Source of the DNA: an uncultured Candidatus Saccharibacteria bacterium | Lineage (GTDB): Bacteria > Patescibacteriota > JABMPQ01 > JAQVVF01 | Assembly: GCA_964574655.1 (NCBI GenBank) | Contig: CAZNOH010000001.1 | Coordinates: 201,852-265,851, forward strand | DNA: 64,000 bases | Reading direction: 5' to 3' | Shown here: positions 1-64,000 of the stretch, in pieces | Numbering within the stretch: position 1 is the first letter of the stretch | Layout: each line of letters opens with the position of its first letter | Made by a program: the position numbers and the translations under genes | The notes under the pieces: generated by a model | What the model saw: the letters and a program-made list of their open reading frames with translations, nothing else | What the model was told of the DNA's origin: nothing | Databases searched by the model: none

Positions 1-906
1 AATTTTGCATTTAATTTTGTTTTAAAAATAAAATATTATTTCAGAGATAGTTTGAACAAAATTCTGCCAGAGCCGGAAGGCTCGTTGATTGATGGTTTGC
101 TTTTGGGAAATAAAAGTGGTTTGCCAAAGGAATTATTAGACAAATTTAATTTAGTTGGTGTTTCACATGTGATTGTTGTTTCTGGCTATCATGTGACAGT
201 GATTTCTTCATTGCTTTTGTATTTTGGGATATTAATTTTTGATCGTAAAAAAGCGTTTTGGTTGGCTGTATTGGGGTTAATATTTTTTGTATTGTTAACT
301 GGAATCCAAGCTTCAGCGATTAGAGCCTCAATTATGGGTGGATTAGTTGTTGTAGCATTAAATTCTGGCAGGATGTCAAATATCAGGAACGTTCTACTTT
401 TTTCGGCAATTGTAATTGTTGCTTTTAATCCGTTGCTTTTGTCTTTTGACGTTGGATTTCAACTATCATTTTTGGCGACAATTGGCATTGTCTATTTTAC
501 GCCAATTATTTTGCGATATTTAAAAAAGATGCCAAATGTTTTTAAGTTAAGAGAGATATTAGCAACGACTTTTGCAGCGCAATTTTTGGTGTTGCCAATA
601 ATATTTAACAATTTTGAAAGGCTATCATTAATTTCGCCTCTGGCGAATTTAATGATTTTGCCGATAATTCCAATAACGATGCTGGTTGGTTTTTTAGGAG
701 GATTGGTTGGAATGATATTTTTGCCTTTGGGAAAATTATTGGGATTGATTACTTGGTTGTTTGTTTCGTATATGATTGAAATTGTGGAATTTTTTTCACA
801 ATTTGATTGGGCAGCAATTGAAGTAAAAAAGATTTGGTTTGGATTTGTGGTTTTATATTATGTTATGATTTATATTATCTGGAGAGTTTTAAGAAAGAAA
901 TCTTAA
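1..906 (+). CDS. comEC: ComEC/Rec2-type competence membrane channel, Competence-domain part. 5' partial: frame 1 is open to the window edge.
   Basis: Multi-TM protein with the GVSHVIVVSGYHVTVI motif typical of the ComEC Competence domain. No stop in frame between position 1 and 52. Confidence 0.55.
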   Translation, partial: NFAFNFVLKIKYYFRDSLNKILPEPEGSLIDGLLLGNKSGLPKELLDKFNLVGVSHVIVVSGYHVTVISSLLLYFGILIFDRKKAFWLAVLGLIFFVLLTGIQASAIRASIMGGLVVVALNSGRMSNIRNVLLFSAIVIVAFNPLLLSFDVGFQLSFLATIGIVYFTPIILRYLKKMPNVFKLREILATTFAAQFLVLPIIFNNFERLSLISPLANLMILPIIPITMLVGFLGGLVGMIFLPLGKLLGLITWLFVSYMIEIVEFFSQFDWAAIEVKKIWFGFVVLYYVMIYIIWRVLRKKS

Positions 907-911
907 TAAAT

Positions 912-940
912 GTAGAGACGTAGCAATGCTACGTCTCTAT
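912..940. repeat. GTAGAGACG-loop-CGTCTCTAC hairpin element, copy 1
   Basis: gtagagacgtagcAATgctacgtctcta. A 29-nt string identical to this one occurs at 36995-37023. The element sits in the 42-bp in-frame gap between the two ComEC halves. Confidence 0.7.
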
Positions 941-948
941 GAAAAATT

Positions 949-1815
949 ATGATCAAAGTTAAAAATAAAAAAGTTGCATATAGCGTGATGGTTGTATTTG
1001 GATTATTGAATATTGTTTTGTGGCCAATGGTTTTTAAAGGCAATGATAAAAACTTAACAGCCTATTTTTTTGATGTCGGTCAAGGAGATGTAAGCTATTT
1101 TCGAACTGCAGATTCTCAAGATATTTTGATTGATGGCGGACCTGGCAGTAAAGTGCTGTCAAAATTGGGTGAGGCAATGCCATACTATGATAAAAAAATT
1201 GAGTTAATTATTCTGAGTCATGCTCATGCTGATCATATTGATGGTTTGGTTGATGTTTTAAAAAGATATGATGTTGATAAAATATTATATTATGCAACTG
1301 AAACTGATTATGCTGGTTATCAAGAATTAAAAAAAATAGTAAAAGAAAAAAATATTGCTTCGAAAAATGTTAAAGCTGGAGACGAAGTTTTATTAGGTCA
1401 GACAACGATTAAAATTTTATCTCCGATTAATTATGTTGAAGGCACTGATTTAAATGATTCTTCAATTGTTTTAAGGTTGATTTATGGGCAAAATTCTATT
1501 ATGATGACTGGTGATGCAGGATTAAAAACCGAGAAAGAAATTTTAAATAATAATGTAGATATAAAGAGTGATATTTTGAAGGTTGGCCATCATGGTAGCA
1601 AGTATTCAAGTTCAACTGATTTTTTAGAAAAGATTGCGCCAAGCTATGGTATAATTATGGTGGGTTTGAAAAATTCTTATCATCATCCGCATCAAACAAC
1701 TTTGGATAATTTGAATAATTTAGGCATTAAAATTTTTAGGACTGATTTGGATCAAGATATTAAGTGTCTTGGGGATGGAATCGTTGTTAATTGCGAGAAA
1801 ATTACTAATTACTAA
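949..1815 (+). CDS. Metallo-beta-lactamase-fold hydrolase, ComEC C-terminal-domain-like. N-terminal TM helix.
   Basis: HxHxDH motif in ILSHAHADHIDG, and later a GHHGS motif. Same reading frame as the upstream ComEC part. Confidence 0.65.
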   Translation: MIKVKNKKVAYSVMVVFGLLNIVLWPMVFKGNDKNLTAYFFDVGQGDVSYFRTADSQDILIDGGPGSKVLSKLGEAMPYYDKKIELIILSHAHADHIDGLVDVLKRYDVDKILYYATETDYAGYQELKKIVKEKNIASKNVKAGDEVLLGQTTIKILSPINYVEGTDLNDSSIVLRLIYGQNSIMMTGDAGLKTEKEILNNNVDIKSDILKVGHHGSKYSSSTDFLEKIAPSYGIIMVGLKNSYHHPHQTTLDNLNNLGIKIFRTDLDQDIKCLGDGIVVNCEKITNY

Positions 1816-1925
1816 TTTTTAATTACTAATTAATTTAAAATGAACTAATTTTCAATATTTTTCTGGGTATTTAGAAATTAGGTATTTGGAATTGATTAGA
1901 AATTAGAAATTGAAAATTAGAAATT

Positions 1926-2645
1926 ATGATAAAAATATCAATTGTTGTTCCAGCATATAACGAGGAAAAATATATTAAGCCCTGCATTGAATCTTTGATT
2001 AGTCAGGATTTTTTGGATTATGAATTAATTGTTAGTTTGAATGCTTGTACTGATCAGACGGAAAATGTTGTTTTGGATGTTGCGAGAAAAAATAATTTTA
2101 CTAATTTAAAAATTGTTAAAGAGAATAGAAAAGGTGTTTCTAATGCTCGTCAAACTGGAGCAGAAAATGCACAAGGTCAGATTATTGTCAGTTGCGATGC
2201 TGATACAGTTTATCCTACAGATTGGTTGAGTAGAATTGAAAAATATTTTGATGATCCAAAGACAGCATTATTTTATGGAAGCGTTAGAATGAACGGTGGG
2301 CCAGTATATTTAAGATTTTTAGCTAGATATGTTTACACTTGTTTTTTACATATTTCGAGATGGTTTGGAAAAGATAATGTAACTGGGATGAATTTTGCTT
2401 ATCGAAAAGATTTATTTATAAAAGCAGGCGGATATGATTTGAATTTAAAATCAGCTGAAGATGTTTTTCTTGGACAAAAATTAAAAAAATATGGTAAAGT
2501 TGTTTTTGATCCAAAAATTTTTGTATATACATCACCAAGGCGTTTTCAAAAAGGTTTTTGGCGTTTTTTATGGTTTCATGTAAAGAATTATTGGAATGTG
2601 TTCGTGCTGAAAAAGCAACCGAGCGATTTTATTGATATAAGGTAA
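1926..2645 (+). CDS. Family 2 glycosyltransferase
   Basis: N-terminal SIVVPAYNEEKYI and a DxD region (SCDADT) typical of GT2. Confidence 0.7.
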   Translation: MIKISIVVPAYNEEKYIKPCIESLISQDFLDYELIVSLNACTDQTENVVLDVARKNNFTNLKIVKENRKGVSNARQTGAENAQGQIIVSCDADTVYPTDWLSRIEKYFDDPKTALFYGSVRMNGGPVYLRFLARYVYTCFLHISRWFGKDNVTGMNFAYRKDLFIKAGGYDLNLKSAEDVFLGQKLKKYGKVVFDPKIFVYTSPRRFQKGFWRFLWFHVKNYWNVFVLKKQPSDFIDIR

Positions 2646-2653
2646 CATTATGA

Positions 2654-2730
2654 TGCCAATATACGAATATAATGCTAATTTACGAATTGCGAATCGAACG
2701 AATTGGCAATTAGCATTATTGGCATTAGAT
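2654..2730. repeat. Post-stop array of ACGAAT/GCGAAT units and TGCCAAT/TGGCAAT words
   Basis: acgaat occurs 3 times plus gcgaat, at roughly 10-bp phase. The array starts 9 nt after the TAA stop at 2643-2645. Confidence 0.55.
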
Positions 2731-2753
2731 TAGTATATTAGCAACATATTTTT

Positions 2754-4058
2754 ATGAACATAGCTTTTTTTACCGACACTTATCATCCTTATGTTTCTGG
2801 TGTTGCTAATTCAATAGATTTATTTAAAGATGAGCTTGAAAAACAAGGTCATCAGGTTTTTATTTTTGCGCCATTATTAAAAGATGAAAATGGAAATATT
2901 CCGAAAGACGGTCCAAGAGTTTATCGCATTGAATCTTTGAAGCAGGATGTTTTTTCGGAATTTACAATGACCTTGCCTAATTTACCGCCGATTTTTCATG
3001 ATTTTTACAAATTCAAAATTGATGTTGTTCATTCTCATACTCCATTTTATATGGGAATGTATGCGAGCATTGTTGCTATTTTTTATAATATTCCGGTTGT
3101 TCATACCTATCACACTCTTTATGAAAAATATACTGGACATTCATTGTTCAAGAATTGGTATAGAGTGGATAAAGCAGTAATGAGTTTGGCAAAAGATGTT
3201 TCAGTATTTTATAGCCAGAGATGCGATGCTTTAATTTCGCCTTCTGAAAAAGTTAAAAAAATGTTGCAAGAATATGGGGTAAAAAATGATATTTCTGTTA
3301 TTCAAACAGGAATTGAATTGGAAAAATTTGATAATATTGAGAAAAATTATTTGAGATCGAAATTTAATATTCCAGCTGATAAAAAAATAGTAATGTATTT
3401 GGGCAGAGTAGCTCTTCCTAAAAATCCAATGTTTCTAGCGGAAATGTTTGAAAAAGTGGCTAAAGAAGATGAAAATTGCGTGATGGCGATAATAGGCTCT
3501 GGTCCAAGCTTAGATGATTTGAAAAAGGAATTTGAAAAAAAGAAATTGCAGGATAGAGTTATTTTTGGCGGATTTGCAAATCGAGATGAAGTGCCAAAGT
3601 GTTTTGCTGATGCATCAATTTTTGTTTTTGCATCAAAGACTGATACACAAAGTTTAGTTCTATTGGAAGCAGCAGCATCTGGTTTGCCGATTGTAATGTT
3701 AAAAGATGAAGGTTTGACTTCTGTTGTATCAGACTTAGAAAATGGCTTTGAAATTCCAAATGATGATTCAAATTTGTATTCCGAAAAAGTTTTGGAGCTG
3801 TTGCGAAATTCGGATTTACGTGCTAAGATGTCGACAAAGTCATTGGAATTAGCAAAATTATTTTCAATCCAAAATCAAACTCAGAAATTATTAAATTTAT
3901 ATTTAGAAACAATAGAATCACACGAGCAAGCTTCTTGGAGAAAGAGAATAAAAAGAGGATTGAATAAAGAAATAAATTTGAAAGATTTTTTTATGGAAGA
4001 TGGACAGTTCAGGATATTGAAAAAACTAAGAAAATTAATGGACAAAATTAAAGGTTAA
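2754..4058 (+). CDS. GT4 (group 1) glycosyltransferase, MGDG/glucosyl-diacylglycerol-synthase-like
   Basis: N-terminal FFTDTYHPYVSGV motif, and a C-terminal GT-B region with an E-x7-E-like segment (LLEAAASGLPIV). Confidence 0.65.
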   Translation: MNIAFFTDTYHPYVSGVANSIDLFKDELEKQGHQVFIFAPLLKDENGNIPKDGPRVYRIESLKQDVFSEFTMTLPNLPPIFHDFYKFKIDVVHSHTPFYMGMYASIVAIFYNIPVVHTYHTLYEKYTGHSLFKNWYRVDKAVMSLAKDVSVFYSQRCDALISPSEKVKKMLQEYGVKNDISVIQTGIELEKFDNIEKNYLRSKFNIPADKKIVMYLGRVALPKNPMFLAEMFEKVAKEDENCVMAIIGSGPSLDDLKKEFEKKKLQDRVIFGGFANRDEVPKCFADASIFVFASKTDTQSLVLLEAAASGLPIVMLKDEGLTSVVSDLENGFEIPNDDSNLYSEKVLELLRNSDLRAKMSTKSLELAKLFSIQNQTQKLLNLYLETIESHEQASWRKRIKRGLNKEINLKDFFMEDGQFRILKKLRKLMDKIKG

Positions 4059-4076
4059 ATTAAATAAAATAATTTT

Positions 4077-4559
4077 ATGCCAGACAAAATTGAAAGAACA
4101 TTAGTTATTATTAAGCCAGATGGTTTGCAAAGAAATCTTTTAGGCGAGGTGATTTCTCGTTTTGAAAAAAAAGGATTAAAAATTACGGCCTTAAAAATGA
4201 TGCAATTGAGTGATGTATTGCTAGATGAACATTATGCGCATCATAAAGATAAGCCATTTTTTAATGACTTAAAGGGTTTTATGAAAAGCGCGCCTTGCGT
4301 GGCAGTTGTTTTGGAAGGCTATGATGCAATATCAGCTGTTCGTTTGCTAGTAGGTCCAACAAAGGGCTATGAAGCTGATGCTGGCAGTATTAGAGGTGAC
4401 TTATGCATATCTGGATCAAGCAACATTGTTCATGCATCCGATAGTCCAGAAAATGCTGAGAAAGAGGTTTTTAGATTTTTCAATAATGATGAATTGTTTG
4501 AATATAAAAAAATTGATTATGATTATCTTTATTCTGAAAAGGAAAAGAAAGTAGAATAA
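4077..4559 (+). CDS. ndk: Nucleoside diphosphate kinase
   Basis: ERTLVIIKPDG and NIVHASDS (the active-site His region) are both conserved. Confidence 0.9.
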   Translation: MPDKIERTLVIIKPDGLQRNLLGEVISRFEKKGLKITALKMMQLSDVLLDEHYAHHKDKPFFNDLKGFMKSAPCVAVVLEGYDAISAVRLLVGPTKGYEADAGSIRGDLCISGSSNIVHASDSPENAEKEVFRFFNNDELFEYKKIDYDYLYSEKEKKVE

Positions 4560-4583
4560 TCTTTAGATAACGTAAATTATAAA

Positions 4584-4609
4584 TGAGCCAAAAGTTGGCT
4601 CATTTTTTT
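4584..4609 (+). terminator. Intrinsic terminator after ndk
   Basis: tgagccaa-aag-ttggctca stem followed by a T7 run. Confidence 0.6.
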
Positions 4610-4625
4610 ATCCACATAAATAGTC

Positions 4626-4653
4626 TTGACAGTATTTTTTAATCTGCTATACT
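4626..4653 (+). promoter_or_regulatory. Sigma70-like promoter: TTGACA, 16-bp spacer, TATACT
   Basis: The consensus hexamers lie upstream of the yerC-like gene. Confidence 0.45.
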
Positions 4654-4660
4654 TTATCTA

Positions 4661-4686
4661 AGTAAATCACTTTACTAAAGTAAATT
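4661..4686 (+). promoter_or_regulatory. Palindromic operator candidate AGTAAAtcacTTTACTaaAGTAAAT
   Basis: A perfect 6-bp dyad plus a third half-site lies between the promoter and the start codon of the TrpR-like regulator gene. Confidence 0.3.
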
Positions 4687-4692
4687 ATATTT

Positions 4693-5013
4693 ATGCCAAA
4701 ATGGCGCAATCGAAAAACTGATAATTTAATAAATGTGATTCTTGATTTGAAAAATCAAAAAGAAGCGCGGAATTTTTTTCGTGATCTTTTGACGGAGCCG
4801 GAATTGATTGAATTTGGTAATCGTTGGCAAGCGGTACAAATGTTGGATCGTAAAATTTCTTATACTAAAATTGTAAAACAGACTGGTTTGAGTTCTCGAA
4901 CAGTTGCAAGAATTTCTAAATGGCTGAATGATGGGATGAATGGCTATAGATTGTCTTTAGATAGATTAAATAAAAAAAATCATCATTACTCTTCTTATCT
5001 CAGGAAGAGCTAA
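4693..5013 (+). CDS. TrpR-like YerC/YecD family DNA-binding protein
   Basis: The HTH region TKIVKQTGLSSRTVARISKW resembles the YerC/YecD family. Confidence 0.6.
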   Translation: MPKWRNRKTDNLINVILDLKNQKEARNFFRDLLTEPELIEFGNRWQAVQMLDRKISYTKIVKQTGLSSRTVARISKWLNDGMNGYRLSLDRLNKKNHHYSSYLRKS

Positions 5014-5040
5014 TTTTGTTTTAAATACTAAATTAATAAT

Positions 5041-5066
5041 CTCTTCCTGAATTGGAAGAGTTTTTT
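5041..5066 (+). terminator. Intrinsic terminator
   Basis: ctcttcc-tgaatt-ggaagag stem followed by a T6 run. Confidence 0.55.
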
Positions 5067-5089
5067 ATTTATTAATTATTTTAAAAAAA

Positions 5090-5863
5090 ATGCAATTACC
5101 AAATCTAAAAATTGAATCAGAATTAATTTCAAAATATGTTTTATTGCCTGGCGATCCTGGTCGAGTTGATTTGATTGGAAAAAAATTAAAAAAGTTCAAG
5201 ATTTTTGGCCAGAATCGGGAATTTAGAATTGGCCAGGGATATTATAGAGGAATTTTAATAACAGTATGTTCAACAGGTATTGGTTGTCCTTCAACTGCTA
5301 TTGCAACTGAGGAATTAATAAAAGCGGGTGCAAAAGTTTTAATTCGTGTTGGTACATGTGGAGGAGCTTGGAAATTTGAAATAAAAGAAGGCAGTCTAAT
5401 AATTCCAACTGCTTCAATTCGAGATGAGGGGACAACTAAAGAATACATCGATCAATCTTTTCCGGCTGTTGCAAATTTTGAAGTAATTGATGCACTGATA
5501 GAATCAGCAAAAAAAAGGAAGCAAAAATATTTTGTTGGAATTAATAGAACGCATGACGCATTTTATGGAAATTTTGAATCTATAACGAAATGGGGTAAAT
5601 ATTTGTTGGATGATAAAAAGAATATTGATATGCCAATTTTATCTTCTGAGATGGAAAGTTCAGCTTTATTTGTTATTGCTTGTTTGAGAGGTGTTCGTGC
5701 TGGAGCGATATTGGCTGTAAATTCAAAACCTGAGCCACTGCTGGAAAGGCTGAAAGGCCAGAAGAAAAAAGTAATTACAGAATCAAGTTTAGATTTAACG
5801 AAAAAAACTGTTGAAAAAATGATTGATGTGGTTTTAGAGGCAATATTAATTTTAAATAAATAA
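5090..5863 (+). CDS. Nucleoside phosphorylase of the PNP/UDP family (DeoD/Udp-like)
   Basis: GDPGRVDLIG, STGIGCPS and the TCGG segment are characteristic of the PNP_UDP_1 fold. Confidence 0.65.
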   Translation: MQLPNLKIESELISKYVLLPGDPGRVDLIGKKLKKFKIFGQNREFRIGQGYYRGILITVCSTGIGCPSTAIATEELIKAGAKVLIRVGTCGGAWKFEIKEGSLIIPTASIRDEGTTKEYIDQSFPAVANFEVIDALIESAKKRKQKYFVGINRTHDAFYGNFESITKWGKYLLDDKKNIDMPILSSEMESSALFVIACLRGVRAGAILAVNSKPEPLLERLKGQKKKVITESSLDLTKKTVEKMIDVVLEAILILNK

Positions 5864-5865
5864 TT

Positions 5866-6501
5866 ATGAAAAAAGTTATTTGTTTTGATTTGTGGAAAAC
5901 TTTGGCTTATGAGCCATATTCTTTAGAAGGATATTTTGACTTGGCAATTAAAAAATATCCCAAGAAGGTTACCAATGCAAAAATATTAAGGTTGATTGAT
6001 GAAATTCCGATGAAAAATAGTTTTACTTTGAAAAAATCAGTCAGATTAATACTAGCTGAATTGGGAATTTGCGATGAAAAGTTGGTCAAACAGATAGTGA
6101 AGGCTTGGCAATATTCTTGTGATAATGCCGAACTGTTTTTTGATGCGTTGCCAATTTTAAAAAAATTAAGAAAAAAATATTTGTTAGTTTTAATTACAAA
6201 TACTTCGAAATATGGTTGGAATAGTATAAGTCGGAAGTTCAATTTGAATCAATATTTTGATTTTGTTGCAAAATCTTTTGAGTTAGGTTATGTGAAACCA
6301 GAAACAGAAATTTTTGAGTTTATTGAGAATAAATTCAAAATTTATGAATCAAATGTATTAATGATTGGTGATTCCAGAGAAAAAGATATTTTGCCAGCTG
6401 AAAAAAGAGGTTGGAAAGTAATTAGAATAGACAGAACAATCAAGAGAAAGAATAAGAAAGTAATAAAGACTTTGTTGGATTTAGAAGGAATTACTTTTTG
6501 A
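5866..6501 (+). CDS. HAD-superfamily hydrolase (subfamily IA-like)
   Basis: N-terminal FDLWKTL (DxD-type motif I) and C-terminal MIGDSxxxD. Confidence 0.6.
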   Translation: MKKVICFDLWKTLAYEPYSLEGYFDLAIKKYPKKVTNAKILRLIDEIPMKNSFTLKKSVRLILAELGICDEKLVKQIVKAWQYSCDNAELFFDALPILKKLRKKYLLVLITNTSKYGWNSISRKFNLNQYFDFVAKSFELGYVKPETEIFEFIENKFKIYESNVLMIGDSREKDILPAEKRGWKVIRIDRTIKRKNKKVIKTLLDLEGITF

Positions 6502-6586
6502 TTTTTACTTTTGATAAGGAATTATTTTGGAAGTCTGTTTTGCACCTTAAAAATTAACAATCTCCAAAAGAGGAGAGGAGGGAGAG

Positions 6587-7507
6587 ATGGAAGAGAAAAA
6601 AGGATCGTCGGGATGCCAAGTTCTGATTGGCGAGACTGTAGAAAAGAAAGGAAATAGAGATGCCTTGAAGTTGGAATTGGATGCTTATTTGCGATTGGAA
6701 AATATTTTGGGAGAGAAAAGTAATGTTTTGCCTAAGATTTTGGGATTTGTTGAAGATGAAAATAAGGCAGTATTAAAGTTGGAAAGACTACCTGGCAATG
6801 TTGATTTGGAACAATATATTTTAATAGTTTTTGATGAAGCAGAGAAAATTGAGAATATTAGAATTATGATCGGAAATGTTCTTGAAATGTTGGATGATTG
6901 GTTAGCAATAAAATCAACTGATGATCCAGAAATTTTGTTGTGTGAGATTGGGCAGGCATTGAATGTTGCTTGGGAAAAATATGTGCGACTTGGCGGAGAT
7001 CAAAACTTATTTGATTCTGTTGCGTTGAAAAGTTTTGTAACTGACAAAAAGATTAGAGAATTTCTTTTGACTGGTGTTTCTTTGGGACCATGCCATCGTG
7101 ATCTTTGTACTAACAATATTTGGCCATTGTCAGATAATTCAGTACAGGTTTTTGATCCCAGATGGCAACTGACAGGATCAAGCGTTACAAGCATTGGTCA
7201 TGTTGTTTTGGATCTAGCGTCATTTCGGATTAATTTGGAAAGATTGCAAGCAGATCGGTTCAAAAATGGTTTGTCATTATTGATTCCAATTGACATTGTT
7301 GATTCAAAAATTGATGAATGGATTAGGCAGAAACATTTTGTTAGAGAGTTGTACGATTTGGTATTGCTCAGAAGATATATTGCTTTTGCAGCGTGTAGGT
7401 GTGAGCATTGTATTCATCCATCGCGCTTGCATCGTTTTGAACTGATGGAAAAGCAAGCAGCAATAGTAGGGAATAAGTTGATTAATATTTTTGCAAGGAG
7501 ATCTTAG
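6587..7507 (+). CDS. Kinase-like phosphotransferase (APH / choline-kinase fold)
   Basis: An HRDLCTNN catalytic-loop-like motif. A strong SD (gaggagaggagggagag) precedes the ATG. GC is slightly higher than in neighbouring genes. Confidence 0.45.
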   Translation: MEEKKGSSGCQVLIGETVEKKGNRDALKLELDAYLRLENILGEKSNVLPKILGFVEDENKAVLKLERLPGNVDLEQYILIVFDEAEKIENIRIMIGNVLEMLDDWLAIKSTDDPEILLCEIGQALNVAWEKYVRLGGDQNLFDSVALKSFVTDKKIREFLLTGVSLGPCHRDLCTNNIWPLSDNSVQVFDPRWQLTGSSVTSIGHVVLDLASFRINLERLQADRFKNGLSLLIPIDIVDSKIDEWIRQKHFVRELYDLVLLRRYIAFAACRCEHCIHPSRLHRFELMEKQAAIVGNKLINIFARRS

Positions 7508-8110
7508 ATGCCTGTAGTTTGTTTTGATTTATGTAATACATTAATTACTGCTGGCAAGAAGCAAAGAGGCTACGAAATTATTTTGCAAAGATTTGGATTG
7601 CAGAAAGAACAGTTATATCCTTTTGTTCGTGATGTTTTGATGGTTAAGAAAGAAATTACCTATCGAGAAATGGTTGAAGAATTATTTCAACACCTTGGAT
7701 TAGAAAAGGAAGAATTGGCTAAATTAGAAACTGAAAGACTATGGGCAGAAGATAATAAAAGTTATGTTTGGCTATCGGGAGCGCAAGATTGTTTAGGGCA
7801 GTTGCATAAAAGAGGAATAAGATTAGTCTTGATTTCTAATTTGACATTTCCAGCTTGGCAGGAAATTGATTCCGGACTCGATGTCTCGTCTATGTTTGAC
7901 GAACTTTTCTTGTCATGTATGGTTGGTATATCAAAACCTAATCCGGATATTTTTCGAAAAGTAGTAGAACAATTTGCTTATGAAAAATTTTGGATGATTG
8001 GTGATAGTCAGTTAGATGATATTGAGCCGGCAAAATTGATGGATTGGCAGACTATTCTTGTGCCAAAATCAGCGACTGATTTTCCTTTAATTTTGAGGAG
8101 TTTGTTGTGA
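7508..8110 (+). CDS. HAD-superfamily hydrolase
   Basis: FDLCNTLI motif I and MIGDSQLDD motif. Start and stop overlap the neighbouring genes, suggesting an operon. Confidence 0.6.
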   Translation: MPVVCFDLCNTLITAGKKQRGYEIILQRFGLQKEQLYPFVRDVLMVKKEITYREMVEELFQHLGLEKEELAKLETERLWAEDNKSYVWLSGAQDCLGQLHKRGIRLVLISNLTFPAWQEIDSGLDVSSMFDELFLSCMVGISKPNPDIFRKVVEQFAYEKFWMIGDSQLDDIEPAKLMDWQTILVPKSATDFPLILRSLL

Positions 8111-8538
8111 TGAAAGTTTTAATTTTTGATATTGATTTGGATAAAGGACTGATGAAATCATTTGAAAATTTTGGTTTTGTTGTTTGCGATGTTGAAGAAA
8201 TGACGCAAAGTATTTTGGAATGGGAAGGCTGGAAGGATTTTGACAGATCGAGGACTGTATTGGTCTTTCCAGGTAATGGCGCGAATTTGTTGAAAAGATA
8301 CTTGTCTGAAGATTGGTTAGCTGGTTGGAAAACTGAAAGTGTTTTTGCAAAGCGGTTTTGGGAACCGGGGAGAGATCCTTATGTTATAGTTGAACGAATA
8401 TTTCCAAATCAGATGGCATTAGGTATTGAAAGAATTGTGTTGTTAGATGATGTTGTTTCTAGTGGGATGACATTTAGAAAAATGCGCAAGAAAAATAGTC
8501 CTTGGATTCCCAATGTATCATGGAGTGGCGTGACCTAG
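8107..8538 (+). CDS. Type I phosphoribosyltransferase, N-terminal 143 codons up to an in-frame TAG
   Basis: PRPP-binding motif IVLLDDVVSSGMTF. Confidence 0.55.
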   Translation: MMKVLIFDIDLDKGLMKSFENFGFVVCDVEEMTQSILEWEGWKDFDRSRTVLVFPGNGANLLKRYLSEDWLAGWKTESVFAKRFWEPGRDPYVIVERIFPNQMALGIERIVLLDDVVSSGMTFRKMRKKNSPWIPNVSWSGVT

Positions 8539-8739
8539 ATTATCCAAAAGGCAGCCAATACGATTGGGTTTGAAAATGTTTTTGCTGTTAAAACATTTGG
8601 AGAGAGCGATACAAAAGTGCCGATTATATCTTTGTCAACTTTGATTATGGAAAAGGATATTGCAGTTTCTTTTGCAAAACGTAATTTTTCTGCTGAACTT
8701 GGTTTGGAATTCTTAGCTTTATTGGAGAAATTAAGGTAG
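8107..8739 (+). pseudogene. Phosphoribosyltransferase interrupted by an in-frame TAG at 8536-8538 (nonsense pseudogene or readthrough candidate)
   Basis: The same frame stays open for 66 more codons after the TAG, to a second TAG at 8737. That is far longer than expected by chance in 30% GC DNA. The combined 210 aa matches the normal PRTase length. Confidence 0.4.
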
Positions 8740-8795
8740 AGTTTGTTCCTTGAAGACCTAGCAATAGGTCTTTTTTTATGATAGGATAATCTTTA

Positions 8796-8849
8796 ATGTG
8801 GATTCTTTTCTTGACAAGATATTCTAATAGTATATAATGAATTATATGA
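8796..8849 (+). promoter_or_regulatory. Terminator-promoter module: gaatccatataatgtggattc hairpin, T-run, then TTGACA-17-TATAAT
   Basis: A near-identical 30-bp module (aatgtggattcttttcttgacaa) is reused at 12282-12336, and a related one at 13392-13444. Confidence 0.5.
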
Positions 8850-8855
8850 AAAATA

Positions 8856-8912
8856 TTAGCCGACAATTTCATATGCATTTCTGGTATTCAATGATTTTGA
8901 GTCGGCTTTTTA
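8856..8912 (+). ncRNA. Candidate small RNA (about 57 nt): promoter-proximal transcript ending in a hairpin plus U-run
   Basis: Begins a few nt after the -10 box. The agccgac...gtcggct stem is followed by a T5 run. It contains no ORF. Confidence 0.25.
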
Positions 8913-8946
8913 TTGCGTAAGTTTATACTAAATATTTTATAAAAAA

Positions 8947-9160
8947 GCTGGCTCAAAATTTGGGCCAGTTTTTGTTTGAATCGCGAATATACACAAATGC
9001 GAATATAAGTTTTAATAAATATTATGTTAAATATCAGTCGACAATTTAATTTTTATATGTGGTATTACCATTTCATTTTTATGAGTCGGCTTTTGCGTTT
9101 ATAAGATAATTATTATTTTAAATATATTGTGCAAAGACCGGCTCTAAAGGCCGGTTTTTG
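8947..9160 (+). repeat. Cluster of three more hairpin + T-run units
   Basis: The units are ctggctc..gggccag+T5 (8948-8974), gtcgac..gtcggc+T4 (9036-9094, a paralog of the 8867-8912 hairpin with a G-U-compatible change), and accggc..gccggt+T5 (9133-9158). Confidence 0.45.
8980..9008. repeat. CGCGAAT / CACAAAT / GCGAAT phased units (same family as the r-protein-operon spacer arrays)
   Basis: tcgcgaatatacacaaatgcgaatat. Confidence 0.4.
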
Positions 9161-9180
9161 ATTGTTCTTTACAACAAGAG

Positions 9181-9250
9181 GATCCACCTACGCTTGCGAG
9201 CTTTGGTGGATAAGTCCGCCTTCGTCCTGTGGGACTTTGGCGGACAAGGG
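9181..9250 (+). repeat. GGCGGACAAG hairpin/leader element, copy A
   Basis: ccacc..ggtgg and gtccgcc..ggcggac stems, followed by a purine-rich SD and an ATG. Homologous copies occur at 12211-12262, 12396-12447 and 17885-17950. Confidence 0.5.
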
Positions 9251-9260
9251 AGAAAAGGAA

Positions 9261-10979
9261 ATGCAAGGGATAACAGGACAACAGCATAGCTCTAATGAAC
9301 AAGAAAATTTTGGAAGAAGCTTGGAAAGAGAATATTTGGAACAAGGTTTGTATTGGGGTAGGATTGGTAGTAAGCCAAAAGATTATACTGCGCGGATTGG
9401 AATGGAAACTTATCCATTGAGTGGAAGCGAGGTTGAAACTTTGAGAAGACTGGGAATTTTAATTCCTAGATTTTTAGAAGGATGTGTTGATTTAGCGAGA
9501 AGATCTGTGTCTGGTGAATATCCATGGCTCTGGCAGGATTTGTGTTTTGGGAGATCGGATTTGCAAATTGCTATTTGGAAAAGAGAGCTTGAAAGAAAAG
9601 ATATCGTGTTGGCAAAGAGAGTAAGAATCGATGCGATTCGCACTGACAAAGGCTTGAGAATTAATGAGTTTACTTTAGGAGCGACTGGATCTGGATATAG
9701 CGGCTTAATTGATCTGATTTCTCGTAAGTTTTTTACGGGAAAGAATTTTTTTGAACCAATTGCCAAAAAATATGTTGAGGCAATACATGATCTGTTGCCA
9801 AACGGTGGTTTTGTTGGTATTCTTTTGACTCCATGGCGAGAATTATATGGGCCGGAGCAGTTTGCTTTGACTGGCTTGCTAAATGAATTTGGGAAAATCT
9901 TTGGTCTAAAATTTGCATTTGCATTTACTTATGAGGCTGAAGCAAGAGAAGGTGGCGTGTATTTGAGAGGCGAAAAATTGGATTTGATTGAAAGAGTTTT
10001 TAAAGAGTATACAGAAATTGATAAATTGATCTTGAATAGACTGGTAGGGCTTGCTGCAAAAATTGAGAAGCAGATTATTGATGCATATTTTGAAGGAAAG
10101 GTATTGTTGCATCCAAATCTTTTGACTTTTCTTGATTATAAAGAGTTGATGGCTTGGTTGTTTGACGAAGAGTTAGAATCAGAATGGAGAAAATATTTGA
10201 CAGACGACATGTTTGAGGAACTGAAAAATATTTTTGCTTACACAATTATTTTTAGGCCAGGTAGTTTTGTTTGGAAAGGCAAGAAATATGAAGAATCAGC
10301 CATGAGAGATTTAGAAAGCCAAATAGTGAAAAACATGGAATTTGAATTTGAAGGTAAAAGATTGATGCTGTTTTGTAATAATGGAGTGCAAACAAATGTT
10401 TGGACTGGTGAAAGTCTTATCGATGGTTTGGGAAATCTTGATGTGATAATTGATTGGCTAAATAAGATTGAATGTGGGAGCTATACTTGTCCAAAACAAA
10501 TAGCAGATCAAATTACTTTTTTTGCTAAGTCAGACCGTTTAATTATGATTGAAAAAGAAAGTGGGAGATGGAAGTTGAAGATCGTACAAGTTAAGAATGT
10601 TTTGTACTCTGATATTGTTTTGAAATTGTCTGGTGGAGATAACCAAGCAGCAGGTGGACACGGGATTGCTATTAGTAGATTGATGCCAAGAAAAATATGG
10701 AGTCGACATGTTAGTAATTTTTTGAAGCTAGCTCAAGTAAGAACTGTTGTTGCTCAAGAATATTGTGAGATGGCAGTTGATGAGATGATGGTCTTTGATC
10801 CAGTGACCAAAAAAGTGAGTAAAGAAAATGTAAGAACAAGAATTTGTGTTTGGTACTGGCTTGATAATGATGCGAGCAATTCTAGTTTTGGAGGAAATAC
10901 GGTAACTTGCATTCCAATCTCTGACGGCTATATTGTGCATGGCCGGTCTAATTCGGCGATGACGGCTTGTTCTTTTTAA
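9261..10979 (+). CDS. Hypothetical 572-aa protein (possible ATP-dependent ligase-like enzyme; not recognisable from sequence alone)
   Basis: Long ORF with an SD (aagggagaaaaggaa) 6 nt upstream. I chose 9261 over the ORF-track start at 9162, which lies inside the repeat element. GC is higher than in its neighbours. Confidence 0.5.
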   Translation: MQGITGQQHSSNEQENFGRSLEREYLEQGLYWGRIGSKPKDYTARIGMETYPLSGSEVETLRRLGILIPRFLEGCVDLARRSVSGEYPWLWQDLCFGRSDLQIAIWKRELERKDIVLAKRVRIDAIRTDKGLRINEFTLGATGSGYSGLIDLISRKFFTGKNFFEPIAKKYVEAIHDLLPNGGFVGILLTPWRELYGPEQFALTGLLNEFGKIFGLKFAFAFTYEAEAREGGVYLRGEKLDLIERVFKEYTEIDKLILNRLVGLAAKIEKQIIDAYFEGKVLLHPNLLTFLDYKELMAWLFDEELESEWRKYLTDDMFEELKNIFAYTIIFRPGSFVWKGKKYEESAMRDLESQIVKNMEFEFEGKRLMLFCNNGVQTNVWTGESLIDGLGNLDVIIDWLNKIECGSYTCPKQIADQITFFAKSDRLIMIEKESGRWKLKIVQVKNVLYSDIVLKLSGGDNQAAGGHGIAISRLMPRKIWSRHVSNFLKLAQVRTVVAQEYCEMAVDEMMVFDPVTKKVSKENVRTRICVWYWLDNDASNSSFGGNTVTCIPISDGYIVHGRSNSAMTACSF

Positions 10980-10999
10980 GGATTGTTCTTTTATGGATT

Positions 11000-11033
11000 G
11001 GTTAACAAATGTAAAATTTTGTTAACCTTTTTT
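11000..11033 (+). terminator. Intrinsic terminator
   Basis: ggttaacaaa..ttgttaacc stem followed by a T6 run. Confidence 0.55.
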
Positions 11034-11130
11034 GAAAATTACTAAATTTAAGATATACTAAATTGTTAAATTGTTCAATTGTTAATTCGAAAAAATATTG
11101 TATGGTAAAAAATGATGTTAATTAAATTTT

Positions 11131-12210
11131 ATGACAAAACAAGAAAAAGAAGCATTGAAAACTTTTTTAAGTTTAATAAAAATTGATAGTGAAACAGGCA
11201 ATGAAAAATTGGTTGCTGATTTTATTATTAATTATTTAAGAAAAATTAATGTTAATGCAATCAAAGATAAATTTGGAAATGTTATTGCAAAGATAAAAGG
11301 AAAAGGTGAACCAATTATTTTGTGTGCTCATATGGATACGGTAGCGCCTGGAAAAAATATAAAGCCAATAGTTAAGAATGGCGTGATTAGGAGCGATGGC
11401 AAGACAATTTTGGGAGCTGATGACAAGGCTGGTATTGCTGGTATTCTTTTTGCAGTTAAAAATTCAAGAAATAAAAAAAATAATAAACCTTTAGAATTGA
11501 TTTTTACAGTTGAAGAAGAAATTGGCTGTGTTGGCGCAAGAAATTTGGTTTTTAATACTATTAAGTCTAAGAAGGCAATAATTGTTGACAGTTCATCACG
11601 TTGTGGTTTTATTACAATTGGCGCTCCTTTTATTCAAAGTTTTTCAGGTGAAATCATTGGTAAAATGGCGCACTCGCGCGCACCAGAGGAAGGAATAAAT
11701 GCAATTAATTGTTTTGCGGAATTTGTAAAAATGTTTAGACCAGGAAGAATCAGTAAATATTGTGTTTCAAATATTGGCTTTGTTTCTGGTGGAAGAGGCG
11801 GTAACGTGATTTGCGATCAAATAAATTTTGTCGGCGAGATTAGAGCAATAGATAATGATGTTTTCAGAAAACGAGTTATTATTCTTAAAAAAATATTAAA
11901 AAATGCTTGCAGAAAATTTGGTGCAAAGTATAAACTAAAAATGGAGGAAAGCGTTGTTGGTTATGATCATAAGAAGAATAGCGCTTTGGTTAAAATGATT
12001 TGTAATGGGATAAAAAAAACTGGTTTAAAAGTATCATACGAAAAAAGAATGGGAGCAACTGATGCTAATGTATTTTGTGAAAAAGGAATAGAGGCTTTGA
12101 GTATTGGTTATGGTCGAGAAAAATGTCATAGTGTGAAAGAAAATATCAGGGTTTCGGATCTGGTAAAAATAGCGGGAATTCTTGAAAATCTGATACGCCT
12201 ATGTCCATAG
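11131..12210 (+). CDS. M20-family metallopeptidase (ArgE/DapE/PepT-like)
   Basis: CAHMDTV and GADDKAGIAG metal-ligand motifs. Confidence 0.7.
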   Translation: MTKQEKEALKTFLSLIKIDSETGNEKLVADFIINYLRKINVNAIKDKFGNVIAKIKGKGEPIILCAHMDTVAPGKNIKPIVKNGVIRSDGKTILGADDKAGIAGILFAVKNSRNKKNNKPLELIFTVEEEIGCVGARNLVFNTIKSKKAIIVDSSSRCGFITIGAPFIQSFSGEIIGKMAHSRAPEEGINAINCFAEFVKMFRPGRISKYCVSNIGFVSGGRGGNVICDQINFVGEIRAIDNDVFRKRVIILKKILKNACRKFGAKYKLKMEESVVGYDHKKNSALVKMICNGIKKTGLKVSYEKRMGATDANVFCEKGIEALSIGYGREKCHSVKENIRVSDLVKIAGILENLIRLCP

Positions 12211-12262
12211 GACTTTCACCTTCGCTTCTGCTTCGGTGGACAAGTTGGCGGACAAGGAAAAT
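12211..12262 (+). repeat. GGCGGACAAG element, copy B, immediately after the TAG stop
   Basis: ggactttcaccttcgcttctgcttcggtggacaagttggcggacaagg. Confidence 0.5.
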
Positions 12263-12281
12263 TAAGATAGTGTCATAAAAA

Positions 12282-12373
12282 AGAATCCATATAATGTGGA
12301 TTCTTTTCTTGACAAAATATTTAATTAAGATATACTAGCGGATATGTTCTTTGACATCTAATGTCATTTTTTT
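12282..12373 (+). promoter_or_regulatory. Reused terminator-promoter module (TTGACA-17-TATACT) followed by a short tgacat-cta-atgtca + T7 terminator/attenuator
   Basis: Shares a 30-bp identity with 8796-8826. Confidence 0.45.
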
Positions 12374-12395
12374 ATTCTCAAAATGGCGCCCTAGA

Positions 12396-12447
12396 ATAGG
12401 GCAAAAGTCCGCCAAAGGATATTGGCGGTATTCGGAGGGAAAGGGAA
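12396..12447 (+). repeat. GGCGGACAAG-family leader, copy C: gtccgcc..ggcgg hairpin plus SD (ggagggaaaggga)
   Basis: Same architecture as copy A, immediately upstream of an ATG. Confidence 0.45.
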
Positions 12448-13374
12448 ATGGAGTTTGGAACGTTCGTAGATCTGGTGCGGATGGCTGGCGGTTGCAGAGA
12501 TGTTGAAGGGAATGAAATGCATGGAATGCAAGTGATCGAGCGGGTGGCAAAGGAAAATGATTTGAACCTAGAGAGAGTTATTCAGTTTTTTCAGGAGTAT
12601 GGACTGAGATGCGATTGTCAGGTTCCTTGTCTAGTAATTTCGAATGGCATGCTTCGAATGGCTTGGTTAACGATGACGATGGGCAGAAGTATTGAGATTG
12701 GTTTGCCTAGTGGTTTGGGACAAGAAAGGACACCCACAAGACGTTTTGATGCGTCTTCGTGTGAAGAGGGGGCGTGAGATGCAGGTTGGAACTTTCTATC
12801 AAGAGCTGAATGCTCGTCGTGGCGGATGTTGCAAAGATGGAAAACACAGTTTGCAAAGAACTGAAGAAGTGATTGCAGAATATAATGCAACGCAGAAACG
12901 TGGATCTGGCAGAATCTATTTTGGAAGGGTGATGGTTTTCTTCAGAGCCTTGAGAATTGAATGCGATTGTCAAGTTCTGGCGAGATTCAATCCTTTTCAA
13001 GATCTTATGTGCGTTCAGAATTGGAATTTGGCGATTTTGCCAAGCAGTAGCAGTCCTGTTGGATCAGAAGGCAAAGGTTTTTTTTATCTATTGCAAAGCA
13101 GAAGGGCAAAATTCGGTGAACTGAAAATTGAACCTGTTTTGACTCTAGAGAGAGGTGACTATTGAGACAAGGCCAAATGGTAGATCGAATACTTTCGGCA
13201 TTGGTCTTTAGCCTATTTAGCAATCAGTTGCCAGTTGATTTCGTTTTCATGATGAATCAGGCAAGACGAAAAGAAGGTGTTCCTCTCGAACGATGCGAGA
13301 AAGCTGTTTCGACAGTTCGGATTCAGAGGAATCCAAGAGATAAAAGATTTCATTTTTTGAAACTTCGCGGTTAG
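12448..13374 (+). pseudogene. Frame-disrupted GC-richer gene remnant encoding repeated (L/I)xCDCQV motifs
   Basis: ORFs in frames 1, 2, 1 (12448-12777, 12692-13165, 13162-13374) overlap end to end. There is an internal DNA duplication (gatgcgattgtcaggttcc at 12605 and gaatgcgattgtcaagttct at 12960). A strong SD precedes the first ATG. Confidence 0.3.
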
Positions 13375-13416
13375 TTTGTTCTTTTTCATAAAGCTACATT
13401 AATGTGGCTTTTTTTA

Positions 13417-13444
13417 TTGACAAAATAGAAAAATGTTATAATAT
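13417..13444 (+). promoter_or_regulatory. Promoter TTGACA..TATAAT, preceded by a hairpin + T-run
   Basis: Third copy of the terminator-promoter module architecture. Confidence 0.4.
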
Positions 13445-13534
13445 ATATTGATGTTTGGACGATAATCATTCTTAGAGGAAAGATCTTTAGAAAATTATTT
13501 CGTGATAGTAGGAACCCAAAAAAGGAGGGAGAGA

Positions 13535-14191
13535 ATGTCAGAGAACAAGACTCGATTTTCTAGTATCGTGTTATTTGTTTTGATAAGCGTTTTGTTATCT
13601 TGCGAACAAGATCAGAGTCAAAACCAAAGTATTTCTTTGTCGGAAGATCAGTTTGGAAGCGTGTCAGGTGCAGTATATATTAAGTTCCCGGGAGGAGGAG
13701 TCATTCCTTATTTAGCTATAAAAGAAGGTCGAGAAATACGATGTTTATTTACTGAAGAAGGGAGGTTTCTATATGAATGTACTGGACAATACAATGATTT
13801 TGATACGGAATTGAGAATACAGTATAGCTATAAGGGTAACAATAGCGATCTTATGGATGCTTGTAGATCTAATCCTCTATGTCAATACGAGGGAGTTGAT
13901 GCGGTAGATTTTGACGGGACATATTCTTTTTCCAATTTGTTAATTGGCAAATACGAAGTTAAGGTAGGCGCTCTTCATATTGAGAAAGAAAGTAAATTTG
14001 TCAATTCTGAATGTTTTGCTATTAAGGACAATGGTGACAAATTGTCTGTAGAAGGTGTTAATTTGAATTTCTCTGTGTGGGGTAGCAGTTTTTATCAAAC
14101 AGTTGGTAGTGAGACAATTGCTGATATCACAGTTCTGGCAAAGTATTGGGCTACTCGGTATCCGACATTGAGATGCGAAGTAATTGAATAG
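13535..14191 (+). CDS. Secreted / lipoprotein-like Cys-containing hypothetical protein
   Basis: The SD aaaaaggaggga precedes the ATG at 13535. The signal peptide carries an LLSC lipobox-like motif, and the mature part has 8 Cys. Confidence 0.5.
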   Translation: MSENKTRFSSIVLFVLISVLLSCEQDQSQNQSISLSEDQFGSVSGAVYIKFPGGGVIPYLAIKEGREIRCLFTEEGRFLYECTGQYNDFDTELRIQYSYKGNNSDLMDACRSNPLCQYEGVDAVDFDGTYSFSNLLIGKYEVKVGALHIEKESKFVNSECFAIKDNGDKLSVEGVNLNFSVWGSSFYQTVGSETIADITVLAKYWATRYPTLRCEVIE

Positions 14192-14299
14192 AAAATTTCT
14201 TTGCTTGGATCTATAATAATTTTTGTTTTTTTGTGTAAGAAGTTATGTATTAGCTTCTTTTTTTTGTTGATTGTGAGGTTGTTAAAGCGTATAATAATA

Positions 14300-14455
14300 T
14301 TTGTGTCGGGGACTAGTATACCGGCAGGCAGGTATGCCCAATGGGGTGGGTAGTGAAGTTTTAGAATTTTTATTCTAATATCGGGGAATAGTATATCGGT
14401 AGTACGCATGTACGGGGTACATGTAGGGGGAGTCCAATTCTCCCTTCCCCGAAAG
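14300..14455. repeat. GC-rich tandemly duplicated structured element (ncRNA candidate)
   Basis: Two diverged copies of about 75 nt (tcggggactagtataccggcaggcagg... and tcggggaatagtatatcggtagtacgc...). Contains the perfect hairpins catgtac-ggg-gtacatg and ggggag..ctccc(t)tcccc. Not coding. Confidence 0.3.
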
Positions 14456-14473
14456 TTATAAATGTAATTAAAC

Positions 14474-14502
14474 TTGACATTTTTTTTGATTTTTGTTATG
14501 AT
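14474..14502 (+). promoter_or_regulatory. Promoter TTGACA-17-TATGAT
   Basis: Consensus hexamers about 75 bp upstream of the ATP-grasp gene. Confidence 0.45.
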
Positions 14503-14578
14503 ATCCTAACAATCAAATAATCAATTTTTTCTAAAAAGACAGTCTTGTACAGAGTGTCTTTTTATATAGATTTACATT

Positions 14579-15577
14579 ATGAAAAAGATACCATATTCAA
14601 AATTTAATTGCACAGGAGCATTGTTGTCGGCGGCCAAAAAAAAGGGCGTTAGTGTTGAGTTGGTTGATGAAGTTAGAGGCTTGAGGATTTTTAGTAAAAA
14701 AGGTAAAAATGTCTATGTAAAATGGCATGTGCCTGATTTGAATAGTCATATTTCTTGCAATATATCTGGCAACAAAGCTTTGGCAAAATTAATTTATAAT
14801 AAAAACAAAATTCCGAATCCAAAAGGTTGGATTTTAAAAAACATGCGCAAGACTTTGCAGATGATTGATCAAGGAATTATCAAATTTCCAGTTGTAGTCA
14901 AGCCAATAGATGGCAGTCAAGGTCATGCAGTAACTGTTGAAATAAAAGATAAGGAATGTTTAATTGGTGCAATTAAAGAAGTTTATAAATACAATCGTCG
15001 TAAAAAAGGTAGGAAAAATTCTTTTTTGATAGAAGAATATCTTTCGGGCTGTGATTATCGTCTTTTGGTGATGGACGGAAAGGTGCTGACATCATTACGC
15101 CGTGAGCCGGCTTATGTTGATTGTGATGGTAAGCAGACAATTAGAGAGTTGATTAGTGAGTATAATAATCAGCCAGGAGTAGGGAAGGATCAGCCATTAT
15201 GTCCAATTGTGAAGGATTTTGAATTTAGAAGGAATTTGAGAGAAAAAAGTATAACTGAAGAAAGCATTATTTTAAAAGGTAAAAAAGTTTATTTGAGACA
15301 GAATGCTAATGTCAGTACAGGAGGCAGATCTTTTGAATGTGATGATGAAGTCAATCCTGAATATAAAAAACTGGCAGTGAAAATTGCTGATATTTTTCAA
15401 TTGAGATTTTGCGCAGTTGATTTAATTGCAGTTGATATTAAAAAGTTTGAAAAATTTGGCATAATTGAAACAAATTATATGCCGGGTTTTGATATTCATG
15501 AGGTGCCGTATCAAGGCAAGCCATTTCGTGTGGCTGAGTCTTTGATGGATGCGATGTTTGATTCGTCTTTGTCTTGA
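14579..15577 (+). CDS. ATP-grasp ligase (RimK / cyanophycin-synthetase-N-domain-like)
   Basis: PVVVKPIDGSQGHAV, EEYLSGCDYRLLV and NANVSTGG are ATP-grasp motifs. Confidence 0.6.
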   Translation: MKKIPYSKFNCTGALLSAAKKKGVSVELVDEVRGLRIFSKKGKNVYVKWHVPDLNSHISCNISGNKALAKLIYNKNKIPNPKGWILKNMRKTLQMIDQGIIKFPVVVKPIDGSQGHAVTVEIKDKECLIGAIKEVYKYNRRKKGRKNSFLIEEYLSGCDYRLLVMDGKVLTSLRREPAYVDCDGKQTIRELISEYNNQPGVGKDQPLCPIVKDFEFRRNLREKSITEESIILKGKKVYLRQNANVSTGGRSFECDDEVNPEYKKLAVKIADIFQLRFCAVDLIAVDIKKFEKFGIIETNYMPGFDIHEVPYQGKPFRVAESLMDAMFDSSLS

Positions 15578-15599
15578 GTTAAGTAGCTTTCCGATTCTA

Positions 15600-15628
15600 T
15601 TGACAAACCCTAAAATATTTGCTATACT
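15600..15628 (+). promoter_or_regulatory. Promoter TTGACA-17-TATACT
   Basis: Consensus hexamers upstream of the helicase gene. Confidence 0.5.
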
Positions 15629-15679
15629 TAAAATAATTAGAAATCAGGGTGTTTTCACCCATAGATTCGAGCCTCGCTC

Positions 15680-17041
15680 ATGCATTTTATTAAATATGTG
15701 ACGTTGCAGGAATCGGATCACATATTTATGTTAAATGAAGCAAAGCTTTCAAAGAAAGCGACATTTTTAAATCTTGGATTAGTCCCGGATCTTTTAAGTG
15801 CGTTAGAAAAACAACAATTTACAATTCCTACTCCAATTCAGGAGAAGGCTATTCCAGTTGCTATTTCCGAAAAAGATATTATTGGTATCGCTCAAACAGG
15901 TACTGGCAAGACATTGGCTTTTGGTTTGCCAATGATGCAAAGAATTGCTAAAACAAATGGACAAGGTTTGATTCTTTTGCCAACTAGAGAATTGGCAATG
16001 CAAGTTGAAGAATCATTATTAAAAATTGCTAGAACTCTTGGTCTTAAAACTGCAATATTAGTTGGTGGCGCATCAATGAGTATGCAAAGACAAAGAATTT
16101 ATAGCCATCCACATATTATTATTGGTACGCCTGGCCGTATTATTGATCATCTGCAAAGACGCAATTTGAATTTGAGCAAAGTTAATACTTTGGTTTTAGA
16201 TGAAGCTGATAGAATGTTGGACATGGGTTTTGCACCTCAAATCAAAGAAGTATTAGAAACTGTACCAACAAATAGACAAACAATGTTATTTTCTGCAACA
16301 ATGCCTGGAAGAATAGTTGCAATTGCTGCAAAGTACATGAAAAGCCCGATTAGAATTGAAGTAGCTCAATCTGGTACTGCAGCTGAAAAAGTAGAACAAG
16401 AAATGTTTGTTGTTAATCCACATCAAAAAAGATTGTTAGTATCAAAATTGTTAAAACAATACAAAGGAACTGTATTAATTTTTACTAGAACTAAATTTGG
16501 TGCAAGTAAATTATGCAGATTTTTAATTACTTCTGGATTCAGCGCTTCTGAAATTCATTCAAATAAAAGCTTTGCGCAAAGACAGGTTGCTTTGAATTTA
16601 TTCAAACAAGGAAGATCAAGAATATTGGTTGCAACTGATGTTGCATCACGCGGTATTGATGTTTCTGATATTGAATTAGTTATTAACTATGATTTGCCTG
16701 ATGATCCAGAAGATTATGTACATAGAATTGGTAGAACTGGCAGAGCTGGAAAGGGCGGAAAGGCAATTTCATTTGCTTTGCCAACCCAAAAACATAAAGT
16801 TGTGCAAGTAGAAAGACTAATTAGAAATAATATTACTATTTCTAAAACTCCAGAATTAGAACAGTCAATTCAACAAGCGACAAATTCTTTTCGTCCAACA
16901 CAAATTAAGACTCCCATTCAAGGAAGAGGCAGATCTAGTTTTCAAGGACAAGGACGCGGACAAAAGCAAGCTAGCGGACAAGGCAATAGACGTTTTCCAA
17001 AAAGAAATGGCGGACAATTTAATTATGGAACTGGTTGGTAA
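15680..17041 (+). CDS. DEAD-box ATP-dependent RNA helicase with a C-terminal RGG/GQG-rich tail
   Basis: Q-motif, AQTGTGKT, DEAD, SAT and HRIGRTGR motifs. An alternative start is at 15728 (MLNEAK). Confidence 0.85.
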   Translation: MHFIKYVTLQESDHIFMLNEAKLSKKATFLNLGLVPDLLSALEKQQFTIPTPIQEKAIPVAISEKDIIGIAQTGTGKTLAFGLPMMQRIAKTNGQGLILLPTRELAMQVEESLLKIARTLGLKTAILVGGASMSMQRQRIYSHPHIIIGTPGRIIDHLQRRNLNLSKVNTLVLDEADRMLDMGFAPQIKEVLETVPTNRQTMLFSATMPGRIVAIAAKYMKSPIRIEVAQSGTAAEKVEQEMFVVNPHQKRLLVSKLLKQYKGTVLIFTRTKFGASKLCRFLITSGFSASEIHSNKSFAQRQVALNLFKQGRSRILVATDVASRGIDVSDIELVINYDLPDDPEDYVHRIGRTGRAGKGGKAISFALPTQKHKVVQVERLIRNNITISKTPELEQSIQQATNSFRPTQIKTPIQGRGRSSFQGQGRGQKQASGQGNRRFPKRNGGQFNYGTGW

Positions 17042-17045
17042 TTTA

Positions 17046-17095
17046 GCAAGCGCTGATTTTACGCTGATTCTGAACGCTGATAAACGCTGATGATT
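17046..17095. repeat. Post-stop ACGCTGAT array (4 units)
   Basis: caaGCGCTGATtttACGCTGATtctgaACGCTGATaaACGCTGATgat. Starts 5 nt after the TAA stop. Unit spacings are 11, 13 and 10 bp. Confidence 0.7.
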
Positions 17096-17165
17096 TTAAT
17101 ATTTATTTATTTTGTGATAAAATATATCTAGATTAATTTAGGTATATTTTTTTAACATAAATATT

Positions 17166-17354
17166 ATGCCAAAAAGAAAAGGCGTATTTAGAACAAAAAT
17201 GGAACGAAAGGGCAAAAAATTGTATGCCAAGCGGGAAAGAACTGGAGAATTCAAAGACATCCAGAATATTTCCAAATGTGTGAAGGGCGAAATAAAACAG
17301 CACTCGAAGAAAAAAGTTAAGCCTGGCTATGGTTTTCGCGGTGAGACAAAATAA
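17166..17354 (+). CDS. Small, very basic hypothetical protein (62 aa)
   Basis: Lys/Arg-rich ORF in an AT-rich context. No recognisable family. Confidence 0.3.
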   Translation: MPKRKGVFRTKMERKGKKLYAKRERTGEFKDIQNISKCVKGEIKQHSKKKVKPGYGFRGETK

Positions 17355-17455
17355 ATTTTATTATTTTTTTAGATATTAGATATTCTAAAAATATAGTCTT
17401 GTTATTTGTTAAAAATCTAATAAAATATAATTATTGCTTATAACATAAAAAATAT

Positions 17456-17884
17456 ATGGCATTGTTAGAATTAATAAAAAACATAGTTGCGGAATTACCA
17501 GCAGAATTAAAAGAAAAAAACGGAAAATATGAATTTGAATTGAAAATTGCTGAGCGAAAAGTTTTTTTATCAAACAAGAAATTAATGTATATCGGAAAAT
17601 TTAGAATTGAGGAGGAAAAGAAAGAGCTAATCTTTTCTGAAATGTTAAAAGAAACTGGATTCGGATTATCTGGGGGTGGAATTGACGAGACTCCTGGATT
17701 TAGTTTTAAGACGGAAACTTATAAAACTGGAATTGGTCCAAGAAATGGAAAAATAGAAGAGCAGTCAGAATTATTTAAGAAGAAATATGATTATAAATTT
17801 GATTTTCAAGCAATAAGAAGTCAAATTGAACAAGCAGCTAAAGATGCTGGCTATAATTTTAAATATCAAATAATTGGAGTATAA
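17456..17884 (+). CDS. Hypothetical protein
   Basis: 142-aa ORF with typical codon usage. Confidence 0.4.
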   Translation: MALLELIKNIVAELPAELKEKNGKYEFELKIAERKVFLSNKKLMYIGKFRIEEEKKELIFSEMLKETGFGLSGGGIDETPGFSFKTETYKTGIGPRNGKIEEQSELFKKKYDYKFDFQAIRSQIEQAAKDAGYNFKYQIIGV

Positions 17885-17950
17885 TCCGCCTTTGTCCTGC
17901 CCTCGTTTTACTACGGCAGGCAAGCCTGTGGGACTACGGCGGACAAGAAG
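17885..17950 (+). repeat. GGCGGACAAG element, copy D (nested hairpins), directly after the stop
   Basis: tccgcc..ggcgga outer stem and cctgcc..ggcagg inner stem. Contains the gggact..ggcggacaag motif. Confidence 0.5.
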
Positions 17951-18024
17951 TTAAAGTATTTTTTTTGTAGTGAGTCTTTAAAAAAGTTTTGTAGTGTGTT
18001 TTAGAGGTTTATAATATTAACAGA

Positions 18025-18957
18025 ATGATTTTCGAAGCAATCATAGTTATTTTGGGCTTATGCGTTTTTGAAATAATATCCAGCGTTGATAATGCAATTG
18101 TTAATGCCCATGTTTTAAAAACAATGCCGGAAAAATTCCGGAAGATTTTTTTGTTTTGGGGAATATTAATTGCTGTTTTTTTAGTTAGAGGCATTTTGCC
18201 ATTTTTGATTGTCTGGCTGGCTAATACAGACTTGGGACTTGTGGAAGTGATTAAATTTTCTTTTTCCAATGATCCGGCAATCAAGGATGCTTTAGAGGAA
18301 AGCAAGCCTTTATTATTATCAGGTGGCGGGATTTATCTTTTATTTGTAGCTTTGTCATGGCTATTTTTGGAAAAAAAGAAATATGCGTTTTTAGTTGAAC
18401 ATATTATTTTCCATCAAGGAGTTTGGTTCTATGCAATTGCATCTGTGTTTTTTACAGTGATGATTGGATTGTCAGTAAGTATGGGAAATCCGGCGATGGC
18501 TTTGTCAACTTCAATTGGCGCTACCGCTTTTTTTATTACTGACGGATTAAAAAAGAATGCTGAAGAAAAAGGAAAACAGTTATTAAAATCAAGCGACATG
18601 GGTGCTTGGAGCAAGATTATGTATTTGGAAGTGTTAGATGCGTCTTTTTCAATTGATGGCGTGATTGGCGCGTTTGCTTTTACGATTTATGTTCCTTTGA
18701 TTTTGATTGGTAATGGTTTGGGAGCTTTTGTAGTTAGAGAGATTACAATACGAGGAATTAATTTAATTTCAAAATTTGCATATTTGAAAAATGGCGCGAT
18801 GTATTCAATTGGAGTACTAGGCGCTGTTATGATTTTAGAGTCTTTTGGCAAAGAATTTCCTTTTTGGTTTGCTCCATTGGCGACAGTTTCTCTTTTAGCA
18901 TTCTTTTTGTATCTTTCTTATAGAGAAGGCAAAAAACAAAAACTCATTAAAGTTTAG
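18025..18957 (+). CDS. Integral membrane protein (TerC / DUF475-like)
   Basis: Multiple TM helices and the N-terminal EIISSVDNAIV motif. Confidence 0.45.
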   Translation: MIFEAIIVILGLCVFEIISSVDNAIVNAHVLKTMPEKFRKIFLFWGILIAVFLVRGILPFLIVWLANTDLGLVEVIKFSFSNDPAIKDALEESKPLLLSGGGIYLLFVALSWLFLEKKKYAFLVEHIIFHQGVWFYAIASVFFTVMIGLSVSMGNPAMALSTSIGATAFFITDGLKKNAEEKGKQLLKSSDMGAWSKIMYLEVLDASFSIDGVIGAFAFTIYVPLILIGNGLGAFVVREITIRGINLISKFAYLKNGAMYSIGVLGAVMILESFGKEFPFWFAPLATVSLLAFFLYLSYREGKKQKLIKV

Positions 18958-18975
18958 CAAGAATAATTATTAAAT

Positions 18976-19005
18976 AAAAAACGGATTCTGAAAAGATCCG
19001 TTTTT
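18976..19005. terminator. Bidirectional terminator between convergent genes
   Basis: A-run, acggat-loop-atccgt stem, T-run. Confidence 0.55.
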
Positions 19006-19016
19006 ATTTTTAAAGT

Positions 19017-19853
19017 TTATTTGGCTGGCTTGTTTGGCGGAATTAATTTTGTTTTTTCTTTAGGAATGAAAAATGAAATAAAAAAAGCAATCACGCTAAT
19101 ACTTAACAGCAAAATAGCTTCGATTAAATAAGGTTTGATGAAAACAATTTTCAGATTATTTAAAACATCTAAAGCAATTTGGGCGATATTTTGCGAGCCC
19201 AGAAAAATATATTTTGATGGATCTAAAAAATAGGCAATTAGATAAAAAATTAGATATGTTAATCCTAAGCTAAAAATTAAATAGGCTGGTAATCTAAATT
19301 TTCCGCGATTATTTTGTTTAAAAAGAATTATTAATAATAAATATAATAATGAAAGTCCGAAGAATGTAAAAGTAAGAATTGGCAAAATAGTAATAAACGG
19401 CTGGAATATTAAAATAGTTCCAGGAATAGTAATCGAATAGTTTTGAGGGATTGTTCCTTGTGGCAGAAAATCAATTGGAATATTATATTGGCCTAAAAAA
19501 TCTTTTTGAAAACCAGATAGATCAATGACAATTGTTTTTTTGCCATTTCTTAAAACATCAATAAAAAAGAAATCAATTGTTGGTTCAACGGTTTTTTGGA
19601 TAGTTTCTTTTGAAACTTTAATTTCGACAATTTGTGTTATATCTAAATTTTTCTCTTTTGAAAAACTGGATAATAGCTGATTAATATTAATTTTTGATAA
19701 GCGTTCATGAGCATTAGCATCAGTTAGAGCTTTCTTATAAACATCTGGCGAAAGCATGGTATGAGTAATGTTGAGAAATAAAAAAGCCAAACCTAAAGTT
19801 GGCAAAAAAAGCATTGAAGCAACGACGAGTAAAAATCTTTTCATAGATAACAC
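19017..19853 (-). CDS. Membrane protein, hypothetical
   Basis: Signal/TM N-terminus and several C-terminal TM helices. Confidence 0.45.
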   Translation of the reverse strand: MLSMKRFLLVVASMLFLPTLGLAFLFLNITHTMLSPDVYKKALTDANAHERLSKININQLLSSFSKEKNLDITQIVEIKVSKETIQKTVEPTIDFFFIDVLRNGKKTIVIDLSGFQKDFLGQYNIPIDFLPQGTIPQNYSITIPGTILIFQPFITILPILTFTFFGLSLLYLLLIILFKQNNRGKFRLPAYLIFSLGLTYLIFYLIAYFLDPSKYIFLGSQNIAQIALDVLNNLKIVFIKPYLIEAILLLSISVIAFFISFFIPKEKTKLIPPNKPAK

Positions 19854-20066
19854 GCTAATTTTTTCTAATGATACTAATAAACACTAATATTATACATTAA
19901 AATAATGTATAATTAAAATATGAAAAACTATGCTTCAAGTAAAACCCATCATGGAAAGGTAGTTTATAGAACATCGCATAGATTGAGAGTTTTGCTGTCG
20001 GAAAAATTAAAACTGGAAAAAGATTATAAAAAAATAAAAAATTAAAAAAAATAATCAATAATTGTT

Positions 20067-20339
20067 ATGGCAAAAAAAATTTTTACAGTTGAAGAAACCA
20101 AACAAATAGGTGAACAATTGGGAATTGATTGGACAAAATTTGATGTTGATCAATTTCAAAGAGGCTTGGATGTTGAATTAGAACATGGAAAAATTGATAT
20201 ACATACTAATGTTACCAATGACGATCCTGTTATGACTGGAAAAATAGCTTTGGCGCATTTAAATGAATTTCCTGATTATTATGATAGATTGGAAAGAATG
20301 GAAAAAGAAGGTGATGCTTTTTGGGAAGGAAAAAGCTAA
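20067..20339 (+). CDS. Hypothetical small protein
   Basis: 90-aa ORF. Confidence 0.35.
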   Translation: MAKKIFTVEETKQIGEQLGIDWTKFDVDQFQRGLDVELEHGKIDIHTNVTNDDPVMTGKIALAHLNEFPDYYDRLERMEKEGDAFWEGKS

Positions 20340-20408
20340 ATTGTTAGATTATTGATTTTTTAATAAAGATGTGCTAGCTTATCAGGTTGATAAATTAGTA
20401 TATTTAAG

Positions 20409-20675
20409 ATGATAAAAATGAGTTTAAGCAAAATTAAAGAGCACAGCATAGAATTAAGAGATGAGGCTTTGAAAAAAGTGAGCGGATATATTGTTGCTGC
20501 TTTTGGTTTGATAATTGGTTTGGCTTGGAATGATGCGATAAAATCTTTAATAGATTATATTTTTCCGCAACGAGATAATGTTTGGGCAAAGTTTATTTAT
20601 GCGGGTGCTTTGACTATTATAATGGTACTTGGCGCGGTATTTTTGGTAAGGTTGTTTAGAAAAGATAAAAAATAA
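20409..20675 (+). CDS. Small two-TM membrane protein, hypothetical
   Basis: 88-aa ORF with two hydrophobic helices. Confidence 0.4.
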   Translation: MIKMSLSKIKEHSIELRDEALKKVSGYIVAAFGLIIGLAWNDAIKSLIDYIFPQRDNVWAKFIYAGALTIIMVLGAVFLVRLFRKDKK

Positions 20676-20710
20676 ATGTTATATTGTCAAATTGCTAAAT
20701 TGTTAATAAA

Positions 20711-20740
20711 AAAACGGGACTGAATAATGTCTCGTTTTTT
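20711..20740. terminator. Bidirectional terminator
   Basis: A-run, cgggac..gtctcg stem, T-run. Confidence 0.5.
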
Positions 20741-20764
20741 ATTTTTGATCTTTATGTTTTTATG

Positions 20765-22720
20765 CTATGGGGCGATTCTAGTTCGTTGATTATTTTGATC
20801 TGGCATTGGCCAAGGCATGTTGTTGGTTGGAAAATTTAATTCCCAGGCATTAATTTTATTGCCAATATTTGAAATGATATCAATTCGATTATTGTTATCT
20901 AGATCAGTCAAAATCGCAGTTGGAAAATAACCAAATTGGCTAGGATCATCGCCATTAACATCAATTTTTTGGAAGGCTAATTCAGCTGTATCTATTATAT
21001 ATAGAGAATTATCTATCCCTAAGACAATTTCTAAGTTGTTATCAGCATTTAAATTAGCTAGCAAAGGTTCGCTAAATTTTAATCCAGGCATGTGTGCAGT
21101 TAGGAAAGTGGAGCCGTCGGAATTTATTATTTTCAAGGTAGCAAAATTTTCATTGTTGTTTCTATAAACTAGAACTAATTCTTTGTTTTGATCTTGATTA
21201 ATGTCAGCGCTGGAAATTTTTATAGGACTATCTGAAGCTGGATTGGATGTGATTTGTTTTGGAAATCCTGATAATGAGCTGCCATTATTGCGAATTGCGT
21301 TAAGATAAAGACCATTTTGAGAGTGTTGTCCAAGAACAATTATCTCTTTTGTTCCATCATTATTTAGATCAGATAGTGTCAGTGAATTATCTTTTGAAAC
21401 AATGTTTTTAAGATTAGGTAACGATAATCCATTCGGAAGGTTTGCGATGTTATTGTTGTTTTTGTCAAAAATTTGTAGGAATGGAGGACCAGCAGTAAAG
21501 TCTAGAGTAATAATTTTTGGATTAATATTGCTAGAATTGTCGACTAAAATTGTTGTGCCTTTTTTGCGAGAGTCTAGAAGTTGATTTCCTTGATTATTAA
21601 GAATGTAGCTAGTGTTATTATTGCCAAAAATAACATTCGTGTTTTGATTATTCTCAAAATTAGCTATAACGATGTTGCTGTTGCTTCCTTCAAAAACTTT
21701 AGGCCAATTTGGAATATTTTCGGCATTTTGATTCAAGGAGTAAAAATAATTATTTCTGAATTGGAATAGAATAACATTGTTTAGTGTAGAGGTGATTATT
21801 TCGTTGTTAAAACCAACAGAAATTGGTTGTGCCCAGATTTCAGGTTCTTGAATTTTTCTGGAAAAAGGATTGGTAGGCACTTGGACTGTAGCGTGAGGTA
21901 TAGAGATTCCGTTATTTTTTGGTCCACAGTAGTTGCAGGCAGAAAAATCTAGTGGCCATTTTTGGTTAAAGTTGGTGTTGTTGGAATTGAGGCAATTTAA
22001 TCTTAAAGTTAACTTGCCTTCAAAAAGACTTTGGCTCAAAATTTCTTTGTTTTCTTGATTATCGATATTGGCAGCAATAATAGTATTCAATCTTTCTGAT
22101 TCATGACTTTTTTCTTTTGGCCAGCCTGGTTTGTTGACTAAATTGATGTTAGCTAAATTGTTATCTAATTCAGCAATCGGCTCTGCTGGCTGTTGATTTT
22201 CGATATCTTCAAATTCGTCATCAATTGGATCATCAATTGATACATTGCCATTAGCTGATTCGTTTTGATTCAAGCTAGCATTTTCACCAGGTGTATTGGT
22301 ATTGGCATTAGTATTTGGTTCGTTAGTTGGCTGATTAGTATTTTGATTAGTATTGTTATCGTTGTTGGTTTGATTCGGACAATATAATTTGATTGTTTTA
22401 TCATAATAAGATTTGCAGGCTTTTTTCTTTATTATTTTGTATGATTTATAGCATTTCTTGCTTTTCTTTAATTTTTTTATTGCTAGTTTTTGTATTGATT
22501 TATTTTTTGAGCAAAATGAAACAACTGTATATTTTTTGTATGAACTTTGGCATTCGTTAGATCTGATAATTTTAAAGGCATTTTTGCATTTAGATTTAGG
22601 ATAATTTTTATTATAAAAAATTCCGGCAGCTAAACTTAGGCCGGAAATTATAAATGCTATTAAGGCGATAGAAATTATTGTTTTTGTTTTTTGTTTGATT
22701 TTTATTTTTGTTTTAGCCAT
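20765..22720 (-). CDS. Secreted FG-GAP/VCBS-like beta-propeller repeat protein, Asn-rich, with an N-terminal Lys/Cys-rich module
   Basis: TM/signal N-terminus and repeated DxNxDxxxEIV motifs (DLNNDGTKEIIV, DINQDQNKELVLV, NLNADNNLEIVLG, DLDNNNRIDII). Confidence 0.55.
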   Translation of the reverse strand: MAKTKIKIKQKTKTIISIALIAFIISGLSLAAGIFYNKNYPKSKCKNAFKIIRSNECQSSYKKYTVVSFCSKNKSIQKLAIKKLKKSKKCYKSYKIIKKKACKSYYDKTIKLYCPNQTNNDNNTNQNTNQPTNEPNTNANTNTPGENASLNQNESANGNVSIDDPIDDEFEDIENQQPAEPIAELDNNLANINLVNKPGWPKEKSHESERLNTIIAANIDNQENKEILSQSLFEGKLTLRLNCLNSNNTNFNQKWPLDFSACNYCGPKNNGISIPHATVQVPTNPFSRKIQEPEIWAQPISVGFNNEIITSTLNNVILFQFRNNYFYSLNQNAENIPNWPKVFEGSNSNIVIANFENNQNTNVIFGNNNTSYILNNQGNQLLDSRKKGTTILVDNSSNINPKIITLDFTAGPPFLQIFDKNNNNIANLPNGLSLPNLKNIVSKDNSLTLSDLNNDGTKEIIVLGQHSQNGLYLNAIRNNGSSLSGFPKQITSNPASDSPIKISSADINQDQNKELVLVYRNNNENFATLKIINSDGSTFLTAHMPGLKFSEPLLANLNADNNLEIVLGIDNSLYIIDTAELAFQKIDVNGDDPSQFGYFPTAILTDLDNNNRIDIISNIGNKINAWELNFPTNNMPWPMPDQNNQRTRIAP

Positions 22721-22732
22721 ATCGTTATTATG

Positions 22733-22906
22733 TTATTTTGTTCTGTATATTGTTTTGATGCATTTTGTGCAGGCTTTTATTCTTTCACCTTTATATTCAA
22801 TTTTTTGCAAATTTAAATATTGCCTTCTTTTGTTGGCGATGTTAGAATGAGAACGTGATACTGCTTTTTTTGATCCGCGTTTGCAGATTTCGCAACGTTT
22901 TGCCAT
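22733..22906 (-). CDS. rpmB: Ribosomal protein L28 (57 aa; not in the ORF track because it is under 60 aa)
   Basis: Reverse-strand translation gives MAKRCEICKRGSKKAVSRSHSNIANKRRQYLNLQKIEYKGERIKACTKCIKTIYRTK. The MAKxCxxC, SHSN and KRRxxPNLQ motifs are conserved. Confidence 0.8.
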   Translation of the reverse strand: MAKRCEICKRGSKKAVSRSHSNIANKRRQYLNLQKIEYKGERIKACTKCIKTIYRTK

Positions 22907-22986
22907 ATGGTTTGAATAATTAAAGTTTAATTTGTATTTGTAATAATAACAGAGTATTATTGTTTTGACAAGCGAATTTTATATCT

Positions 22987-23010
22987 AGGGGCTTAAAATT
23001 TTAAGCCCCT
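22987..23010. promoter_or_regulatory. Perfect 24-bp palindrome AGGGGCTTAAAATTTTAAGCCCCT between the divergent rpmB and M50-protease starts, overlapping a TTGACA at 22965
   Basis: Perfect dyad. Same AGGGGC..GCCCCT family as the terminators at 44811 and 46453, but no gene ends here. Confidence 0.35.
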
Positions 23011-23031
23011 ACAAAATTAATTATTATTTTT

Positions 23032-23658
23032 ATGATAATTTCATTACTTTTAACAAATCCGATAATGTTTTTTGCTTGGGCAGTGTCAATGGTTTTTGCT
23101 ATCACTATTCATGAATTTTCTCACGCATTGGCTGGGACTTTGCTTGGCGATCCAACTGCAAAAAATCAAGGTAGACTGACTTTGAATCCTTTGTCGCATT
23201 TAGATATTTGGGGGACATTGCTTATGCTTTTTGTTGGTTTTGGCTGGGGAAAACCAGTGCCTTTTAATCCTTATAATTTGAAGAATCAAAGAATCGGGCC
23301 GGCAATCGTGGCATTGGCTGGACCTTTTTCTAATTTAGTTATGGTTTTTGTGTTTGCATTGCTTTTGAAATTTGCTTATCCTTTGACTGGATTAGGCGAG
23401 GGAAATGCTCTGTATGATTTTTTATATACATTCATTTTAATCAATGCCTTGCTTTTGTCTTTTAATGTTATACCAGTCCCGCCTTTAGATGGGTCAAGGT
23501 TGTTGTTTGCGTTACTTCCTCCTTCAGCTGAAAATATAAAAATGTTTTTAGATAAATATGGCTTTTTTGTTCTTATTGGATTGTTGTTGTTTGCTGGGAG
23601 TTTGTTTTCTAGATATTTTTATTGGATAATTGGATTTGTAGATAGGTTTTTGGCTTGA
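23032..23658 (+). CDS. Site-2 protease / M50-family membrane zinc metalloprotease
   Basis: HEFSHAL (HExxH) in a TM helix, and a later PVPPLDG motif. Confidence 0.7.
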   Translation: MIISLLLTNPIMFFAWAVSMVFAITIHEFSHALAGTLLGDPTAKNQGRLTLNPLSHLDIWGTLLMLFVGFGWGKPVPFNPYNLKNQRIGPAIVALAGPFSNLVMVFVFALLLKFAYPLTGLGEGNALYDFLYTFILINALLLSFNVIPVPPLDGSRLLFALLPPSAENIKMFLDKYGFFVLIGLLLFAGSLFSRYFYWIIGFVDRFLA

Positions 23659-23761
23659 ACGAATTTATAATTTCTAATTTTTATTAAATTTTTAATTTCT
23701 AATTTCTAATGAACGGAACGAACGGTTTAGAAATTTAAGCATTAGAAATTTAATAGAAATT

Positions 23762-23790
23762 AGAAATTGAAAATTAGAAATTCAGAGAAC
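23762..23790. repeat. TAGAAATT word array
   Basis: The 28-bp string tagaaattagaaattgaaaattagaaatt is identical to 1898-1925. The surrounding 23690-23790 region is an inverted arrangement of tttctaatt / ttagaaatt words around gaacggaacgaacgg. Confidence 0.5.
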
Positions 23791-23946
23791 TGTTGACAAT
23801 CAAATTATTATTTGATAATATCTGTTTATCATCAACCTTCATTCTATATTATATATAGAATGTGTTTGTAATAAGAGCTTGTTTAAAATTTATATTTAAC
23901 AAGATTGTATCTTGATATCACGGTTGACAAGTAAAAAATATTCATT

Positions 23947-24399
23947 ATGCCGACAATAAATCAATTAGTTAAACGAAGGAGAAAATCTGGAAAAATAAAA
24001 TCTAAAGCACCTGCATTGCAGAGGGATTTTAATAAAATTAAAAAAGAATATGTAGTTCTAGAAACTGGCAATCCTTTTAAAAGAGGTGTTTGTACTAAAG
24101 TTACAACAACTACTCCAAAGAAACCAAACTCTGCTTTGAGAAAAATTGCTAGAGTTAGATTGACAAATGGCATGGAAGTTACTGCCTACATTCCTGGTGA
24201 AGGACATAATTTGCAAGAACACTCAATTGTTATAGTTCGCGGTGGCAGAGTAAAAGATTTGCCTGGTGTTAAATATCACATTGTTCGCGGAGTTTTAGAT
24301 ACAGCTGGCGTTGAAGGCAGAATGCAACAAAGAAGCAAGTATGGTGCAAAGAAAAGTGCTGGTGGAAAAAAGACAAAGGCTGTTGCTAAAGCAAAATAA
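23947..24399 (+). CDS. rpsL: Ribosomal protein S12 with a Lys/Ala-rich C-terminal extension of about 25 aa
   Basis: [31 protein letters not shown]. Confidence 0.95.
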
Positions 24400-24425
24400 T
24401 TAGAAATAATAATAAGTAATTTGAT

Positions 24426-24896
24426 ATGGCAAGAAGAAAAAGACAATATAAAAGAGAATTAAAACCAGATCCAAAATATGGTAATTTAGTTGTATCTAAA
24501 TTTATCAACAGTATCATGAAAAGAGGTAAAAAGGGTGCAGCTAGAAAAATAGTCTATAATGCAATGAGCTTAATATTCACTAGATCAAAAAAAGATCCAG
24601 TAGAAATTTTTGATTTAGCTTTAAAAAATGTTGCTCCTGATTTGGAAATAAAGGGCAGAAGAATCGGCGGCGCTAATTATCAGATTCCTTATGAAGTAAG
24701 AGGCGATCGCAAGCAAACTTTAGCTTTTAGATGGATTCTTGATGCTGCAAGAAGTAAAAAAGGTCAGCCAATGTCAGTTAGATTGGCTACTGAAATAATG
24801 GATGCTTCAAAAAGTCAGGGATTGGCTGTTAGAAAGAAAGAAGATTCCCACAGAATGGCAAGAGCAAATAAAGCTTTTGCGCATTTTGCACGATAA
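24426..24896 (+). CDS. rpsG: Ribosomal protein S7
   Basis: Typical S7 sequence. Confidence 0.95.
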   Translation: MARRKRQYKRELKPDPKYGNLVVSKFINSIMKRGKKGAARKIVYNAMSLIFTRSKKDPVEIFDLALKNVAPDLEIKGRRIGGANYQIPYEVRGDRKQTLAFRWILDAARSKKGQPMSVRLATEIMDASKSQGLAVRKKEDSHRMARANKAFAHFAR

Positions 24897-24909
24897 GATG
24901 CTAATTTAC

Positions 24910-24995
24910 AAATCTCATGCCAATCTACTAATTGCTAATATTAATCTAACGATTTGCAATTTGTAGATTGGCATTTTTATTTGTAGATTGGCATC
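24910..24995. repeat. Hairpin element tgccaatctac..gtagattggca with a second gtagattggcat copy
   Basis: A 12-bp inverted repeat flanks a loop of about 40 nt. The 3' arm is tandemly duplicated. Confidence 0.4.
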
Positions 24996-25176
24996 ATGTT
25001 TTATCCTGTGCATTAATAATCTTGCATGATTTTTGTAAGATGTTATATTACAAATAACAAGACAATTTTTGTTTGGTCGACTTGTCAAAAAGATTGTTAA
25101 AAATTTTAATTCGCCTTTGCTTATGCTTTGGCGGATAATAAAAAACAAAATAATAAATAATAATTAATAAATTTTT

Positions 25177-25611
25177 ATGAAAAAAGTTTTTGCATTATTG
25201 GTAATGTTGACTCTTTTATTAAGTTTCAATGTTGCTTTAGCGCAGACTGATTTAAATGAATTGGATTTTAATTACACGACTACAACAACATTAAATGAAG
25301 CTGATGCTGAAGCGTTAGCTGGGTTGGGAGTAGGAATGGGCGTTTTTGGAATCGTAATTGCGATTATTGCTGGTTTGATTGGTTTGTTTTTCTTGATTTT
25401 CTGGATAATGATGTTAGTTGATTGTATCAAAAGAGAATTTCCAAACAGAGGTGTTTGGTTGGCTGTATTGATCATTACATTCTTTATTGGATGGTCTTGG
25501 TTAGCATGTATTTTGTATTATTTCATGGTCAAGAAAAAGAATGTTGGAACAATGAAAGGCGGATCGCAAACTCCTCAAGCTCCATCTGCTCCAGAGGCAC
25601 CGAAACAATAA
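25177..25611 (+). CDS. Secreted/membrane protein with a PLD-nuclease-N-terminal-like (PLDc_N) TM module
   Basis: Signal peptide, then LVDCIKREF..WLAVLIITFFIGW. Confidence 0.45.
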   Translation: MKKVFALLVMLTLLLSFNVALAQTDLNELDFNYTTTTTLNEADAEALAGLGVGMGVFGIVIAIIAGLIGLFFLIFWIMMLVDCIKREFPNRGVWLAVLIITFFIGWSWLACILYYFMVKKKNVGTMKGGSQTPQAPSAPEAPKQ

Positions 25612-25798
25612 GATTTTAGAAAAGTTAGATATAAAAAGCCCTTGTGATGAACGGGGGCTTTTTAGTTATAAAGTTCATAAAGTTTTTAAAGTTATAAAGT
25701 CGTTGACGTCATAAATTTTACGTATTTTACAAATTTAACACAGAGACACAAATAAAAAACTCACATAAGTGAGTGAAATTAAAGTGCAAATTGTTGAA

Positions 25799-26008
25799 TT
25801 AGATTGGATGATGTGTGGTGTCGACTTTCATTGCTTTTCTTTCGAAGACGCCGGCATCGTATTTTGGTTTGCAGGATGGACATTCGAGGATGTGATGGAG
25901 ATATGCTGTGAATTGATTGCGAGGCGGTGGTGATAGACGGCCGAAGTTGAAAGCAAATTCTAAAATGTACGGCCGTACTTCTTGACAAGTTGGTTGTGGT
26001 TTGGGCAT
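25799..26008 (-). CDS. Small GC-richer hypothetical protein (69 aa) with a CxxC pair
   Basis: A strong minus-strand SD ggagaggaggaaga lies 7 nt upstream of the ATG. A TTGACT..TAACAT promoter lies on the minus strand at about 26060-26090. Confidence 0.4.
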   Translation of the reverse strand: MPKPQPTCQEVRPYILEFAFNFGRLSPPPRNQFTAYLHHILECPSCKPKYDAGVFERKAMKVDTTHHPI

Positions 26009-26088
26009 CGGATCTTCCTCCTCTCCTTGTCGGTCTGACTGATTCTGATGTTATGCTTTTTTTATTGATAAGTCAAGATTAATTGGTC

Positions 26089-26116
26089 TTGCAAGATTTT
26101 TATTTTGTATTATAAT
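26089..26116 (+). promoter_or_regulatory. fusA promoter TTGCAA-16-TATAAT
   Basis: Consensus hexamers about 95 bp upstream of fusA. Confidence 0.5.
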
Positions 26117-26213
26117 CAATATGTAAAAAACTAGAAATATAAAAATATAAAAATAGACGGAGAGTCTTGATTATATTTTTAGGTTTTTATTTTTTTATAT
26201 TTTTAACACAATT

Positions 26214-28322
26214 ATGCCACGAGAATACTCACTTGAAAAAACAAGAAATATCGGAATCATTGCTCATATAGATGCAGGAAAAACAACTGTTACTGAGCGT
26301 GTTTTGTTTTTTACTGGAATCTCACATAAGATTGGCGAGGTTCATGAAGGTGCTGCAATTATGGATTGGATGGAGCAAGAACAAGAAAGAGGTATCACGA
26401 TTACTGCTGCAGCAACAACTTGTTTTTGGTCTCCGATCTGGAAGAAAGAACCTGACAAACATCGGATTAATATTATTGATACTCCTGGACATGTTGATTT
26501 TACCGTAGAAGTTGAGCGATCATTGCGTGTTTTGGATGGTGCAGTTGTTGTTTTTGATGGCAAGATGGGTGTTGAGCCTCAATCAGAAACAGTTTGGCAT
26601 CAAGCTGACAAGTATCACGTGCCAAGAATTTGCTTTTTAAACAAAATCAATTTAGTTGGCGGAGATTTTTATAAAAGCTTAGATTCAATTCATGACAGAT
26701 TATCTAAAAATGCGCATTCAGTAATGTTGCCAATTGGTTCTGGAGAAGATATCAAAGGAGCTGTTGATCTTGTACTCATGAAAGCATATTATAATGTTGA
26801 AGAAGATGGATTAAAATTATCTGAACCATCAGAAATTCCTGCTGACATGAAAGAGAGCGCAGAAAAATATCGAGCAGAATTAATTGAAAAAATTGTTGAA
26901 TTTGATGATAAGTTGATGGGAAAATATTTGGAAGGCCAGGAATTGACCGAAGAAGAAGTAAGACTAGCTTTAAGAAAAGCAACATTGACTGGAAAGTTTT
27001 TTCCAGTTTTGGGTGGTGATGGCAGAAAGGCTATTATCAAAAAAGTTTTGGATTATGTAGTCGATTGTTTGCCTAGTCCTTTAGATGTGCCACCAATAAT
27101 TGCTTTTGATCCAGAAGATGAAACTAAAAAAATAGAAAGGAAAGTTTCTGATACAGAGCCATTTACAGCTTTGGCTTTCAAAGTTGCAACTGATCCTTTT
27201 GTAGGAAAATTAATTTATTTTAGAGTTTACGCCGGGACATTAATTGCTGGCTCTTATATTCTAAATTCTTCATCTGATAAAAAGGAGAGAGTCGGTAGAA
27301 TCGTTCGTATGCATGCTAACAAGAGAGAAGAAGTTGACGAGGTTTATGCCGGAGACATTGCTGCAATCGTTGGTTTGAAAGGCACGACTACTGGTGATAC
27401 TTTGTGTGATGTGAATAATCCAATCTTTTTGGAAAAAATTACATTTCCAGAGCCAGTTATTTCTATTGCAATTGAGCCAAAAACAAAAGCTGATCAAGAA
27501 AAAATGTCACTTGCTTTACGTGCTTTGGCGGAAGAAGATCCGACTTTTAAAGTTCATACTGATGAAGAAACAACTCAGACAATTATTTCAGGCATGGGTG
27601 AATTGCATTTAGATGTTTTGGTTGATAGAATGAAAAGGGAATTTAAAGTTGAAGCAAATATTGGTAATCCTCAAGTTGCTTATAGAGAGACAATTACTGC
27701 AACTTCTGAAGCTGAGGGAAAATATATTAGACAATCTGGCGGTCATGGACAATACGGACATGTTTGGCTTAGACTTGAACCAAATGAAAAAAATAAAGGT
27801 TTTGAATTTATCAATGAAATTAAGGGCGGTACGATTCCTCACGAATTTATTCCAGCTGTAGAAAAAGGCGCAAAAGAAGCTTTGACAGAGGGTGTTATTG
27901 CTGGATATCCAGTTATTGATCTTAAAGCAACTTTGTATGATGGATCTTTCCATGATGTTGATTCTTCAGAAGCTGCATTTAAAATAGCTGCATCAATGGC
28001 TTTGAAGGAAGGTGAAAGAAGAGCAAAGCCAGTATTACTTGAACCAATAATGAAAGTTGAGGCAATGATTGCAGCAGAATATATGGGTGATGTTGTCGGT
28101 GATTTGAATTCAAAAAGAGCACAGATTCAAAAAATGGAAGATCGAGAAAATTTGAAAATCATATCTGCAATGGTCCCATTGGCATCAATGTTTGGCTATG
28201 CAACAACAATAAGATCTATTACTTCAGGACGTGGAAATTTTTCAATGGAATTTGATCATTATGAGCCAGTTCCGAAAAATGTAGAGCTGCAAATAGTTGA
28301 AGGGCGGGTTGGAAAAAAGTAA
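26214..28322 (+). CDS. fusA: Elongation factor G
   Basis: AHIDAGKTT and DTPGHVDF G-domain motifs over the full 702-aa length. Confidence 0.97.
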
Positions 28323-28452
28323 AAAGTCAAAAGTAAAAAGGTAAAAGTTGCAAGTAAAAAGTAAAAAATTATTAAATAAAAATTTCTAAATTGTTAGCAA
28401 TCAAGTTTAACAATTTAACAATTGAGCAATTTAACAATTCAAAAATAAAATT

Positions 28453-28818
28453 ATGACAATCAATGTTTTAGATCCAGAAGAATTTCCAGCAATTTTGAGA
28501 TTATTGAAATCAACTGGCGGAAAATATATCATTGTTGAAAATGGAAAACCGTCTTTTGCAATGATGACAATCTCTGAGTATGAAAAATTGTTGAACAAAA
28601 AAGAAAAAACAGAAAAATGCTGTTCAGGAAAATTGTTGCTTGATAAAATTAATCATGATATTGCTGATTGGAAGATGAAACAAGATGAAGAAAATAAAAA
28701 ATATTTTGATTATGAATTGCCGAAAAAAAGCTATAAAAAAGATGTTTTGGTTGAAGAAGATTTGAGCTACTATTATGATGTTGAGGAAGAGCAAAAAGAT
28801 GAAAGATTTGATTTTTAA
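28453..28818 (+). CDS. Orphan Phd/YefM-like antitoxin-fold protein with an acidic C-terminal tail
   Basis: The N-terminal ILRLLKSTGGKYIIVENGKPSFAMMTISEYEKLL matches the YefM pattern. No toxin gene is adjacent. Confidence 0.4.
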   Translation: MTINVLDPEEFPAILRLLKSTGGKYIIVENGKPSFAMMTISEYEKLLNKKEKTEKCCSGKLLLDKINHDIADWKMKQDEENKKYFDYELPKKSYKKDVLVEEDLSYYYDVEEEQKDERFDF

Positions 28819-28868
28819 TCATCGCAGAATGACGCAGAATCGTACGCAGAAAGTGCAGAATCTTTTTC
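28819..28868. repeat. Post-stop CGCAGAAT array (4 units; periods 10, 11 and 10 bp)
   Basis: atCGCAGAATgaCGCAGAATcgtaCGCAGAAAgTGCAGAATc. Starts 1 nt after the TAA stop. Confidence 0.65.
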
Positions 28869-29059
28869 GATTAGTTATTAACAAAAAGGTCTTGCCTTAT
28901 ATCATAAATGTTGTTATAATGCTTCTTACAAAATAGATTTTCGGAAAAAGTATTTTTTATTTTTGCATAATTTATTTAGGTTAGAAATATAGAGGATTTA
29001 GTATTTGACAATATAATTTTTTATGTATATACTTAAAATAATAATTAAATTCTAAAAAA

Positions 29060-30253
29060 ATGGCAGAAAAATTTGACAGATCAAAACCACATCTAAATGT
29101 TGGTACAATCGGCCATGTTGATCATGGAAAAACTACTTTAACAGCAGCTATTTTGAAGGTTATCAATGCTACTGGCAAAGGAAAAGCACAAGAGAGAACA
29201 GTTGATCAAATTGACTCAGCTCCAGAAGAGCGCGAGAGAGGAATTACAATTGCAACTGCTCATTGTGAGTATGAAACAGAAAAAAGACATTATGCTCACG
29301 TAGATTGTCCAGGACATGCTGATTACATTAAGAATATGATTACTGGTGCAGCTCAAATGGACGGTGCTATTTTGGTTGTATCTGCTGCTGACGGACCAAT
29401 GCCTCAAACAAGAGAACATATTTTATTGGCTTACCAGGTTGGTGTTCCATATATTGTTGTTTTCTTAAATAAAGTTGACCAAGTTGATGATCCAGAAATG
29501 GTTTCTTTAGTTGAAGAAGAAGTTAGGGAATTATTAAATAAATATCATTTTCCTGGAGATGAAGTTCCAATTGTCAAAGGTTCAGCTTTAAAAGCTTTAG
29601 AAGATCCATCAGGTGAAGCTGGCAAACCAGTTTTGGAATTATTAGAAAAGTTAGATTCTTATATTCCTGAACCAAAAAGAGATGTTGATAAACCATTATT
29701 GATGCCTATTGAAGACGTATTTTCAATTGAAGGTCGTGGAACTGTTGTTACTGGTAGAATTGAGAGAGGCATGGTTAAGATTAATGATACAGTAGAAATT
29801 GTTGGTTTAAAACCAACTCAAAAGACTGTTGCTACAGGCATTGAAATGTTCAATAAATCTTTGGATGAAGGCAAGGCTGGCGATAATGCAGGTATTTTGC
29901 TTCGTGGTACAAAGAAAGAAGACGTTCAAAGAGGACAAGTGTTAGCAAAGCCTGGTTCAATTACTCCACATACTGAATTTGAAGCAGAAAGCTATATTTT
30001 GAAGAAAGAAGAAGGCGGACGCCATACTGCATTCACAAATGGCTATAAACCTCAATTCTATGTTAGGACTACCGATGTTACTGGAGAGGTAACATTGCCT
30101 TCTGGAACTGAAATGGTAATGCCTGGTGATACAGTAAATGGTATGAAAGTTAAATTAGTTGCTCCTGTTGCTATGGAAGAAAAAATGAAATTTGCTATTC
30201 GCGAGGGTGGCAAGACTGTTGGTGCAGGCGTTGTAACAAAAATTGTTAAATAA
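29060..30253 (+). CDS. tuf: Elongation factor Tu
   Basis: [17 protein letters not shown] and NKVD motifs. Confidence 0.97.
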
Positions 30254-30265
30254 ATGATTTCATAA

Positions 30266-30289
30266 TAGGGAACAAATTTTTGTTCCCTA
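30266..30289 (+). terminator. Perfect palindrome hairpin tagggaacaaa|tttgttcccta after tuf (attenuator/terminator-like; no clean T-run)
   Basis: 11-bp stem. Confidence 0.4.
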
Positions 30290-30309
30290 TTAATTATTAT
30301 TAAGCCCTT

Positions 30310-30657
30310 TTGATGCCAAAGACTAAAGAAAAAGTAAAGAAAGAAGAAGTTTCTTCTCCAAGAATAAGAATCAAAATTAAGGCGTTTGATCACAAGATTA
30401 TTGACAAGTCTGCAGAGCAGATAATTGAAACTGCAAAGAGATCTGGTGCAGAGGTTATCGGCCCTATTCCACTTCCTACTGAAAAACATAGGGATACTGT
30501 TTTGAAATCCACTTTTGTTCATAAAGACGCTCGTGAACAATTTGAGATTAGAATCCACAAGAGATTGATTGATATTGTAAAGCCGACACCGAAAACTATC
30601 GAAGCTTTGTCGAACCTTAATTTACCAGCAGGTGTTGATGTAGAAATAAAGATGTGA
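30310..30657 (+). CDS. rpsJ: Ribosomal protein S10 (N-terminal extension)
   Basis: [15 protein letters not shown] motif. Confidence 0.9.
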
Positions 30658-30735
30658 TGTTTTATTTGAATGCGTTTTCGAATGAGTGCAAATGTGTTTT
30701 AGAATGCTTGAGAAAGAGTTTGTGAATGTTTTAAA
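30658..30735. repeat. GAATG phased array in an atypical 220-nt S10-L3 spacer
   Basis: gaatg or caaatg at 30668, 30680, 30690, 30702 and 30724, with periods of 10-12 bp. Confidence 0.55.
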
Positions 30736-30879
30736 CATTTTTGTTAACTATTTTTTTAGATATAAAGTAGTATTTAGCAAATAAATAGGCGAGTGAATCG
30801 CTTTGGATTTGTTAACCTAATTTATTTAGGTCTTTATTTATTTTTTAAATAAATATTGTTAATATATATATTTTAAGCA

Positions 30880-31488
30880 ATGAAATTTATATTTGGTGAA
30901 AAAATTGGAATGAGCAGAATGTATAACGAAGGTAAGCTAGAAGCTGTTACCTTGGTTAAAATTGATGATTGTGTTATAACAAGGCTTTTGGATATGAAAA
31001 AAGATGGTTATTCTGCTGTTCAGGTCGGTTATTACATAGTTAAAAAAGGCGATGGCAGAGTAAAAGGCGCTTTAAATAAGGCTGGTATAAAGGAAAATCT
31101 AAGTAATTTTGCTGAATTCAGAGTTGATGACTTGACTTCATATAAAATCGGTGGTAAAATTAATATTTCACAGTTCAAAAAGGGTGATTTATTGTCTATT
31201 TCTGGGCTTTCAAAAGGCAAAGGTTTCGCAGGCGTAATGAAGCGACATGGTTTTCATGGTGCTTCACATTCACACGGCCATAAGCATGATTGGAGAGCTC
31301 CTGGTTCTATTGGTTGTGGTTTTCCTCAGCACGTTGTGAAGGGTAAAAGAATGGCAGGCAGAATGGGCGGGGATAATGTAACTTTGAAGAATTCATCAAT
31401 TTTGGATATCAGTTTAGATGAGAATGTTTTAGCTATAAAAGGGGCTTTGCCCGGAAAGATTGGTACATGGCTAAAGATTTGTGGCTAA
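30880..31488 (+). CDS. rplC: Ribosomal protein L3
   Basis: Typical L3 (GKGFAGVMKRHGF). Confidence 0.9.
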   Translation: MKFIFGEKIGMSRMYNEGKLEAVTLVKIDDCVITRLLDMKKDGYSAVQVGYYIVKKGDGRVKGALNKAGIKENLSNFAEFRVDDLTSYKIGGKINISQFKKGDLLSISGLSKGKGFAGVMKRHGFHGASHSHGHKHDWRAPGSIGCGFPQHVVKGKRMAGRMGGDNVTLKNSSILDISLDENVLAIKGALPGKIGTWLKICG

Positions 31489-31489
31489 A

Positions 31490-31545
31490 GTTCTTAAAGT
31501 TATAAAGTTGTAAAGTTATAAAGTCGAACTGCTAAATTGTTAAAT
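31490..31545. repeat. TAAAGTT (5 units, 9-bp period) followed by TAAATTGTTAA (2 units) word array
   Basis: taaagttcttaaagttataaagttgtaaagttataaagtcg..ctaaattgttaaattgtta. Confidence 0.5.
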
Positions 31546-31568
31546 TGTTATGGTGTTAAAGTTAATTT

Positions 31569-32180
31569 ATGTTAAATATTGATGTATTGAACAGAGAAGG
31601 AAAGAAAGTCGGAACAGTGGATTTAGATCCAAAGATTTTTGGCGTGGAAATCAAAATTGCAGTTGTTCATCGCGCAGTTGTAGCTCAATTAAGCAAGAAA
31701 GAAATTACTTCAAAAACAAAAGATAGAGCTGAAGTAAGCGGTGGTGGTATCAAGCCTTGGAAGCAAAAAGGCACAGGTCGCGCTCGTGTTGGTTCCATTC
31801 GTTCTCCGTTATGGAAGGGCGGAGGCAAAACATTTGGTCCTGTTATGACTAAAAATGATGTCAAAAAAATCAATAGGAAAGAAAAAAGAAAAGCTTTGCA
31901 TATGGCGCTTTCTGATAAATTTAATTTAAAGAAATTAATCGTTCTTGATGAACTGAAGATGGAAGCAATCAAGACTAAAGAATTTGTTAAAATTTTAAAG
32001 AATATTAAGGCTGAAAAGAGTACTTTGGTAATGTTGAAGGACAATGATGAAAAGACGATGAAGTCAATAAGAAATATTGCTAGTGTGAAGCCTTTGCTGT
32101 CTAATCTTTTGAATGTTTATGATGTTGTAAAGTATGATAAATTAGTTTTAGATAAGAACGCTTTAGCAATGATTAAATAA
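31569..32180 (+). CDS. rplD: Ribosomal protein L4
   Basis: Typical L4. Confidence 0.9.
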   Translation: MLNIDVLNREGKKVGTVDLDPKIFGVEIKIAVVHRAVVAQLSKKEITSKTKDRAEVSGGGIKPWKQKGTGRARVGSIRSPLWKGGGKTFGPVMTKNDVKKINRKEKRKALHMALSDKFNLKKLIVLDELKMEAIKTKEFVKILKNIKAEKSTLVMLKDNDEKTMKSIRNIASVKPLLSNLLNVYDVVKYDKLVLDKNALAMIK

Positions 32181-32197
32181 TTTTTGAAGTTAATTGT

Positions 32198-32599
32198 ATG
32201 GCTTTATTAGATGTATTCAAAAAAGGAAAGAAGAAAGAAAAAGAAGTTTCTGCAAAGAAGAAAGTTTTAGCTACAAAAAGTTCTGAAAAAATGCAAAAGG
32301 CTGTTAATATTTATAGCGCTGCATATAAAAATTTATTGAAACCAGTAGTTTCAGAAAAGTGCGCAAATTTGAATATCTCCAATAAATATGTATTTCAAGT
32401 AAAGAAGTCAGCATCTAAGAATGATATTGCAAAAGCGATTTTCGCAGTTTATGGAATTAAGCCAGTCAAGGTTAATGTTATAAATTTATCTGGAAAATCA
32501 AGAAGATATGGCAGAAGTATCGGCAAGACTATAGACAAAAAGAAGGCAATTGTAACTTTGCCAGCAGGCAAGAGCATTAAGATTTATGAAGGAGTATAA
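32198..32599 (+). CDS. rplW: Ribosomal protein L23 (Lys-rich N-terminal extension)
   Basis: The C-terminal part is typical L23. Confidence 0.85.
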   Translation: MALLDVFKKGKKKEKEVSAKKKVLATKSSEKMQKAVNIYSAAYKNLLKPVVSEKCANLNISNKYVFQVKKSASKNDIAKAIFAVYGIKPVKVNVINLSGKSRRYGRSIGKTIDKKKAIVTLPAGKSIKIYEGV

Positions 32600-32689
32600 T
32601 AAATAATTTTCAATTACCAATTTCCAATTTTCAATTGTTTCATGCGAAGTTGTAAATTGATTATTGAAAATTGAGAATTTAATTTTAAT

Positions 32690-33520
32690 ATGCCAATTAA
32701 GACTTACAGACCAATTACGCCTTCAAGACGATATATTACGACCGTTGATTTTTCAATGTTGTCAAAAAAAGAGCCTGAAAAAAGCTTGACTGTGGCATTG
32801 CAAAAACATAGCGGTAGAAATAATCGTGGTAAAATTACAGTTCGTCATAGAGGCGGAGGCAGCAAAAGAAAGTATAGAATGATTGATTTCAGAAGATCAA
32901 ATTTTGATATTGAGGGAGAGATTAAGAGTTTAGAATATGATCCAAACAGATCTGCTTTTATTGCGTTAGTTCAATATTCTGATGGCTCTAAGACATATAT
33001 TTTAGCGCAAGAGAATTTGAAAATTGGTGATAAGATCATGAGTTCTTTAAAAAAGCTTGAAGCAAATATTGGAAACAGATATCCATTAAAATATATTCCT
33101 ACTGGCACTCTTGTTTCAGAAGTTGAATTTGCGCCAATGAAAGGCGGTCAAATGGTTAGAAGTGCCGGTTCAGCTGCTCAGCTTTTGGCGATTGAAGGTA
33201 AATTCGCTCAATTGAAGTTTCCTTCTGGAGAAGTAAGAAATGTATTGATTGATTCTTCTGCAACGATTGGCAGAGTTGGCAATATTGATCATGGCAATAT
33301 TACAATTGGTAATGCTGGAAGGGTTAGAAATATGGGTCGAAGACCTCAGGTAAGAGGCAAGGCGATGAATCCAAAAGATCATCCACATGGCGGTGGTGAA
33401 GGTAGAAATTCAATTGGTTTGGTTCATCCGAAGACAAAATGGGGTAAGCCAGCATTGGGTGTTAAGACAAGAAAGCCTAACAAATTGTCTAGCAAACTAA
33501 TTTTGAAGAGAAGAAAATAA
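32690..33520 (+). CDS. rplB: Ribosomal protein L2
   Basis: Typical L2 (GRNNRGKITVRHRGGG..HPHGGGEG). Confidence 0.95.
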   Translation: MPIKTYRPITPSRRYITTVDFSMLSKKEPEKSLTVALQKHSGRNNRGKITVRHRGGGSKRKYRMIDFRRSNFDIEGEIKSLEYDPNRSAFIALVQYSDGSKTYILAQENLKIGDKIMSSLKKLEANIGNRYPLKYIPTGTLVSEVEFAPMKGGQMVRSAGSAAQLLAIEGKFAQLKFPSGEVRNVLIDSSATIGRVGNIDHGNITIGNAGRVRNMGRRPQVRGKAMNPKDHPHGGGEGRNSIGLVHPKTKWGKPALGVKTRKPNKLSSKLILKRRK

Positions 33521-33548
33521 TTTTTAAGATACTAAGTTATATATCATT

Positions 33549-33908
33549 ATGTCACGAAGTTTAAAGAAGGGTTTATGGTGCGATCCTAAGCTTTTGAAGA
33601 AAATTAAGAATCTACGAAAAGAAGATAGAACTATCCTTAAGACTTGGTCTAGATCTTCGACTATTTTTCCTGAGATGGTAGGCTATACTCTTGGTGTTCA
33701 TAATGGAAAAGAACATATTCCAGTATTGTTGACAGAAGAAATGGTTGGACATAGATTAGGTGAATTTTCTCCAACTAGACGATTTGAAGTTCATGGCGGT
33801 AGAATTGCTAAGGAAGAAGCAGCAGCAGCTCAAGCAACTGAAACACAGAAATTAGCAGCCACAAAAGAAGGAGAAGGCGAAGTTGAGAAAAAAGAAGTTA
33901 AAGAATAA
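33549..33908 (+). CDS. rpsS: Ribosomal protein S19 (acidic/Ala C-terminal extension)
   Basis: [18 protein letters not shown]. Confidence 0.9.
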
Positions 33909-33919
33909 TTAATCTATAT

Positions 33920-34423
33920 ATGTCAGTTAAAGCAACATTAAAACATTTACATATTGCACCAAGAAAAGCGAAATTAGTAGTCAATCTAATTCGTGGTTTG
34001 GATGTTTCTGATGCAGAAGATCAATTAAGATTTTTAAATAAGAAATCTTCTGACTTGGTTTTGAAATTGTTATTATCAGTTGCTAGCAATGCAGTCCATA
34101 ATTTTAATATGGAAAAAGATAATTTGTTTGTTTTAAAGATTTTTGTTAATGAAGCACCGACTTTGAAAAGATTCCGTCCTCGAGCTTTTGGAAGAGCTTA
34201 TACAATAAGAAGAAGAACTAGCCATATTGAAATAGAATTGGAAGAAAAGATCAAAGGCAAGAAAGCTAAAAAGATTAAAAAGCAAGAAATCAAAGCAGAA
34301 GAGAAGCAAGAAAAGAAGGTAAGCAAGGAAAAGGGATGGGATAAGAATAAAGATCAGAAACGAGGAATATTCGGAAGAAAATCGGGTAAAAGTAATAAGA
34401 TTTTTCAAAGAAAGGCAATGTAG
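33920..34423 (+). CDS. rplV: Ribosomal protein L22 (Lys-rich C-terminal extension of about 50 aa)
   Basis: The L22 core plus a KKAKKIKK tail. Confidence 0.9.
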   Translation: MSVKATLKHLHIAPRKAKLVVNLIRGLDVSDAEDQLRFLNKKSSDLVLKLLLSVASNAVHNFNMEKDNLFVLKIFVNEAPTLKRFRPRAFGRAYTIRRRTSHIEIELEEKIKGKKAKKIKKQEIKAEEKQEKKVSKEKGWDKNKDQKRGIFGRKSGKSNKIFQRKAM

Positions 34424-34424
34424 A

Positions 34425-34492
34425 GTGAACGCTGATATGACGCTGATTTCTAACCTGCCTACCGGCAGGCAGGCGCTGATCTGATGCTGATT
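34425..34492. repeat. Post-stop ACGCTGAT array with an embedded cctgcc-tacc-ggcagg hairpin
   Basis: gaACGCTGATatgACGCTGATttctaa[cctgcctaccggcagg]caGGCGCTGATctGATGCTGAT. Confidence 0.6.
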
Positions 34493-34536
34493 AAATCGTA
34501 ATTAAATTTTTATATTTTAGTTTTTCAAGTAAACAT

Positions 34537-35175
34537 ATGGGACATAAAATTAGTCCAATTAGTTTCAGAATTGGTGGTTTGCAAACTTGGTCATCGAAGT
34601 GGTTTTCAGATAGCAAAAAGTATAAGGATTATTTGATTAGCGATGTTAAGCTAAGAAGAATGATTTTTGAAAAATTGAAAAATGCAGCTTTATCTTTAAT
34701 TGAAATTGAAAGAACAACACAGTCAATAACTTTTACTTTACATTCTTCAAGACCTGGAATTATAATCGGCCGTGGTGGAACAGAAATAGAAGAAATGAAA
34801 AAAGAGATTGCAAAGAATGTTGGTCCTGGAATTAAGATTGATATTAATATTAAGGAAATAAGAGAGCCAGAAGCAGATGCAGCAACAGTTGGCGTTTTGA
34901 TAGCTGAACAAATTGAAAAAAGAATTTCTTTTAGAAGAGTTATCAAAAGAGCTTTGGAGAGAACAATGCAGAATAGAAATGTAAAAGGTTGTAAGATTAT
35001 GATTTCTGGCAGATTGGATGGATCTGAAATGTCAAGACGCGAATGGGTAGCAGAAGGAAAATTGCCTTTGCATACTTTGAGAGCTAATATTGATTTTGCG
35101 AAGAGGGTTGCTCGTACTACAATGGGCGCGACTGGAATAAAGGTTTGGATTTATAAGGGCGAAGTTTTTAAGTAA
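34537..35175 (+). CDS. rpsC: Ribosomal protein S3
   Basis: KH and S3-C domains. Confidence 0.95.
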
Positions 35176-35260
35176 TCGCGAATGTGCACGAATGTGCCAC
35201 AAATTTCACTACTTGCTATTTGTGTCATTCGTGATAAATTTGTGTAAATTAGAGAATTAT
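35176..35260. repeat. ATCGCGAATG / CACGAATG / CACAAATT phased array with inverted copies (cattcgtg, aaatttgtg) downstream
   Basis: Immediately after the S3 TAA stop. Homologous to the arrays at 36617 and 38384. Confidence 0.6.
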
Positions 35261-35668
35261 ATGTTAATGCCGAAAAAAGTAAAACATAGGAAGTGGCAAA
35301 AAGGAAGCAATAAGAGGATTGAAGTACGAGGAAGCCGATTGAGTTTTGGTATGTTTGGTTTGAAAGCTTTAGAAGGAAAATGGTTAACAGCAAGACAAAT
35401 TGAAGCTTCTAGACGTGCAATGACAAGATTTATTCAACGTGGTGGAAAAGTATGGATCAGAATATTTCCTGATAAGCCGGTAACTACAAAAGGTGCTGAA
35501 ACTCCAATGGGTAAGGGCAAAGGTGCAGTTGATCATTTTGTTGTTTCTGTTGCGCCAGGAAAGATTTTGTTTGAAATGGATGGAGTTAAAGAAAAGGTTG
35601 CTCGCGAGGCTTTGAGATTAGCAGCAAATAAATTGCCTATCAAGACTAAATTTATAATGGAATTATAA
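35261..35668 (+). CDS. rplP: Ribosomal protein L16
   Basis: Start taken at [11 protein letters not shown] (the ORF track's 35192 start is upstream and inside the repeat array). Confidence 0.9.
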
Positions 35669-35670
35669 TT

Positions 35671-35868
35671 ATGAAAGTTAAAGAAATCAGAGAAAAAAAA
35701 GATAAGGAACTAGTAAAAATGCTGGCTGAAAAAAGAGAGAGCCTGCGCGATATTAGATTTAAGATTGCTTCAAGTCAGTATAAGAATGTTAAAGAAATTT
35801 CTTTTTTGAAAAAAGACGTTGCAAAGGTTTTGACAGTAATGAACGAAAGAGCATTAATCAAAGCTTAA
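35671..35868 (+). CDS. rpmC: Ribosomal protein L29
   Basis: KELREKKDKEL..LRFK. Confidence 0.85.
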   Translation: MKVKEIREKKDKELVKMLAEKRESLRDIRFKIASSQYKNVKEISFLKKDVAKVLTVMNERALIKA

Positions 35869-35948
35869 GTGTTTTATTGTTAAATTGCTAAATTGTTAAA
35901 TGTGAATAATGTAAGAGAATAGAAATACGTGAATAAATTATAAATATT

Positions 35949-36209
35949 ATGGAAAAAAATTTAGATAAGAAGAAAATGCCACGCCAATTGAAAGGCACTG
36001 TTGTATCAGACAAAATGGAAAAATCCATTGTTGTTGAGGTTGAAAGAATTAAGGCTCATCCAATTTATAAAAAGAGATATCATGTTTCTCTGAAAGTAAA
36101 GGCTCATGATGCAGATAACAAGGCTAAGGTTGGAGATGTTGTATTGATTGAACAATGCAGGCCTTTAAGTTCTGACAAGCATTATAGATTAAAGAAAGTA
36201 TGCAAATAG
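35949..36209 (+). CDS. rpsQ: Ribosomal protein S17
   Basis: GTVVSDKMEKSIVV..YKKRY. Confidence 0.9.
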   Translation: MEKNLDKKKMPRQLKGTVVSDKMEKSIVVEVERIKAHPIYKKRYHVSLKVKAHDADNKAKVGDVVLIEQCRPLSSDKHYRLKKVCK

Positions 36210-36240
36210 CCTTAGCGAATGGGCACATACGAATATACTA
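36210..36240. repeat. Post-stop GCGAATG / ACGAATA units
   Basis: ccttaGCGAATGggcacatACGAATAtac. Confidence 0.45.
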
Positions 36241-36250
36241 ATAAATTGTT

Positions 36251-36616
36251 ATGATACAGACTCAATCAAAATTGAAAGTCGCAGACAATTCCGGAGCAAG
36301 GATTATCCGTTGTATTAGAGTACACAGAGGATTTAAGAGAAGATATGCAAGAATGGGCGACACTATTACAGCTGTTGTTTTAGAAGCTATTCCAGGTGGA
36401 ATTGTAAAGAATAAAGAGGTAGTGCAGGCTGTTGTAATTAGGCAGAAAAAAGAATTGCGCCGAGAAGATGGTACATACATCAGATTTGATGATAATGCAG
36501 CAGTAATCATTGATGGAAAGGAACCAAAAGGTACTAGGATTTTTGGTCCAGTTGCTCGTGAATTGAGAAAGGGTGATTTTACAAAAATCATTTCTTTGGC
36601 AGTCGAAGTATTATAA
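36251..36616 (+). CDS. rplN: Ribosomal protein L14
   Basis: [16 protein letters not shown]. Confidence 0.95.
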
Positions 36617-36658
36617 ATCGCGAATTTACACAAATTTTTCACGAATATCGCAAATATT
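36617..36658. repeat. Post-stop ATCGCGAATT / ACACAAATT / CACGAATATCGCAAAT array
   Basis: Starts at the first nucleotide after the L14 TAA stop. Confidence 0.55.
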
Positions 36659-36675
36659 ATATCCAATAAATTTTT

Positions 36676-36984
36676 ATGAGAATCAAAAAAGGCGACAACG
36701 TATTAGTAATATCAGGTAAGGACCGAGGCAAGGTTGGCAAGGTGCTTTCTGTTTTGCCTAAATTGGATAAGATCATCGTTGAGAATGTCAATAAGGTGTC
36801 AAAGCATACAGAATCTAAAAGACAGGATAAGAAAGGACAGAAATTGCAAGTAGATTCGCCAATCAATATTTCTAATGTTTTGTTTAAGTGTCCAAAATGC
36901 AATAAGGCTGTTAGGACTGGAATTAAAATTGGCGAAGATAAGAAAAAATTCAGAATTTGCAAGAAGTGCAAAGAAACTATTTAA
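36676..36984 (+). CDS. rplX: Ribosomal protein L24 (KOW) with a C-terminal zinc ribbon (CPKC..CKKC)
   Basis: KKGDNVLVISGKDRGKVGKV. Confidence 0.9.
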   Translation: MRIKKGDNVLVISGKDRGKVGKVLSVLPKLDKIIVENVNKVSKHTESKRQDKKGQKLQVDSPINISNVLFKCPKCNKAVRTGIKIGEDKKKFRICKKCKETI

Positions 36985-36994
36985 TTTATACAAG

Positions 36995-37023
36995 GTAGAG
37001 ACGTAGCAATGCTACGTCTCTAC
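36995..37023. repeat. GTAGAGACG hairpin element, copy 2 (identical to copy 1)
   Basis: gtagagacgtagcAATgctacgtctctac. Confidence 0.7.
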
Positions 37024-37033
37024 AAAAATAATT

Positions 37034-37729
37034 ATGACAGAATTACAAAAAAAATATAATGAGAAGATTGTGCCTTTTATGAAGGAGAAGTTTGGTTATA
37101 AAAATGTAAATGAAATTCCAAGGATCTCTAAGATTGTTTTGAATATTGGTGCAGGAAAGACCTTGAAAGATCCAAAATTAATTGATATAATGATTGATAA
37201 CCTGAAAAGAATCAGCGGACAGGCTCCAGTTAAGACTCGCGCTGCAAAATCAATCGCTGGATTTGGCATTAAAGAAGGTCAAGTAGTAGGTTTGGCAGTA
37301 AATATGCGCGGTGCTAGAATGTATGAATTTTTGAACAAGTTTGTCAATGTCGCTCTACCAAGATTTAGAGATTTTCAAGGTTTGTCTCCGGAAGCGTTTG
37401 ATGGACAAGGAAATTACAATATTGGAATAAAGGAACAAATTGTTTTTCCAGAAATAAAGGCTGATGAAATTGAAAAGGTGCATGGATTAGAAGTAACCAT
37501 TGCAACAACTGCTGAAACCGATGAAGAGGGGTTGGAACTTTTAAAAGCTATCGGATTTTTATTTAGAAAACGCGGTGAAAGAGCAAAGGAAGAAGCGTTG
37601 AAAGAAGTCAGCAGAAAAGAATCGGTCATGAAGAGATATGATGCAATGAAAAAGAAACAAACTGTAGTTGGAGTAATTCCATCTGCTAAGGTAAAGTCTG
37701 AAGCTCCAAAGAAAGAAAAGTCTAAATAA
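37034..37729 (+). CDS. rplE: Ribosomal protein L5 (C-terminal extension)
   Basis: Typical L5 core. Confidence 0.9.
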   Translation: MTELQKKYNEKIVPFMKEKFGYKNVNEIPRISKIVLNIGAGKTLKDPKLIDIMIDNLKRISGQAPVKTRAAKSIAGFGIKEGQVVGLAVNMRGARMYEFLNKFVNVALPRFRDFQGLSPEAFDGQGNYNIGIKEQIVFPEIKADEIEKVHGLEVTIATTAETDEEGLELLKAIGFLFRKRGERAKEEALKEVSRKESVMKRYDAMKKKQTVVGVIPSAKVKSEAPKKEKSK

Positions 37730-37749
37730 TATTTTTTTAAATAACTATT

Positions 37750-37935
37750 ATGGCACGAGAGGCATTAATCGCTAAAGCAAAAAAGAAACCTAAATTTTCG
37801 ACTCGTATTGTAAGACGATGTGAATTGTGTGGTCGAAAACATGGATATATGAGACGCTATGGAATGTGTAGAATTTGTTTTAGAGAGCTTGCTAGCAAGG
37901 GAGAAATTCCTGGAGTTAGAAAAGCATCCTGGTAG
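37750..37935 (+). CDS. rpsN: Ribosomal protein S14, zinc-binding type Z
   Basis: 61 aa with a CxxC..CxxC motif. Confidence 0.9.
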
Positions 37936-37943
37936 AATATTTA

Positions 37944-37972
37944 GTAGAGACGTTGCATTGCAACGTCTGTAC
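37944..37972. repeat. GTAGAGACG hairpin element, copy 3
   Basis: gtagagacgttgcATTgcaacgtctgtac. The inner stem changed tagc/gcta to ttgc/gcaa, which is compensatory. Confidence 0.65.
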
Positions 37973-37996
37973 AAAAGTTTATAAAGTAATAAATTT

Positions 37997-38383
37997 ATGG
38001 TAGATCCTATTGCGGATATGTTAACACAAATTAGAAACGCTCAGGCAGTAAAGAAACCTGAAGTCACTTTATCTTATTCAAAGGTAAAGCTTGGAGTTGC
38101 AAAAATCTTGAAAGAAGAAGGCTACATTGCTGATTTTTCAATTTTGGAAAAAAACAAGTTTTTGAAGATGGTTTTGAAATATTTAGAAAATGGAAAGCCA
38201 CTTATTCAAAATATTAAGAGGGTAAGTACTCCTGGACAACGGATTTATGTTGGCAGCAAAGATATCAGAAAAATTTTAGGCGGTTTAGGAACTTCAATAG
38301 TTTCTACATCGAGAGGTATTATGACAGGCAAGGAAGCAAGAAAGAAGAACTTAGGCGGTGAAGCTATTTGCGAAATATTTTAG
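37997..38383 (+). CDS. rpsH: Ribosomal protein S8
   Basis: DPIADMLTQIRNA. Confidence 0.9.
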   Translation: MVDPIADMLTQIRNAQAVKKPEVTLSYSKVKLGVAKILKEEGYIADFSILEKNKFLKMVLKYLENGKPLIQNIKRVSTPGQRIYVGSKDIRKILGGLGTSIVSTSRGIMTGKEARKKNLGGEAICEIF

Positions 38384-38440
38384 TTAACATCGCGAATCTG
38401 CACGAATGCCTTACGGCCACAAATTGCACGAATAGATATT
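38384..38440. repeat. Post-stop ATCGCGAATC / CACGAATG / CCACAAATT / CACGAATA array
   Basis: Collinear with 35177-35207 apart from a ccttacgg insertion. Confidence 0.6.
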
Positions 38441-38485
38441 TGTTAATTTAGTTAGTGATTTATTAAGTGTAAATTAGAGAAATTT

Positions 38486-39034
38486 ATGTCAAGAATTGGA
38501 AAATTACCGATTCAGATTCCAGAAGGTGTGGAAGTAAAAATTGTTGATAATACCATAACTGTAAAAAAAGAAAAAAATCAGTTACAGTTTTCTTTGAATC
38601 CAAAAGTTATTGTTACAAGTGATGCTAAAGAAATAAAGGTTGAAGTAAAGAAAGAAGTAAACAGAAATCTTTGGGGTGTTACGAGATCAATTATCAATAA
38701 CATGGTTATTGGTATAACAAAAGGATTTGAAAAGAAGTTGGAAATAGAAGGAATTGGTTTTAATGCACAGGTTAATGGCGATAAATTAGTCATGAAATTA
38801 GGTTTTTCTCATCCGATTGAATACCTTGCTCCTAAAGGAATAAAATTTGAAGTGAAGAAAAATTTGATTACAGTTTCTGGAATAGATAAACAATCAGTAG
38901 GTCAAGCAGCAGCCGAGATAAGAGAATTCAAAAAACCTGAACCATATAAAGGAAAGGGAATCCATTATCTTGGCGAGCATATTATTAGAAAAGAAGGAAA
39001 GAAAGCTGTTGCCTCAGAAGGCGGAGCTAAATAA
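38486..39034 (+). CDS. rplF: Ribosomal protein L6
   Basis: SRIGKLPI. Confidence 0.9.
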   Translation: MSRIGKLPIQIPEGVEVKIVDNTITVKKEKNQLQFSLNPKVIVTSDAKEIKVEVKKEVNRNLWGVTRSIINNMVIGITKGFEKKLEIEGIGFNAQVNGDKLVMKLGFSHPIEYLAPKGIKFEVKKNLITVSGIDKQSVGQAAAEIREFKKPEPYKGKGIHYLGEHIIRKEGKKAVASEGGAK

Positions 39035-39048
39035 TTATATAAGAGTTT

Positions 39049-39393
39049 ATGAATAAAAAATTACTTAGAACGAGAAGACATAAAAGAATAAGATCAAGAA
39101 TGGATGGTTTAGCAAAGAAACCTAGATTGGTTGTATTTAGAAGCAATAAGCATATTCATGCTCAATTGATTGATGATTCTGTTAGTAAAACTTTAGTTGC
39201 TGCAGCTGATTTAGAATTAAAAGATTTAAAGAAGAAAAAGAGTGAAATAGCTTTTGCAGTCGGAGAGTTGGCAGCAAAAAAAGCAATAGAAAAAAATATT
39301 TCAGAAGTTGTTTTTGATAGAGGCGGATATAAATATACGGGAAGAGTTAAGGCTTTGGCTGATGGCGCAAGAAAAGGCGGACTCAAGTTCTAA
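39049..39393 (+). CDS. rplR: Ribosomal protein L18
   Basis: RLVVFRSNKHIHAQLID..FDRGGYKYTGR. Confidence 0.9.
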   Translation: MNKKLLRTRRHKRIRSRMDGLAKKPRLVVFRSNKHIHAQLIDDSVSKTLVAAADLELKDLKKKKSEIAFAVGELAAKKAIEKNISEVVFDRGGYKYTGRVKALADGARKGGLKF

Positions 39394-39473
39394 TAACTAA
39401 ATAACTAAATTAAAAAATAACTAAATTGCGAATTATTACGAATTATAAATTACTTAATTACTGAATTAAATAA

Positions 39474-40103
39474 ATGGATAGAAATAATAAGAGAAATTTT
39501 AGAGGGGACAAAGAATTTGATCAAGAATTAGTTGATCTTGCTAGAGTTACCAGAATAGTTGCTGGTGGACGTCGTTTTAGATTTAGAGCAACATTGGTAA
39601 TCGGAAATAAAAAGGGTTCAGTTGGCATGGGAATTGGAAAGGGTGTTGATGTATCATCTGCAATTGCAAAAGCATTGGCAATAGCAAGAAAAAACATGAT
39701 AAAGGTTTTGATTATTGACAATACTATTCCATACGAAATTTGGGTAAAATATTGTGGCGCAAAGGTTTTTTTGAAACCTGCAAAAGTTGGTACAGGAGTT
39801 ATTGCTGGCGGTGCTGTTCGTACAGTTATGGATTTGGCTGGTATTAGAAATATAACAGCAAAAATGTATGGATCAAACAACACTCCTAATAACGTAAGAG
39901 CAACTTTGATGGCTTTAGAAAAAATGAGAAAGCCTGAAGATATAGCTTCTGCTAGAGGTAAGAAAATTGAAGATTTGCTTGGAAAGAAGAAAGAAGTAAA
40001 GTCAGAAGAAAAAAAAGTTGTTGCTTTCGCTGATGCTACATTGATCAGGGAAGTTAAGAAAGTAGCTGAAATTAAAAAGATTGCTAAAGTTGTTAAAAAA
40101 TAA
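39474..40103 (+). CDS. rpsE: Ribosomal protein S5 (C-terminal extension). No L30 gene follows.
   Basis: VTRIVAGGRRFRFRATLVIGN. Confidence 0.9.
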   Translation: MDRNNKRNFRGDKEFDQELVDLARVTRIVAGGRRFRFRATLVIGNKKGSVGMGIGKGVDVSSAIAKALAIARKNMIKVLIIDNTIPYEIWVKYCGAKVFLKPAKVGTGVIAGGAVRTVMDLAGIRNITAKMYGSNNTPNNVRATLMALEKMRKPEDIASARGKKIEDLLGKKKEVKSEEKKVVAFADATLIREVKKVAEIKKIAKVVKK

Positions 40104-40123
40104 GATATTGGATATTAATTATT

Positions 40124-40669
40124 ATGAAATTATACGAATTAAAACCTGCAAAAGGATCAACAAAGAAAAGAAAGATTGTTGGACGTGGAAATGGATCTGG
40201 TCACGGAACATTTTCTGGGAGAGGATGCAAAGGTCAGAAAGCTAGATCAGGCTATAGCAGACGTCCAAGCTTTGAAGGCGGTAGGACTCCTTTATATATG
40301 CAGATTCCTAAAAAAAGAGGATTCAAAAGTTTATCAGCAAAACCAGAAATTGTTAATGTTTTAGCTTTGGAGAAAAAATTTAATGACAATGATAATATTG
40401 ATAAGAAAAAGATGGCTGAAGCTGGTTTGATTAAATCTGTTGATGTAGATGTGAAAGTTTTAGGCGATGGTGATATTAAGAAAAAATTAAATATTTCAGC
40501 TGAATATTTTTCAGAATCTGCAAAAGAAAAGATTGAAAAGGCTGGAGGCAGTGTTAAGATTATTGAGAAGATTAAAAAAGAAAAGGTTAAAGATAAAAAA
40601 ACTGTAGTAGTACAAAATAAAGTAAAAAAAGAAAAGGCAAAAGTTCCAAGCCTGCCTATTGGCAAGTAG
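40124..40669 (+). CDS. rplO: Ribosomal protein L15 (long Lys-rich C-terminal extension)
   Basis: LKPAKGSTKKRKIVGRGNGSGHG. Confidence 0.85.
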   Translation: MKLYELKPAKGSTKKRKIVGRGNGSGHGTFSGRGCKGQKARSGYSRRPSFEGGRTPLYMQIPKKRGFKSLSAKPEIVNVLALEKKFNDNDNIDKKKMAEAGLIKSVDVDVKVLGDGDIKKKLNISAEYFSESAKEKIEKAGGSVKIIEKIKKEKVKDKKTVVVQNKVKKEKAKVPSLPIGK

Positions 40670-40721
40670 GTCAAAAGTAATATAATTTTACTTTTTATTA
40701 TTAGCTTGTTAATTCTCCTTC

Positions 40722-42002
40722 ATGTTTGAGAAGATAGCCCAAATTTTTAAAATAAAAGAGCTGCGAAATAAAATTATATTCGCCTTAGCTCTTTTAATTG
40801 TTTTTAGATTTGCTGCTCATATTCCAGTTCCTGGTGTTGATGCTGCAGCCTTAAAAAGTTTTTTTGAAAGCAATCAGATTTTTGGTTTGTTAAATATGTT
40901 TACTGGTGGCGGTATGGAAAACTTTTCAATTGTAGCTATGGGCGTTGGTCCTTATATTACATCTTCTATTATTATGCAATTGTTAGTAATGGTTGTTCCA
41001 GCTTTGGAAAAATTGCAAAAAGAAGAAGGCGAGGATGGCAGGAGAAAAATGAATCAAATCACTAGATGGTTGACTATTCCTTTGGCAGCATTACAGTCTT
41101 ATTCAATGATAGTTTTATTGCAGAAAACCGGGCAGAATATTTTGGGCACATTAGATCCTTTTAAGTTGGTGACGATGATTGTAACGCTAACAGCTGGAAC
41201 TGTATTTTTAATGTGGCTTGGCGAGTTGATTACTGAAAAAGGCATTGGCAATGGTGTTTCATTGATCATTTTTGGTGGTATAGTTTCAGCCATACCTTTG
41301 GCAATCCAACAGACATTTGTGAATTTTGAGCAGTCAAAATTGTTAGAATTAGTTATTTTTGCAGTGATAGCTGTAGTTGTAATTGCCGGAATTGTTTTTA
41401 TAACAGAAGGTCATAGAAACATTCCAGTTCAATATGCAAGAAGAGTTCGTGGTATGAAAATGTACGGCGGGACAACTTCACATTTGCCTTTGAAAGTTAA
41501 TCAAGCAGGTGTTATTCCAATTATTTTTGCGATGTCATTAATGTTGCTTCCTGGTATGATTGCCAATTTTTTGGTCAGTGTGAATAATGCTATGGTCAAA
41601 GGCATTGCTCAAAATGTAGCTGATTTGTTTAACAACAATTTTTTTTACGGCGCGTTATATTTTGTGATGGTTATTTTCTTCACTTATTTTTATACTGCAG
41701 TTACATTTGATCCAAAGCAAATTTCTGAACATTTACAAAAGCAAGGTGGATTTATTCCAGGAATAAGGCCAGGTACTCATACAAGAGGATATTTGACAAA
41801 GACGATGACAAGAATTACTTTGACTGGCTCATTCTTTTTAGGTCTTGTTGCTGTTCTGCCATTTATTATGAAAGCAGCATTTGATATGCCGTCATTAGTA
41901 ATCGGCGGTACTGGAATATTGATTGTGGTAAGTGTTGTAATTGAAACTGTCAGGCAAATTGAATCAGAAATGGTGATGAGGGATTACGAATCTTTTTATT
42001 AA
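40722..42002 (+). CDS. secY: Preprotein translocase SecY
   Basis: 10-TM topology, MFTGG and IPGIRPG motifs. Confidence 0.95.
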   Translation: MFEKIAQIFKIKELRNKIIFALALLIVFRFAAHIPVPGVDAAALKSFFESNQIFGLLNMFTGGGMENFSIVAMGVGPYITSSIIMQLLVMVVPALEKLQKEEGEDGRRKMNQITRWLTIPLAALQSYSMIVLLQKTGQNILGTLDPFKLVTMIVTLTAGTVFLMWLGELITEKGIGNGVSLIIFGGIVSAIPLAIQQTFVNFEQSKLLELVIFAVIAVVVIAGIVFITEGHRNIPVQYARRVRGMKMYGGTTSHLPLKVNQAGVIPIIFAMSLMLLPGMIANFLVSVNNAMVKGIAQNVADLFNNNFFYGALYFVMVIFFTYFYTAVTFDPKQISEHLQKQGGFIPGIRPGTHTRGYLTKTMTRITLTGSFFLGLVAVLPFIMKAAFDMPSLVIGGTGILIVVSVVIETVRQIESEMVMRDYESFY

Positions 42003-42076
42003 AACAAGCGCTGAATTAAAAATTTTTGTGACAAAATTTTTAATGCTGATTTCGAACGCTGATTTGACGCTGATAG
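42003..42076. repeat. Post-stop CGCTGAT array (AGCGCTGAAT..AATGCTGAT..AACGCTGAT..GACGCTGAT)
   Basis: Starts 3 nt after the secY TAA stop and is followed by a terminator. Confidence 0.6.
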
Positions 42077-42127
42077 AAGGTGGAAACCTTCTTTTTTCTT
42101 GACAAGATTAAAGATAAGGAGTATTTT
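42074..42127 (+). promoter_or_regulatory. Terminator (agaaggt-gga-aaccttct + T6) fused to a TTGACA promoter at 42099
   Basis: Hairpin + T-run, then TTGACA-17-TATTTT. Confidence 0.45.
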
Positions 42128-42314
42128 TTAAATTGATGATAAATATTTACAAAAATTTTAATTTAGTTCCAACTCCTACTGGTTTTTGTGGGCTAGTTTG
42201 ATTTTGTTTTAAATAATTTAAAATAAGAACAGACTGGCTCAGATAGCCAGTTTTTTGTACTTTGAGAAACAAGTCTAGTGCATAAGTTTTATGTGCTAGA
42301 CAAAGGAGGAGAAG

Positions 42315-42656
42315 ATGCGAGAAACAGCATGCAGGGTTATCAGGTCGTTGAAAGGAGATCTGTTTCTGTTTGTCGGAAAAATAAGGAAAACGGAAAGGCG
42401 TTGTCCAAAATGCGAGAAACAAGGAATGCCGGTTATTTTGCCTAATGGTAAAAAATATTGTTGTCTTTATTGCGGTTTCGAAATTGATGTTGATATTGCA
42501 AAAAAAATGTATGAGGTTTTGAGCAATTTTAATGGTGCTGATCCAAGGCAAATGAGTGAGGAAACAGCGGCGATAATCATTGCAATGGATCAAGTATTAA
42601 GCTGGTTCTTGCGTGGATATCGTTGGAACAATTATAATCCGAATGACTTGCGTTGA
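42315..42656 (+). CDS. Small zinc-ribbon protein (CPKC..CxxxC) of unknown function, inserted between secY and adk
   Basis: Strong SD caaaggaggagaag. GC is higher than in its neighbours. Four Cys sit in CxxC-like spacing. Confidence 0.45.
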   Translation: MRETACRVIRSLKGDLFLFVGKIRKTERRCPKCEKQGMPVILPNGKKYCCLYCGFEIDVDIAKKMYEVLSNFNGADPRQMSEETAAIIIAMDQVLSWFLRGYRWNNYNPNDLR

Positions 42657-42665
42657 TCTTTCAAA

Positions 42666-42689
42666 AGAAGGCTAAAGCCTTCTTTTTTC
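42666..42689 (+). terminator. Intrinsic terminator
   Basis: agaaggct-aaa-gccttct stem followed by a T6 run. Confidence 0.6.
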
Positions 42690-42741
42690 TTGTTTTAATG
42701 AGCGAAGAATGATATATTGTTAAGTATAAATTAAGTTTTTT

Positions 42742-43425
42742 ATGCAAAAATCATTATTAATTTTATTTATGGGGCTTTCTGGTTCTGGCAAGGGAACTCA
42801 AGCCAAAATGATTGGTGAAGAATTTGATTTCAATTATATTGAGATGGGCGGAATTTTGCGAGAAGAAGTAAAAAAGCAGACTGATTTGGGAAAAAAGATT
42901 GATGTAATTATTCATAAAGAAGGAAAATTAGTGCCGGATGAAATGGCAAAAGAATTAATCAAAAAAGCTTTGTTTGAAAAAGATCATGGCGAGACAATTG
43001 TTTTAGACGGTTATCCAAGAACGAGCCAGCAGGTTATTGATTTAGATGAGATTCTAAAGGAAATGGGTTTGGGAAAAGAAATCGTTGTTTTTGATATTAA
43101 AATTTCTGATGAAGAGGCGATGAATAGGCTAACAAAAAGAAGAATTTGTGAAAAATGCAAGAATGTTTTGCCGGCAGATTCAAAAGACAAAGTTTGTCCA
43201 AAATGTAATGGTAAATTAATGCATCGTGGTGATGATAATCCAGAAAAAATCAGAGAGAGGCTAAAATGGGCACATGAAAAAGTTTATCCAGCTATTTTAG
43301 AATATAAAAAACGAGGAGTTTTGCAGGAAATTGATGGCGAAAGATCGATTAGTGTTGTGCATGAAGATATTAAAGAGCGTTTAATAAAAATAATCAATAA
43401 CCAATCACCAAAAAATAATCAATAA
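42742..43425 (+). CDS. adk: Adenylate kinase with a Cys4 zinc lid
   Basis: GLSGSGKGTQ P-loop, and CEKC..CPKC in the lid. Confidence 0.9.
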   Translation: MQKSLLILFMGLSGSGKGTQAKMIGEEFDFNYIEMGGILREEVKKQTDLGKKIDVIIHKEGKLVPDEMAKELIKKALFEKDHGETIVLDGYPRTSQQVIDLDEILKEMGLGKEIVVFDIKISDEEAMNRLTKRRICEKCKNVLPADSKDKVCPKCNGKLMHRGDDNPEKIRERLKWAHEKVYPAILEYKKRGVLQEIDGERSISVVHEDIKERLIKIINNQSPKNNQ

Positions 43426-43516
43426 CTAAATTTTAATAATCAAATCGTAAAAACTTATTATTTGGTTATTGTTTATTAGTTATTTTTTGATTATTGATTA
43501 TTGGTTATTCACATTT

Positions 43517-44272
43517 ATGAGCAAGATTATTATAAAAACTGATGAAGAGATTGAAATAATCCATGAAGGTGGCAGAAAGTTGGCGAGGATTATGGAAATT
43601 CTGAAAGAGGAAATTTCTAGGCCTGGTTATTTGACAAAGGGATTGGATAAAAGAATAAATGAGCTATGTGAAAAGTTTGGCGCAAAGCCTGCTTTTATGG
43701 GCTATCGTGGATATCCGGCAACTGTTTGCTTGTCTTTAAATGATGAAATAGTGCATTGTCCTCCTGGAGATAGAGTTATTAAAGAAGGCGATTTGGTAAG
43801 TCTAGATTTTGGTTTAAAATATAAGAATTTGTATACTGATAGTGCAATTAGTTTCGGTGTTGGGAAGATGACTTCTTTGGCTGAAAAGTTGATTAAAGTC
43901 ACCGAAGCTTCCTTATATAAGGGTATTGAGCAAGTTAGACCAAATGGACATATTGGTGATATTGGTCAGGCAGTTCAGCGATATGCAGAGGCTAATGGAT
44001 TTTCAGTTGTGCGTGATTTAACTGGCCATGGAGTTGGAAAACAAGTCCATGAGCCACCGCAAGTTTTAAATTATGGCAGAGAAGGAATTGGTCCAATTAT
44101 GAAAAAAGGAATGGTTATAGCAATTGAGCCAATGGTTAATGTTGGTGATTGGAGAATCAAACAAGGAGCAGATGGTTGGTCAATAATGACAGCGGACGGT
44201 GAATTATCTGCCCATTTTGAGCATACAGTGGCTGTAATTGATGATGGATATGAAATATTAACAAAAGAGTAA
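43517..44272 (+). CDS. map: Methionine aminopeptidase type I
   Basis: Start taken at MSKIIIKTDEEIE. The metal ligands (D, D, H, E, E) are in context. Confidence 0.9.
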   Translation: MSKIIIKTDEEIEIIHEGGRKLARIMEILKEEISRPGYLTKGLDKRINELCEKFGAKPAFMGYRGYPATVCLSLNDEIVHCPPGDRVIKEGDLVSLDFGLKYKNLYTDSAISFGVGKMTSLAEKLIKVTEASLYKGIEQVRPNGHIGDIGQAVQRYAEANGFSVVRDLTGHGVGKQVHEPPQVLNYGREGIGPIMKKGMVIAIEPMVNVGDWRIKQGADGWSIMTADGELSAHFEHTVAVIDDGYEILTKE

Positions 44273-44274
44273 AA

Positions 44275-44415
44275 ATCCTAAATCCTAAGCTCAAAATCCT
44301 AAACAAACTCAAATGACTAAAGTAAAAAAATACAAAATCTGATGTCGGTTTTTGAAATTTGGTTATTTTAATTTTGGATTTATTTAGGATTTAGAATTTA
44401 GTATTTAGAGTTTTT
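44275..44415. repeat. Long AT-rich imperfect palindrome built from AATCCTAA words (forward 3 units, then inverted ttaggattt / tagaattt / tagtattt)
   Basis: Spans the whole map-ruvX spacer. Confidence 0.45.
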
Positions 44416-44796
44416 ATGACAATATTAGGAATAGATTTTGGTGGCAAGCATATTGGATTAGCAAAAGGCGATGATCAAAATAAAATTGCATTGCCTTTTT
44501 TAAGTTTGGAAAATAATGGTTTAAATAAATTGATTGTTGAAATAAAAAGCTTGGTTGAAAAAGAAGAGATCGGTGAAGTTGTTGTTGGTTTGCCTTTAAA
44601 TATGTCAGGACAAAAAACCGATCAGACAAAAAAGACTGAATATTTTGCTGAAAAATTGAAGAAAGAAGTCAATATTAAAATTATTTTAGTTGATGAGAGA
44701 TTAACATCAATTGGAGTGAAAAAGCTTGGGAGTGATGTTGATGAACATCAGTTGGCAGCAAGAGAGATCTTGCAGGGATATTTGGATAAAAAATAA
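44416..44796 (+). CDS. ruvX: RuvX/YqgF Holliday-junction-resolvase-like pre-16S rRNA nuclease
   Basis: ILGIDFGGKHIGLA..VVGLPLNMSG. Confidence 0.75.
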   Translation: MTILGIDFGGKHIGLAKGDDQNKIALPFLSLENNGLNKLIVEIKSLVEKEEIGEVVVGLPLNMSGQKTDQTKKTEYFAEKLKKEVNIKIILVDERLTSIGVKKLGSDVDEHQLAAREILQGYLDKK

Positions 44797-44809
44797 AACT
44801 TTGTTTTTG

Positions 44810-44842
44810 TAGGGGCACAATATTTTGCGCCCCTATTTTTTT
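44810..44842 (+). terminator. Intrinsic terminator
   Basis: taggggcacaa..ttgcgccccta stem followed by a T7 run. Confidence 0.65.
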
Positions 44843-44929
44843 ATCTGTGCATAACTTTCTTGTGGGGGGGCTTATATATGTTAGGTTTAGGTCAAAGAAA
44901 TTTTTATATTAAAATAAATAAAAAAATCT

Positions 44930-46405
44930 ATGAGAAAGTTTTTAGTAACAAGTTTTTTTTGTGCTGTGTTTTTGTTTTGCTTTTGTGGAATAACGAAGGC
45001 GGCGGAATGGACGGATGTGACAGGAAATCTAACTGGAACATCTATTCATTCTATGATTCAGGCTTCTGATGGTTCTATTTACGCTGGAGGCTATGAGGGT
45101 GATGAGCATGCTAGAGTTTGGAGATATTCGGCTGGTTCTTGGGCTGATATTACTGGAATTTTATCTGGATATCGTGTTTGGTCTCTGGTTCAATCTTCTG
45201 ATAGTTCCATATATGCAGCTAGTGCTGATAAGGTTTGGAGATATTTAGCAGGTTCTTGGACAGATACTGGAACATTAAATGGTGCTTCTGTTGTTTCTCT
45301 GATTCAAGCTTCTGATGGTTCGATATATGCTGGAGGTGAAACTAATGTTGGTTCTGCTAGAGTTTTGAGATATTCAGCTGGTTCTTGGACGAATACTGGA
45401 TTGAGTGATGCTTTTTATGTTTATTCTCTGGTTCAAGCTTTTGATGGTTCGATATATGCTGGAGGTAAAACTAATGTTGGTTCTGCTAGAGTTTGGAAAT
45501 ATTCAGCTGGTTCTTGGACGAATGTTACCGGTGTTTTAGTTGGAACGAGTGTTAATTCTTTGATTCAAGCTTCTGACGGTTCGATATATGCTGGAGGTTA
45601 TAGTGCTGGTGATGGTAGAGATTATGCTAAAGTTTGGAAATATTCAGCTGGTTCTTGGACAGATTTTACTGGAACTTTATCAGGATTTGATATTGGTTCT
45701 TTTATCCAAGCTTCTGATGGATCTATATATGTTAGTTCCGATGATAAAGTTTGGAAATATTCAGCAGGTTCTTGGGTCGAGATTACTTATGGAACATTAG
45801 ACGGAAATTTGTTGAGTCCTTTGATTCAGGTTTCTGATGGTTCGATATTTGTAGGAGGTAGTAATTATTATGTTGCCAAAGTTTGGAAATATACTGTTAG
45901 TCAAGAAGAGCAAGAGCAGGAGCAAGCACAACAAAATCTAGAATCAGGTGACAAAATCATTTTAGAATCAGCCTTGAATCAGCAAACAATTTCCGGCCAA
46001 GATCTAACAATCAGCTTTACAAAGCTTCCAACCAAATTAACTAAAAACAGCGCGTATTGGATGAAATGGAATCAGCTAAGCAAGTATCCAAACAAGACAT
46101 TCTTAAAGAATTGGAAATTAAAGACTAATCTATACAAATACAAAGTCAAGAAAAGCTCTCAGAAATACAAGATCAAAGTATCATTCAAATTCACTAAGAA
46201 GCAATTAAAGAAATACTTGAAGAAAAACAAATTGGCGACAAAATCTAATATTACTTTGAAATACAAACAAGGAACATCTTCTTGGAAAAACTTTACTTCT
46301 GTCTTTACTGATGCCAAGCTAATTAAAAAGGACAAGAAATTTATTGTTAAATACTTTACGCATTATCCGGTTAAGACTCAATATTTTGCGATTGGAGTGA
46401 AATAG
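44930..46405 (+). CDS. Secreted tandem-repeat (beta-propeller-like) protein with a Lys-rich C-terminal domain
   Basis: A signal peptide, then about 9 copies of a roughly 40-aa repeat (VWKYSAGSWT[DN]xTG..SLIQASDGSIYAGG), a QEEQEQEQ linker and a basic tail. Confidence 0.5.
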   Translation: MRKFLVTSFFCAVFLFCFCGITKAAEWTDVTGNLTGTSIHSMIQASDGSIYAGGYEGDEHARVWRYSAGSWADITGILSGYRVWSLVQSSDSSIYAASADKVWRYLAGSWTDTGTLNGASVVSLIQASDGSIYAGGETNVGSARVLRYSAGSWTNTGLSDAFYVYSLVQAFDGSIYAGGKTNVGSARVWKYSAGSWTNVTGVLVGTSVNSLIQASDGSIYAGGYSAGDGRDYAKVWKYSAGSWTDFTGTLSGFDIGSFIQASDGSIYVSSDDKVWKYSAGSWVEITYGTLDGNLLSPLIQVSDGSIFVGGSNYYVAKVWKYTVSQEEQEQEQAQQNLESGDKIILESALNQQTISGQDLTISFTKLPTKLTKNSAYWMKWNQLSKYPNKTFLKNWKLKTNLYKYKVKKSSQKYKIKVSFKFTKKQLKKYLKKNKLATKSNITLKYKQGTSSWKNFTSVFTDAKLIKKDKKFIVKYFTHYPVKTQYFAIGVK

Positions 46406-46451
46406 CAAGCGCTGATTAAACGCTGATTTCCAACGCTGATTTAACGCTGAT
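46405..46451. repeat. Post-stop ACGCTGAT array (4 units; spacings 11, 13 and 11 bp)
   Basis: caaGCGCTGATtaaACGCTGATttccaACGCTGATttaACGCTGATa. Confidence 0.7.
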
Positions 46452-46481
46452 AGGGGCATAGAATTGTGCCCCTATTTTTTT
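46452..46481 (+). terminator. Intrinsic terminator
   Basis: aggggcatagaattgtgcccct stem followed by a T8 run. Confidence 0.65.
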
Positions 46482-46504
46482 TATTTAAAATTTGTTATTA
46501 TTTA

Positions 46505-46551
46505 AGCAAGCGCTGATTTAATGCAGATGCTAACGCTGATTTGGCGCTGAT
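46505..46551. repeat. Second ACGCTGAT array, tandem to the first (degenerate second unit ATGCAGAT)
   Basis: caaGCGCTGATttaATGCAGATgctaACGCTGATttgGCGCTGATa, then a T-rich run. Confidence 0.65.
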
Positions 46552-46578
46552 ATTTTTATTTTTTTATATTTTTAACGC

Positions 46579-47322
46579 ATGAAACTTTCGATAATCATTC
46601 CGGCATATAATGAAGAAAAAAGAATAACAATAACTTTAAATTCTATTAAAGAATATTTGAATAAGCAAGATTATGATTGGGAAGCTATTGTTGTTGATGA
46701 TGGAAGCAAAGACAAGACTCGTGAAGTTGTGAAAAATCTTGATGGTTTTGTTTTGAATGAAAAAAGAGAAAATAAAGGCAAGGGTTATTCAATAAAAGAA
46801 GGGATGCTTTTGGCATCAGGGGATTTTTGTCTTTTTATGGATGCTGATAATGCAACAAAAATCAATGAATTAGATCATTTTTGGAAATATTTTGATCCTC
46901 CTGCGTCCCGAGGGACTTCGGAGGACAAGTCCGATTATGATGTTGTGATTGGTTCTCGTGATATTAAAGGATCAAAGTTAGCAGTGTCTCAAGCTTGGTA
47001 TAAAGAGCTGGCTGGAAAAATCGGTAATTTGTTGATTCAAATCGTAGCCTTGCCTGGTATTCATGATACTCAATGCGGATTTAAGATTTTTAAGCGAGAA
47101 GTTGTGAGAGATGTTTTTCCAATCCAGAAATTAGGCGGATGGGGATTTGATGTTGAAATTTTGGCATTAGCCAAAAAGTTTGGTTATAAAATAAAAGAAG
47201 AGCCGATAACTTGGTTTAATGCTGCTGGAAGCAAAGTAAGTACGGGAGATTATTTGAAAGTTTTTTCTGACCTATTTAAAGTGAGATGGTGGCTGTGGAC
47301 GAATAAATATAAAAAAATGTAG
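46579..47322 (+). CDS. Family 2 glycosyltransferase (dolichyl/polyprenyl-phosphate glycosyltransferase-like)
   Basis: SIIIPAYNEEKRI, DDGSKDKT and a DAD motif. Confidence 0.7.
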   Translation: MKLSIIIPAYNEEKRITITLNSIKEYLNKQDYDWEAIVVDDGSKDKTREVVKNLDGFVLNEKRENKGKGYSIKEGMLLASGDFCLFMDADNATKINELDHFWKYFDPPASRGTSEDKSDYDVVIGSRDIKGSKLAVSQAWYKELAGKIGNLLIQIVALPGIHDTQCGFKIFKREVVRDVFPIQKLGGWGFDVEILALAKKFGYKIKEEPITWFNAAGSKVSTGDYLKVFSDLFKVRWWLWTNKYKKM

Positions 47323-47347
47323 AGACGAGGCAATGTCTCGTCTTTAC
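47319..47347. repeat. GTAGAGACG hairpin element, copy 4
   Basis: gtagagacgaggCAATgtctcgtctttac. Confidence 0.6.
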
Positions 47348-47366
47348 AAAGTTTTAAAGTATTGCT

Positions 47367-47831
47367 ATGTTTCAAAGTTTTCCGCCAGTGATTAAGGCGA
47401 TCTTGATATCAATTTTTGGCGATATTAAGATTGTTGTTCCTTTTTATGCTACTCAAGATGTTTTGTCTTGGTGGAATGTATTGATGGTTTCAGCAATTGG
47501 CAATTCTATTTCAGCAGTTTTTCTTTTAACAGTTTTGGTTTTGTTATCAGATTTTTTGAGACGTAAATTTGTTTTTTGGGAGAAATTCTTTTCAAAACTT
47601 TTTAAAAATACAAAATTAAAACATAAGAAAAATTTTGATAAATGGGGTATATTAGCAGTTCTTTTAGCGGCAGCAATTCCTTTGCCTGGTTTTGGCGGAT
47701 GGACGGCTTCGATAGTGGCATTTGTTTTTGGAATAAAATATAGAAAAGCAGTGCTATTTATTATCTTGGGTATTATTTTAGAAGCTGGAATTATGACTTT
47801 AATCAGTTTTGGGATTAAGAATATATTTTAA
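47367..47831 (+). CDS. Small integral membrane protein, hypothetical
   Basis: Four predicted TM helices. Confidence 0.4.
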   Translation: MFQSFPPVIKAILISIFGDIKIVVPFYATQDVLSWWNVLMVSAIGNSISAVFLLTVLVLLSDFLRRKFVFWEKFFSKLFKNTKLKHKKNFDKWGILAVLLAAAIPLPGFGGWTASIVAFVFGIKYRKAVLFIILGIILEAGIMTLISFGIKNIF

Positions 47832-47878
47832 CGAGCGCTGATTTTACGCTGATTTTTAACGCTGATTTGACGCTGATA
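47832..47878. repeat. Post-stop ACGCTGAT array (4 units; spacings 11, 13 and 11 bp)
   Basis: cgaGCGCTGATtttACGCTGATttttaACGCTGATttgACGCTGATa. Confidence 0.7.
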
Positions 47879-47930
47879 TTTATTTTTTATGATGGCTGGC
47901 ATGAATTCAAGTTTAAATTTTTAAAATGTT

Positions 47931-48692
47931 ATGCGAAATAAATTAATAGTTGGCAATTGGAAAATGAATTTAACTTTGGAAGAAGCTCGAAGGTTGACTT
48001 TGGATGTTAGGCAAGGATTAACAAATTTAAGTGAAAAAGTGGAAGTTGCAGTTTGTCCTTCCTTTGTTCACTTGGCTAATGTTCATTATCAATTGCCTTC
48101 TAGTATAAAATTAGGGGCTCAGGATGTGTTTTGGAAAGGAAATGGAGCTTATACTGGCGAGATTTCTTGTGATCAACTTTTGGATTTAGGCTGTTCTTAT
48201 GTAATTGTTGGTCATTCTGAAAGAAGAAAAAATCTGAAAGAAACAGATGTTATAATTAACGATAAAGTCTTAGAATGTTTGAGAAAAGGTTTGAAGCCAA
48301 TAATTTGTGTTGGAGAAACAAAAGACGAAAAAGAAAAAGGAATGACAGAGGAAAAAGTGACACAGCAAGTTGAAGTAGCTTTAGAAGGTGTGAAAAGTAA
48401 GGATGTCGTGAATGTAACAATAGCCTATGAACCAATCTGGGCAATAGGATCAGGAAATTCTGCTGAACCATCCGATGCTCAAGCTGTAATTTTTAGAATA
48501 AGAGATATTTTGAGAAATAATTATTCAGAAAAAGAATCAGAAATGATAAGGATTTTGTATGGGGGAAGTGTAGATCCGCAAAATGTTGCGTCTTTTGTTT
48601 TGGAAAAAGATATTGATGGCGTGTTGGTTGGTGGAGCGAGTATTAAAGCTAATGAATTTGTGGGAATTGTAAAACAGGTTTTAAAAATCTAA
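47931..48692 (+). CDS. tpiA: Triosephosphate isomerase
   Basis: VGNWKMN and IVGHSERR, with the AYEPIWAIGSG motif. Confidence 0.9.
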   Translation: MRNKLIVGNWKMNLTLEEARRLTLDVRQGLTNLSEKVEVAVCPSFVHLANVHYQLPSSIKLGAQDVFWKGNGAYTGEISCDQLLDLGCSYVIVGHSERRKNLKETDVIINDKVLECLRKGLKPIICVGETKDEKEKGMTEEKVTQQVEVALEGVKSKDVVNVTIAYEPIWAIGSGNSAEPSDAQAVIFRIRDILRNNYSEKESEMIRILYGGSVDPQNVASFVLEKDIDGVLVGGASIKANEFVGIVKQVLKI

Positions 48693-48838
48693 TGTCCAAG
48701 AAACAAGAAACAAACAAATCTCAAATTAAAATAACCAATTACCAAACTCGTCGTCGAAGGGTTTGATTATTGGTTATTGAATATTGGAATTTGTTTGTAT
48801 TTTGTATCTTGGTTATTAAATCTTATTTATAAATCATT

Positions 48839-49678
48839 ATGATAGTTTCATCACAAATCTTGTTAAAAAAGGCACAGCAAGGTCATTATGCAATTGGTGC
48901 TTTTAATACTTCTGATTTAGAAATTACAAAAGGAATTGTGGTAGCAGCTGAAGAGTTGAATGCGCCAATAATTTTGCAGACTTCTGAAGGCGAAATAAAG
49001 CATGCAGGATCTGAAGTATTTTTTGATTCAATGAAAATTTTTGCTGAGAAATCAAAAGCACAAATTAATTTAAATTTAGATCATGGAAAAAGTTTTGAAA
49101 TGTGCAAATGGGCAGTAGATAGCGGTTATAATTCTGTAATGATTGATGGATCTAGATTATTTTTAGATGAAAATATAAAACTAACAAAACAAGTCGTTGA
49201 TTACGCGCATTCTAAAAGCGTAGTTGTTGAAGGCGAGATTGGTCTTGTTCCTACTCCTAGCAAAGGCGAAGATGTTAGAATTTTAAAAGCTGATTCAGTT
49301 GAATGCAAAAAATTTATAGAAGAAACTGGTGTTGATTTTTTAGCAGTTGGCATTGGTAATGTTCATGGTGAAAATAAAGGTCAGCCAGTTTTGGATTTTG
49401 AAAGATTAAAAGAAATTAAAGAAGTCGTTGATGTGCCTTTAGTGTTACATGGCGGATCAGGTATTTCTGATGATGATATAAAAAAAGCTGTGTCTTTAGG
49501 AATTTGTAAGATTAATGTTAATACGGAATTGCGTCAGGCTTTTGCTAAGGCTTTGCGGGAAACTTTGGAAGATAAAGATGTAATCAAGCCTTATGATATT
49601 ATGGATCCGGTTGAGGATCGTATTAAAGAAGTTGTAATGAAAAAGATTGAAATTTTTGGAAGTAAAAATAAGGCGTAG
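48839..49678 (+). CDS. fba: Class II fructose/tagatose-bisphosphate aldolase
   Basis: GAFN, LDHG and VLHGGSG motifs. Confidence 0.85.
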   Translation: MIVSSQILLKKAQQGHYAIGAFNTSDLEITKGIVVAAEELNAPIILQTSEGEIKHAGSEVFFDSMKIFAEKSKAQINLNLDHGKSFEMCKWAVDSGYNSVMIDGSRLFLDENIKLTKQVVDYAHSKSVVVEGEIGLVPTPSKGEDVRILKADSVECKKFIEETGVDFLAVGIGNVHGENKGQPVLDFERLKEIKEVVDVPLVLHGGSGISDDDIKKAVSLGICKINVNTELRQAFAKALRETLEDKDVIKPYDIMDPVEDRIKEVVMKKIEIFGSKNKA

Positions 49679-49781
49679 ATATTTGGGATATTACTGATAT
49701 TAAGATATTCGGAAATTATTACCCAACTTTAGTTGGGGTTCGGTAAGCTTTAGTTTGCAGATATTTTAAGTAGTAAAAAAT

Positions 49782-50156
49782 ATGAATATCGAAAAAAAAG
49801 GGAAAGAATTATATAGCCAATATGAAACTACAAGAAGAATGATGGAGTCATCCAAATTTTATGCTGACGTATATAATCAATGGAAAGGTTGTACAGGTTT
49901 TGGCGGTAGAACGAAAGATTGGGTTCAAGAACTAAAGCCGATGACACAATATGAAGAAAGAATTAGAGCTACAGCTGATCAGGAAGAAGCACAAATAATT
50001 CTTGATTTAAGCGATCCAGAAAGGGTTGTAGCTTATAATCAACTCGTTGATGAATTTAATGCTGACTTAGAAAGGATTCGAGAAACTAAAGATCAAAAAG
50101 CAGCCCAAGATTATATGTCTAAAGCAATAGCTATAATTTATAATCAATCAAAGTAA
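49782..50156 (+). CDS. Hypothetical protein
   Basis: 124-aa ORF. Confidence 0.35.
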   Translation: MNIEKKGKELYSQYETTRRMMESSKFYADVYNQWKGCTGFGGRTKDWVQELKPMTQYEERIRATADQEEAQIILDLSDPERVVAYNQLVDEFNADLERIRETKDQKAAQDYMSKAIAIIYNQSK

Positions 50157-50196
50157 AAGTATTTGCGATTGCCTTTAATCAAAAGTATTAGAAAAT

Positions 50197-50288
50197 TCTA
50201 CCTGGCTTTAGCCAAGGGGTTGGAGAGCCTTAGCTCTCATTTCTTGTGAACTAAAGTTCATGAACCCCTTGGCTAAAGCCAGGTAGAA
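50197..50288 (+). repeat. 92-nt three-hairpin palindromic element, copy 1 (ncRNA or MITE-like candidate)
   Basis: A perfect 26-bp outer inverted repeat (ttctacctggctttagccaaggggtt / aaccccttggctaaagccaggtagaa) encloses two inner hairpins, gagagc-ctta-gctctc and tgaact-aa-agttca. Confidence 0.6.
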
Positions 50289-50303
50289 ATATCTGAATTT
50301 AGT

Positions 50304-51350
50304 ATGACCAAAACAAATTTTTTAGAATTGATAAATTTTTTACAAAAAAACCATAAAGTCTATGGGCCGGTTTTGGATAGGTCTGGCAGATTATTAGTAA
50401 AAGAAATTAAGGATCCAGAAAAAATAATTTTGAATGGCAGATTAACACATTATTCTTTTAAAAATTTATTTTTGCCATCTCATGAAACTTTATTTGATTA
50501 TGATCATCAAAAATTGAAAGAGCCAAATTTAAGCTATAAAAAACAAGCAATTGTTGGAATGACAATATCCGATTTGGAGGCTTTAGAATTATATGATCAA
50601 GTATTCGTAAAAGATCCATATTATCAGGAAAGACGAAGACAGACTTTAGTTATTGGATATAGTTTAGCGGGTAAAAAAAGTTTTTCTGAGGAATTAATTT
50701 ATGAACAGCAGTTTGAAGAAGATATTTTAGAACATGTGAAGTTTGATGTGTTTTGCGAATTGCGCGAATCTGGAACGAATGACACTAATAATTCTAGTGA
50801 TTTTTGTAAGGTTTTTGCTGGATCGGAGAATGGAATTAAGATTTTGGATGGATTTGGGTATAAGGATTATGAAAATATAAAATATGTTGGGCCAATTAGA
50901 GAACCCGCCTTTGCTTCCGAAGAGGCTGTGGTGGGCAAGGGAGGGTTGGATAAGACAATGATGGCGGTTTATAATAAAATGAGAAAAGGCTATGCCAAAA
51001 AAGTTTGGGAAGATATTGGAAAAAGGTGTATAGAGTGCGGACAATGTACTCTGGTTTGTCCAACTTGTTATTGTTTTAGAATTGATGATGAGCCAAGCTT
51101 GGATAGAGGAAAAGGCAAAAGAGTAAGATGCTGGGATGCTTGTATGTATCATGAATTTTCGGAAATTTCTGGAAAGACAAGATTATTAAAAAGTACTGAA
51201 CAGAGGATGTGGTTTTGGTTTTATCATAAATTTGTTAGAATTCCAGAAAAATATAAAATACCAGGATGTGTTAAATGTGGAAGATGCTCTCGTGTTTGTC
51301 CGGTTGATATTGATTTTATGAAGGTGCTACAAGACATTTTGAAGAGTTGA
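50304..51350 (+). CDS. Group-3 [NiFe] hydrogenase (sulfhydrogenase-type) beta subunit, a 2x[4Fe-4S] protein (AsrA-like)
   Basis: CIECGQCTLVCPTCYC and CVKCGRCSRVCP cluster motifs. Gene context with the gamma and NiFe subunit genes. Confidence 0.6.
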   Translation: MTKTNFLELINFLQKNHKVYGPVLDRSGRLLVKEIKDPEKIILNGRLTHYSFKNLFLPSHETLFDYDHQKLKEPNLSYKKQAIVGMTISDLEALELYDQVFVKDPYYQERRRQTLVIGYSLAGKKSFSEELIYEQQFEEDILEHVKFDVFCELRESGTNDTNNSSDFCKVFAGSENGIKILDGFGYKDYENIKYVGPIREPAFASEEAVVGKGGLDKTMMAVYNKMRKGYAKKVWEDIGKRCIECGQCTLVCPTCYCFRIDDEPSLDRGKGKRVRCWDACMYHEFSEISGKTRLLKSTEQRMWFWFYHKFVRIPEKYKIPGCVKCGRCSRVCPVDIDFMKVLQDILKS

Positions 51351-51467
51351 AAATCAGCTGAATTGATTTTAGAGTTTTGCTAAATAATTTAGTGTTAAAT
51401 TGTTCAATTGCTAGATTGTTAACGTAAAATCGTTGTAGCAATTTAACAATGTAGCAATTTAACAATT

Positions 51468-52310
51468 TTGATGTTTAATCCATATCAAACAAAATTGGTT
51501 GTAATAAAAAGAGTAATTAAAGAATCTTCTGATGTAAAAAGATTTGTTTTGGAATTTGAAAATAAGTTAGATAAAGAAAATTTTGATTTTATACCAGGAC
51601 AGTTTATTAAGGTTTCAATTCCAGGCTTATGCGATGCGCCGTTTACTTTTGGTTCTAGTCCAAAAAATAGAGATAATTTTGAAATTGCAGTTAGGGGAGT
51701 TGGAAATTTGACCAATTTTCTGAATAGAATGCAAATAGGACAAAAAATAGGAATAAGAGGACCGTATGGAAATGGTTTTCCAATGGATTTAATTAAGAAA
51801 AGAAATACTTTGATTGTGTCTGGCGGTTGTGGTTTTGTGCCTTTTAAATCGATGATAGAAGATTATCTAATTGACAAAAAAAGTTATAAATCTAAGTTCC
51901 AAATTTTTTACGGAGCGAGGTCTTTTGACGAGCTGTTGTTTAAAAGAGATTTTGAAAAATGGGAAAGTAGCGGTATAGATTTAAAGATAACTGTTGATAA
52001 GAATGATGAGAAGTGTGATATTTCTAAATATGGTTGCAATGTTGGTTTGGTAACTGAATTAATTAAAAATGAGGATTTGGTAGAAAAACCAGTTGTCTTG
52101 GTTTGTGGTCCGTCAATAATGGTAAAATTTGTAGTAATGGAATTAGATAAACTGTCTATCCCCCATTCTGATATTTTTGTTTCGTTAGAGGGAAGAATGG
52201 AATGCGGAATAGGAGTGTGTGAGCATTGCGCAATTGGTCCTTATTATGTTTGCAAAGATGGACCAGTGTTTAGTTGGGATAAGATTGAATGGATTCCAAA
52301 CATAGTTTGA
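51468..52310 (+). CDS. Hydrogenase gamma subunit: FAD/NAD(P)-binding oxidoreductase with a C-terminal [2Fe-2S] (AsrB/PyrK-like)
   Basis: FNR-like fold (RxYS-type motif, GGCG) and a C-terminal CGIGVCEHCAIG. Confidence 0.6.
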   Translation: MMFNPYQTKLVVIKRVIKESSDVKRFVLEFENKLDKENFDFIPGQFIKVSIPGLCDAPFTFGSSPKNRDNFEIAVRGVGNLTNFLNRMQIGQKIGIRGPYGNGFPMDLIKKRNTLIVSGGCGFVPFKSMIEDYLIDKKSYKSKFQIFYGARSFDELLFKRDFEKWESSGIDLKITVDKNDEKCDISKYGCNVGLVTELIKNEDLVEKPVVLVCGPSIMVKFVVMELDKLSIPHSDIFVSLEGRMECGIGVCEHCAIGPYYVCKDGPVFSWDKIEWIPNIV

Positions 52311-52411
52311 AGTAAAAATTAAAAAGTAAAAAGGTAAAGGTTGCAAGTAAAAAGTAAAAAGTTACGCGACGATTTTTTTACTTTTTAATTTTAACTTTTG
52401 ACTTTTTTAAC

Positions 52412-53695
52412 ATGTGTTTAACAATGCCTGGAAAAGTAAGTAAAATTAATGGAAACTTTGCGATAGTTGAGGGAAATTTTGGATTGAGAAGTGTCAATAT
52501 TATGGCATTAGGAAAAATTAAGATTGGTGATTGGCTTTTGGCGACAACTGGTTTAGCTGTTAAAAAAATTAATGAAAACGAGGCGCAGGAATTAATTGAT
52601 TTATTGAAAAGTCATGATGCGGTTGACAGCAACAAGATAGATAAAAAATTATTGAATGTTTTAGAAAATGCAAGAAAAAGGAATTTGAATAGAGACGAGA
52701 TTGTTTTTTTATTAAGTTTAAAAAAAAAGAAAGATATTGAGGCTTTGTTTTCAGAAGCTGATGTGATTAGAAAAAGTTATTTAAAAGATTTTATATGCAT
52801 TCATGGCATAATTGAATTTTCAAATTATTGTGAGAATAATTGTTCATATTGCGGATTGAGATTTGAAAATAAGAAATTAAAAAGATACAGAATGTCTTTT
52901 AAGGAGATTGTTGAAGTAATTGATGAAGCAGTAAATAAAATAGGTTATAAAATGTTGGTATTGCAGAGCGGAGTTGATAAAGGATGGAGCGATGCGAAAT
53001 TAATTGAATTAATAAAATTGATTAAAAAAAAGCATCGAGTTTTTATTCTGATAAGTATTGGTGAACGGAGTTTGGAATGTTATAGAAAGATGAAAAAAGC
53101 AGGAGCTGATGGAGTTTTGTTTAGATTTGAGACAGCAAATAAAGATCTTTATCACAAATTGCATTTATCTAAGACATTGAAAGGCAATTTTAAGAAGCGA
53201 TTAAAATTAATTGGTGAATTAAAGAAAATGGGTTATTATATTTCTTCAGGGTCAATGATTGGATTACCTGGTCAAACAATTGGTGATTTGGCAAACGATG
53301 TTTTAATGATGAAAAAGTTGAAAGTAGGAATGGTCTCAATGGGTCCCTTTGTCCCATGTAAAAATACTCCATTTGAGAAAGAAAAAAAAGCTGAAACGAT
53401 GTTGAGTTTGAAAATGATAGCTATTTGTCGTATTTTAATGAAAGAAGCAAGGATACCAATTACTTCTGCTTTAGAGACAATTGGAGGCGAAGAGATTAGG
53501 AAAAAAGGATTGAGCTGTGGTGCGAATTCATTGATGTTCAATCTAACACCGCAAAAATATAGAAAAGATTATAAAATTTACAATAACAAATTTTATGGGA
53601 GAAACAAGAAATTAGAGAGAGCAGCTTTATTTCAGAATGAAGATAGCTGGAGGATGATCGAGCAAGAGTTTAGAAAAAAAATAGATAAATTTTGA
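52412..53695 (+). CDS. Fusion protein: N-terminal HypC/HupF-type [NiFe]-hydrogenase chaperone domain (about 75 aa) plus a radical-SAM HydE [FeFe]-hydrogenase maturase
   Basis: Starts MCLTMPGKV..GDWLL..G.A..KINENEA (the HypC signature with Cys2). The rest aligns along its length with HydE: IIEFSNYCENNCSYCGLR, KRYRM, LQSG, ETAN, GSMIGLPGQT, MGPFVP, CGANS. Confidence 0.7.
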   Translation: MCLTMPGKVSKINGNFAIVEGNFGLRSVNIMALGKIKIGDWLLATTGLAVKKINENEAQELIDLLKSHDAVDSNKIDKKLLNVLENARKRNLNRDEIVFLLSLKKKKDIEALFSEADVIRKSYLKDFICIHGIIEFSNYCENNCSYCGLRFENKKLKRYRMSFKEIVEVIDEAVNKIGYKMLVLQSGVDKGWSDAKLIELIKLIKKKHRVFILISIGERSLECYRKMKKAGADGVLFRFETANKDLYHKLHLSKTLKGNFKKRLKLIGELKKMGYYISSGSMIGLPGQTIGDLANDVLMMKKLKVGMVSMGPFVPCKNTPFEKEKKAETMLSLKMIAICRILMKEARIPITSALETIGGEEIRKKGLSCGANSLMFNLTPQKYRKDYKIYNNKFYGRNKKLERAALFQNEDSWRMIEQEFRKKIDKF

Positions 53696-53699
53696 GTAT

Positions 53700-55070
53700 A
53701 TGCTAATAATAGATCAGAGAAAAATTAAAGAGTTTTTAGATAATAAGAAAAACGTAGATGAAGATGAGGCAAAGCAGATTGTTAAAAAAGCAAAAAAAAA
53801 GAAAGGTCTTAATTTAGCAGAAGTGGCGATTTTATTGAATGTTAATGATGAGAAGTTAATTGCTGAAATGTTTAAGGCGGCGATTGAAATAAAAAAAGCG
53901 ATATATGGGAATAGATTGGTTCTATTTGCGCCACTATATATTTCGAACTATTGCGTTAATGATTGTGAATATTGTAGCTTTCATATTCGAAACAAAGCGT
54001 CAAGAAAAAAATTAACCTTGGATGAGGTTAGAAAACAAGTTGAAATTTTGGAAGATATGGGCCACAAGAGACTGCTTTTAGAATTTGGCGAAGATCCCAT
54101 TAATAATCCAATTGATTATGTGGTTGATGTAATAAAAACAATATATAATGTAAAAAGGGGTAATGGATCGATTAGAAGAGTGAATATTAATATAGCAGCA
54201 ACAACCGTCGAAAATTATAAAAAAATAAAAGAAGCTGGAATTGGAACTTACCAGCTTTTTCAAGAAACTTATCATCAACCAACCTATAAAAAATTGCATT
54301 GCGGTCCTAAAGCTGACTATGAACGGCAAATTACGGCTTTAGATCGAGCTTTTCAAGCGGGAATTGATGATTTAGGAATCGGTGTTTTATTCGGACTTTA
54401 TGATTATAAATTTGAAGTTTTAAGTTTGCTAATGCATGCCCAATATCTGGAAAAGAAGAATGGCGTAGGGCCTCATACAATTTCCGTACCGAGATTTCAG
54501 TCTGCAATGACTGTTGATTATAAGTCTAGATATAAAGTTTCCGATAAAGCTTTTTTAAAACTAGTAGCGATCTTGAGAATGGCAGTCCCATATACGGGAA
54601 TAATAATGTCAACCAGGGAAACTCCAGAGATTCGTAGAAAAGCGTTTGAAATTGGCGTATCACAAACTAGTGCAGGATCAAAAACTGCGCCAGGAGGATA
54701 TCTGAAAAAATCAAAAACTAGTGATTTGCAACAATTTTCTTTGCATGATAAAAGGTCACTGGATGAAGTTGTTTGTGATATTTGCGGGCTTGGATATTTA
54801 CCAAGTTTTTGCACAGCATGTTATCGTGTCGGGCGGACAGGCGATCAATTTATGGAATATGCAAAATCAGGAAAAATTCAGAGATTTTGTCAACCTAACG
54901 CGATAATGACTTTAAAGGAATATTTAGTTGATTATGCATCAAAAGATACAAAGAAAGCAGGTGAAGAATTGATTAATAGTGAATTAAAAAAGATGGATGT
55001 GAAAAAAAGAGCTTTGTTTAAGAGAAAGCTAAAATTGATCGAACAAGGAAAGAGGGATATATATATTTAG
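53700..55070 (+). CDS. Radical-SAM HydG (tyrosine lyase producing CO/CN ligands), [FeFe]-hydrogenase maturase type
   Basis: N-terminal PLYISNYCVNDCEYC (CX3CX2C) and a C-terminal CTACYRVGRTGDQFMEYAKSGKIQRFC, which is an exact CX2CX22C auxiliary-cluster motif. That motif separates HydG from ThiH. Confidence 0.7.
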   Translation: MLIIDQRKIKEFLDNKKNVDEDEAKQIVKKAKKKKGLNLAEVAILLNVNDEKLIAEMFKAAIEIKKAIYGNRLVLFAPLYISNYCVNDCEYCSFHIRNKASRKKLTLDEVRKQVEILEDMGHKRLLLEFGEDPINNPIDYVVDVIKTIYNVKRGNGSIRRVNINIAATTVENYKKIKEAGIGTYQLFQETYHQPTYKKLHCGPKADYERQITALDRAFQAGIDDLGIGVLFGLYDYKFEVLSLLMHAQYLEKKNGVGPHTISVPRFQSAMTVDYKSRYKVSDKAFLKLVAILRMAVPYTGIIMSTRETPEIRRKAFEIGVSQTSAGSKTAPGGYLKKSKTSDLQQFSLHDKRSLDEVVCDICGLGYLPSFCTACYRVGRTGDQFMEYAKSGKIQRFCQPNAIMTLKEYLVDYASKDTKKAGEELINSELKKMDVKKRALFKRKLKLIEQGKRDIYI

Positions 55071-55191
55071 AATTCATTATTTGTAAAATGAAGACGAAAT
55101 TTAATGTCCAATCTAAGTAAAAAATAGCAATGTTTTTTATGATTTTGTAAATAAGCGTTCTTTTTAAATTTCAAGGTAAAGGAGGAGAAAG

Positions 55192-55866
55192 ATGAGCAGC
55201 AATGATGGTTTGATTGAAGCAGCAAGATTTTCGTGGAATTGTTGTCCAGAAAATAGAGTTCTTTGCGATGGATTATACGGCTTTGTTGGAGGAAATGGCG
55301 GGCATGATGTTGCATGGATTCGAGGTCAACTAAAAAGTCTTTATTCATATTTTTATTATCTGTTGATTGCTAGGCAAAATGGAATTTCTGATCCTTTTGA
55401 TTTGCGAGTTGTTCAGGCACATTGGATTGGCAATGATTTGTTGAGGGTTGTGAAAGCTAGCGATGTTAAAGAATTATTATCAGCTACTAAAGAATTGAGC
55501 GCATTGCCGAGAGAAAAAGAAACGATGATGAGGTGGTTATTGAGCAAGCTTGTAAAATTAGGATCTTATCCTCATCATAGTTTTTATGCAACTGTTTATG
55601 AAAAGTTGAATCCCGCACTTGTCCGTCAAGGAAAAAGATGTTTTATAGACTGCGGCAAAGTGTTGGAATTGGAAGACGATCATTTTCTTATCGAAGTCAA
55701 TGGAGTTACGAGAAAATGCGGTTATGGTTTTCTGAAAGGAAAGATTGAAGTTGGAGATTTGGTTTTTATCCATTTGAATGAGGGTTGCAGGGTTGCAACT
55801 TTAGATGAAAAAACAAAATTAGATGATTGGTTTGTTGCTACAGAATGTACATTAAGGTTGCTTTAA
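55192..55866 (+). CDS. Hypothetical hydrogenase-cluster protein with 9 Cys; the C-terminal part has a weak HypC-barrel-like pattern
   Basis: Strong SD aaaggaggagaaag. Position between hydG and the NiFe small-subunit gene. No P-loop, so it is not HydF. Confidence 0.4.
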   Translation: MSSNDGLIEAARFSWNCCPENRVLCDGLYGFVGGNGGHDVAWIRGQLKSLYSYFYYLLIARQNGISDPFDLRVVQAHWIGNDLLRVVKASDVKELLSATKELSALPREKETMMRWLLSKLVKLGSYPHHSFYATVYEKLNPALVRQGKRCFIDCGKVLELEDDHFLIEVNGVTRKCGYGFLKGKIEVGDLVFIHLNEGCRVATLDEKTKLDDWFVATECTLRLL

Positions 55867-55923
55867 TTTAGATCCTTGATCTTTAATCATTGTGGTTAGA
55901 GATTTTTAACCTAAATTGAAATA

Positions 55924-56688
55924 ATGGAACAACAAAAATTAAAAGTAGCAATGGTTTCTTTGACTTCCTGCGAAGGATGTTATTTTAGCTTGCTTGATTT
56001 AGGAAATGAATTTTTAGAAATTGCTGACAAAATTGATTTAGTTAAATTTCGATTATTTGAAGAAAAAGAGCATTCTGAAAATGAAAAATATGATCTTGCG
56101 TTTGTGGAAGGCAGTCCGATTTCTAAAGAGAATTTTGATAAGTTGATTAATTTGAGATTGAGAACTAAAAAATTAATTATTTTGGGTGGATGTGCTCATA
56201 CTGGTGGAACATATGCAATGCGAAATCATACTGACAAAAAGAAAGCTTGTAAATATGTTTATCCTAAAACTAATAAAAAAGTTTTTAATCCAAAAATTTT
56301 AGAACTTTCTAAAGTTGTAAAAATTGACGGAATTATTCCAACTTGTCCGGTTAATCCTAGAGAATTTGTTAGATTTATGTCTTTTATCTTGAATAGTTTA
56401 ACGTTTAAAATTGTTGAAAGGCCAGTCTGTCATGAATGCCAATTAGCAGAGACTCCTTGTTTATTAAAAATGGGATTGCCTTGTTTTGGGCCAATGGCTC
56501 TTGGAGGTTGTGATGCGCCTTGTCCTCAAGCAGGAATGCCTTGTCAATTATGTCGTGGACCAATGAAAGAGATTGTTTGGGAAAATTTTGAAAAGAAAAT
56601 GAAAGAAATAATGGGTGCTGAAGTTTGGGAAAAAGATTATCATGAAATACTCGAGATTTTTAATGTGAAGGATAAAATTAATTGTTAA
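55924..56688 (+). CDS. [NiFe] hydrogenase small subunit, group 3 type (delta subunit; no Tat signal)
   Basis: N-terminal KVAMVSLTSCEGCYFSLLD, and more FeS Cys in the C-terminal half (CPVNPREF.., CHECQ, CFGPM..GGCDAPCP). Confidence 0.75.
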   Translation: MEQQKLKVAMVSLTSCEGCYFSLLDLGNEFLEIADKIDLVKFRLFEEKEHSENEKYDLAFVEGSPISKENFDKLINLRLRTKKLIILGGCAHTGGTYAMRNHTDKKKACKYVYPKTNKKVFNPKILELSKVVKIDGIIPTCPVNPREFVRFMSFILNSLTFKIVERPVCHECQLAETPCLLKMGLPCFGPMALGGCDAPCPQAGMPCQLCRGPMKEIVWENFEKKMKEIMGAEVWEKDYHEILEIFNVKDKINC

Positions 56689-56722
56689 ATTGTTTTATTG
56701 TTAAATCGTTAAATATTATTTT

Positions 56723-57052
56723 ATGGAAATTAAACAAGAGATTAAAAAACCAGAAGCTGTTAAAATAATTGTTGAAGATAACGGTAAAATTGTTGGCAGA
56801 GCTTATTTATATTTGATTAATAATGATTTGCATAAAGAGCCTTATGGATTGTTGGAGGATGTTTTTGTTGAAGAAAATCAAAGAGGAAAAGGAACTGGTA
56901 CGAAATTAGTTCAGGCAGTAATTGATGAAGCTAAGAAAAGAGATTGTTATAAATTAATTGCAACTAGTAGGAAATCAAGAGAGCAAGTACACGAATGGTA
57001 TTTGAAATTTGGTTTTGAAGATTATGGTTGTGAATTTAGGATGGAGTTATAA
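56723..57052 (+). CDS. GNAT-family N-acetyltransferase (small, 109 aa)
   Basis: Q/RxxGxG/A motif in NQRGKGTGTKLV. Confidence 0.5.
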   Translation: MEIKQEIKKPEAVKIIVEDNGKIVGRAYLYLINNDLHKEPYGLLEDVFVEENQRGKGTGTKLVQAVIDEAKKRDCYKLIATSRKSREQVHEWYLKFGFEDYGCEFRMEL

Positions 57053-57082
57053 AGTTGTAAAGTTTTTAAAGTTATAAAGTAA

Positions 57083-58387
57083 ATGAAAAAAATAATAAAA
57101 ATAAATCATCTAGCTAAAATGGAAGGGCATGCTTCGTTTGAAGGCAAGATTTTGGCAGGAAGAATTTTAGAAGCGCATATTATTACAGAAGAAGGCGCAA
57201 GATTAATTGAGGGAACATTGGTAGGCAGACATTATTCTGAAGCGTCGACGATTACTTCCAGAATTTGTGGGATCTGTCCAATTGTTCATCATCTAACAGC
57301 TGTGAAAGCTTTGGAAGAATGTTTTGATGTTAAAGTCAGCTCTGAAACTATAATGCTTAGAAAAGTTTTGGAATTAGCGCAAATAATTCATAGCCATACT
57401 TTGCATCTTTTCTTTTTGTCTTTACCTGATTTTTTGAATTATGATGATACAAAAAAGATGGCAGGTAGATATCCTAATGAAGCGCAGATGGCAATTGATA
57501 TTCGGAAATGGGCGACTGATTTATGTTTAGTAATTGGTGGTAGAATTACACATCCTTTGACAAATATGGTAGGCGGATTTAGGAAATGGCCCGAAGAAGA
57601 AAATTTAGAAAAATTTTTAGATGGTTCTGGTGATATTTTGGAGATGGCATTAAAAATCGCCCAATTATTTAGAGATTTAGATTATCCAAAGTTTGATAAT
57701 CTAGGAAACTTTATTGCGTTATCAAATGATACTGAATATGCAATCTATGAAGGCGAAGTTAAAATTTGGGAGACAAAGAAAAATTTAGCTAAAAAAATAT
57801 TTGGCAAGCAAATGAAAGGAATAAGTGCAACGAAATTTATTAAGAAAATTAAAGAAATAGAATTGCAAAATGAATTGGTAAAAAGAGTGAAGTATAATGG
57901 AAAGTCTTTTTTTTGTGGAGCATTAGCAAGGATTAATATCAATAAATATCTGTTGAATGAAGAGTCTTCAAAATTTTTAGAAACAACAAATATTGATTTT
58001 CCAACAGATAATACTTTTTATAATGTTTTAGCTCAAGCTGTTGAGGTTATTCATTGTGTTGAAGAAATCAGAAATTTATTGAGAGAATTAAAGAAGATAA
58101 ATTGGTTGAAGGCTAAAAATACGAGTTTTAAAATTAAGGCTGGCAAAGGAGTGGCTGCAATTGAGGCGCCGAGAGGGACTTTGTATCATTATTATGAAAC
58201 TGATAAAGATGGATATATTAAAAACTGTAATATAATTACGCCAACAGCGCAGTTTTTGGCAAAATTAGAAGATGATTTGAGTGTGTTTTTATCTGATGTT
58301 AAAAATTTGCCGGATTTGGAAAGAAAAAATAAAATAAAAATGATGATAAGGGCGTTTGATCCGTGTATTAGTTGCGCTACGCACTAA
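57083..58387 (+). CDS. [NiFe] hydrogenase large subunit (alpha), ending at the Ni-site His with no C-terminal extension
   Basis: N-terminal RICGICPIVHH (RxCGxC) and C-terminal DPCISCATH followed directly by a stop codon. Confidence 0.85.
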   Translation: MKKIIKINHLAKMEGHASFEGKILAGRILEAHIITEEGARLIEGTLVGRHYSEASTITSRICGICPIVHHLTAVKALEECFDVKVSSETIMLRKVLELAQIIHSHTLHLFFLSLPDFLNYDDTKKMAGRYPNEAQMAIDIRKWATDLCLVIGGRITHPLTNMVGGFRKWPEEENLEKFLDGSGDILEMALKIAQLFRDLDYPKFDNLGNFIALSNDTEYAIYEGEVKIWETKKNLAKKIFGKQMKGISATKFIKKIKEIELQNELVKRVKYNGKSFFCGALARININKYLLNEESSKFLETTNIDFPTDNTFYNVLAQAVEVIHCVEEIRNLLRELKKINWLKAKNTSFKIKAGKGVAAIEAPRGTLYHYYETDKDGYIKNCNIITPTAQFLAKLEDDLSVFLSDVKNLPDLERKNKIKMMIRAFDPCISCATH

Positions 58388-58419
58388 TTTTACAAATACA
58401 AAAAATAATTTAAAATATT

Positions 58420-58851
58420 ATGAAAAAACAAAATAGAAAAAAAATAAACAAGGATGTTACAGTCAGAAGTTTATCAGAAAAAATTGATAAGCGTTTTGAG
58501 CAAGTTGATAAGCGTTTTGATAAGATGATGAAAGTAATGGATAATAGATTTGGTGAGTTGTATAGTTTTTTACAAAAACACATGGTAACAAAAGAGGAAT
58601 TTAATGAAAGATTGTTGAAGTTGGAAAACAGAATTGAGAATATTGAACAAAATTATTCAACGAAGGATGATTTATTGAAAGTAAAAGATGAACTTTTGAC
58701 ATTAATGGATAAAATTATTAATGATTATAAAAAAGATAAACAAGAACATGCTTTTTTCAGTTATCATCTGGAAAGAATTGCAAAATTAGAATATCGGATT
58801 GATAAAATAGAGGGTAAGAAAGTTAAAGACTTAAAATTTACAAATGCATGA
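58420..58851 (+). CDS. Hypothetical coiled-coil protein
   Basis: 143 aa with heptad-like charged repeats. Confidence 0.35.
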   Translation: MKKQNRKKINKDVTVRSLSEKIDKRFEQVDKRFDKMMKVMDNRFGELYSFLQKHMVTKEEFNERLLKLENRIENIEQNYSTKDDLLKVKDELLTLMDKIINDYKKDKQEHAFFSYHLERIAKLEYRIDKIEGKKVKDLKFTNA

Positions 58852-59101
58852 CTTTCATGCGGCGGACAATTTATTAAAGATGGCACTTGAACATGCAAAG
58901 AAAAATAAACTGAGAAAAGTTGACAAAATTAAAATTGAATTAGGAAAATTTGTTGAGCATGGGCAAGAAATATTAGCAGATAATTTGAAATTTAATATTA
59001 AAATGTTGGCTAAAGGTACGATTGCTAAAAATGCAGAAATTGTTATTATTGAGAAACAAGGTGAAAGAGGCTATGAATTAGTAGAGATTGAAGGAGAATA
59101 G
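58844..59101 (+). CDS. Minimal HypA-like nickel metallochaperone lacking the zinc-finger domain
   Basis: MHDFHAADNLLKMALEHAKK parallels the HypA MHE-Ni site plus helix. The C-terminal YELVEIEGE parallels the HypA end. There are no Cys at all (HypA normally has CxxC..CxxC). Confidence 0.45.
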   Translation: MHDFHAADNLLKMALEHAKKNKLRKVDKIKIELGKFVEHGQEILADNLKFNIKMLAKGTIAKNAEIVIIEKQGERGYELVEIEGE

Positions 59102-59103
59102 AT

Positions 59104-59132
59104 GTAGAGACGTCCAATTTGGGCGTCTGTAC
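59104..59132. repeat. GTAGAGACG hairpin element, copy 5
   Basis: gtagagacgtccAATTTgggcgtctgtac. Confidence 0.55.
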
Positions 59133-59147
59133 TTAAAGATTTAAAGT

Positions 59148-60311
59148 ATGAATAAAAAAACAATCAAAGATATTGATGTCAAAAATAAAACAGTTTTAGT
59201 CAGAGCTGATTTTAATGTACCAATTAAAGATGGTAAGATTCTTGACGATTTTAAAATTAAAAAAAGCCTTGATACTATAAATTATTTGATTAAAAATAAT
59301 GCGAAAATTGTTTTGATGTCGCATTTGGGAAAGCCAAAAGGAAAGGTTGTTGAAGATTTAAGATTAGATTCGATTGCGAAAAGATTAAGTGAAATGTTAG
59401 AAAAAAAAGTTGAAAAATTAAATGACTGTATAGGGCAGGAAGTTAATGATAAGGTTAAGCAGGCGAAATTAGGTGATGTGATATTGTTAGAGAATGTTCG
59501 TTTTCATCCTGAAGAAGAGAAAAATGATCCAGAATTTGCTAAGAAATTGGCGAGTTTGGGAGAAATTTTTTGTGAAGATGGGTTTGGATCAGTACATCGC
59601 GCTCATGCATCTGTTTCAGGAATTGCTAAATTTTTGTCAGCTGTTGCAGGATTATTGTTGGAAAAAGAAGTTGATGTTTTGACAGAAGTTTTAGAGAAGC
59701 CAGATCATCCATATTTAGTGATTTTAGGTGGAGCAAAGATTTCAACAAAATTAAATTTGATTAATAAGCTAGCAAAACAGGCGGACAAGCTTTTGGTTGC
59801 AGGTGCATTGTCTAATACTATTTTTCTGGCGAATGGCGTGAATGTTGGCGGATCAATCGTGGAAAAAGAAATGCTAGAGCAAATTAAAAATACAGTTTTA
59901 AAAAATACTAACATTGATATTCCGATTGATGTAATTGTCGGAAAAGATAATGGCGATGGGACGAGAACTGTTGATATTGGGAATGGAATAAGCAGCGATG
60001 AATTTATTTATGATATTGGACCGAAAACAATTGATTTGTTTAAGAGAAAAATTGATAAAGCGAGATTAGTTGTTTGGAATGGGCCAATGGGAAAATTTGA
60101 GAATAAAAAATTTGCAAAAGGTACTGAGAATATTGCAAAAGAATTGGTAAGAGTTAAAAAAGCAGTTGTTGGCGGAGGAGAGACTTCAATGGCAATTCGA
60201 AAATTAGGCTTAGAAGATAAAATTTATTTTTTATCTACTGGTGGGGGAGCAATGCTGGAGTTTTTAGAGGGAAAACTAATGCCGGGAATAGAGTGCTTAT
60301 TAGATAAATAA
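59148..60311 (+). CDS. pgk: Phosphoglycerate kinase
   Basis: RADFNVP, and GGGA in the C-terminal domain. Confidence 0.95.
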   Translation: MNKKTIKDIDVKNKTVLVRADFNVPIKDGKILDDFKIKKSLDTINYLIKNNAKIVLMSHLGKPKGKVVEDLRLDSIAKRLSEMLEKKVEKLNDCIGQEVNDKVKQAKLGDVILLENVRFHPEEEKNDPEFAKKLASLGEIFCEDGFGSVHRAHASVSGIAKFLSAVAGLLLEKEVDVLTEVLEKPDHPYLVILGGAKISTKLNLINKLAKQADKLLVAGALSNTIFLANGVNVGGSIVEKEMLEQIKNTVLKNTNIDIPIDVIVGKDNGDGTRTVDIGNGISSDEFIYDIGPKTIDLFKRKIDKARLVVWNGPMGKFENKKFAKGTENIAKELVRVKKAVVGGGETSMAIRKLGLEDKIYFLSTGGGAMLEFLEGKLMPGIECLLDK

Positions 60312-60325
60312 AATTAATAATATTT

Positions 60326-61567
60326 ATGAAAATAATTAAGATTAGAGCCCGAGAAATTCTTGACTCAAGAGGTGAGCCAACTGTGGAAGTGCGTGTTGAT
60401 TTAGATGGCGGTAAATTTGGCATTGCTAGAGTTCCTTCTGGTGCTTCAACAGGAAAATATGAAGTATTAGAATTGAGAGATAAAGATAAAAAAAGATATG
60501 GCGGGAAAGGAGTGTTGAGAGCTTGCAAAAATGTTAATGATATTATTTCGCAAAGGCTGGTTGGATTATATGCAGATAAGCAAGAAAAAATTGATCGGAC
60601 TTTGATTGCATTAGATGGGACAAAAAATAAATCAAAATTAGGAGCAAATGCGATTCTTGGCGTGTCATTAGCATGTTGTGTAGCAGCAGCTAATTCTAAA
60701 GAAATCGAACTATATCAGTATATCGGCGAAATTTTTGGCAATGATAATTTTGTAATGCCGCAAGCATATTTTAATATTATCAATGGTGGAAAACATGCTG
60801 ACTCTGGATTAGATGTCCAGGAATTTATGATTGTGCCAAAAGCAGTTAATTTTTATGAAAAAGTGAGAGTTGGTTCAGAAATTTTTCATGCTTTGAAAGA
60901 TATTTTGCAAAGAAGAGAATATTCAATTAGTGTTGGTGACGAGGGTGGTTTTGCACCGAAATTAGATAGCAATGAACATGCAATTGAAACTATTTTGAAG
61001 GCAATCGAAGAGGCAGGATATAAGCCAGGAGCTGATGTAAATATTGCTTTAGATGTTGCTGCTTCTTCTTTCTATAGTAAGGAGAAGGGATATTGTTTGA
61101 ATTCTGGCAAGTGCATTGAATCAGATCATTTAATAGCGATGTTTTCGGATTGGATTAGCAAATATCCAATAAAAAGCATTGAAGATCCTCTCGCTCAAGA
61201 TGATTGGGAAGGTTTTAAAAAAATTACTGAAAAGTTAGGAGATAAAATTCAAATAATTGGTGATGATTTGTTTGTAACAAACATTGAAAGAGTAAAAAAA
61301 GGTATTGTTGAAAATTGCGCAAATTCTGTTTTGATAAAACCAAATCAAATTGGTACTTTGACGGAAACTTTTGAATGTATAAAATTAGCAAAATCAAAAG
61401 GCTATGCAACAATGGTTTCGCATCGTTCTGGCGAGACAACTGATACTTTTATTGCTGATCTTTGTGTTGGAACTAATGCCGCACAGATCAAGTCTGGTTC
61501 CTTGTCTCGTGGTGAAAGAGTTTGCAAATATAATCGGTTGATGGAGATTGAGGAGAAGCTTAAATAA
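60326..61567 (+). CDS. eno: Enolase
   Basis: ILDSRGEPTVEV, SHRSGETTD and IKPNQIGT motifs. Confidence 0.95.
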   Translation: MKIIKIRAREILDSRGEPTVEVRVDLDGGKFGIARVPSGASTGKYEVLELRDKDKKRYGGKGVLRACKNVNDIISQRLVGLYADKQEKIDRTLIALDGTKNKSKLGANAILGVSLACCVAAANSKEIELYQYIGEIFGNDNFVMPQAYFNIINGGKHADSGLDVQEFMIVPKAVNFYEKVRVGSEIFHALKDILQRREYSISVGDEGGFAPKLDSNEHAIETILKAIEEAGYKPGADVNIALDVAASSFYSKEKGYCLNSGKCIESDHLIAMFSDWISKYPIKSIEDPLAQDDWEGFKKITEKLGDKIQIIGDDLFVTNIERVKKGIVENCANSVLIKPNQIGTLTETFECIKLAKSKGYATMVSHRSGETTDTFIADLCVGTNAAQIKSGSLSRGERVCKYNRLMEIEEKLK

Positions 61568-61691
61568 TTTTTAATTTATAATTTCAAATTTTAAATAAAT
61601 TTTAAAATATTAATTTCAAAAATGTTTTTTGACGTTTGTTTTAAAATTATATTATTTAAAATTCAATTAAAATTTAAAATTTAAAATTTTT

Positions 61692-63281
61692 ATGATATAT
61701 AAACAAGCAGTTTTAATCATTTTGGATGGATTTGGTATTGCTCCACCAAGCAAGGGAAATTGTGTTATGCAAGCAAAGATGCCATATTATAATGAGTTAC
61801 TAAAAAATTATACTCATACAACAATTCAAGCTTCTGGCGAGGAAGTTGGTTTGCCATGGAGGGATATGGGAAATTCAGAAGTTGGTCATGGCAATTTGGG
61901 AGCAGGCAGAATTTCTTATCAAAGCTTGCCATTAATAAATACAGCAATTTTAAATAAGACTTTTTTTAAAAATGAAGCTTTAATGGGTGCGATTGAGCAT
62001 GTTAAAAAAAATAAGAGTAGTTTACATCTGATGGGTTTGGTCAGCTCTGGGGGTATTCATGCGCATATTGAACACTTGTTTGCGTTATTGAAATTAGCTA
62101 AGCAGAATAAAATAAAAAAAGTATATATTCATTGTTTTATGGATGGTAGAGATATGCCAAAGGATTCAGGCATAGATATGATTACAAAAATTGAAGAAGA
62201 AACGAGCGGATGGTTTTCAGTTGGCAAAATTGCAACAATGAGCGGTAGATATTATGTAATGGATCGTGATGATAATTGGGACAGAGTTGAAAAAGCTTAT
62301 AATGCGATGGTCGGAGCGTCGGAGCGTCGGAGCGTCGGAGCGTCGGAACCAAAGTTTTTTGCGAATCCAATTACGGCAATTAAAGATTCTTATGCTCACA
62401 AAGTTTATGATGAGCAGGTGGAGCCAGTTGTGATTGGAACAAAAGAAAAACCAGTAGCTAAGATTTCTAAAGGCGATTCAATAATATTTTTTAATTATAG
62501 AACTGATCGAGCCAGGCAAATTACTGAAGCTTTTGTTAGCGATGATTTTAAAGGTTTTAAACGTGAAAAAATAGAAGATTTATTTTTTGTTTGTTTTACA
62601 GAATATAAAAAAGGATTATGCAAAAATATTGCCTTTCAGCAGAAAGAAACTCCAAATGGTTTGTCAGAAACAATTAGCAAAAATAATTTAAAACAATTTC
62701 ATGTTGCAGAGACAGAAAAGTTTGCGCATGTGACTTTCTTTTTTAATTGCGGACAAGAAGAACCTTTTGCAGGAGAAATTCACAAAGTTGTAGCCTCGCC
62801 AAAAGTAGAATCTTATGACCAGAAACCAGAAATGTCGGCGCAAGGTGTAACTGAAGAAGTAATGAAAGCAATAAAAGAAAAATATAATTTTATCTTAATT
62901 AATTTCGCTAATCCAGATATGGTCGGGCATACCGGAAATATTTCTGCAACAATAAAGGGTTTGGATTTTGTTGATTCTTGTTTAAAAAAAATTGTGACAG
63001 AAGTTTTGAATAATAATGGCGTTGTAGTTTTGACAGCTGATCATGGTAATTGCGAGGAAAAAATTAATCTGCAAACTAGTAAATCAGAGAAACAACATAC
63101 TGCAAATCCAGTGCCTTTGATTTTAATTGGCAAAGGATTGGAACGAAAATCTGATAATACTGATTTGAGCTTGGAATCACCGACTGGAGCTTTAGCTGAT
63201 GTGGCGCCAACAATTTTAGCATTAATGGGAATTGAAAAACCGGTAGAGATGATAGGAATTGATTTAACTAAAGCGATATAA
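61692..63281 (+). CDS. gpmI: 2,3-bisphosphoglycerate-independent phosphoglycerate mutase (iPGM) carrying an internal GASERRSV repeat insertion
   Basis: iPGM motifs (LILDGFG, MGNSEVGH, ADHGN) and the full 529-aa length. Confidence 0.9.
   Translation: MIYKQAVLIILDGFGIAPPSKGNCVMQAKMPYYNELLKNYTHTTIQASGEEVGLPWRDMGNSEVGHGNLGAGRISYQSLPLINTAILNKTFFKNEALMGAIEHVKKNKSSLHLMGLVSSGGIHAHIEHLFALLKLAKQNKIKKVYIHCFMDGRDMPKDSGIDMITKIEEETSGWFSVGKIATMSGRYYVMDRDDNWDRVEKAYNAMVGASERRSVGASEPKFFANPITAIKDSYAHKVYDEQVEPVVIGTKEKPVAKISKGDSIIFFNYRTDRARQITEAFVSDDFKGFKREKIEDLFFVCFTEYKKGLCKNIAFQQKETPNGLSETISKNNLKQFHVAETEKFAHVTFFFNCGQEEPFAGEIHKVVASPKVESYDQKPEMSAQGVTEEVMKAIKEKYNFILINFANPDMVGHTGNISATIKGLDFVDSCLKKIVTEVLNNNGVVVLTADHGNCEEKINLQTSKSEKQHTANPVPLILIGKGLERKSDNTDLSLESPTGALADVAPTILALMGIEKPVEMIGIDLTKAI
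62311..62347 (+). repeat. Coding microsatellite: GC-rich 8-mer (tcggagcg) repeated 4.6 times
   Basis: tcggagcg x4 + tcgga, read directly from the sequence. It encodes GASERRSVGASERRSVGASE. Confidence 0.85.
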
Positions 63282-63299
63282 AGATATTAATTTTTAATT

Positions 63300-63866
63300 A
63301 TGAAAATAAAAATTGAAGTCAGTGCTCGACATATTCATTTGAGCCAAGAACATTTAGATCAACTTTTTGGAAAAGATCATAAATTAACAAAAAAGTTAGG
63401 TTTGTCGCAAGAAGGTGAATTTGCCTGTGAAGAAACTTTGAAAGTTGTGGGACCAAAAGGGAAAATTGAAAATGTCAGGATTATCGGACCTGTTCGATCA
63501 AAAACTCAAATAGAAGTTTCGAAAACAGATGGTTTTATGCTAGGCAATATTCCTCCTTTGTGTGTTTCTGGTGATGTTGTTGGTTCTGCACCTGTAAAAT
63601 TAGTTGGTCCTAACGGCTCCGTTGATTTATTGGAAGGCATGATCATTGTGATGAGACATGTTCATATATCTATTGGTAAAGCCAAAGAATTAAATTTAGA
63701 AAATGGGCAAAGAGTTTCTGTTTCTTGTCTAGGAGATCGAGGATTATTATTTGATAATGTTGTTGTTAGAGTTAAAGAAAATTTTCAATTCTTTTTTCAG
63801 ATTGATACTGATGAAGCAAATGCGGCTGGTGTTGAAAATGGAGATGTCGGGGAGTTAGTTGTTTAA
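63300..63866 (+). CDS. PduL-type phosphate acyl(acetyl/propanoyl)transferase
   Basis: Two internal repeats, each with an xRHxHxS motif (SARHIHLS and MRHVHISIG). The length of about 190 aa is typical of PduL. Confidence 0.65.
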   Translation: MKIKIEVSARHIHLSQEHLDQLFGKDHKLTKKLGLSQEGEFACEETLKVVGPKGKIENVRIIGPVRSKTQIEVSKTDGFMLGNIPPLCVSGDVVGSAPVKLVGPNGSVDLLEGMIIVMRHVHISIGKAKELNLENGQRVSVSCLGDRGLLFDNVVVRVKENFQFFFQIDTDEANAAGVENGDVGELVV

Positions 63867-63867
63867 T

Positions 63868-63957
63868 TTCTACCTGGCTTTAGCCAAGGGGTTTGAAAGC
63901 TTTAGCTTTCGTACCTGGAGCTAAAGCTCCACAACCCTTCAGCTAAAGCTGAGTAGA
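63868..63957 (+). repeat. 92-nt three-hairpin element, copy 2
   Basis: Its 5' outer arm is identical (26/26) to 50197-50222, and its 3' arm is diverged. The inner hairpins are gaaagc-ttta-gctttc and ggagc-taaa-gctcc: different sequences but the same structure as in copy 1. Confidence 0.6.
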
Positions 63958-64000
63958 AATTTGTAAATAATTTTATGAAAGAACAATTTGGTGAAAAAAT

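Follow-up and report, generated by a model that had tools for sequence, protein, structure and literature searches.

Free-standing homing endonuclease genes of the PD-(D/E)XK type, such as that for I-Ssp6803I, the MIRUs, which are intergenic short direct repeats, and the PhoP boxes of Bacillus subtilis, in which four hexamers recur at an 11-bp period, each offer a partial parallel to the locus analysed here. In REP/REPIN–RAYT systems (REPtrons), a small nuclease-type gene is flanked by cognate inverted repeats (PMC3116915, PMC3337134); at an IS607-family end (IS1535 LE), transposase dimers bind cooperatively, starting from four direct 9-bp motifs placed in helical phase along about 40 bp (PMC6188088); and TAACTGA heptamers form intergenic short direct repeats in Beggiatoaceae, Cyanobacteria and Bacteroidetes (PMC4679880).

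The window, by which we mean the whole 64-kb stretch of DNA analysed, contains six arrays of four (R)CGCTGAT units apiece, and these are probably stray, gene-less copies of an arm from a small selfish cassette; this nuclease cassette with end-repeats of about 45 bp is small, widespread and apparently previously undescribed. The window has exactly 14 occurrences of the unit ACGCTGAT, all on the + strand; 0.93 were expected, and this count was reached in 0 of 100 shuffled sequences. The arrays reported by a sequence-only reading of this DNA are therefore real, and the 11/13/11 unit spacing given there is reproducible in arrays without a hairpin insert, with 11/13/10 at 17050 and hairpin inserts in two arrays. 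A 47-nt consensus that includes the spacers (TTCTAA) is common to the six loci and to other genomes; the motif is not limited to this contig. A profile (R1) built only from eight gene-linked left arms of other Patescibacteria returned the six arrays as its top six matches in the window (E 8.3e-11 to 3.1e-4, all + strand), the next match having an E-value of at least 0.09. The arrays are as follows.

17044..17091, + strand: array 1, solo; TAGCAA and GCGCTGAT, then ACGCTGAT three times; units 17050-17091; spacing 11/13/10
34424..34491, + strand: array 2, in the rplV (stop 34421-23)/rpsC spacer; units at 34429, 34440, 34473 and 34484
42003..42074, + strand: array 3, after secY (stop 42000-02); units at 42008, 42043, 42056 and 42067
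46403..46451, + strand: array 4, TAGCAAG and four units (46409-46451); spacing 11/13/11; R1 E 1.2e-10
46505..46551, + strand: array 5, TAAGCAAG followed by GCGCTGAT, ATGCAGAT, ACGCTGAT and GCGCTGAT; units 46510-46551; R1 E 5.8e-6
47832..47877, + strand: array 6, after the Sm_multidrug_ex gene (stop 47829-31); units 47835-47877; spacing 11/13/11; R1 E 8.3e-11

Array 1 follows the stop codon of a DEAD-box helicase gene (17039-17041) and matches R1 at 17051-17091 (E 1.5e-7). In array 2 a GC hairpin (34454-34473) is inserted between units 2 and 3, with R1 matches at 34430-34449 (E 3e-4) and 34474-34493; in array 3 the first unit, GCGCTGAA (42008-15), is followed by an AT hairpin (42015-42044) before unit 2, and the R1 match covers 42044-42075 (E 7e-5). 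The leading TAG of array 4 is the propeller gene's own stop codon. The upstream genes are those named previously, i.e. genes for a DEAD-box helicase, L22, SecY, a propeller protein and the membrane protein Sm_multidrug_ex.

The distance from stop codon to first unit is 2–9 nt in five of the six arrays, so that the post-stop placement claimed for all six stands for these five; the copy at 46510 (array 5) instead sits past a terminator and a conserved, promoter-like −10 sequence. Three features adjoin arrays 3 to 5.

42075..42098, + strand: intrinsic terminator of secY, directly 3' of array 3; conserved in relatives L122, L126 and L129
46449..46484, + strand: intrinsic terminator directly after array 4; folding z −3.1
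46493..46501, + strand: candidate extended −10, TGTTATTAT, upstream of array 5; TGTTATAAT in relatives L122 and L124; read as promoter-like from the sequence

The hairpins of the two terminators span 42075-42092 and 46449-46476. The terminator at 46449..46484 shows a compensatory stem change by comparison with L122. Lying after this terminator and the putative extended −10, array 5 would thus be at the 5' end of the next mRNA, and is probably in the 5' UTR of a GT2 gene rather than post-stop. RNA of the six arrays folded no better than shuffled sequences (z of at least 0) and array 2 lies within the S10 operon, in agreement with the earlier statement that the arrays are not terminators; we rejected that candidate as they have no GC-rich hairpin with a U-run and separate terminators follow two of them. 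Weak AGCG/CGCU pairing of unit 1 with unit 4 was the sole recurring array RNA structure. Rfam covariance models, at the gathering score, gave 0 matches in the window and only tRNAs in 20 array-bearing loci.

The nature of the arrays became apparent from other genomes, where a complete cassette of about 480–500 bp consists of a forward array, a nuclease open reading frame from ATG to stop, and an inverted array. The forward arm has four CGC-N-GAT units with a spacing of 11/12-13/11 (11/12/11 in gene-linked arms) and ends 0–6 nt before the ATG, or up to about 40 nt in two array-selected loci; the gene encodes a GxxExxY PD-(D/E)XK nuclease (PF13366/TIGR04256) of 130–145 aa with an intact D...ExK motif; and the inverted arm begins at, or overlaps, the nuclease stop codon. 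Cassettes are co-directional with host genes and occupy short stop-to-start spacers, the left arm lying 0–20 nt past the stop codon upstream. Post-stop siting is a trait of the whole cassette family, which fits such spacers, and of the three functions put forward earlier, a small repeat parasitising stop codons comes closest.

Of the 909 ORFs lying up to 3 kb from variable-spacer arrays, PF13366/TIGR04256 was the only family that recurred across phyla (11 loci), and GxxExxY genes were directly bracketed by arrays. When CPR GxxExxY genes were picked by protein homology only, both arms were present in 5/5 (L409, L416, L419, L420 and L423); three of these loci were scored with a 5-mer statistic, which 0/200 control windows matched. 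Both arms were also found in three of four GxxExxY genes from cultured isolates. The Bacteroides finegoldii cassette (nuclease WP_032839887) lies between radA and a gene for an FAD-dependent protein, that of Bernardetia after ade, and that of Sphingomonas (S. parapaucimobilis) between fabD and fabG.

Unit sequence follows protein subfamily. CGCTGAT units accompany a CPR nuclease clade of at least 63% identity, and more distant paralogues have different units: ATAC-N-AAT in L403, TGC-N-AAT in L336, ACGAAAT at the second gene of L082, ATGAACC in L407, CGCGAAT in L008, CACAGAGG in Bacteroides and ACGCGAAG in Sphingomonas. Specificity is not a strict function of phylogeny, given that CGC-W-GAT is common to nucleases of CPR and Bacteroidota with only some 30% identity, a point against the cassette reading. 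The family has at least 8000 homologues, most of those listed lying on contigs of 1–2 kb, and was entered as 'unknown' in one survey (PMC3424549). Our literature search found no paper tying GxxExxY genes to flanking repeats, with only incidental mentions of GxxExxY and PF13366, and nothing relevant on ACGCTGAT, CGCTGAT or ATCAGCG.

No GxxExxY gene was detected in the window (tblastn E<1e-3; best HMM E 0.83) or in 100 kb of close relatives, and no + strand ATCAGCG array that could be the inverted partner of the six copies was found. Given the absence of this gene from the window, which counts against the cassette reading, the six copies would be orphan arms. The most likely role of each unit is to be recognised by the nuclease of its cassette: three read bases either side of a free central base would make up one 7–8-bp nuclease site, four such sites on one helical face would bind an oligomer, and two arms would mark the cassette ends. 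The architecture agrees with the earlier view of several protein-binding sites that face one side of the helix. In spreading, the nuclease gene might home into arm-arm palindromes, or the nuclease might trigger copying through repair, and gene-less arm-arm palindromes and single arms would arise in this way or by decay. Strand transfer is beyond a 130-aa hydrolytic nuclease acting alone, which likewise counts against the cassette reading. The window arms themselves may be passengers of transcribed spacers (3' UTR, intercistronic and 5' UTR); we propose that they are tolerated there as unstructured, non-terminating DNA that leaves coding sequences untouched.

The cassette resembles REP/REPIN–RAYT systems in having inverted doublets (REPIN, cf. 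arm-arm) and singlet remnants (REP, cf. solo arm) scattered in intergenic DNA, in the location of copies near gene ends and in a repeat sequence that differs by protein subfamily. By contrast, its protein is a PD-(D/E)XK hydrolase and RAYT an HUH Y1 transposase; its arms are three to five phased, non-folding direct 7–8-mers, whereas a REP is a GTAG-tagged palindromic hairpin; the GxxExxY gene is multi-copy and found inside operons; and hosts of the genes and arms include Patescibacteria, Bacteroidota, PVC, Chloroflexota and some Proteobacteria, while REPs occur mainly in Proteobacteria. Membership of this class was rejected as the arrays do not fold and the linked gene is not HUH Y1. The 47-bp array has the same geometry as IS607 ends, a resemblance in architecture only: IS607 ends are not mutual inverted copies and end in GG, whereas the two arms of a cassette are genuinely inverted copies around a gene for a 130-aa nuclease. 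No serine recombinase TnpA or TnpB turned up when ORFs close to the arrays were clustered and scanned with Pfam, and membership of IS607 was likewise rejected.

As with homing endonuclease genes, a minimal nuclease ORF sits at the exact centre of a palindrome that is also found uninterrupted (arm-arm, 0–5 nt centre), and insertion of the nuclease gene would split, and so immunise, its own target. Unlike them, the cassette has no intron or intein, its cleavage activity is only predicted, and its predicted targets are intergenic repeats present in many copies, not one conserved gene. The arrays share with TAACTGA heptamers and MIRUs a location in in-operon spacers (those of ribosomal-protein genes included), abutment on start or stop codons and a patchy phylogenetic distribution; those repeats, however, are contiguous tandem units of fixed period in 2–43 copies, whereas the cassette arrays combine a fixed four-unit layout and variable spacers with a linked gene. 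Other candidates, namely Chi, KOPS, DNA-uptake sequences, DnaA boxes, boxA and box C/D K-turns, were dropped because the motif is confined to arrays and spacers.

It is about as likely as not that GxxExxY nucleases and phased-repeat arms together form an undescribed, phylum-spanning selfish system, REPIN/RAYT-like or based on intragenomic homing, with each subfamily recognising its own 3+N+3 unit. If true, it would assign a role to the very large 'unknown' family PF13366/TIGR04256 and represent a second, mechanistically different REPIN/RAYT way of life in phyla with no known REPs. Arm-arm and solo decay products would then be a large share of streamlined CPR intergenic DNA, ribosomal-protein operons included, and would account for the dense, strain-variable intergenic repeats of ultra-small CPR genomes, even in S10/spc operons. 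Nuclease–unit pairs could also amount to a naturally occurring collection of small DNA binders and cutters that look programmable and have simple 3+N+3 sites. Such repeats break assemblies, as seen in the short contigs that carry most homologues and in contig L121, which ends near an array.

About 70 arrays across genomes fell into three states, arm-gene-arm (8), arm-arm (18) and solo arms (about 43), class frequencies that are biased since most loci were found by a CGCTGAT search. In arm-arm palindromes 0–5 nt separate the innermost units. The central base shows no covariation between arms (CGCTGAT versus ATCTGCG in L030). In their terminal inverted repeats the arm-arm forms resemble MITEs; no target-site duplication was identified, which counts against the cassette reading. 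In MAG UML_A.mb.15 an array lies inside a 170-bp TIR-bounded repeat. Arrays as the ends of larger transposons were rejected, as ordinary genes (pilus genes, a sulfatase and a short-chain dehydrogenase) lie between convergent arrays in L005 and L082; arm pairs 676–722 bp apart also enclose the host genes rpsG, apt and that for the PFOR gamma subunit.

Solo arms, the commonest state, are all forward and co-oriented with genes in the source lineage (6/6 in the window and 3/3 in L339), and overall 18 are co-oriented and four anti-oriented. This would not be expected from simple decay, which tells against the cassette reading, and could reflect a transcript-level role. Four ACGCUGAU units in unstructured RNA would then serve as a docking site for a complementary RNA or an RNA-binding protein that tunes mRNA stability, processing or translation from 3' UTRs, intercistronic spacers and 5' UTRs, with the nuclease gene merely borrowing the signal. 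Besides the orientation bias, this is consistent with every copy in the lineage being on the sense strand of transcribed spacers, with placement between stop and terminator, and with the lack of structure that would leave the array RNA accessible. We nevertheless consider it unlikely, given that the array is regularly inverted, as the right arm and in arm-arm forms, and is antisense to genes in Saccharibacteria and Verrucomicrobia; that it has no Rfam match; and that arrays come and go in near-identical strains with unchanged flanking genes. Window genes are nearly all on the + strand, moreover, so transcription and replication direction are inseparable here.

Close relatives, comparison with which had been proposed earlier, differ in array presence at orthologous sites, and strains with 94–95% identical SecY vary in both presence and unit type. 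The orthologue of array 2 has three units in L124 and is absent from L122 and L126; the secY site of array 3 carries arrays of other units in relatives; array 4 has an orthologue in L122 (15431-15473) and array 5 in L124 (17339-17381); and the site of array 6 is a 3-nt spacer in L122 and holds an ACGCGGAA array in L124. The secY contig L121 stops about 50 nt beyond its array.

These comparisons bear on the earlier proposal of a host chromosomal array, i.e. iterons or cooperative sites for a response regulator or nucleoid protein acting in replication, segregation or regulation. Four 8-mers about one helical turn apart, with units conserved above spacers, do resemble plasmid iterons and OmpR-PhoB boxes, direct repeats at a 10–11-bp period that bind cooperative oligomers, and PhoP boxes are a precedent for such binding. 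The IS1535 ends, in which cooperative oligomers bind four phased 9-mers (PMC6188088), are another. However, the arrays are polymorphic, mobile and tied to gene ends; strains can do without them or exchange them, and a relative at 74% SecY identity has none in the 16 kb compared; they have no linked origin, rep gene or regulated promoter and are not at promoter −35 positions; one copy is within the S10 operon; and several unit families occur side by side in one 650-kb genome. Replication iterons were rejected in particular, with six dispersed gene-end sites and 8-bp units versus the typical 17–22 bp. As the same four-unit array is the terminal inverted repeat of mobile nuclease cassettes elsewhere, a host array is highly improbable, and the earlier interpretation as a whole is partly supported.

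Further three- to five-unit arrays of other units number 23 in the window, versus 1.15 in shuffles, and many of these units are unrelated. Such an excess could reflect a mutational by-product, in which slippage or tandem duplication (one to two to four units) fills AT-rich spacers with neutral sequence that has no cognate factor. The A-B-A spacings (11/13/11, 8/9/8 and 10/14/10) as well as the central bases of L030, which alternate A,T,A,T, resemble a duplicated two-unit block, strains differ in units at one site, and the TAACTGA heptamers are a published analogue (PMC4679880). Local slippage, however, fails to explain why one 47-nt consensus, spacers too, recurs at six loci and beyond this genome, why a profile made from unrelated contigs matches the arrays, or why the link to one gene family is fixed. 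It also fails for the TA before unit 3 and the fourth unit, required by no search pattern, both conserved in 93 non-redundant arrays. Further, the 46405 array differs from its L122 orthologue in 3 of about 12 spacer bases versus 1 of 32 unit bases. A by-product is thus improbable, and orphan cassette arms remain our preferred explanation for the six arrays.

Raw pattern counts were dropped as a test of motif specificity, since scrambled-unit patterns gave similar totals (53 versus 77 and 27) in viral contigs, an imperfect control in which nearly all matches were perfect 12-nt tandem (coding) repeats; variable-spacer arrays made up 75/120 in genomes versus 8/53 in viral contigs. Three other arrays in the window have related units.

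28823..28860, + strand: CGCAGAA four times, spacing about 11/13/11, TA before unit 3
35177..35254, no strand assigned: arm-arm element in the rpsC/rplP spacer; forward CGCGAAT/CACGAAT/CACAAAT array, then inverted array
36619..36656, + strand: CGCGAAT/CACAAAT/CACGAAT/CGCAAAT units after rplN

The helical phasing noted earlier holds for the six arrays but not genome-wide, the TAAAGTT arrays of this genome having a spacing of 8/9/8.

The window holds 14 copies of ACGCTGAT, on the + strand only, against an expected 0.93. When one mismatch to ACGCTGAT was allowed, with extra matches counted if they fell within clusters, these gave six arrays of four units each; the six arrays of an earlier sequence-only reading are therefore real, and its assignments of the upstream genes agree with ours. 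The uninterrupted and degenerate arrays, and the small palindromic insertions between array units, are as follows.

17050–17091, + strand: uninterrupted array, spacing 11/13/10
34454–34473: GC hairpin inserted between array units
42015–42044: AT hairpin inserted between array units
46409–46451, + strand: uninterrupted array, spacing 11/13/11
46510–46551, + strand: array with degenerate second unit ATGCAGAT
47835–47877, + strand: uninterrupted array, spacing 11/13/11

All six share the 5′ flank TAR-(0–2 nt)-CAAG and have similar spacers, the central one being TTCTAA; judged from sequence, each is a copy of a single 47-nt element and none an independent local repeat. A position just after a stop codon had been claimed for every copy, and this holds for five of the six (2–9 nt past the stop). 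The copy at 46510 is preceded by a terminator (46449–46476) and an extended −10-like TGTTATTAT kept in two relatives, and is thus probably a 5′ leader. The AT hairpin (stem TTAAAAATTTT) has a counterpart at the same place in the related strain L124, its loop being different, and hairpins like it are found in the relative L128; GC hairpins of CCTGCC…GGCAGG type are seen again in L128 and in L030, a Lutibacter MAG. These palindromes may be separate mini-insertions.

The arrays had been held not to be terminators, and we likewise reject that function: array RNA folds no better than shuffles (z +1.2 to −0.4), and, with one of the copies placed between rplV and rpsC, the array cannot be a terminator. 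Strong RNA structures in the region are separate terminators and inserted hairpins, and an Rfam search gave no match for the arrays. Iterons or response-regulator boxes, suggested earlier from the phasing of the units, were also rejected, as they gain no support from any origin, rep gene or promoter context.

Searched for beyond its contig, the motif formed arrays in several phyla among the matches listed. When one genome per species was scanned for three CGCTGAT units separated by 3–6 nt, a variable-spacer class emerged beside plain tandem repeats (75 of 120 loci among the matches listed): Verrucomicrobiota and Planctomycetota carry AAC-CGCTGAT ×3 with a 10–11 bp period, arrays of four units occur in Bacteroidota (spacing 10/13/10) and in several Patescibacteria (11/12/11), and variable-spacer arrays were also found in Chloroflexota and Acidobacteriota. 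At many loci an inverted array then follows the forward one; in L030 such palindromic units, ~145 bp each, are tandemly repeated. In a metagenome scan for the 2×2 architecture, this four-unit array turned up on dozens of low-GC contigs. Scrambled-unit controls on viral contigs, an imperfect control, gave similar raw counts, yet nearly all were perfect tandem repeats. Four loci (L016, L044, L066 and L098) belong to the Patescibacteria MAG UML_A.mb.15, in which the four-unit array sits within a ~170-bp repeat that has its own terminal inverted repeats (TAATTAGTTnnnGTGTAAAAAT) and is inserted at TAA stops; its recurrence at contig ends suggests that it breaks assembly.

When every ORF lying ≤3 kb from a variable-spacer array was clustered (909 in total, at 119 loci among the matches listed), one family stood out, present at 11 loci in four phyla among those matches. 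Its members are of 127–145 aa, the 334-aa member at locus L077 being an over-extended ORF call, and match PF13366 PDDEXK_3 (E 1.9e-25) and TIGR04256 ‘GxxExxY protein’ (E down to 8e-43). In one survey (PMC3424549) PF13366 figures among families of unknown function, having undergone multiple horizontal transfers; the searchable full-text literature on GxxExxY, PDDEXK_3, PF13366 and TIGR04256 yielded incidental mentions only, and that on the array motif strings nothing relevant. Gene and arrays form a cassette of constant geometry: the forward array ends 2 to ~40 nt before the ATG and the inverted array begins at, or overlaps, the nuclease stop; some C-termini read …NQR (AAT CAG CGT).

Because these first loci had been chosen for their arrays, two tests free of that selection were run. 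With GxxExxY genes picked by protein homology alone, 5/5 distinct CPR loci (L409, L416, L419, L420 and L423) had a four-unit CGCTGAT arm adjoining the ATG, with an inverted arm positioned at the stop; on a 5-mer statistic, scored for L409, L416 and L419, 0/200 control windows matched. The second test took GxxExxY genes annotated in replicons from cultured bacteria; here cassettes were found between radA and a FAD-dependent protein gene in Bacteroides finegoldii (units CACAGAGG, inverted CCTCTGTG), 3′ of ade in Bernardetia (units CACAGAGA, inverted TCTCTGTG) and between fabD and fabG in Sphingomonas parapaucimobilis (units ACGCGAAG, inverted CTTCGCG), this last position being evidence of insertion; a Prevotella gene had the left array only. 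Remoter paralogues on array-bearing contigs carry units of their own (ATAC-N-AAT, TGC-N-AAT, ACGAAAT and CGCGAAT, with ATGAACC accompanying the paralogue of a viral contig). Unit sequence therefore follows nuclease subfamily, and this explains the ‘concerted’ way in which units differ from array to array. Two genes upstream of the L420 cassette, flanked by two giant Laminin_G_3 genes, a 188-aa ORF (731–1297) weakly matches 23S_rRNA_IVP, the four-helix-bundle ‘intervening sequence protein’, and may represent another small selfish gene family sharing cassette sites.

No GxxExxY gene was found in the 64-kb window. Against a profile of eight gene-linked left arms, none of the window lineage, the six window arrays were the six best matches (E 8.3e-11 to 3.1e-4, all + strand), four of them covering model positions 4–46 with one inserted base in the central spacer. 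Low-GC array loci occur in three states: complete arm-gene-arm cassettes (8, of 480–500 bp), arm-arm palindromes (18, innermost units 0–5 nt apart) and solo arms (~43). Across 93 non-redundant arrays unit 4 is nearly invariant, though demanded by no search pattern, and conservation extends to the C preceding unit 1 and the TA preceding unit 3. We are highly confident of the homology between the window arrays and the inverted terminal arms of GxxExxY cassettes, and consider it reasonably probable, as an overall verdict, that they are orphan arms of this nuclease cassette family; the earlier ‘binding array, not terminator’ would then be right in form and wrong in kind.

The window SecY has named matches in Patescibacteria, Parcubacteria and Moranbacteria, placing it in Patescibacteria (CPR), and the operon region was compared in relatives of decreasing SecY identity (L122 and L126, 95%; L124, 94%; L129, 88%; L128, 83%; L125, 74%). 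Arrays vary by strain at orthologous sites. L122 keeps the array 3′ of the propeller gene, differing from the window by three changes in the spacers against a single one in the units, and the adjoining terminator stem carries a compensatory change; the rplV array is found in L124 and missing from L122 and L126. The spacer 3′ of Sm_multidrug_ex measures 3 nt in L122; in the window, where it contains a CGCTGAT array, it is 99 nt long, and in L124, where the array is of ACGCGGAA, 118 nt. Four-unit arrays after secY are built of CGCTGAT, CACGAAT or TCTCTAAT according to strain. L125 (43% GC) has no arrays in the region compared, its spacers being 5–70 nt. As presence, spacer length and unit type vary between close strains, the arrays are dispensable and turn over quickly, with units changing in concert.

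In L124 a nucleotidyltransferase/HEPN pair (11360–12161), a toxin–antitoxin-like module, is inserted directly 3′ of the post-secY array, its start falling at the 5′ half of the stem of the secY terminator (GAAGGTGGA). In the window the secY–adk spacer is 739 nt against 78–130 nt in relatives; its stretch 42099–42741 contains a promoter-like TTGACA-17-TATTTT, a 113-aa Zn-ribbon ORF (42315–42656; weak Cas12f1-like TNB match, E 3e-4) and, at 42663–42686, the secY-type terminator for a second time. This stretch resembles a gene cassette that has been inserted, bounded by the duplicated terminators.

In the searchable literature the nearest systems are REP/REPIN-RAYT, which shares the logic of GxxExxY cassettes but neither the enzyme nor the type of repeat, and the ends of IS607, which have the same geometry of four phased motifs and another enzyme (PMC6188088). 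A looser parallel is offered by TAACTGA repeats (PMC4679880). The GxxExxY protein retains a D…ExK catalytic motif. The unit has the form 3+N+3, and its free central base, without covariation between arms, argues for a putative protein read-out rather than hairpin pairing. A nuclease-binding mechanism can be put forward tentatively, at even chances or somewhat below: the units would be bound by the cassette’s own nuclease, with four sites facing one side of the helix, and the cassette ends would be defined by the arms. The gene might home into arm-arm palindromes, whose tight centres favour a precise gene–palindrome relationship, or nuclease-induced breaks might be repaired by copying another locus. 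Solo arms would have arisen by decay, in parallel with the REP singlets that derive from REPINs (PMC3337134). Decay does not account for their co-orientation with genes, and the arrays may have a transcript-level role: solo arms of the window lineage are all forward and gene-co-oriented (6/6 in the window; 3/3 in the window-like contig L339, where the genes lie on the other strand), and overall 18 are co-oriented versus 4 anti-oriented. Complete cassettes are themselves co-oriented with host operons, without space for a promoter, which may bias the remnants left behind.

Other arrays of three to five units number 23 in the window versus 1.15 in shuffles, and include the related unit families CGCAGAA (28823) and CGCGAAT/CACGAAT (35177–35254 and 36619). 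Many 3–5-unit direct-repeat arrays occupy spacers (25669–25700, 31486–31524 and 57050–57080; also 11061, 28406, 31538, 51439, 56681, 49678, 39392 and 28319), in the families TAAAGTT ×4–5 (spacing 8/9/8), AATTGTT/TTAACAA, GATATT ×4, AATAACTAA and GTAAAAAGT. In TAAAGTT arrays the first TAA often serves as stop codon for the gene upstream, and these arrays lie at differing sites in L122 and L124. The map–ruvX (44273–44415) and TIM–FBA (48693–48838) spacers are long AT-rich imperfect hairpins with arms of short repeated units (AAATCCTA/TAGGATTT; CAAGAAAC/GTATCTTG), G·U pairs included; their architecture is kept in each related strain and the units differ. A 700-aa ORF of L339 (GC 0.28) contains a three-unit array in frame (…NADTNADRTP…) and another ORF runs into an array, terminating at the TGA of its second unit (sites 5290–5329 and 5745–5761), so arrays can become coding sequence or supply stop codons. 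A perfect tandem (GTCGGAGC)×5 of period 8 (62310–62347) lies within a 529-aa ORF of the window (61692–63281).

Follow-up and report, generated by a model that had tools for sequence, protein, structure and literature searches.

Inverted GTAG-tagged hairpin modules form a family of possibly REP-like intergenic elements in a Candidatus Saccharibacteria genome and other bacterial lineages

Results

Repeat copies at the FBA/hydrogenase and PduL loci

The window analyzed here is a 64,000-nt stretch of a contig from an uncultured Candidatus Saccharibacteria bacterium. It has a GC content of 32% and a strong, uniform GC skew (0.17–0.45 in each 2-kb interval of positions 1–64,000), and its long open reading frames (ORFs) are nearly all on the + strand. 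The segment between the FBA gene and a hydrogenase Fer4_22 gene contains a degenerate copy of a hairpin-rich repeat, an orphan 124-aa ORF and a full copy of the same repeat (copy 1), and a second full copy (copy 2) follows the PduL gene (Table 1). This amounts to three copies per 64 kb. The 124-aa ORF is either an accessory cargo or a neighbor and lies outside the repeat proper.

An initial annotation, made from the nucleotide sequence alone, had described a two-copy element at these positions, and the repeat proved to be real: three occurrences of a 24-nt arm were counted in the window, with 0 expected, and both copies fold far better than shuffled sequences, with z-scores of −11.8 and −10.9 for copy 1 (+ and − strand, respectively) and of −6.6 and −7.6 for copy 2. 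The limits first given were near-exact, copy 1 starting one base earlier (50196) and copy 2 ending at 63958. As previously described, copy 1 contains a perfect 26-nt inverted repeat (TTCTACCTGGCTTTAGCCAAGGGGTT / AACCCCTTGGCTAAAGCCAGGTAGAA), and copy 2 has a 5' arm identical to that of copy 1 at 26/26 positions (TTCTACCTGGCTTTAGCCAAGGGGTT) together with a diverged 3' arm (AACCCTTCAGCTAAAGCTGAGTAGAA). The outer arm is a small hairpin in its own right (tggc-TTTA-gcca), as is the diverged 3' arm of copy 2 (tcagc-TAAA-gctga). Each copy consists of four hairpins with a ~22-nt period, with the loops TTTA, TTTA/CTTA, TAAA and TAAA in this order and the bounds TTCTAC ... GTAGAA. Regarding the inner hairpins, gagagc-ctta-gctctc of copy 1 and gaaagc-ttta-gctttc of copy 2 stood as first drawn, whereas the second hairpin of copy 1, originally given as tgaact-aa-agttca, would need an impossible 2-nt loop and is properly tgaac-taaa-gttca, and the second hairpin of copy 2 could be extended to tggagc-taaa-gctcca. 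The inner hairpins of copy 2 are wholly unlike those of copy 1 in sequence.

A further core of the repeat had been placed near position 49732. No exact GCTTTAGC is found there, but the region contains two CTTTAG hairpins (cores at ~49727 and ~49748) that are part of a two-hairpin variant, the third copy in the window. Across the window, GCTTTAGC occurs 12 times against 2.3 expected, with 6 of the 12 occurrences inside copies 1 and 2. A covariance-model search with a model of the outer unit (R1) gave five units in the window, including one in the variant copy (49714–49744, − strand, 20.7 bits, E 0.0012), and three in the related contig L076. The sequence of copy 2 recurs unchanged in two independent Logan assemblies (L063 and L064). 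It is therefore not an assembly duplication, an origin that the initial annotation had considered; contig L063 ends exactly within the element.

Table 1. Position of the repeat copies, their hairpin modules and adjoining features in the window.
Feature	Position	Strand	Description
Insertion at the FBA/hydrogenase Fer4_22 junction	49679–50303		~625 bp; same junction ~20 nt in syntenic relatives
Third copy (degenerate two-hairpin variant)	49716–49775		TTATTAC-ccaaCTTTAGttgg-GGTT, gtaagCTTTAGtttgc, GTAGTA
Orphan 124-aa ORF	49782–50156	+	Between variant copy and copy 1
Copy 1	50196–50288		93 nt, TTCTAC...GTAGAA, four hairpin modules
Copy 1, left outer unit	50196–50221	−	Reads AACCCC-TTGG-CTAAAG-CCAG-GTAGAA; R1 match 50193–50223, 41.9 bits
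Copy 1, inner hairpin gagagc-ctta-gctctc	50223–50238		
Copy 1, inner hairpin tgaac-taaa-gttca	50247–50260		
Copy 1, right outer unit	50263–50288	+	AACCCCTTGGCTAAAGCCAGGTAGAA; R1 match 50261–50291, 42.1 bits
Copy 2	63868–63958		91 nt; begins 1 nt past the PduL stop codon
Copy 2, module U1	63868–63893		
Copy 2, module U2	63895–63910		
Copy 2, module U3	63916–63931		
Copy 2, module U4	63933–63958		

A family with fixed loops and tags and freely varying stems

Relatives were sought by scanning species-representative genomes with a single arm pattern in which the stem positions were left free. The matches were mostly due to chance, and two related elements were retrieved, one from an unclassified MAG (L008) and one from a Zixiibacteriota MAG (L019). 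A similar scan of metagenome contigs gave 38 loci, ~14 of which have clear relatives, on contigs of 31–52% GC. The family shares the design TTCTAC-C-NNN-CTTTAG-N'N'N'-A-GGGG ... CCCC-T-NNN-CTAAAG-N'N'N'-G-GTAGAA, in which two end modules of ~28 nt face each other with GTAGAA outward, at a spacing of 7 to ~95 nt. Read outward, each end module follows the pattern 5'-AACCCC-T-NNN-C-TAAA-G-N'N'N'-G-GTAGAA-3', with an invariant loop, C/G tract and GTAG(AA) tag and with three inner stem pairs that vary freely while staying complementary. In L033, L038, L054, L060, L008 and L037 the GTAG(AA) tag is found on partner arms outside the search pattern, and since the pattern did not demand that these arms end in GTAGAA, the termini are truly conserved.

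In most cases the interior of the elements holds one to three additional hairpins, which share the C-TTTA-G / C-TAAA-G loop; the overall number ranges from zero to three or more. Specifically, the interior of L008 is 7 nt long with no inner hairpin, that of L055 has one, and that of L037 consists of ~95 nt of other hairpins. Two inner hairpins are the usual arrangement, as seen in L033, L038, L054, L060, L019 and copies 1 and 2 of the window. In the eight full elements, each of the 16 inner hairpins has a fully paired stem of 4 bp or more, with many sequences and one common loop. Units can also occur back to back, as in L034 (GTAGAATTCTAC) and L019, or in tandem, as in L038.

Some of the contigs carrying the element have other repeats of their own. 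L038, a 9.6-kb contig encoding MreCD, PBP2, MinCDE and other housekeeping proteins, has terminal inverted repeats (1–184 / 9430–9613) of 184 nt that are 97% complementary, with an element in each; these ends may reflect either a fold-back of the assembly at the repeat or a genuine inverted duplication. The intergenic regions of the same contig are full of heptanucleotide tandem repeats of a cyanobacterium-like kind. Unrelated hairpin repeats lie beside the element on higher-GC contigs (L019 1–140 and 3270–3300; L055 3360–3420; L037 1400–1490), and belong to the families ccgtcagaNNNNNNNtctgacgg and ctgtcagggctccYgccctga.

Covariation in the local hairpins and strand symmetry

Covariation was assessed in an alignment of 35 outer units in the outward-reading orientation, compared with 500 shuffles. 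In the 6-bp local hairpin, 93.8% of cells were paired against 73.9% in shuffles, and the covariation score was 0.650 against 0.262, with 47 cells changed on both sides and none of the 500 shuffles reaching the observed score; slid controls collapsed. The claim that the hairpins are kept through compensatory change is thereby borne out. The same was observed for the two outer local hairpins in the eight full elements, with a score of 0.628 against 0.238 (0/500 shuffles).

The three-way architecture proposed in the initial annotation is, on the other hand, not what the family conserves. Across the eight full elements, the long 26-bp outer stem shows no covariation, with a score of 0.128 against 0.118 in shuffles that was reached by 148 of 500; its variable columns are unpaired in four to seven of the eight elements, and the stem is perfect only in copy 1 of the window. 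The minimum free energy (MFE) fold of copy 2 is moreover one long hairpin, at −44.5 kcal/mol for the bare element and −47.8 kcal/mol with flanks (same fold), while the four local hairpins sum to about −30 kcal/mol in either copy. Preserved pairing with sequence turnover is a property of four independent hairpins and not of a three-way junction.

The element reads alike on both strands, being mirror-symmetric. On the outward (TAAA) strand, the outer units show 24 G.T wobbles against only 3 A.C cells, and therefore, on any one strand, one of the outer hairpins has the wobble and the other a C.A mismatch. In the full-element alignment, helix 1 is accordingly unpaired in six of eight cells at the wobble/mismatch position. 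This mirror asymmetry of the ends fits a use at the DNA level, with each end on its own strand, rather than a single transcript.

Genomic placement and turnover of the element

All of the ~23 elements examined are intergenic, and their neighbors are unrelated housekeeping genes with no common gene context. In CPR loci, the element end lies 10–20 nt ahead of the next start codon. The copy 1 site was compared across six fully syntenic loci from four genome sources, with 83–86% FBA identity. At each of them (L067, L068–L070 and L071–L072), the junction between the FBA and hydrogenase Fer4_22 genes measures ~20 nt, so that the much longer segment in the window, comprising the variant copy, the 124-aa ORF and copy 1, is an insertion. 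Searching ~80 kb of the relatives' syntenic DNA with the unit model R1 yielded nothing at E ≤ 0.1. A homologue of the two-hairpin variant is found in L068–L070 at another junction (L068 14740–14800), which is empty in the window and in L067. An AT-rich motif, GATATTCGGAAATT, stands ahead of the two-hairpin variant in the window (49704–49717) and in L068–L070 (L068 14726–14800), and also occurs without hairpins in L076/L077 (L076 3968–3981), amid low-complexity intergenic DNA of the gatatt/ggaaatt/agaaatt kind.

At the copy 2 site, relatives with 85–86% PduL identity have no element, and different genes follow PduL. In L076/L077 (81% PduL identity), an element is present right after PduL with every stem changed and the loops kept, and it precedes a 232-aa ORF family without Pfam match, as it does in the window. 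Members of this ORF family (MKEQFGE..., MHEQIGE...) occupy positions 4689–5839 of L076 and 63975–64000 of the window. L076 contains two tandem 232-aa-ORF paralogues, each preceded by ...GTAGAA, 16 nt and ATG; the gene duplication thus included part of the element.

The ttc/gaa flanks of the two copies had been suggested to be target-site duplications (TSDs), but these letters belong to the conserved inverted termini TTCTAC/GTAGAA, at whose ends they lie, and do not form a direct repeat. In 12 full elements searched for TSDs, no direct repeat was present at the boundaries of eight, and the others showed repeats of 2–3 nt in AT-rich flanks.

Two other sites in the window also differ from the relatives. 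A 113-aa ORF (42315–42688) lies between secY and adk and shows a weak Pfam match to a Cas12f1-like TNB zinc ribbon that falls below the cut-off (21.2 against 26.3 bits, E 3e-4). The same spot contains nothing in L067 and an NTP_transf_2/HEPN pair in L068, and given this differing content it is an insertion hot spot. Downstream of the 113-aa ORF stands a classic terminator, GAAGGC-TAAA-GCCTTC-TTTTTT, which likewise has a CTAAAG loop. A 427-aa ORF (52412–53695) carries a HupF/HypC domain at its N-terminus together with radical-SAM and BATS domains, and its position in syntenic relatives is taken by a stand-alone HypC of 66–94 aa followed by other genes.

Searches for known families, signals and a mobilizing enzyme

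Rfam searches of the window and four loci at gathering and permissive thresholds returned sub-threshold chance matches only, those at the elements being generic miRNA-like hairpins. Two pattern scans of 2.9 million viral contigs gave two chance matches and then none, and a BLAST search of plasmids with the L038 element, a method poorly suited to short variable hairpins, gave no match. Literature searches by sequence string returned noise only.

No match to E. coli RayT was obtained by tblastn in 596 kb that included ~10% of the source genome, and a Pfam scan of 10 small unknown ORFs of the window revealed no Y1_Tnp domain. As candidates for a mobilizing enzyme, the 124-aa and 232-aa ORFs were set aside, being without Pfam, PHROG or PDB similarity; the 124-aa ORF has one homologue, 40% identical, with no element near it. 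A DDE transposase located by the L037 element was rejected as a parent because its terminal inverted repeats (TIRs) are unrelated, and no parent insertion sequence (IS) sharing the element termini was seen.

A reading of the element as a terminator or promoter was also rejected, no consistent signal being present and promoter-like matches occurring at chance level. The sole match to the intrinsic terminator consensus is the copy 1 inner hairpin at 50223–50238 (tail ATTTCTTG); copy 2 has no such match, and neither outer hairpin is followed by one, the tails there reading GTAGAAAT... The 28-nt unit, a hairpin with a ...GAAA tail, recalls a CRISPR repeat, but the units are inverted rather than direct, number only two tagged units per element, are not arrayed, and have stems that differ within one genome. 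Archaeal ORB or iteron-like dsDNA sites, which the 21–22-bp spacing brings to mind, were discarded because the variable positions are bound to be complementary.

Discussion

The copies in the window most plausibly belong to a family of GTAG-tagged, non-autonomous elements of the REP/BIME/REPIN-like kind that is dispersed across phyla and is moved via DNA hairpins by an enzyme acting in trans, a reading to which we assign a probability of about 0.55. The modules would form short hairpins while the DNA is transiently single-stranded, with one end per strand, and would be recognized by a trans-acting nuclease or transposase specific for both structure and tag. By analogy, this enzyme could be of the HUH/Y1 type, such as RAYT, and it would move or replace the segment without duplicating the target. 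Copies located inside operons are probably co-transcribed. In the mRNA they would then make stable hairpins between cistrons, 10–20 nt ahead of the following start codon, and may influence message stability or translation as a side effect.

This REP-like reading follows from the anatomy and behavior of the elements, which match those of published GTAG REPs, described as having alternative complementary stems, G-T pairs, clusters and dimers with GTAG outside, spaced 20–100 bp (PMC3733652, Di Nocera et al. 2013). Like GTAG REPs and BIMEs, the elements consist of short extragenic hairpin units with GTAG at the foot of the stem, fall into sub-families with alternative complementary stem residues and contain G-T pairs; they form inverted dimers with GTAG outward, tens of bp apart, are grouped or in tandem, lack a TSD and are patchily distributed among related genomes. 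The covariation of the local hairpins, the assembly break of L063 within an element, the clustering of units, the lack of a TSD and the stem turnover at the PduL site further support this reading. REPINs are inverted REP doublets that act as non-autonomous mobile DNA (PMC3116915, Bertels & Rainey 2011); inverted doublets are present here as well, but their two arms show no co-evolution that would preserve a long hairpin. The tag is 3' in the present family (hairpin-GTAGAA), unlike in E. coli, where REPs beside rayT read 5'-GTAG-hairpin, and described REPs have neither the invariant C-TAAA-G loop and CCCC tract nor the untagged inner hairpins. The hosts differ too, as the list of phyla with GTAG REPs (PMC3733652) includes neither Patescibacteria nor Zixiibacteriota, and no literature linking REP/REPIN-type repeats to Patescibacteria was found. 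On account of the 3' tag, the arms that do not co-evolve, the lack of a RAYT match in the 596 kb searched, the fixed tetraloop and the inner hairpins without a tag, the family is filed here as REP-like in kind and outside the RAYT/REPIN family.

Other modular repeats share parts of this organization. The BOX element of Streptococcus pneumoniae has the structure boxA-boxB(n)-boxC, with modules conserved in sequence, and is limited to one genus. The present elements resemble BOX in having conserved end modules, a variable number of internal hairpins, an intergenic location and stable folds; the two have no sequence relation, and BOX has sequence-conserved modules in place of the free stems and fixed loop seen here. 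In Nostoc, the SDR repeats reported by Elhai and colleagues in 2008 are said to be mobile hairpin-forming units of ~21–27 nt that are intergenic and often nested. By this description SDRs resemble the present family, and one element-bearing contig (L038) has heptamer repeats of a cyanobacterium-like kind. Cyanobacterial SDRs, or the families GTAG-12, -15 and -16, may already include this element family.

The conservation of structure under sequence turnover had been taken in the initial annotation as the signature of a functional RNA. In such a scenario the repeats would be cis-acting structured RNAs, serving as intercistronic modules of stability, processing or translation with protein-bound C-UUUA-G / C-UAAA-G loops, and would persist by function. 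The strong compensatory change in the stems with G.U pairs, the very stable folds and the constant distance to the next ATG in CPR loci, which selection on RNA could equally explain, are all in keeping with this, and the best support comes from the PduL-site element, retained at 81% PduL identity with loops kept and stems changed, a turnover that selection on RNA could likewise account for. The turnover argument nevertheless fails as a signature, as the element is mirror-symmetric with a C.A mismatch in one outer hairpin on any strand, varies in module number from zero to three or more inner hairpins, has unrelated neighbors, and is missing at the corresponding operon junctions of close relatives. 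In addition, there is no Rfam match, even below threshold, beyond generic miRNA-like hairpins, and no consistent terminator or promoter signal. We therefore consider a structured RNA unlikely as the primary explanation; an RNA role is possible but secondary, and could coexist with the DNA reading.

An attC-like recombination site for small accessory-gene cassettes, at which a recombinase acting on folded hairpins would insert ORF-plus-site units, appears quite improbable. Both window copies do adjoin ORFs without Pfam match that are absent from close relatives (the 124-aa ORF, and the 232-aa family after copy 2), the 124-aa ORF lies between the variant copy and copy 1, and each of the tandem paralogues in L076 has ...GTAGAA in front of it. 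As with integron attC, function by a single-strand fold would be involved and small accessory ORFs are adjacent, and the stem of copy 1 has a branched top, as large attC sites do. The termini TTCTACC / GGTAGAA, however, agree with the attC cores RYYYAAC / GTTRRRY at only 5/7 positions each and lack the AAC/GTT crossover triplet. One long bulged hairpin is not kept by the family, elements elsewhere mostly flank housekeeping genes without a cassette, neither a cassette array nor an integrase gene was seen, and no element lies near the 124-aa ORF homologue.

Least probable is a conventional MITE, that is, a deletion derivative of an IS with a DDE transposase, recognized through double-stranded TIRs: the MITE-like alternative offered in the initial annotation came close to the mark in view of the conserved inverted termini, small size, variable interior and insertion polymorphism among relatives, but no TSD accompanies the 12 elements, complementary variable positions within each terminus have no reason in a dsDNA binding site, the lone DDE IS seen nearby (L037) has unrelated TIRs, and the viral contigs gave no match.

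A further reading is conceivable, although we hold it to be doubtful, in which a hitherto undescribed cross-phylum hairpin element would have its own mobilizing enzyme, other than a canonical RAYT. The ends would then be read as 3'-terminal DNA hairpins by means of the invariant C-TAAA-G loop and GTAGAA, and the element would mark, and perhaps mediate, the insertion of small accessory ORFs between conserved operon genes of streamlined CPR genomes.

At a practical level, these elements break short-read assemblies, as in L063, and can pass for structured RNA genes. The recognition code is unusually clean, with a fixed loop and tag and free stems, making a cognate protein easy to test once found. 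Patescibacteria genomes are tiny and tightly packed, and here a hairpin family is gained and lost among genomes whose proteins are 81–86% identical, with fixed motifs that are common to Patescibacteria, Zixiibacteriota and other lineages. This gain and loss, together with motifs shared across lineages, points to an unrecognized mobilization system, with the repeat or its enzyme spreading horizontally.

What the first reader, a model, noticed from the sequence alone, without database searches (positions are those of the whole stretch)
50304..59101. Hybrid hydrogenase maturation system: [FeFe]-type maturases HydE and HydG embedded in a group-3 [NiFe] hydrogenase operon
Gene order is beta, gamma, HypC-HydE, HydG, Cys-rich orphan, small subunit, GNAT, large subunit, X, Zn-less HypA.

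The structural genes carry classical NiFe signatures: RxCGxC and DPCxxCxxH in the large subunit, and a group-3 small subunit without a Tat signal. Yet the only ligand-synthesis enzymes in the cluster are HydE and a bona fide HydG. Its CX2CX22C motif identifies it as the enzyme that builds the Fe(CO)x(CN) synthon from tyrosine.

No [FeFe] hydrogenase (HydA) or HydF GTPase gene is in the 64 kb. No hypD/E/F (the carbamoyl-phosphate route to CN) or hypB gene is present here either.

The source of CO for [NiFe] hydrogenases in anaerobes is unresolved. A HydG-fed route into the HypC-bound Fe(CN)2CO intermediate would be a new pathway.

Established family knowledge: HydE/HydG/HydF mature the H-cluster. 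HypC-HypD carry Fe(CN)2CO. HypEF make CN from carbamoyl phosphate.

Inference: cross-talk in this organism.
Basis: partly seen in the sequence, partly recalled or inferred. Interest (0 to 1): 0.9.

Follow-up and report, generated by a model that had tools for sequence, protein, structure and literature searches.

The report
HydE/HydG maturases serving a NiFe hydrogenase
The nickel-iron hydrogenase operon of a tiny uncultured bacterium contains the two radical-SAM enzymes that normally build the iron-only hydrogenase cofactor, one fused to the NiFe chaperone HypC, and the same wiring recurs in at least 80 species, which points to an undescribed tyrosine-based route to the enzyme's CO and cyanide ligands.

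Summary
Window 50304-59101 is one + strand cluster: beta, gamma, HypC-HydE fusion, HydG, DUF6390 protein, small subunit, GNAT, group-3b large subunit, coiled-coil ORF, and a Cys-free 85-aa HypA.

HydG (612.7 bits, cut-off 312) and HydE (280.7 bits, cut-off 254.6) pass NCBIfam's curated thresholds. I found no HydA, HydF or HypB/D/E/F in the 64 kb.

The arrangement is not an accident of gene placement:
- HypC-HydE fusions with an invariant N-terminal Met-Cys occur in at least 80 species genomes (CPR, Planctomycetota/anammox, Desulfobacterota-type, WOR-3, a DPANN archaeon).
- Across 1.22 Mb around them, HydG is present in 54 loci and NiFe subunits in 50.
- HypD/E/F, HydA and HydF are present in none.
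- One genome fuses HypC, HydE and HydG into a single protein.

My best reading is a NiFe-dedicated module that delivers a tyrosine-derived Fe-CO/CN unit to HypC.

Open points:
- I could not test whether hypDEF is absent genome-wide.
- A near-identical relative has stand-alone HypC plus DUF6390 and no HydE/HydG.
- HydG looks like an ordinary FeFe-type enzyme by sequence.

The papers I could search do not describe this route. One 2026 preprint merely notes an "unusual HydE-HypC fusion".

The parts
50304..51350 (+). Hydrogenase beta subunit (4Fe-4S dicluster; ShyB/HydB/AsrA-like)
   Evidence: PF17179 Fer4_22 at 101 bits. It matches NF040829 ShyB (103 bits) and TIGR02910 AsrA (110 bits), both below their equivalog cut-offs.
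51468..52310 (+). Hydrogenase gamma subunit (FAD/NAD(P)-binding, 2Fe-2S)
   Evidence: PF00970, PF00175 and PF10418. NF006220 at 210 bits and ShyC at 189 bits.
52412..53695 (+). HypC-HydE fusion: N-terminal HypC chaperone domain (residues 1 to about 70, starting Met-Cys) plus a radical-SAM HydE domain (about 82-395)
   Evidence: PF01455 56.5 bits and TIGR00074 51.6 bits for the HypC domain. TIGR03956 280.7 bits (cut-off 254.6) for the HydE domain. CENNCSYC at residue 140. 250.9 bits to T. maritima HydE and 40.6 bits to T. kodakarensis HypC in the PDB. M1, C2, L3, T4 and P6 are invariant in 17 fusions.
53700..55070 (+). HydG, radical-SAM tyrosine lyase with a C-terminal auxiliary-cluster domain
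   Evidence: TIGR03955 612.7 bits, cut-off 312. 595.6 bits end to end against T. italicus HydG 4wcx. CVNDCEYC at 85 and CX2CX22C at 371.
55192..55866 (+). DUF6390 protein: helical N-domain without a solved structural relative, plus a HypC-like OB C-domain
55924..56688 (+). NiFe hydrogenase small (delta) subunit, cytoplasmic
   Evidence: PF01058 67 bits. NF040836 and NF040831 at 127 and 122 bits. The N-terminus MEQQKLKVAMV has no RRxF motif.
56723..57052 (+). Small GNAT acetyltransferase between the small and large subunit genes; role unknown
   Evidence: PF00583 66 bits. It holds the same position in L088, L089, L090 and L093.
57083..58387 (+). Group-3b [NiFe] hydrogenase large (alpha) subunit with no C-terminal extension
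   Evidence: PF00374 117 bits. ShyA at 232 bits. The best solved relative is P. furiosus sulfhydrogenase I alpha 9e15, aligned over residues 5-434. RICGIC at 60, and the protein ends DPCISCATH.
58420..58851 (+). Unassigned 143-aa Lys/Glu-rich ORF ('X')
   Evidence: It has no family above threshold. It is 44% identical to the ORF at the same position in L089.
58844..59101 (+). HypA reduced to its N-terminal nickel-binding domain (85 aa, no Zn site)
   Evidence: PF01155 36.9 bits over profile positions 1-69 of 112. It starts MHD and has no cysteine. Versions of 84-95 aa occur in 15 of the 80 related loci.

Best explanation
The HypC-HydE fusion and HydG form a maturation module dedicated to the [NiFe] hydrogenase encoded around them.

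Proposed sequence of events:
1. HydG cleaves tyrosine and assembles CO and CN on an iron atom. This is the established chemistry of the family, whose known product is an Fe(II)(Cys)(CO)2(CN) synthon.
2. The HydE domain, whose known substrate is exactly that synthon, frees the Fe-carbonyl-cyanide unit from its cysteine.
3. The covalently attached HypC domain captures the unit on its N-terminal cysteine and carries it to the apo large subunit.
4. The Zn-less HypA N-domain then helps insert nickel.
5. No protease is needed, because the large subunit already ends at the mature C-terminus.

In this scheme HydF is dispensable because no dinuclear cluster or dithiomethylamine bridge is made. The module most likely takes over the job of HypD/HypE/HypF, at least for CO. 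DUF6390, a second HypC-like protein, probably acts as an additional or alternative scaffold.

What is shown: gene identities, the fusion, and its conserved linkage.

What is inferred: all chemistry, the hand-over between domains, the change to a 2 CN : 1 CO ligand set, and the replacement of HypDEF.
For: Identity:
- HydG and HydE score above NCBIfam's curated cut-offs and carry all cluster motifs.
- HydG aligns end to end with a structurally characterised HydG.

Gene fusion:
- The best 120 database relatives all combine PF01455 with PF04055.
- Met-Cys-Leu-Thr-x-Pro is invariant at the N-terminus, the position HypC needs for its free Cys2.
- L064 encodes one 881-aa HypC-HydE-HydG polypeptide.

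Conserved neighbourhood, 80 species-representative loci covering 1.22 Mb:
- HydG is present in 54 loci.
- A NiFe large or small subunit is present in 50.
- HypD/E/F hits number 0.
- HydA and HydF motif hits number 0.

The linkage survives rearrangement and a change of hydrogenase class:
- In CPR loci the module sits inside the 3b operon.
- In Desulfobacterota-type loci it is divergent from a 3b operon.
- In Planctomycetota the order is CE-HydG-HypA-HypB, then a small subunit with NiFe_hyd_SSU_C, a 484-aa large subunit and a hybrid histidine kinase.

Several loci read like a hyp operon lacking hypD/E/F:
- L027: HypA-HypB-CE-HydG-HycI.
- L038: CE-HydG-HycI-HypA-HypB.

Literature:
[quoted passage not shown] It never mentions HypD or HypF (doi 10.64898/2026.04.11.717937).

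Stoichiometry (inference): two tyrosines give 2 CO + 2 CN, enough for Fe(CN)2CO.
Against: - A relative whose operon is 80-91% identical protein by protein (large subunit 90%) has stand-alone HypC plus DUF6390 and no HydE/HydG between gamma and delta (L089/L090). No HydE above 61% or HydG above 72% identity from that organism turned up in the protein searches. So either the module is dispensable there or other genes do the work.
- About a quarter of the fusion loci have no hydG within 10 kb, and 30 of 80 show no hydrogenase gene within 10 kb. Many of those sit on short contigs.
- HydG is not diverged from FeFe-type HydG: it is 59.5% identical to T. italicus HydG, which falls inside the spread of the NiFe-linked sequences.
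- The known HydG product carries 2 CO + 1 CN. The NiFe site needs 1 CO + 2 CN.
- The fused HypC domain lacks the conserved His51 of canonical HypC.
- Genome-wide absence of hypD/E/F, hydA and hydF was not tested.
- There is no expression or biochemical data. All sequences come from metagenome assemblies.
Confidence: 0.62

Rival explanations
1. Division of labour with a canonical Hyp system encoded elsewhere. HydG/HydE-HypC supply only the CO ligand or an Fe-CO intermediate, while HypE/HypF make the cyanides from carbamoyl phosphate and HypD remains the scaffold.
For: - The anaerobic source of CO is the acknowledged gap in the Hyp pathway (PMC12134894).
- Large Desulfobacterota and Planctomycetota genomes commonly hold several hydrogenases that share one hypDEF set, as E. 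coli does with HybG and HybF (established knowledge).
- Relatives without HydE/HydG keep intact hydrogenase genes.
- DUF6390 lies next to a genuine HypF in L147.
Against: - No hypD/E/F lies within 10 kb of any of 80 fusion loci, including loci that gather hypA, hypB and the protease beside the module.
- HydG makes cyanide as well as CO, so a CO-only role would waste CN.
- The fused HypC domain lacks His51, which canonical HypC proteins conserve.
- CPR genomes are very small. The preprint on the 1.52-Mb symbiont mentions neither HypD nor HypF.
Confidence: 0.25
2. HydE/HydG is an optional or recently inserted cassette. The DUF6390 plus HypC pair, or unknown factors, is what this lineage's hydrogenase really depends on, and the window merely carries both.
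For: - Three near-identical operons differ only in the cassette between gamma and delta: the window has CE + HydG + DUF6390, L093 has CE + HydG, and L089 has HypC + DUF6390.
- DUF6390 lies beside HypC and NiFe genes in many metagenome loci. A large subunit is present in 38 of 80 and HypC in 25 of 80.
- In L159 DUF6390 occupies the usual hypD position.
Against: - L093 does without DUF6390.
- Among the 80 fusion loci DUF6390 occurs nowhere, only in the window itself.
- DUF6390 has no recognisable catalytic domain that could make CO or CN.
- The fusion and its linkage to NiFe genes span phyla, which argues for long-term selection.
Confidence: 0.08
3. These are ordinary FeFe maturases parked here, serving an [FeFe] hydrogenase encoded outside the window.
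For: - HydG is indistinguishable by sequence from FeFe-type HydG.
- NCBI names these proteins FeFe maturases.
- The rest of the genome was not seen.
Against: - HydE is translationally fused to the NiFe-specific chaperone HypC in at least 80 species.
- No HydF or HydA motif occurs in 1.22 Mb of flanks, while NiFe genes occur in 50 of 80 loci.
- The linkage holds across different gene orders and hydrogenase classes.
Confidence: 0.04

Closest known systems
Canonical [NiFe] maturation machinery HypABCDEF (E. coli, T. kodakarensis)
   Same: It shares a HypC-type chaperone with an N-terminal Cys2, a HypA-type nickel factor, and the same target: a large subunit with RxCGxC and DPCxxCxxH motifs.
   Different: - I found no HypD scaffold, no HypE/HypF carbamoyl-phosphate route to cyanide, and no HypB in the window or near any related locus.
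- HypC is fused to a radical-SAM enzyme and lacks His51.
- HypA lacks its Zn domain.
- No protease is needed.
[FeFe] hydrogenase H-cluster maturation system HydE/HydF/HydG
   Same: It shares HydG with both clusters' motifs and a HydE orthologue. The two genes are adjacent, as expected for a substrate-product pair.
   Different: - There is no HydF scaffold and no HydA target nearby.
- HydE carries a HypC domain.
- The presumed product is a mononuclear Fe(CN)2CO unit for a NiFe site, not a [2Fe] subcluster.
HypX-dependent aerobic CO synthesis for [NiFe] hydrogenases
   Same: It is also an add-on enzyme that supplies a diatomic ligand to the Hyp scaffold by a dedicated route.
   Different: HypX uses formyl-tetrahydrofolate, works under oxic conditions, is unrelated in sequence, and acts together with HypCDEF.
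Pyrococcus furiosus sulfhydrogenase I/II (group 3b, alpha-beta-gamma-delta)
   Same: It has the same four-subunit architecture, and it is the best solved match for the large subunit (9e15).
   Different: - The subunits here score far below the equivalog cut-offs.
- Maturation genes are interleaved in this operon.
- The operon is embedded in a glycolysis gene cluster.
'Unusual HydE-HypC fusion' noted in Ca. Centrionella anaeramoebae (bioRxiv 10.64898/2026.04.11.717937)
   Same: The same fusion lies in a NiFe operon with HypA, HypB and a protease.
   Different: The preprint mentions it in one sentence. It proposes no pathway, does not mention HydG, and makes no comparative survey.

Membership tests
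HydG (TIGR03955) | Whole-protein score above the curated cut-off | tested here: met
   612.7 bits against a cut-off of 312.15. ThiH, the next family, scores 295.6, below its own cut-off of 380.
HydG (TIGR03955) | N-terminal CX3CX2C radical-SAM motif and C-terminal CX2CX22C auxiliary-cluster motif | tested here: met
   CVNDCEYC at residue 85. CTAC plus 22 residues plus C at residue 371.
HydG (TIGR03955) | Tyrosine cleavage to CO and CN on a dangler iron | not testable with these tools
   Only sequence similarity is available: 595.6 bits to 4wcx over residues 4-455.
HydE (TIGR03956) | Score above the curated cut-off, with a CX3CX2C motif | tested here: met
   280.7 bits against a cut-off of 254.6, a narrow margin. 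PylB scores 166.3, below its cut-off. CENNCSYC at residue 140. 250.9 bits to T. maritima HydE.
HypC/HupF (PF01455, TIGR00074) | Score above the cut-off and an N-terminal Met-Cys | tested here: met
   56.5 bits (cut-off 28.5) and 51.6 bits (cut-off 48). MCLT is the first start after the upstream stop. M1 and C2 are invariant in 17 fusions.
HypC/HupF (PF01455, TIGR00074) | Conserved histidine equivalent to E. coli His51 | tested here: not met
   The aligned position is Thr in the window, and none of the aligned fusions has His there. One Desulfobacterota-type fusion has a His one position earlier.
Group 3b [NiFe] hydrogenase | Large-subunit L1 and L2 cysteine motifs, a cytoplasmic small subunit, and diaphorase beta and gamma subunits | tested here: met
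   RICGIC and DPCISCATH. The best solved relative is sulfhydrogenase I alpha. Beta, gamma and delta are assigned to the Shy/Hyd families, though below the equivalog cut-offs.
Canonical Hyp maturation system (HypABCDEF) | HypD scaffold together with the HypE/HypF cyanide synthesis pair | tested here: not met
   There are no phmmer hits with E. coli HypD/E/F and no motif hits, in the window or in 80 related loci. The rest of the genome was not seen.
FeFe maturation system (HydEFG with HydA) | HydF GTPase scaffold and an H-cluster hydrogenase | tested here: not met
   No HydF or HydA signature motifs occur in the window or in the 80 loci. This was a motif-level test of local sequence only.
HypA (PF01155, TIGR00100) | N-terminal Met-His nickel site plus a CxxC...CxxC zinc domain | tested here: not met
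   The protein starts MHD but has no cysteine. Only profile positions 1-69 of 112 are matched, and 35.7 bits falls below the TIGR00100 cut-off of 88.1.
DUF6390 (PF19927) | Score above the gathering threshold | tested here: met
   48.7 bits against a cut-off of 25. A profile search finds 517 representatives at E <= 1e-3.

The most novel reading that the evidence does not exclude
These organisms make the whole Fe(CN)2CO group of a [NiFe] hydrogenase from tyrosine, using HydG and a HypC-tethered HydE, with no HypD, HypE, HypF or carbamoyl phosphate. That would be a second, independent biosynthetic route to the NiFe cofactor, and it would name the CO source in these anaerobes.

DUF6390 would be a further, interchangeable HypC-type scaffold that can occupy the same operon slot.
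Probability: 0.35. Interest if true: 0.92.

Novelty: new variant of a known kind. Interest (0 to 1): 0.8.

Why it matters
[quoted passage not shown] A HydG-fed route would answer that question for a broad set of organisms and break the rule of two separate maturation systems.
- It would offer a shorter gene set for producing NiFe hydrogenases in foreign hosts.
- It would link the evolution of the two hydrogenase classes.
- It matters for annotation. Hundreds of these proteins are labelled '[FeFe] hydrogenase maturase', which can lead metabolic reconstructions of CPR, anammox and DPANN genomes to infer FeFe hydrogenases that may not be there.
- The hypothesis is directly testable with one cloned operon and isotope-labelled tyrosine.

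Tried and rejected
- **Whole genome.** I could not retrieve the roughly 654-kb source contig or any closed genome carrying the fusion. The genome-wide presence of hypDEF, hydA and hydF therefore stays untested.
- **Literature.** None turned up a HydG or radical-SAM route for NiFe maturation, any discussion of hydrogenase maturation in CPR papers, or hyp inventories for anammox bacteria.
- **Structure libraries.** The afdb50 fold library was unavailable.
- **DUF6390 alignment.** The broad alignment A3 was too diverse for a locus scan. The narrower A4 was used instead.
- **Signals.** The promoter and terminator scan was uninformative in this AT-rich DNA: 59 promoter-like sites against 45 expected. 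The one useful feature is a terminator-like hairpin at 50223-50238, just upstream of the beta gene.
- **RNA families.** Rfam found nothing in the window.
- **P0279.** This 682-aa 'HydG' looked like a new fusion but is an internally duplicated assembly artefact.
- **Cluster c11.** I checked this recurrent neighbour as a possible maturation factor. It looks like a membrane-anchored methyltransferase and I set it aside.
- **HydG tree.** The tree has a single FeFe reference and uses neighbour joining with midpoint rooting. It shows only that there is no deep separation.

Full report
**What is in the window.** Positions 50304-59101 hold ten + strand genes separated by at most 121 nt, with one pair overlapping by 8 nt.

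Profile searches assign them as follows:
- a 4Fe-4S beta subunit;
- an FAD/NAD(P) gamma subunit;
- a 427-aa protein whose first 65 residues are a HypC domain (PF01455 56.5 bits; TIGR00074 51.6 bits, cut-off 48) and whose remainder is HydE (TIGR03956 280.7 bits, cut-off 254.6);
- HydG (TIGR03955 612.7 bits, cut-off 312);
- a DUF6390 protein;
- the small subunit;
- a GNAT;
- the large subunit;
- an unassigned 143-aa ORF;
- an 85-aa HypA fragment.

The cluster motifs are all present. CENNCSYC lies in HydE. CVNDCEYC and CX2CX22C lie in HydG. RICGIC lies in the large subunit, whose last nine residues are DPCISCATH, so no C-terminal processing is required.

The closest solved structures are as follows:

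| Protein | Best solved match | Score |
|---|---|---|
| HydG | T. italicus HydG, 4wcx, end to end | 595.6 bits |
| HydE domain | T. maritima HydE | 250.9 bits |
| Large subunit | P. furiosus sulfhydrogenase I alpha, 9e15 | 191.9 bits |

HypA begins MHD and has no cysteine, so its zinc domain is missing. One refinement: the 'Cys-rich orphan' belongs to a named but uncharacterised family.

**The rest of the 64 kb.**
- phmmer with E. coli HypA-F and HycI (fetched) against every ORF of at least 45 aa hit only the HypA fragment.
- Signature motifs of HydA, HydF, HypD and HypE are absent.
- Ten further large ORFs are unrelated: competence protein, glycosyltransferase, peptidase, helicase and others.
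- The operon is flanked by tpi and fba upstream and by pgk, eno and gpmI downstream (Pfam names from the syntenic L089).
- GC content is about 32% with a strong positive skew.
- The nearest relatives are labelled Falkowbacteria, Parcubacteria or Patescibacteria, so the source is a CPR bacterium.

**Is the arrangement an accident?** No.
- The 120 best database relatives of the fusion all carry both PF01455 and PF04055.
- In an alignment of 17 of them, M1, C2, L3, T4 and P6 are invariant. The cysteine that HypC uses to carry iron is thus kept at the free N-terminus.
- A scan of one genome per species found 306 relatives. The best 80 all align from residue 1-2 through the HydE domain, except one cut by a contig end.
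- By record title they include many CPR lineages, Brocadiaceae/Kuenenia and other Planctomycetota, Deltaproteobacteria/Syntrophales/Thermodesulfobacteriota and WOR-3.
- A DPANN archaeon also carries the pair.

Across those 80 loci, 1.22 Mb in total, the counts are these:

| Feature | Loci |
|---|---|
| HydG | 54 |
| NiFe large or small subunit | 50 |
| N-domain-only HypA | 15 |
| Full HypA and HypB | 7 |
| HycI-type protease | 4 |
| HypD, HypE or HypF | 0 |
| HydA or HydF motifs | 0 |

The linkage holds across different gene orders:
- inside the 3b operon in CPR loci;
- divergently beside a 3b operon in a Deltaproteobacteria MAG;
- in Planctomycetota, as CE-HydG-HypA-HypB followed by a small subunit with the NiFe_hyd_SSU_C domain, a 484-aa large subunit and a hybrid histidine kinase. 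That layout resembles a group-2 sensory hydrogenase.

L027 (HypA-HypB-CE-HydG-HycI) and L038 (CE-HydG-HycI-HypA-HypB) look like hyp operons lacking hypD/E/F. L064 encodes a single 881-aa HypC-HydE-HydG protein.

**How ordinary are the enzymes?** HydG is 59.5% identical to the T. italicus FeFe maturase. It is only 50-56% identical to the NiFe-linked HydGs of Desulfobacterota-type and Planctomycetota loci. In a crude neighbour-joining tree the FeFe reference falls within the spread of NiFe-linked sequences.

By sequence, then, HydG is a normal HydG, and nothing suggests altered chemistry. The fusion and the synteny contradict the other half ('merely parked').

The fused HypC domain differs from canonical HypC in lacking His51 (Thr here). 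Stand-alone HypCs that accompany the fusion in some loci keep that histidine.

**The DUF6390 protein.**
- An AlphaFold model is confident, with pLDDT 90.
- C17, H128, H129, C150 and H194 are invariant in 19 relatives.
- C150 and H194 align with HypC Cys2 and His51.
- The family has 517 representatives in 1.84 billion proteins.

In 80 metagenome loci found with a family alignment, a NiFe large subunit is present in 38 and HypC in 25. HydE, HydG and HypD are present in none. In L159 the order is large subunit-HycI-HypA-HypB-HypC-DUF6390. In L147 a genuine HypF follows DUF6390. DUF6390 is therefore a NiFe-associated partner of HypC in its own right, and it is not tied to HydE/HydG.

**A natural cassette swap.** Three operons share the skeleton fba-beta-gamma-[cassette]-delta-GNAT-alpha-x-HypA-pgk-eno. 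Their proteins are 80-92% identical (large subunit about 90%), apart from DUF6390 at 73% and ORF X at 44%. They differ between gamma and delta:

| Locus | Cassette |
|---|---|
| Window | HypC-HydE + HydG + DUF6390 |
| L093 | HypC-HydE + HydG |
| L089 / L090 | 71-aa stand-alone HypC + DUF6390 |

More distant loci also show HypC + DUF6390 (L088, L091, L095).

No HydE above 61% identity or HydG above 72% identity attributable to the L089 organism appeared in the protein searches. So HydE/HydG are not indispensable to every member of this lineage, unless other genes compensate elsewhere.

**Literature.**
- A 2025 review states that six Hyp proteins are required. It calls the anaerobic origin of CO the most pressing question and never mentions HydG or radical SAM (PMC12134894).
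- Jaffe et al. 2020 surveyed the neighbourhoods of CPR hydrogenases and noted only a family with 'homology to hypC' (PMC7304191).
- Valentin-Alvarado et al. 2024 describe CPR 3b hydrogenases without discussing maturation (PMC10811913).
- The one direct mention is a 2026 preprint, which lists 'an unusual HydE-HypC fusion' with HybD, HypA and HypB in a 1.52-Mb symbiont. It offers no interpretation.
- Subscription journals were not searchable.

**Mechanism.**

Shown: identities, the fusion, and the linkage.

Established for the families:
- HydG builds Fe(Cys)(CO)2(CN) from tyrosine.
- HydE acts on that synthon.
- HypC Cys2 carries Fe(CN)2CO to the large subunit.

Inferred:
- In cis, the HypC domain receives the HydE product.
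- One CO is exchanged for the second HydG-derived cyanide.
- HydF is unnecessary because no binuclear cluster is made.
- HypD/E/F are bypassed.

I put 0.62 on the module being a NiFe-dedicated supplier of tyrosine-derived ligands, and about 0.35 on complete independence from HypDEF.

The main rival, at 0.25, is cooperation with a hypDEF set encoded elsewhere, with HydG supplying mainly CO. The cassette swap keeps alive a minor rival in which DUF6390/HypC is the essential part. Parked FeFe maturases are very unlikely.

**Verdict.** It is a new variant built from two known maturation systems. It bears directly on a long-standing open question, and the experiments listed under next steps could test it.

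Noticed in passing
window 55192-55866; L088, L089, L091, L095, L098-L177: DUF6390 is a two-domain protein. Its helical N-domain has no solved structural relative, and its C-domain is HypC-like, keeping the Cys and His that align with HypC Cys2 and His51. It sits beside HypC and NiFe hydrogenase genes in many lineages, sometimes where hypD normally lies (L159) or next to HypF (L147). It looks like an uncharacterised NiFe maturation factor.
   Followed up: partly
window 52412-55866 compared with L093:3645-6305 and L089:9786-10672: Near-identical operons (large subunit about 90% identical) carry three different maturation cassettes in the same slot: CE + HydG + DUF6390, CE + HydG, or stand-alone HypC + DUF6390.
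   Followed up: yes
L064:10001-12646: A single 881-aa ORF fuses HypC, HydE and HydG in a Falkowbacteria MAG.
   Followed up: partly
L007:12717-13229 and eight other loci (cluster c12): A DJ-1/PfpI family gene recurs directly after hydG or the HypC-HydE gene. In one CPR subgroup it follows the fusion even though no hydrogenase lies within 10 kb.
   Followed up: no
window 47931-49678 and 59148-63866; L088, L089, L093 and many CPR loci: The hydrogenase operon is embedded in a glycolysis and fermentation gene cluster: tpi and fba upstream, then pgk, eno, gpmI and a PTAC-type phosphotransacylase downstream. This arrangement is conserved among relatives.
   Followed up: partly
window 56723-57052: A 109-aa GNAT acetyltransferase lies between the small and large subunit genes. 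It is conserved at that position in L088, L089, L090 and L093. Its function is unknown.
   Followed up: no
L050:9998-20764; L049; L054; L068: In Planctomycetota and anammox genomes the HypC-HydE/HydG/HypA/HypB module adjoins a hydrogenase with a group-1/2-type small subunit and a hybrid histidine kinase, a layout resembling sensory hydrogenases. Toxin-antitoxin genes (L050) or a type I restriction-modification system (L068) are inserted within the cluster.
   Followed up: partly
L097:8685-11380: An Aenigmarchaeota (DPANN) contig of 610 kb carries the HypC-HydE plus HydG pair with no hydrogenase gene within 10 kb.
   Followed up: no
L176:8647-10603; L120; L165; L095:6930-8777: Outside the CPR, a recurrent cassette is HypC, an EamA-family transporter, then DUF6390.
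   Followed up: no
L046:9444-9971 and 17448-17948, and similar loci (cluster c11): Paired membrane-anchored ORFs resembling class-I methyltransferases flank the hydrogenase genes in Buchananbacteria-type loci.
   Followed up: no
window 1-64000: There is no Rfam hit in 64 kb. Almost all genes lie on the + strand, and GC skew stays between +0.17 and +0.45 throughout.
   Followed up: no
window 9162-10979: A 605-aa ORF has no Pfam match.
   Followed up: no
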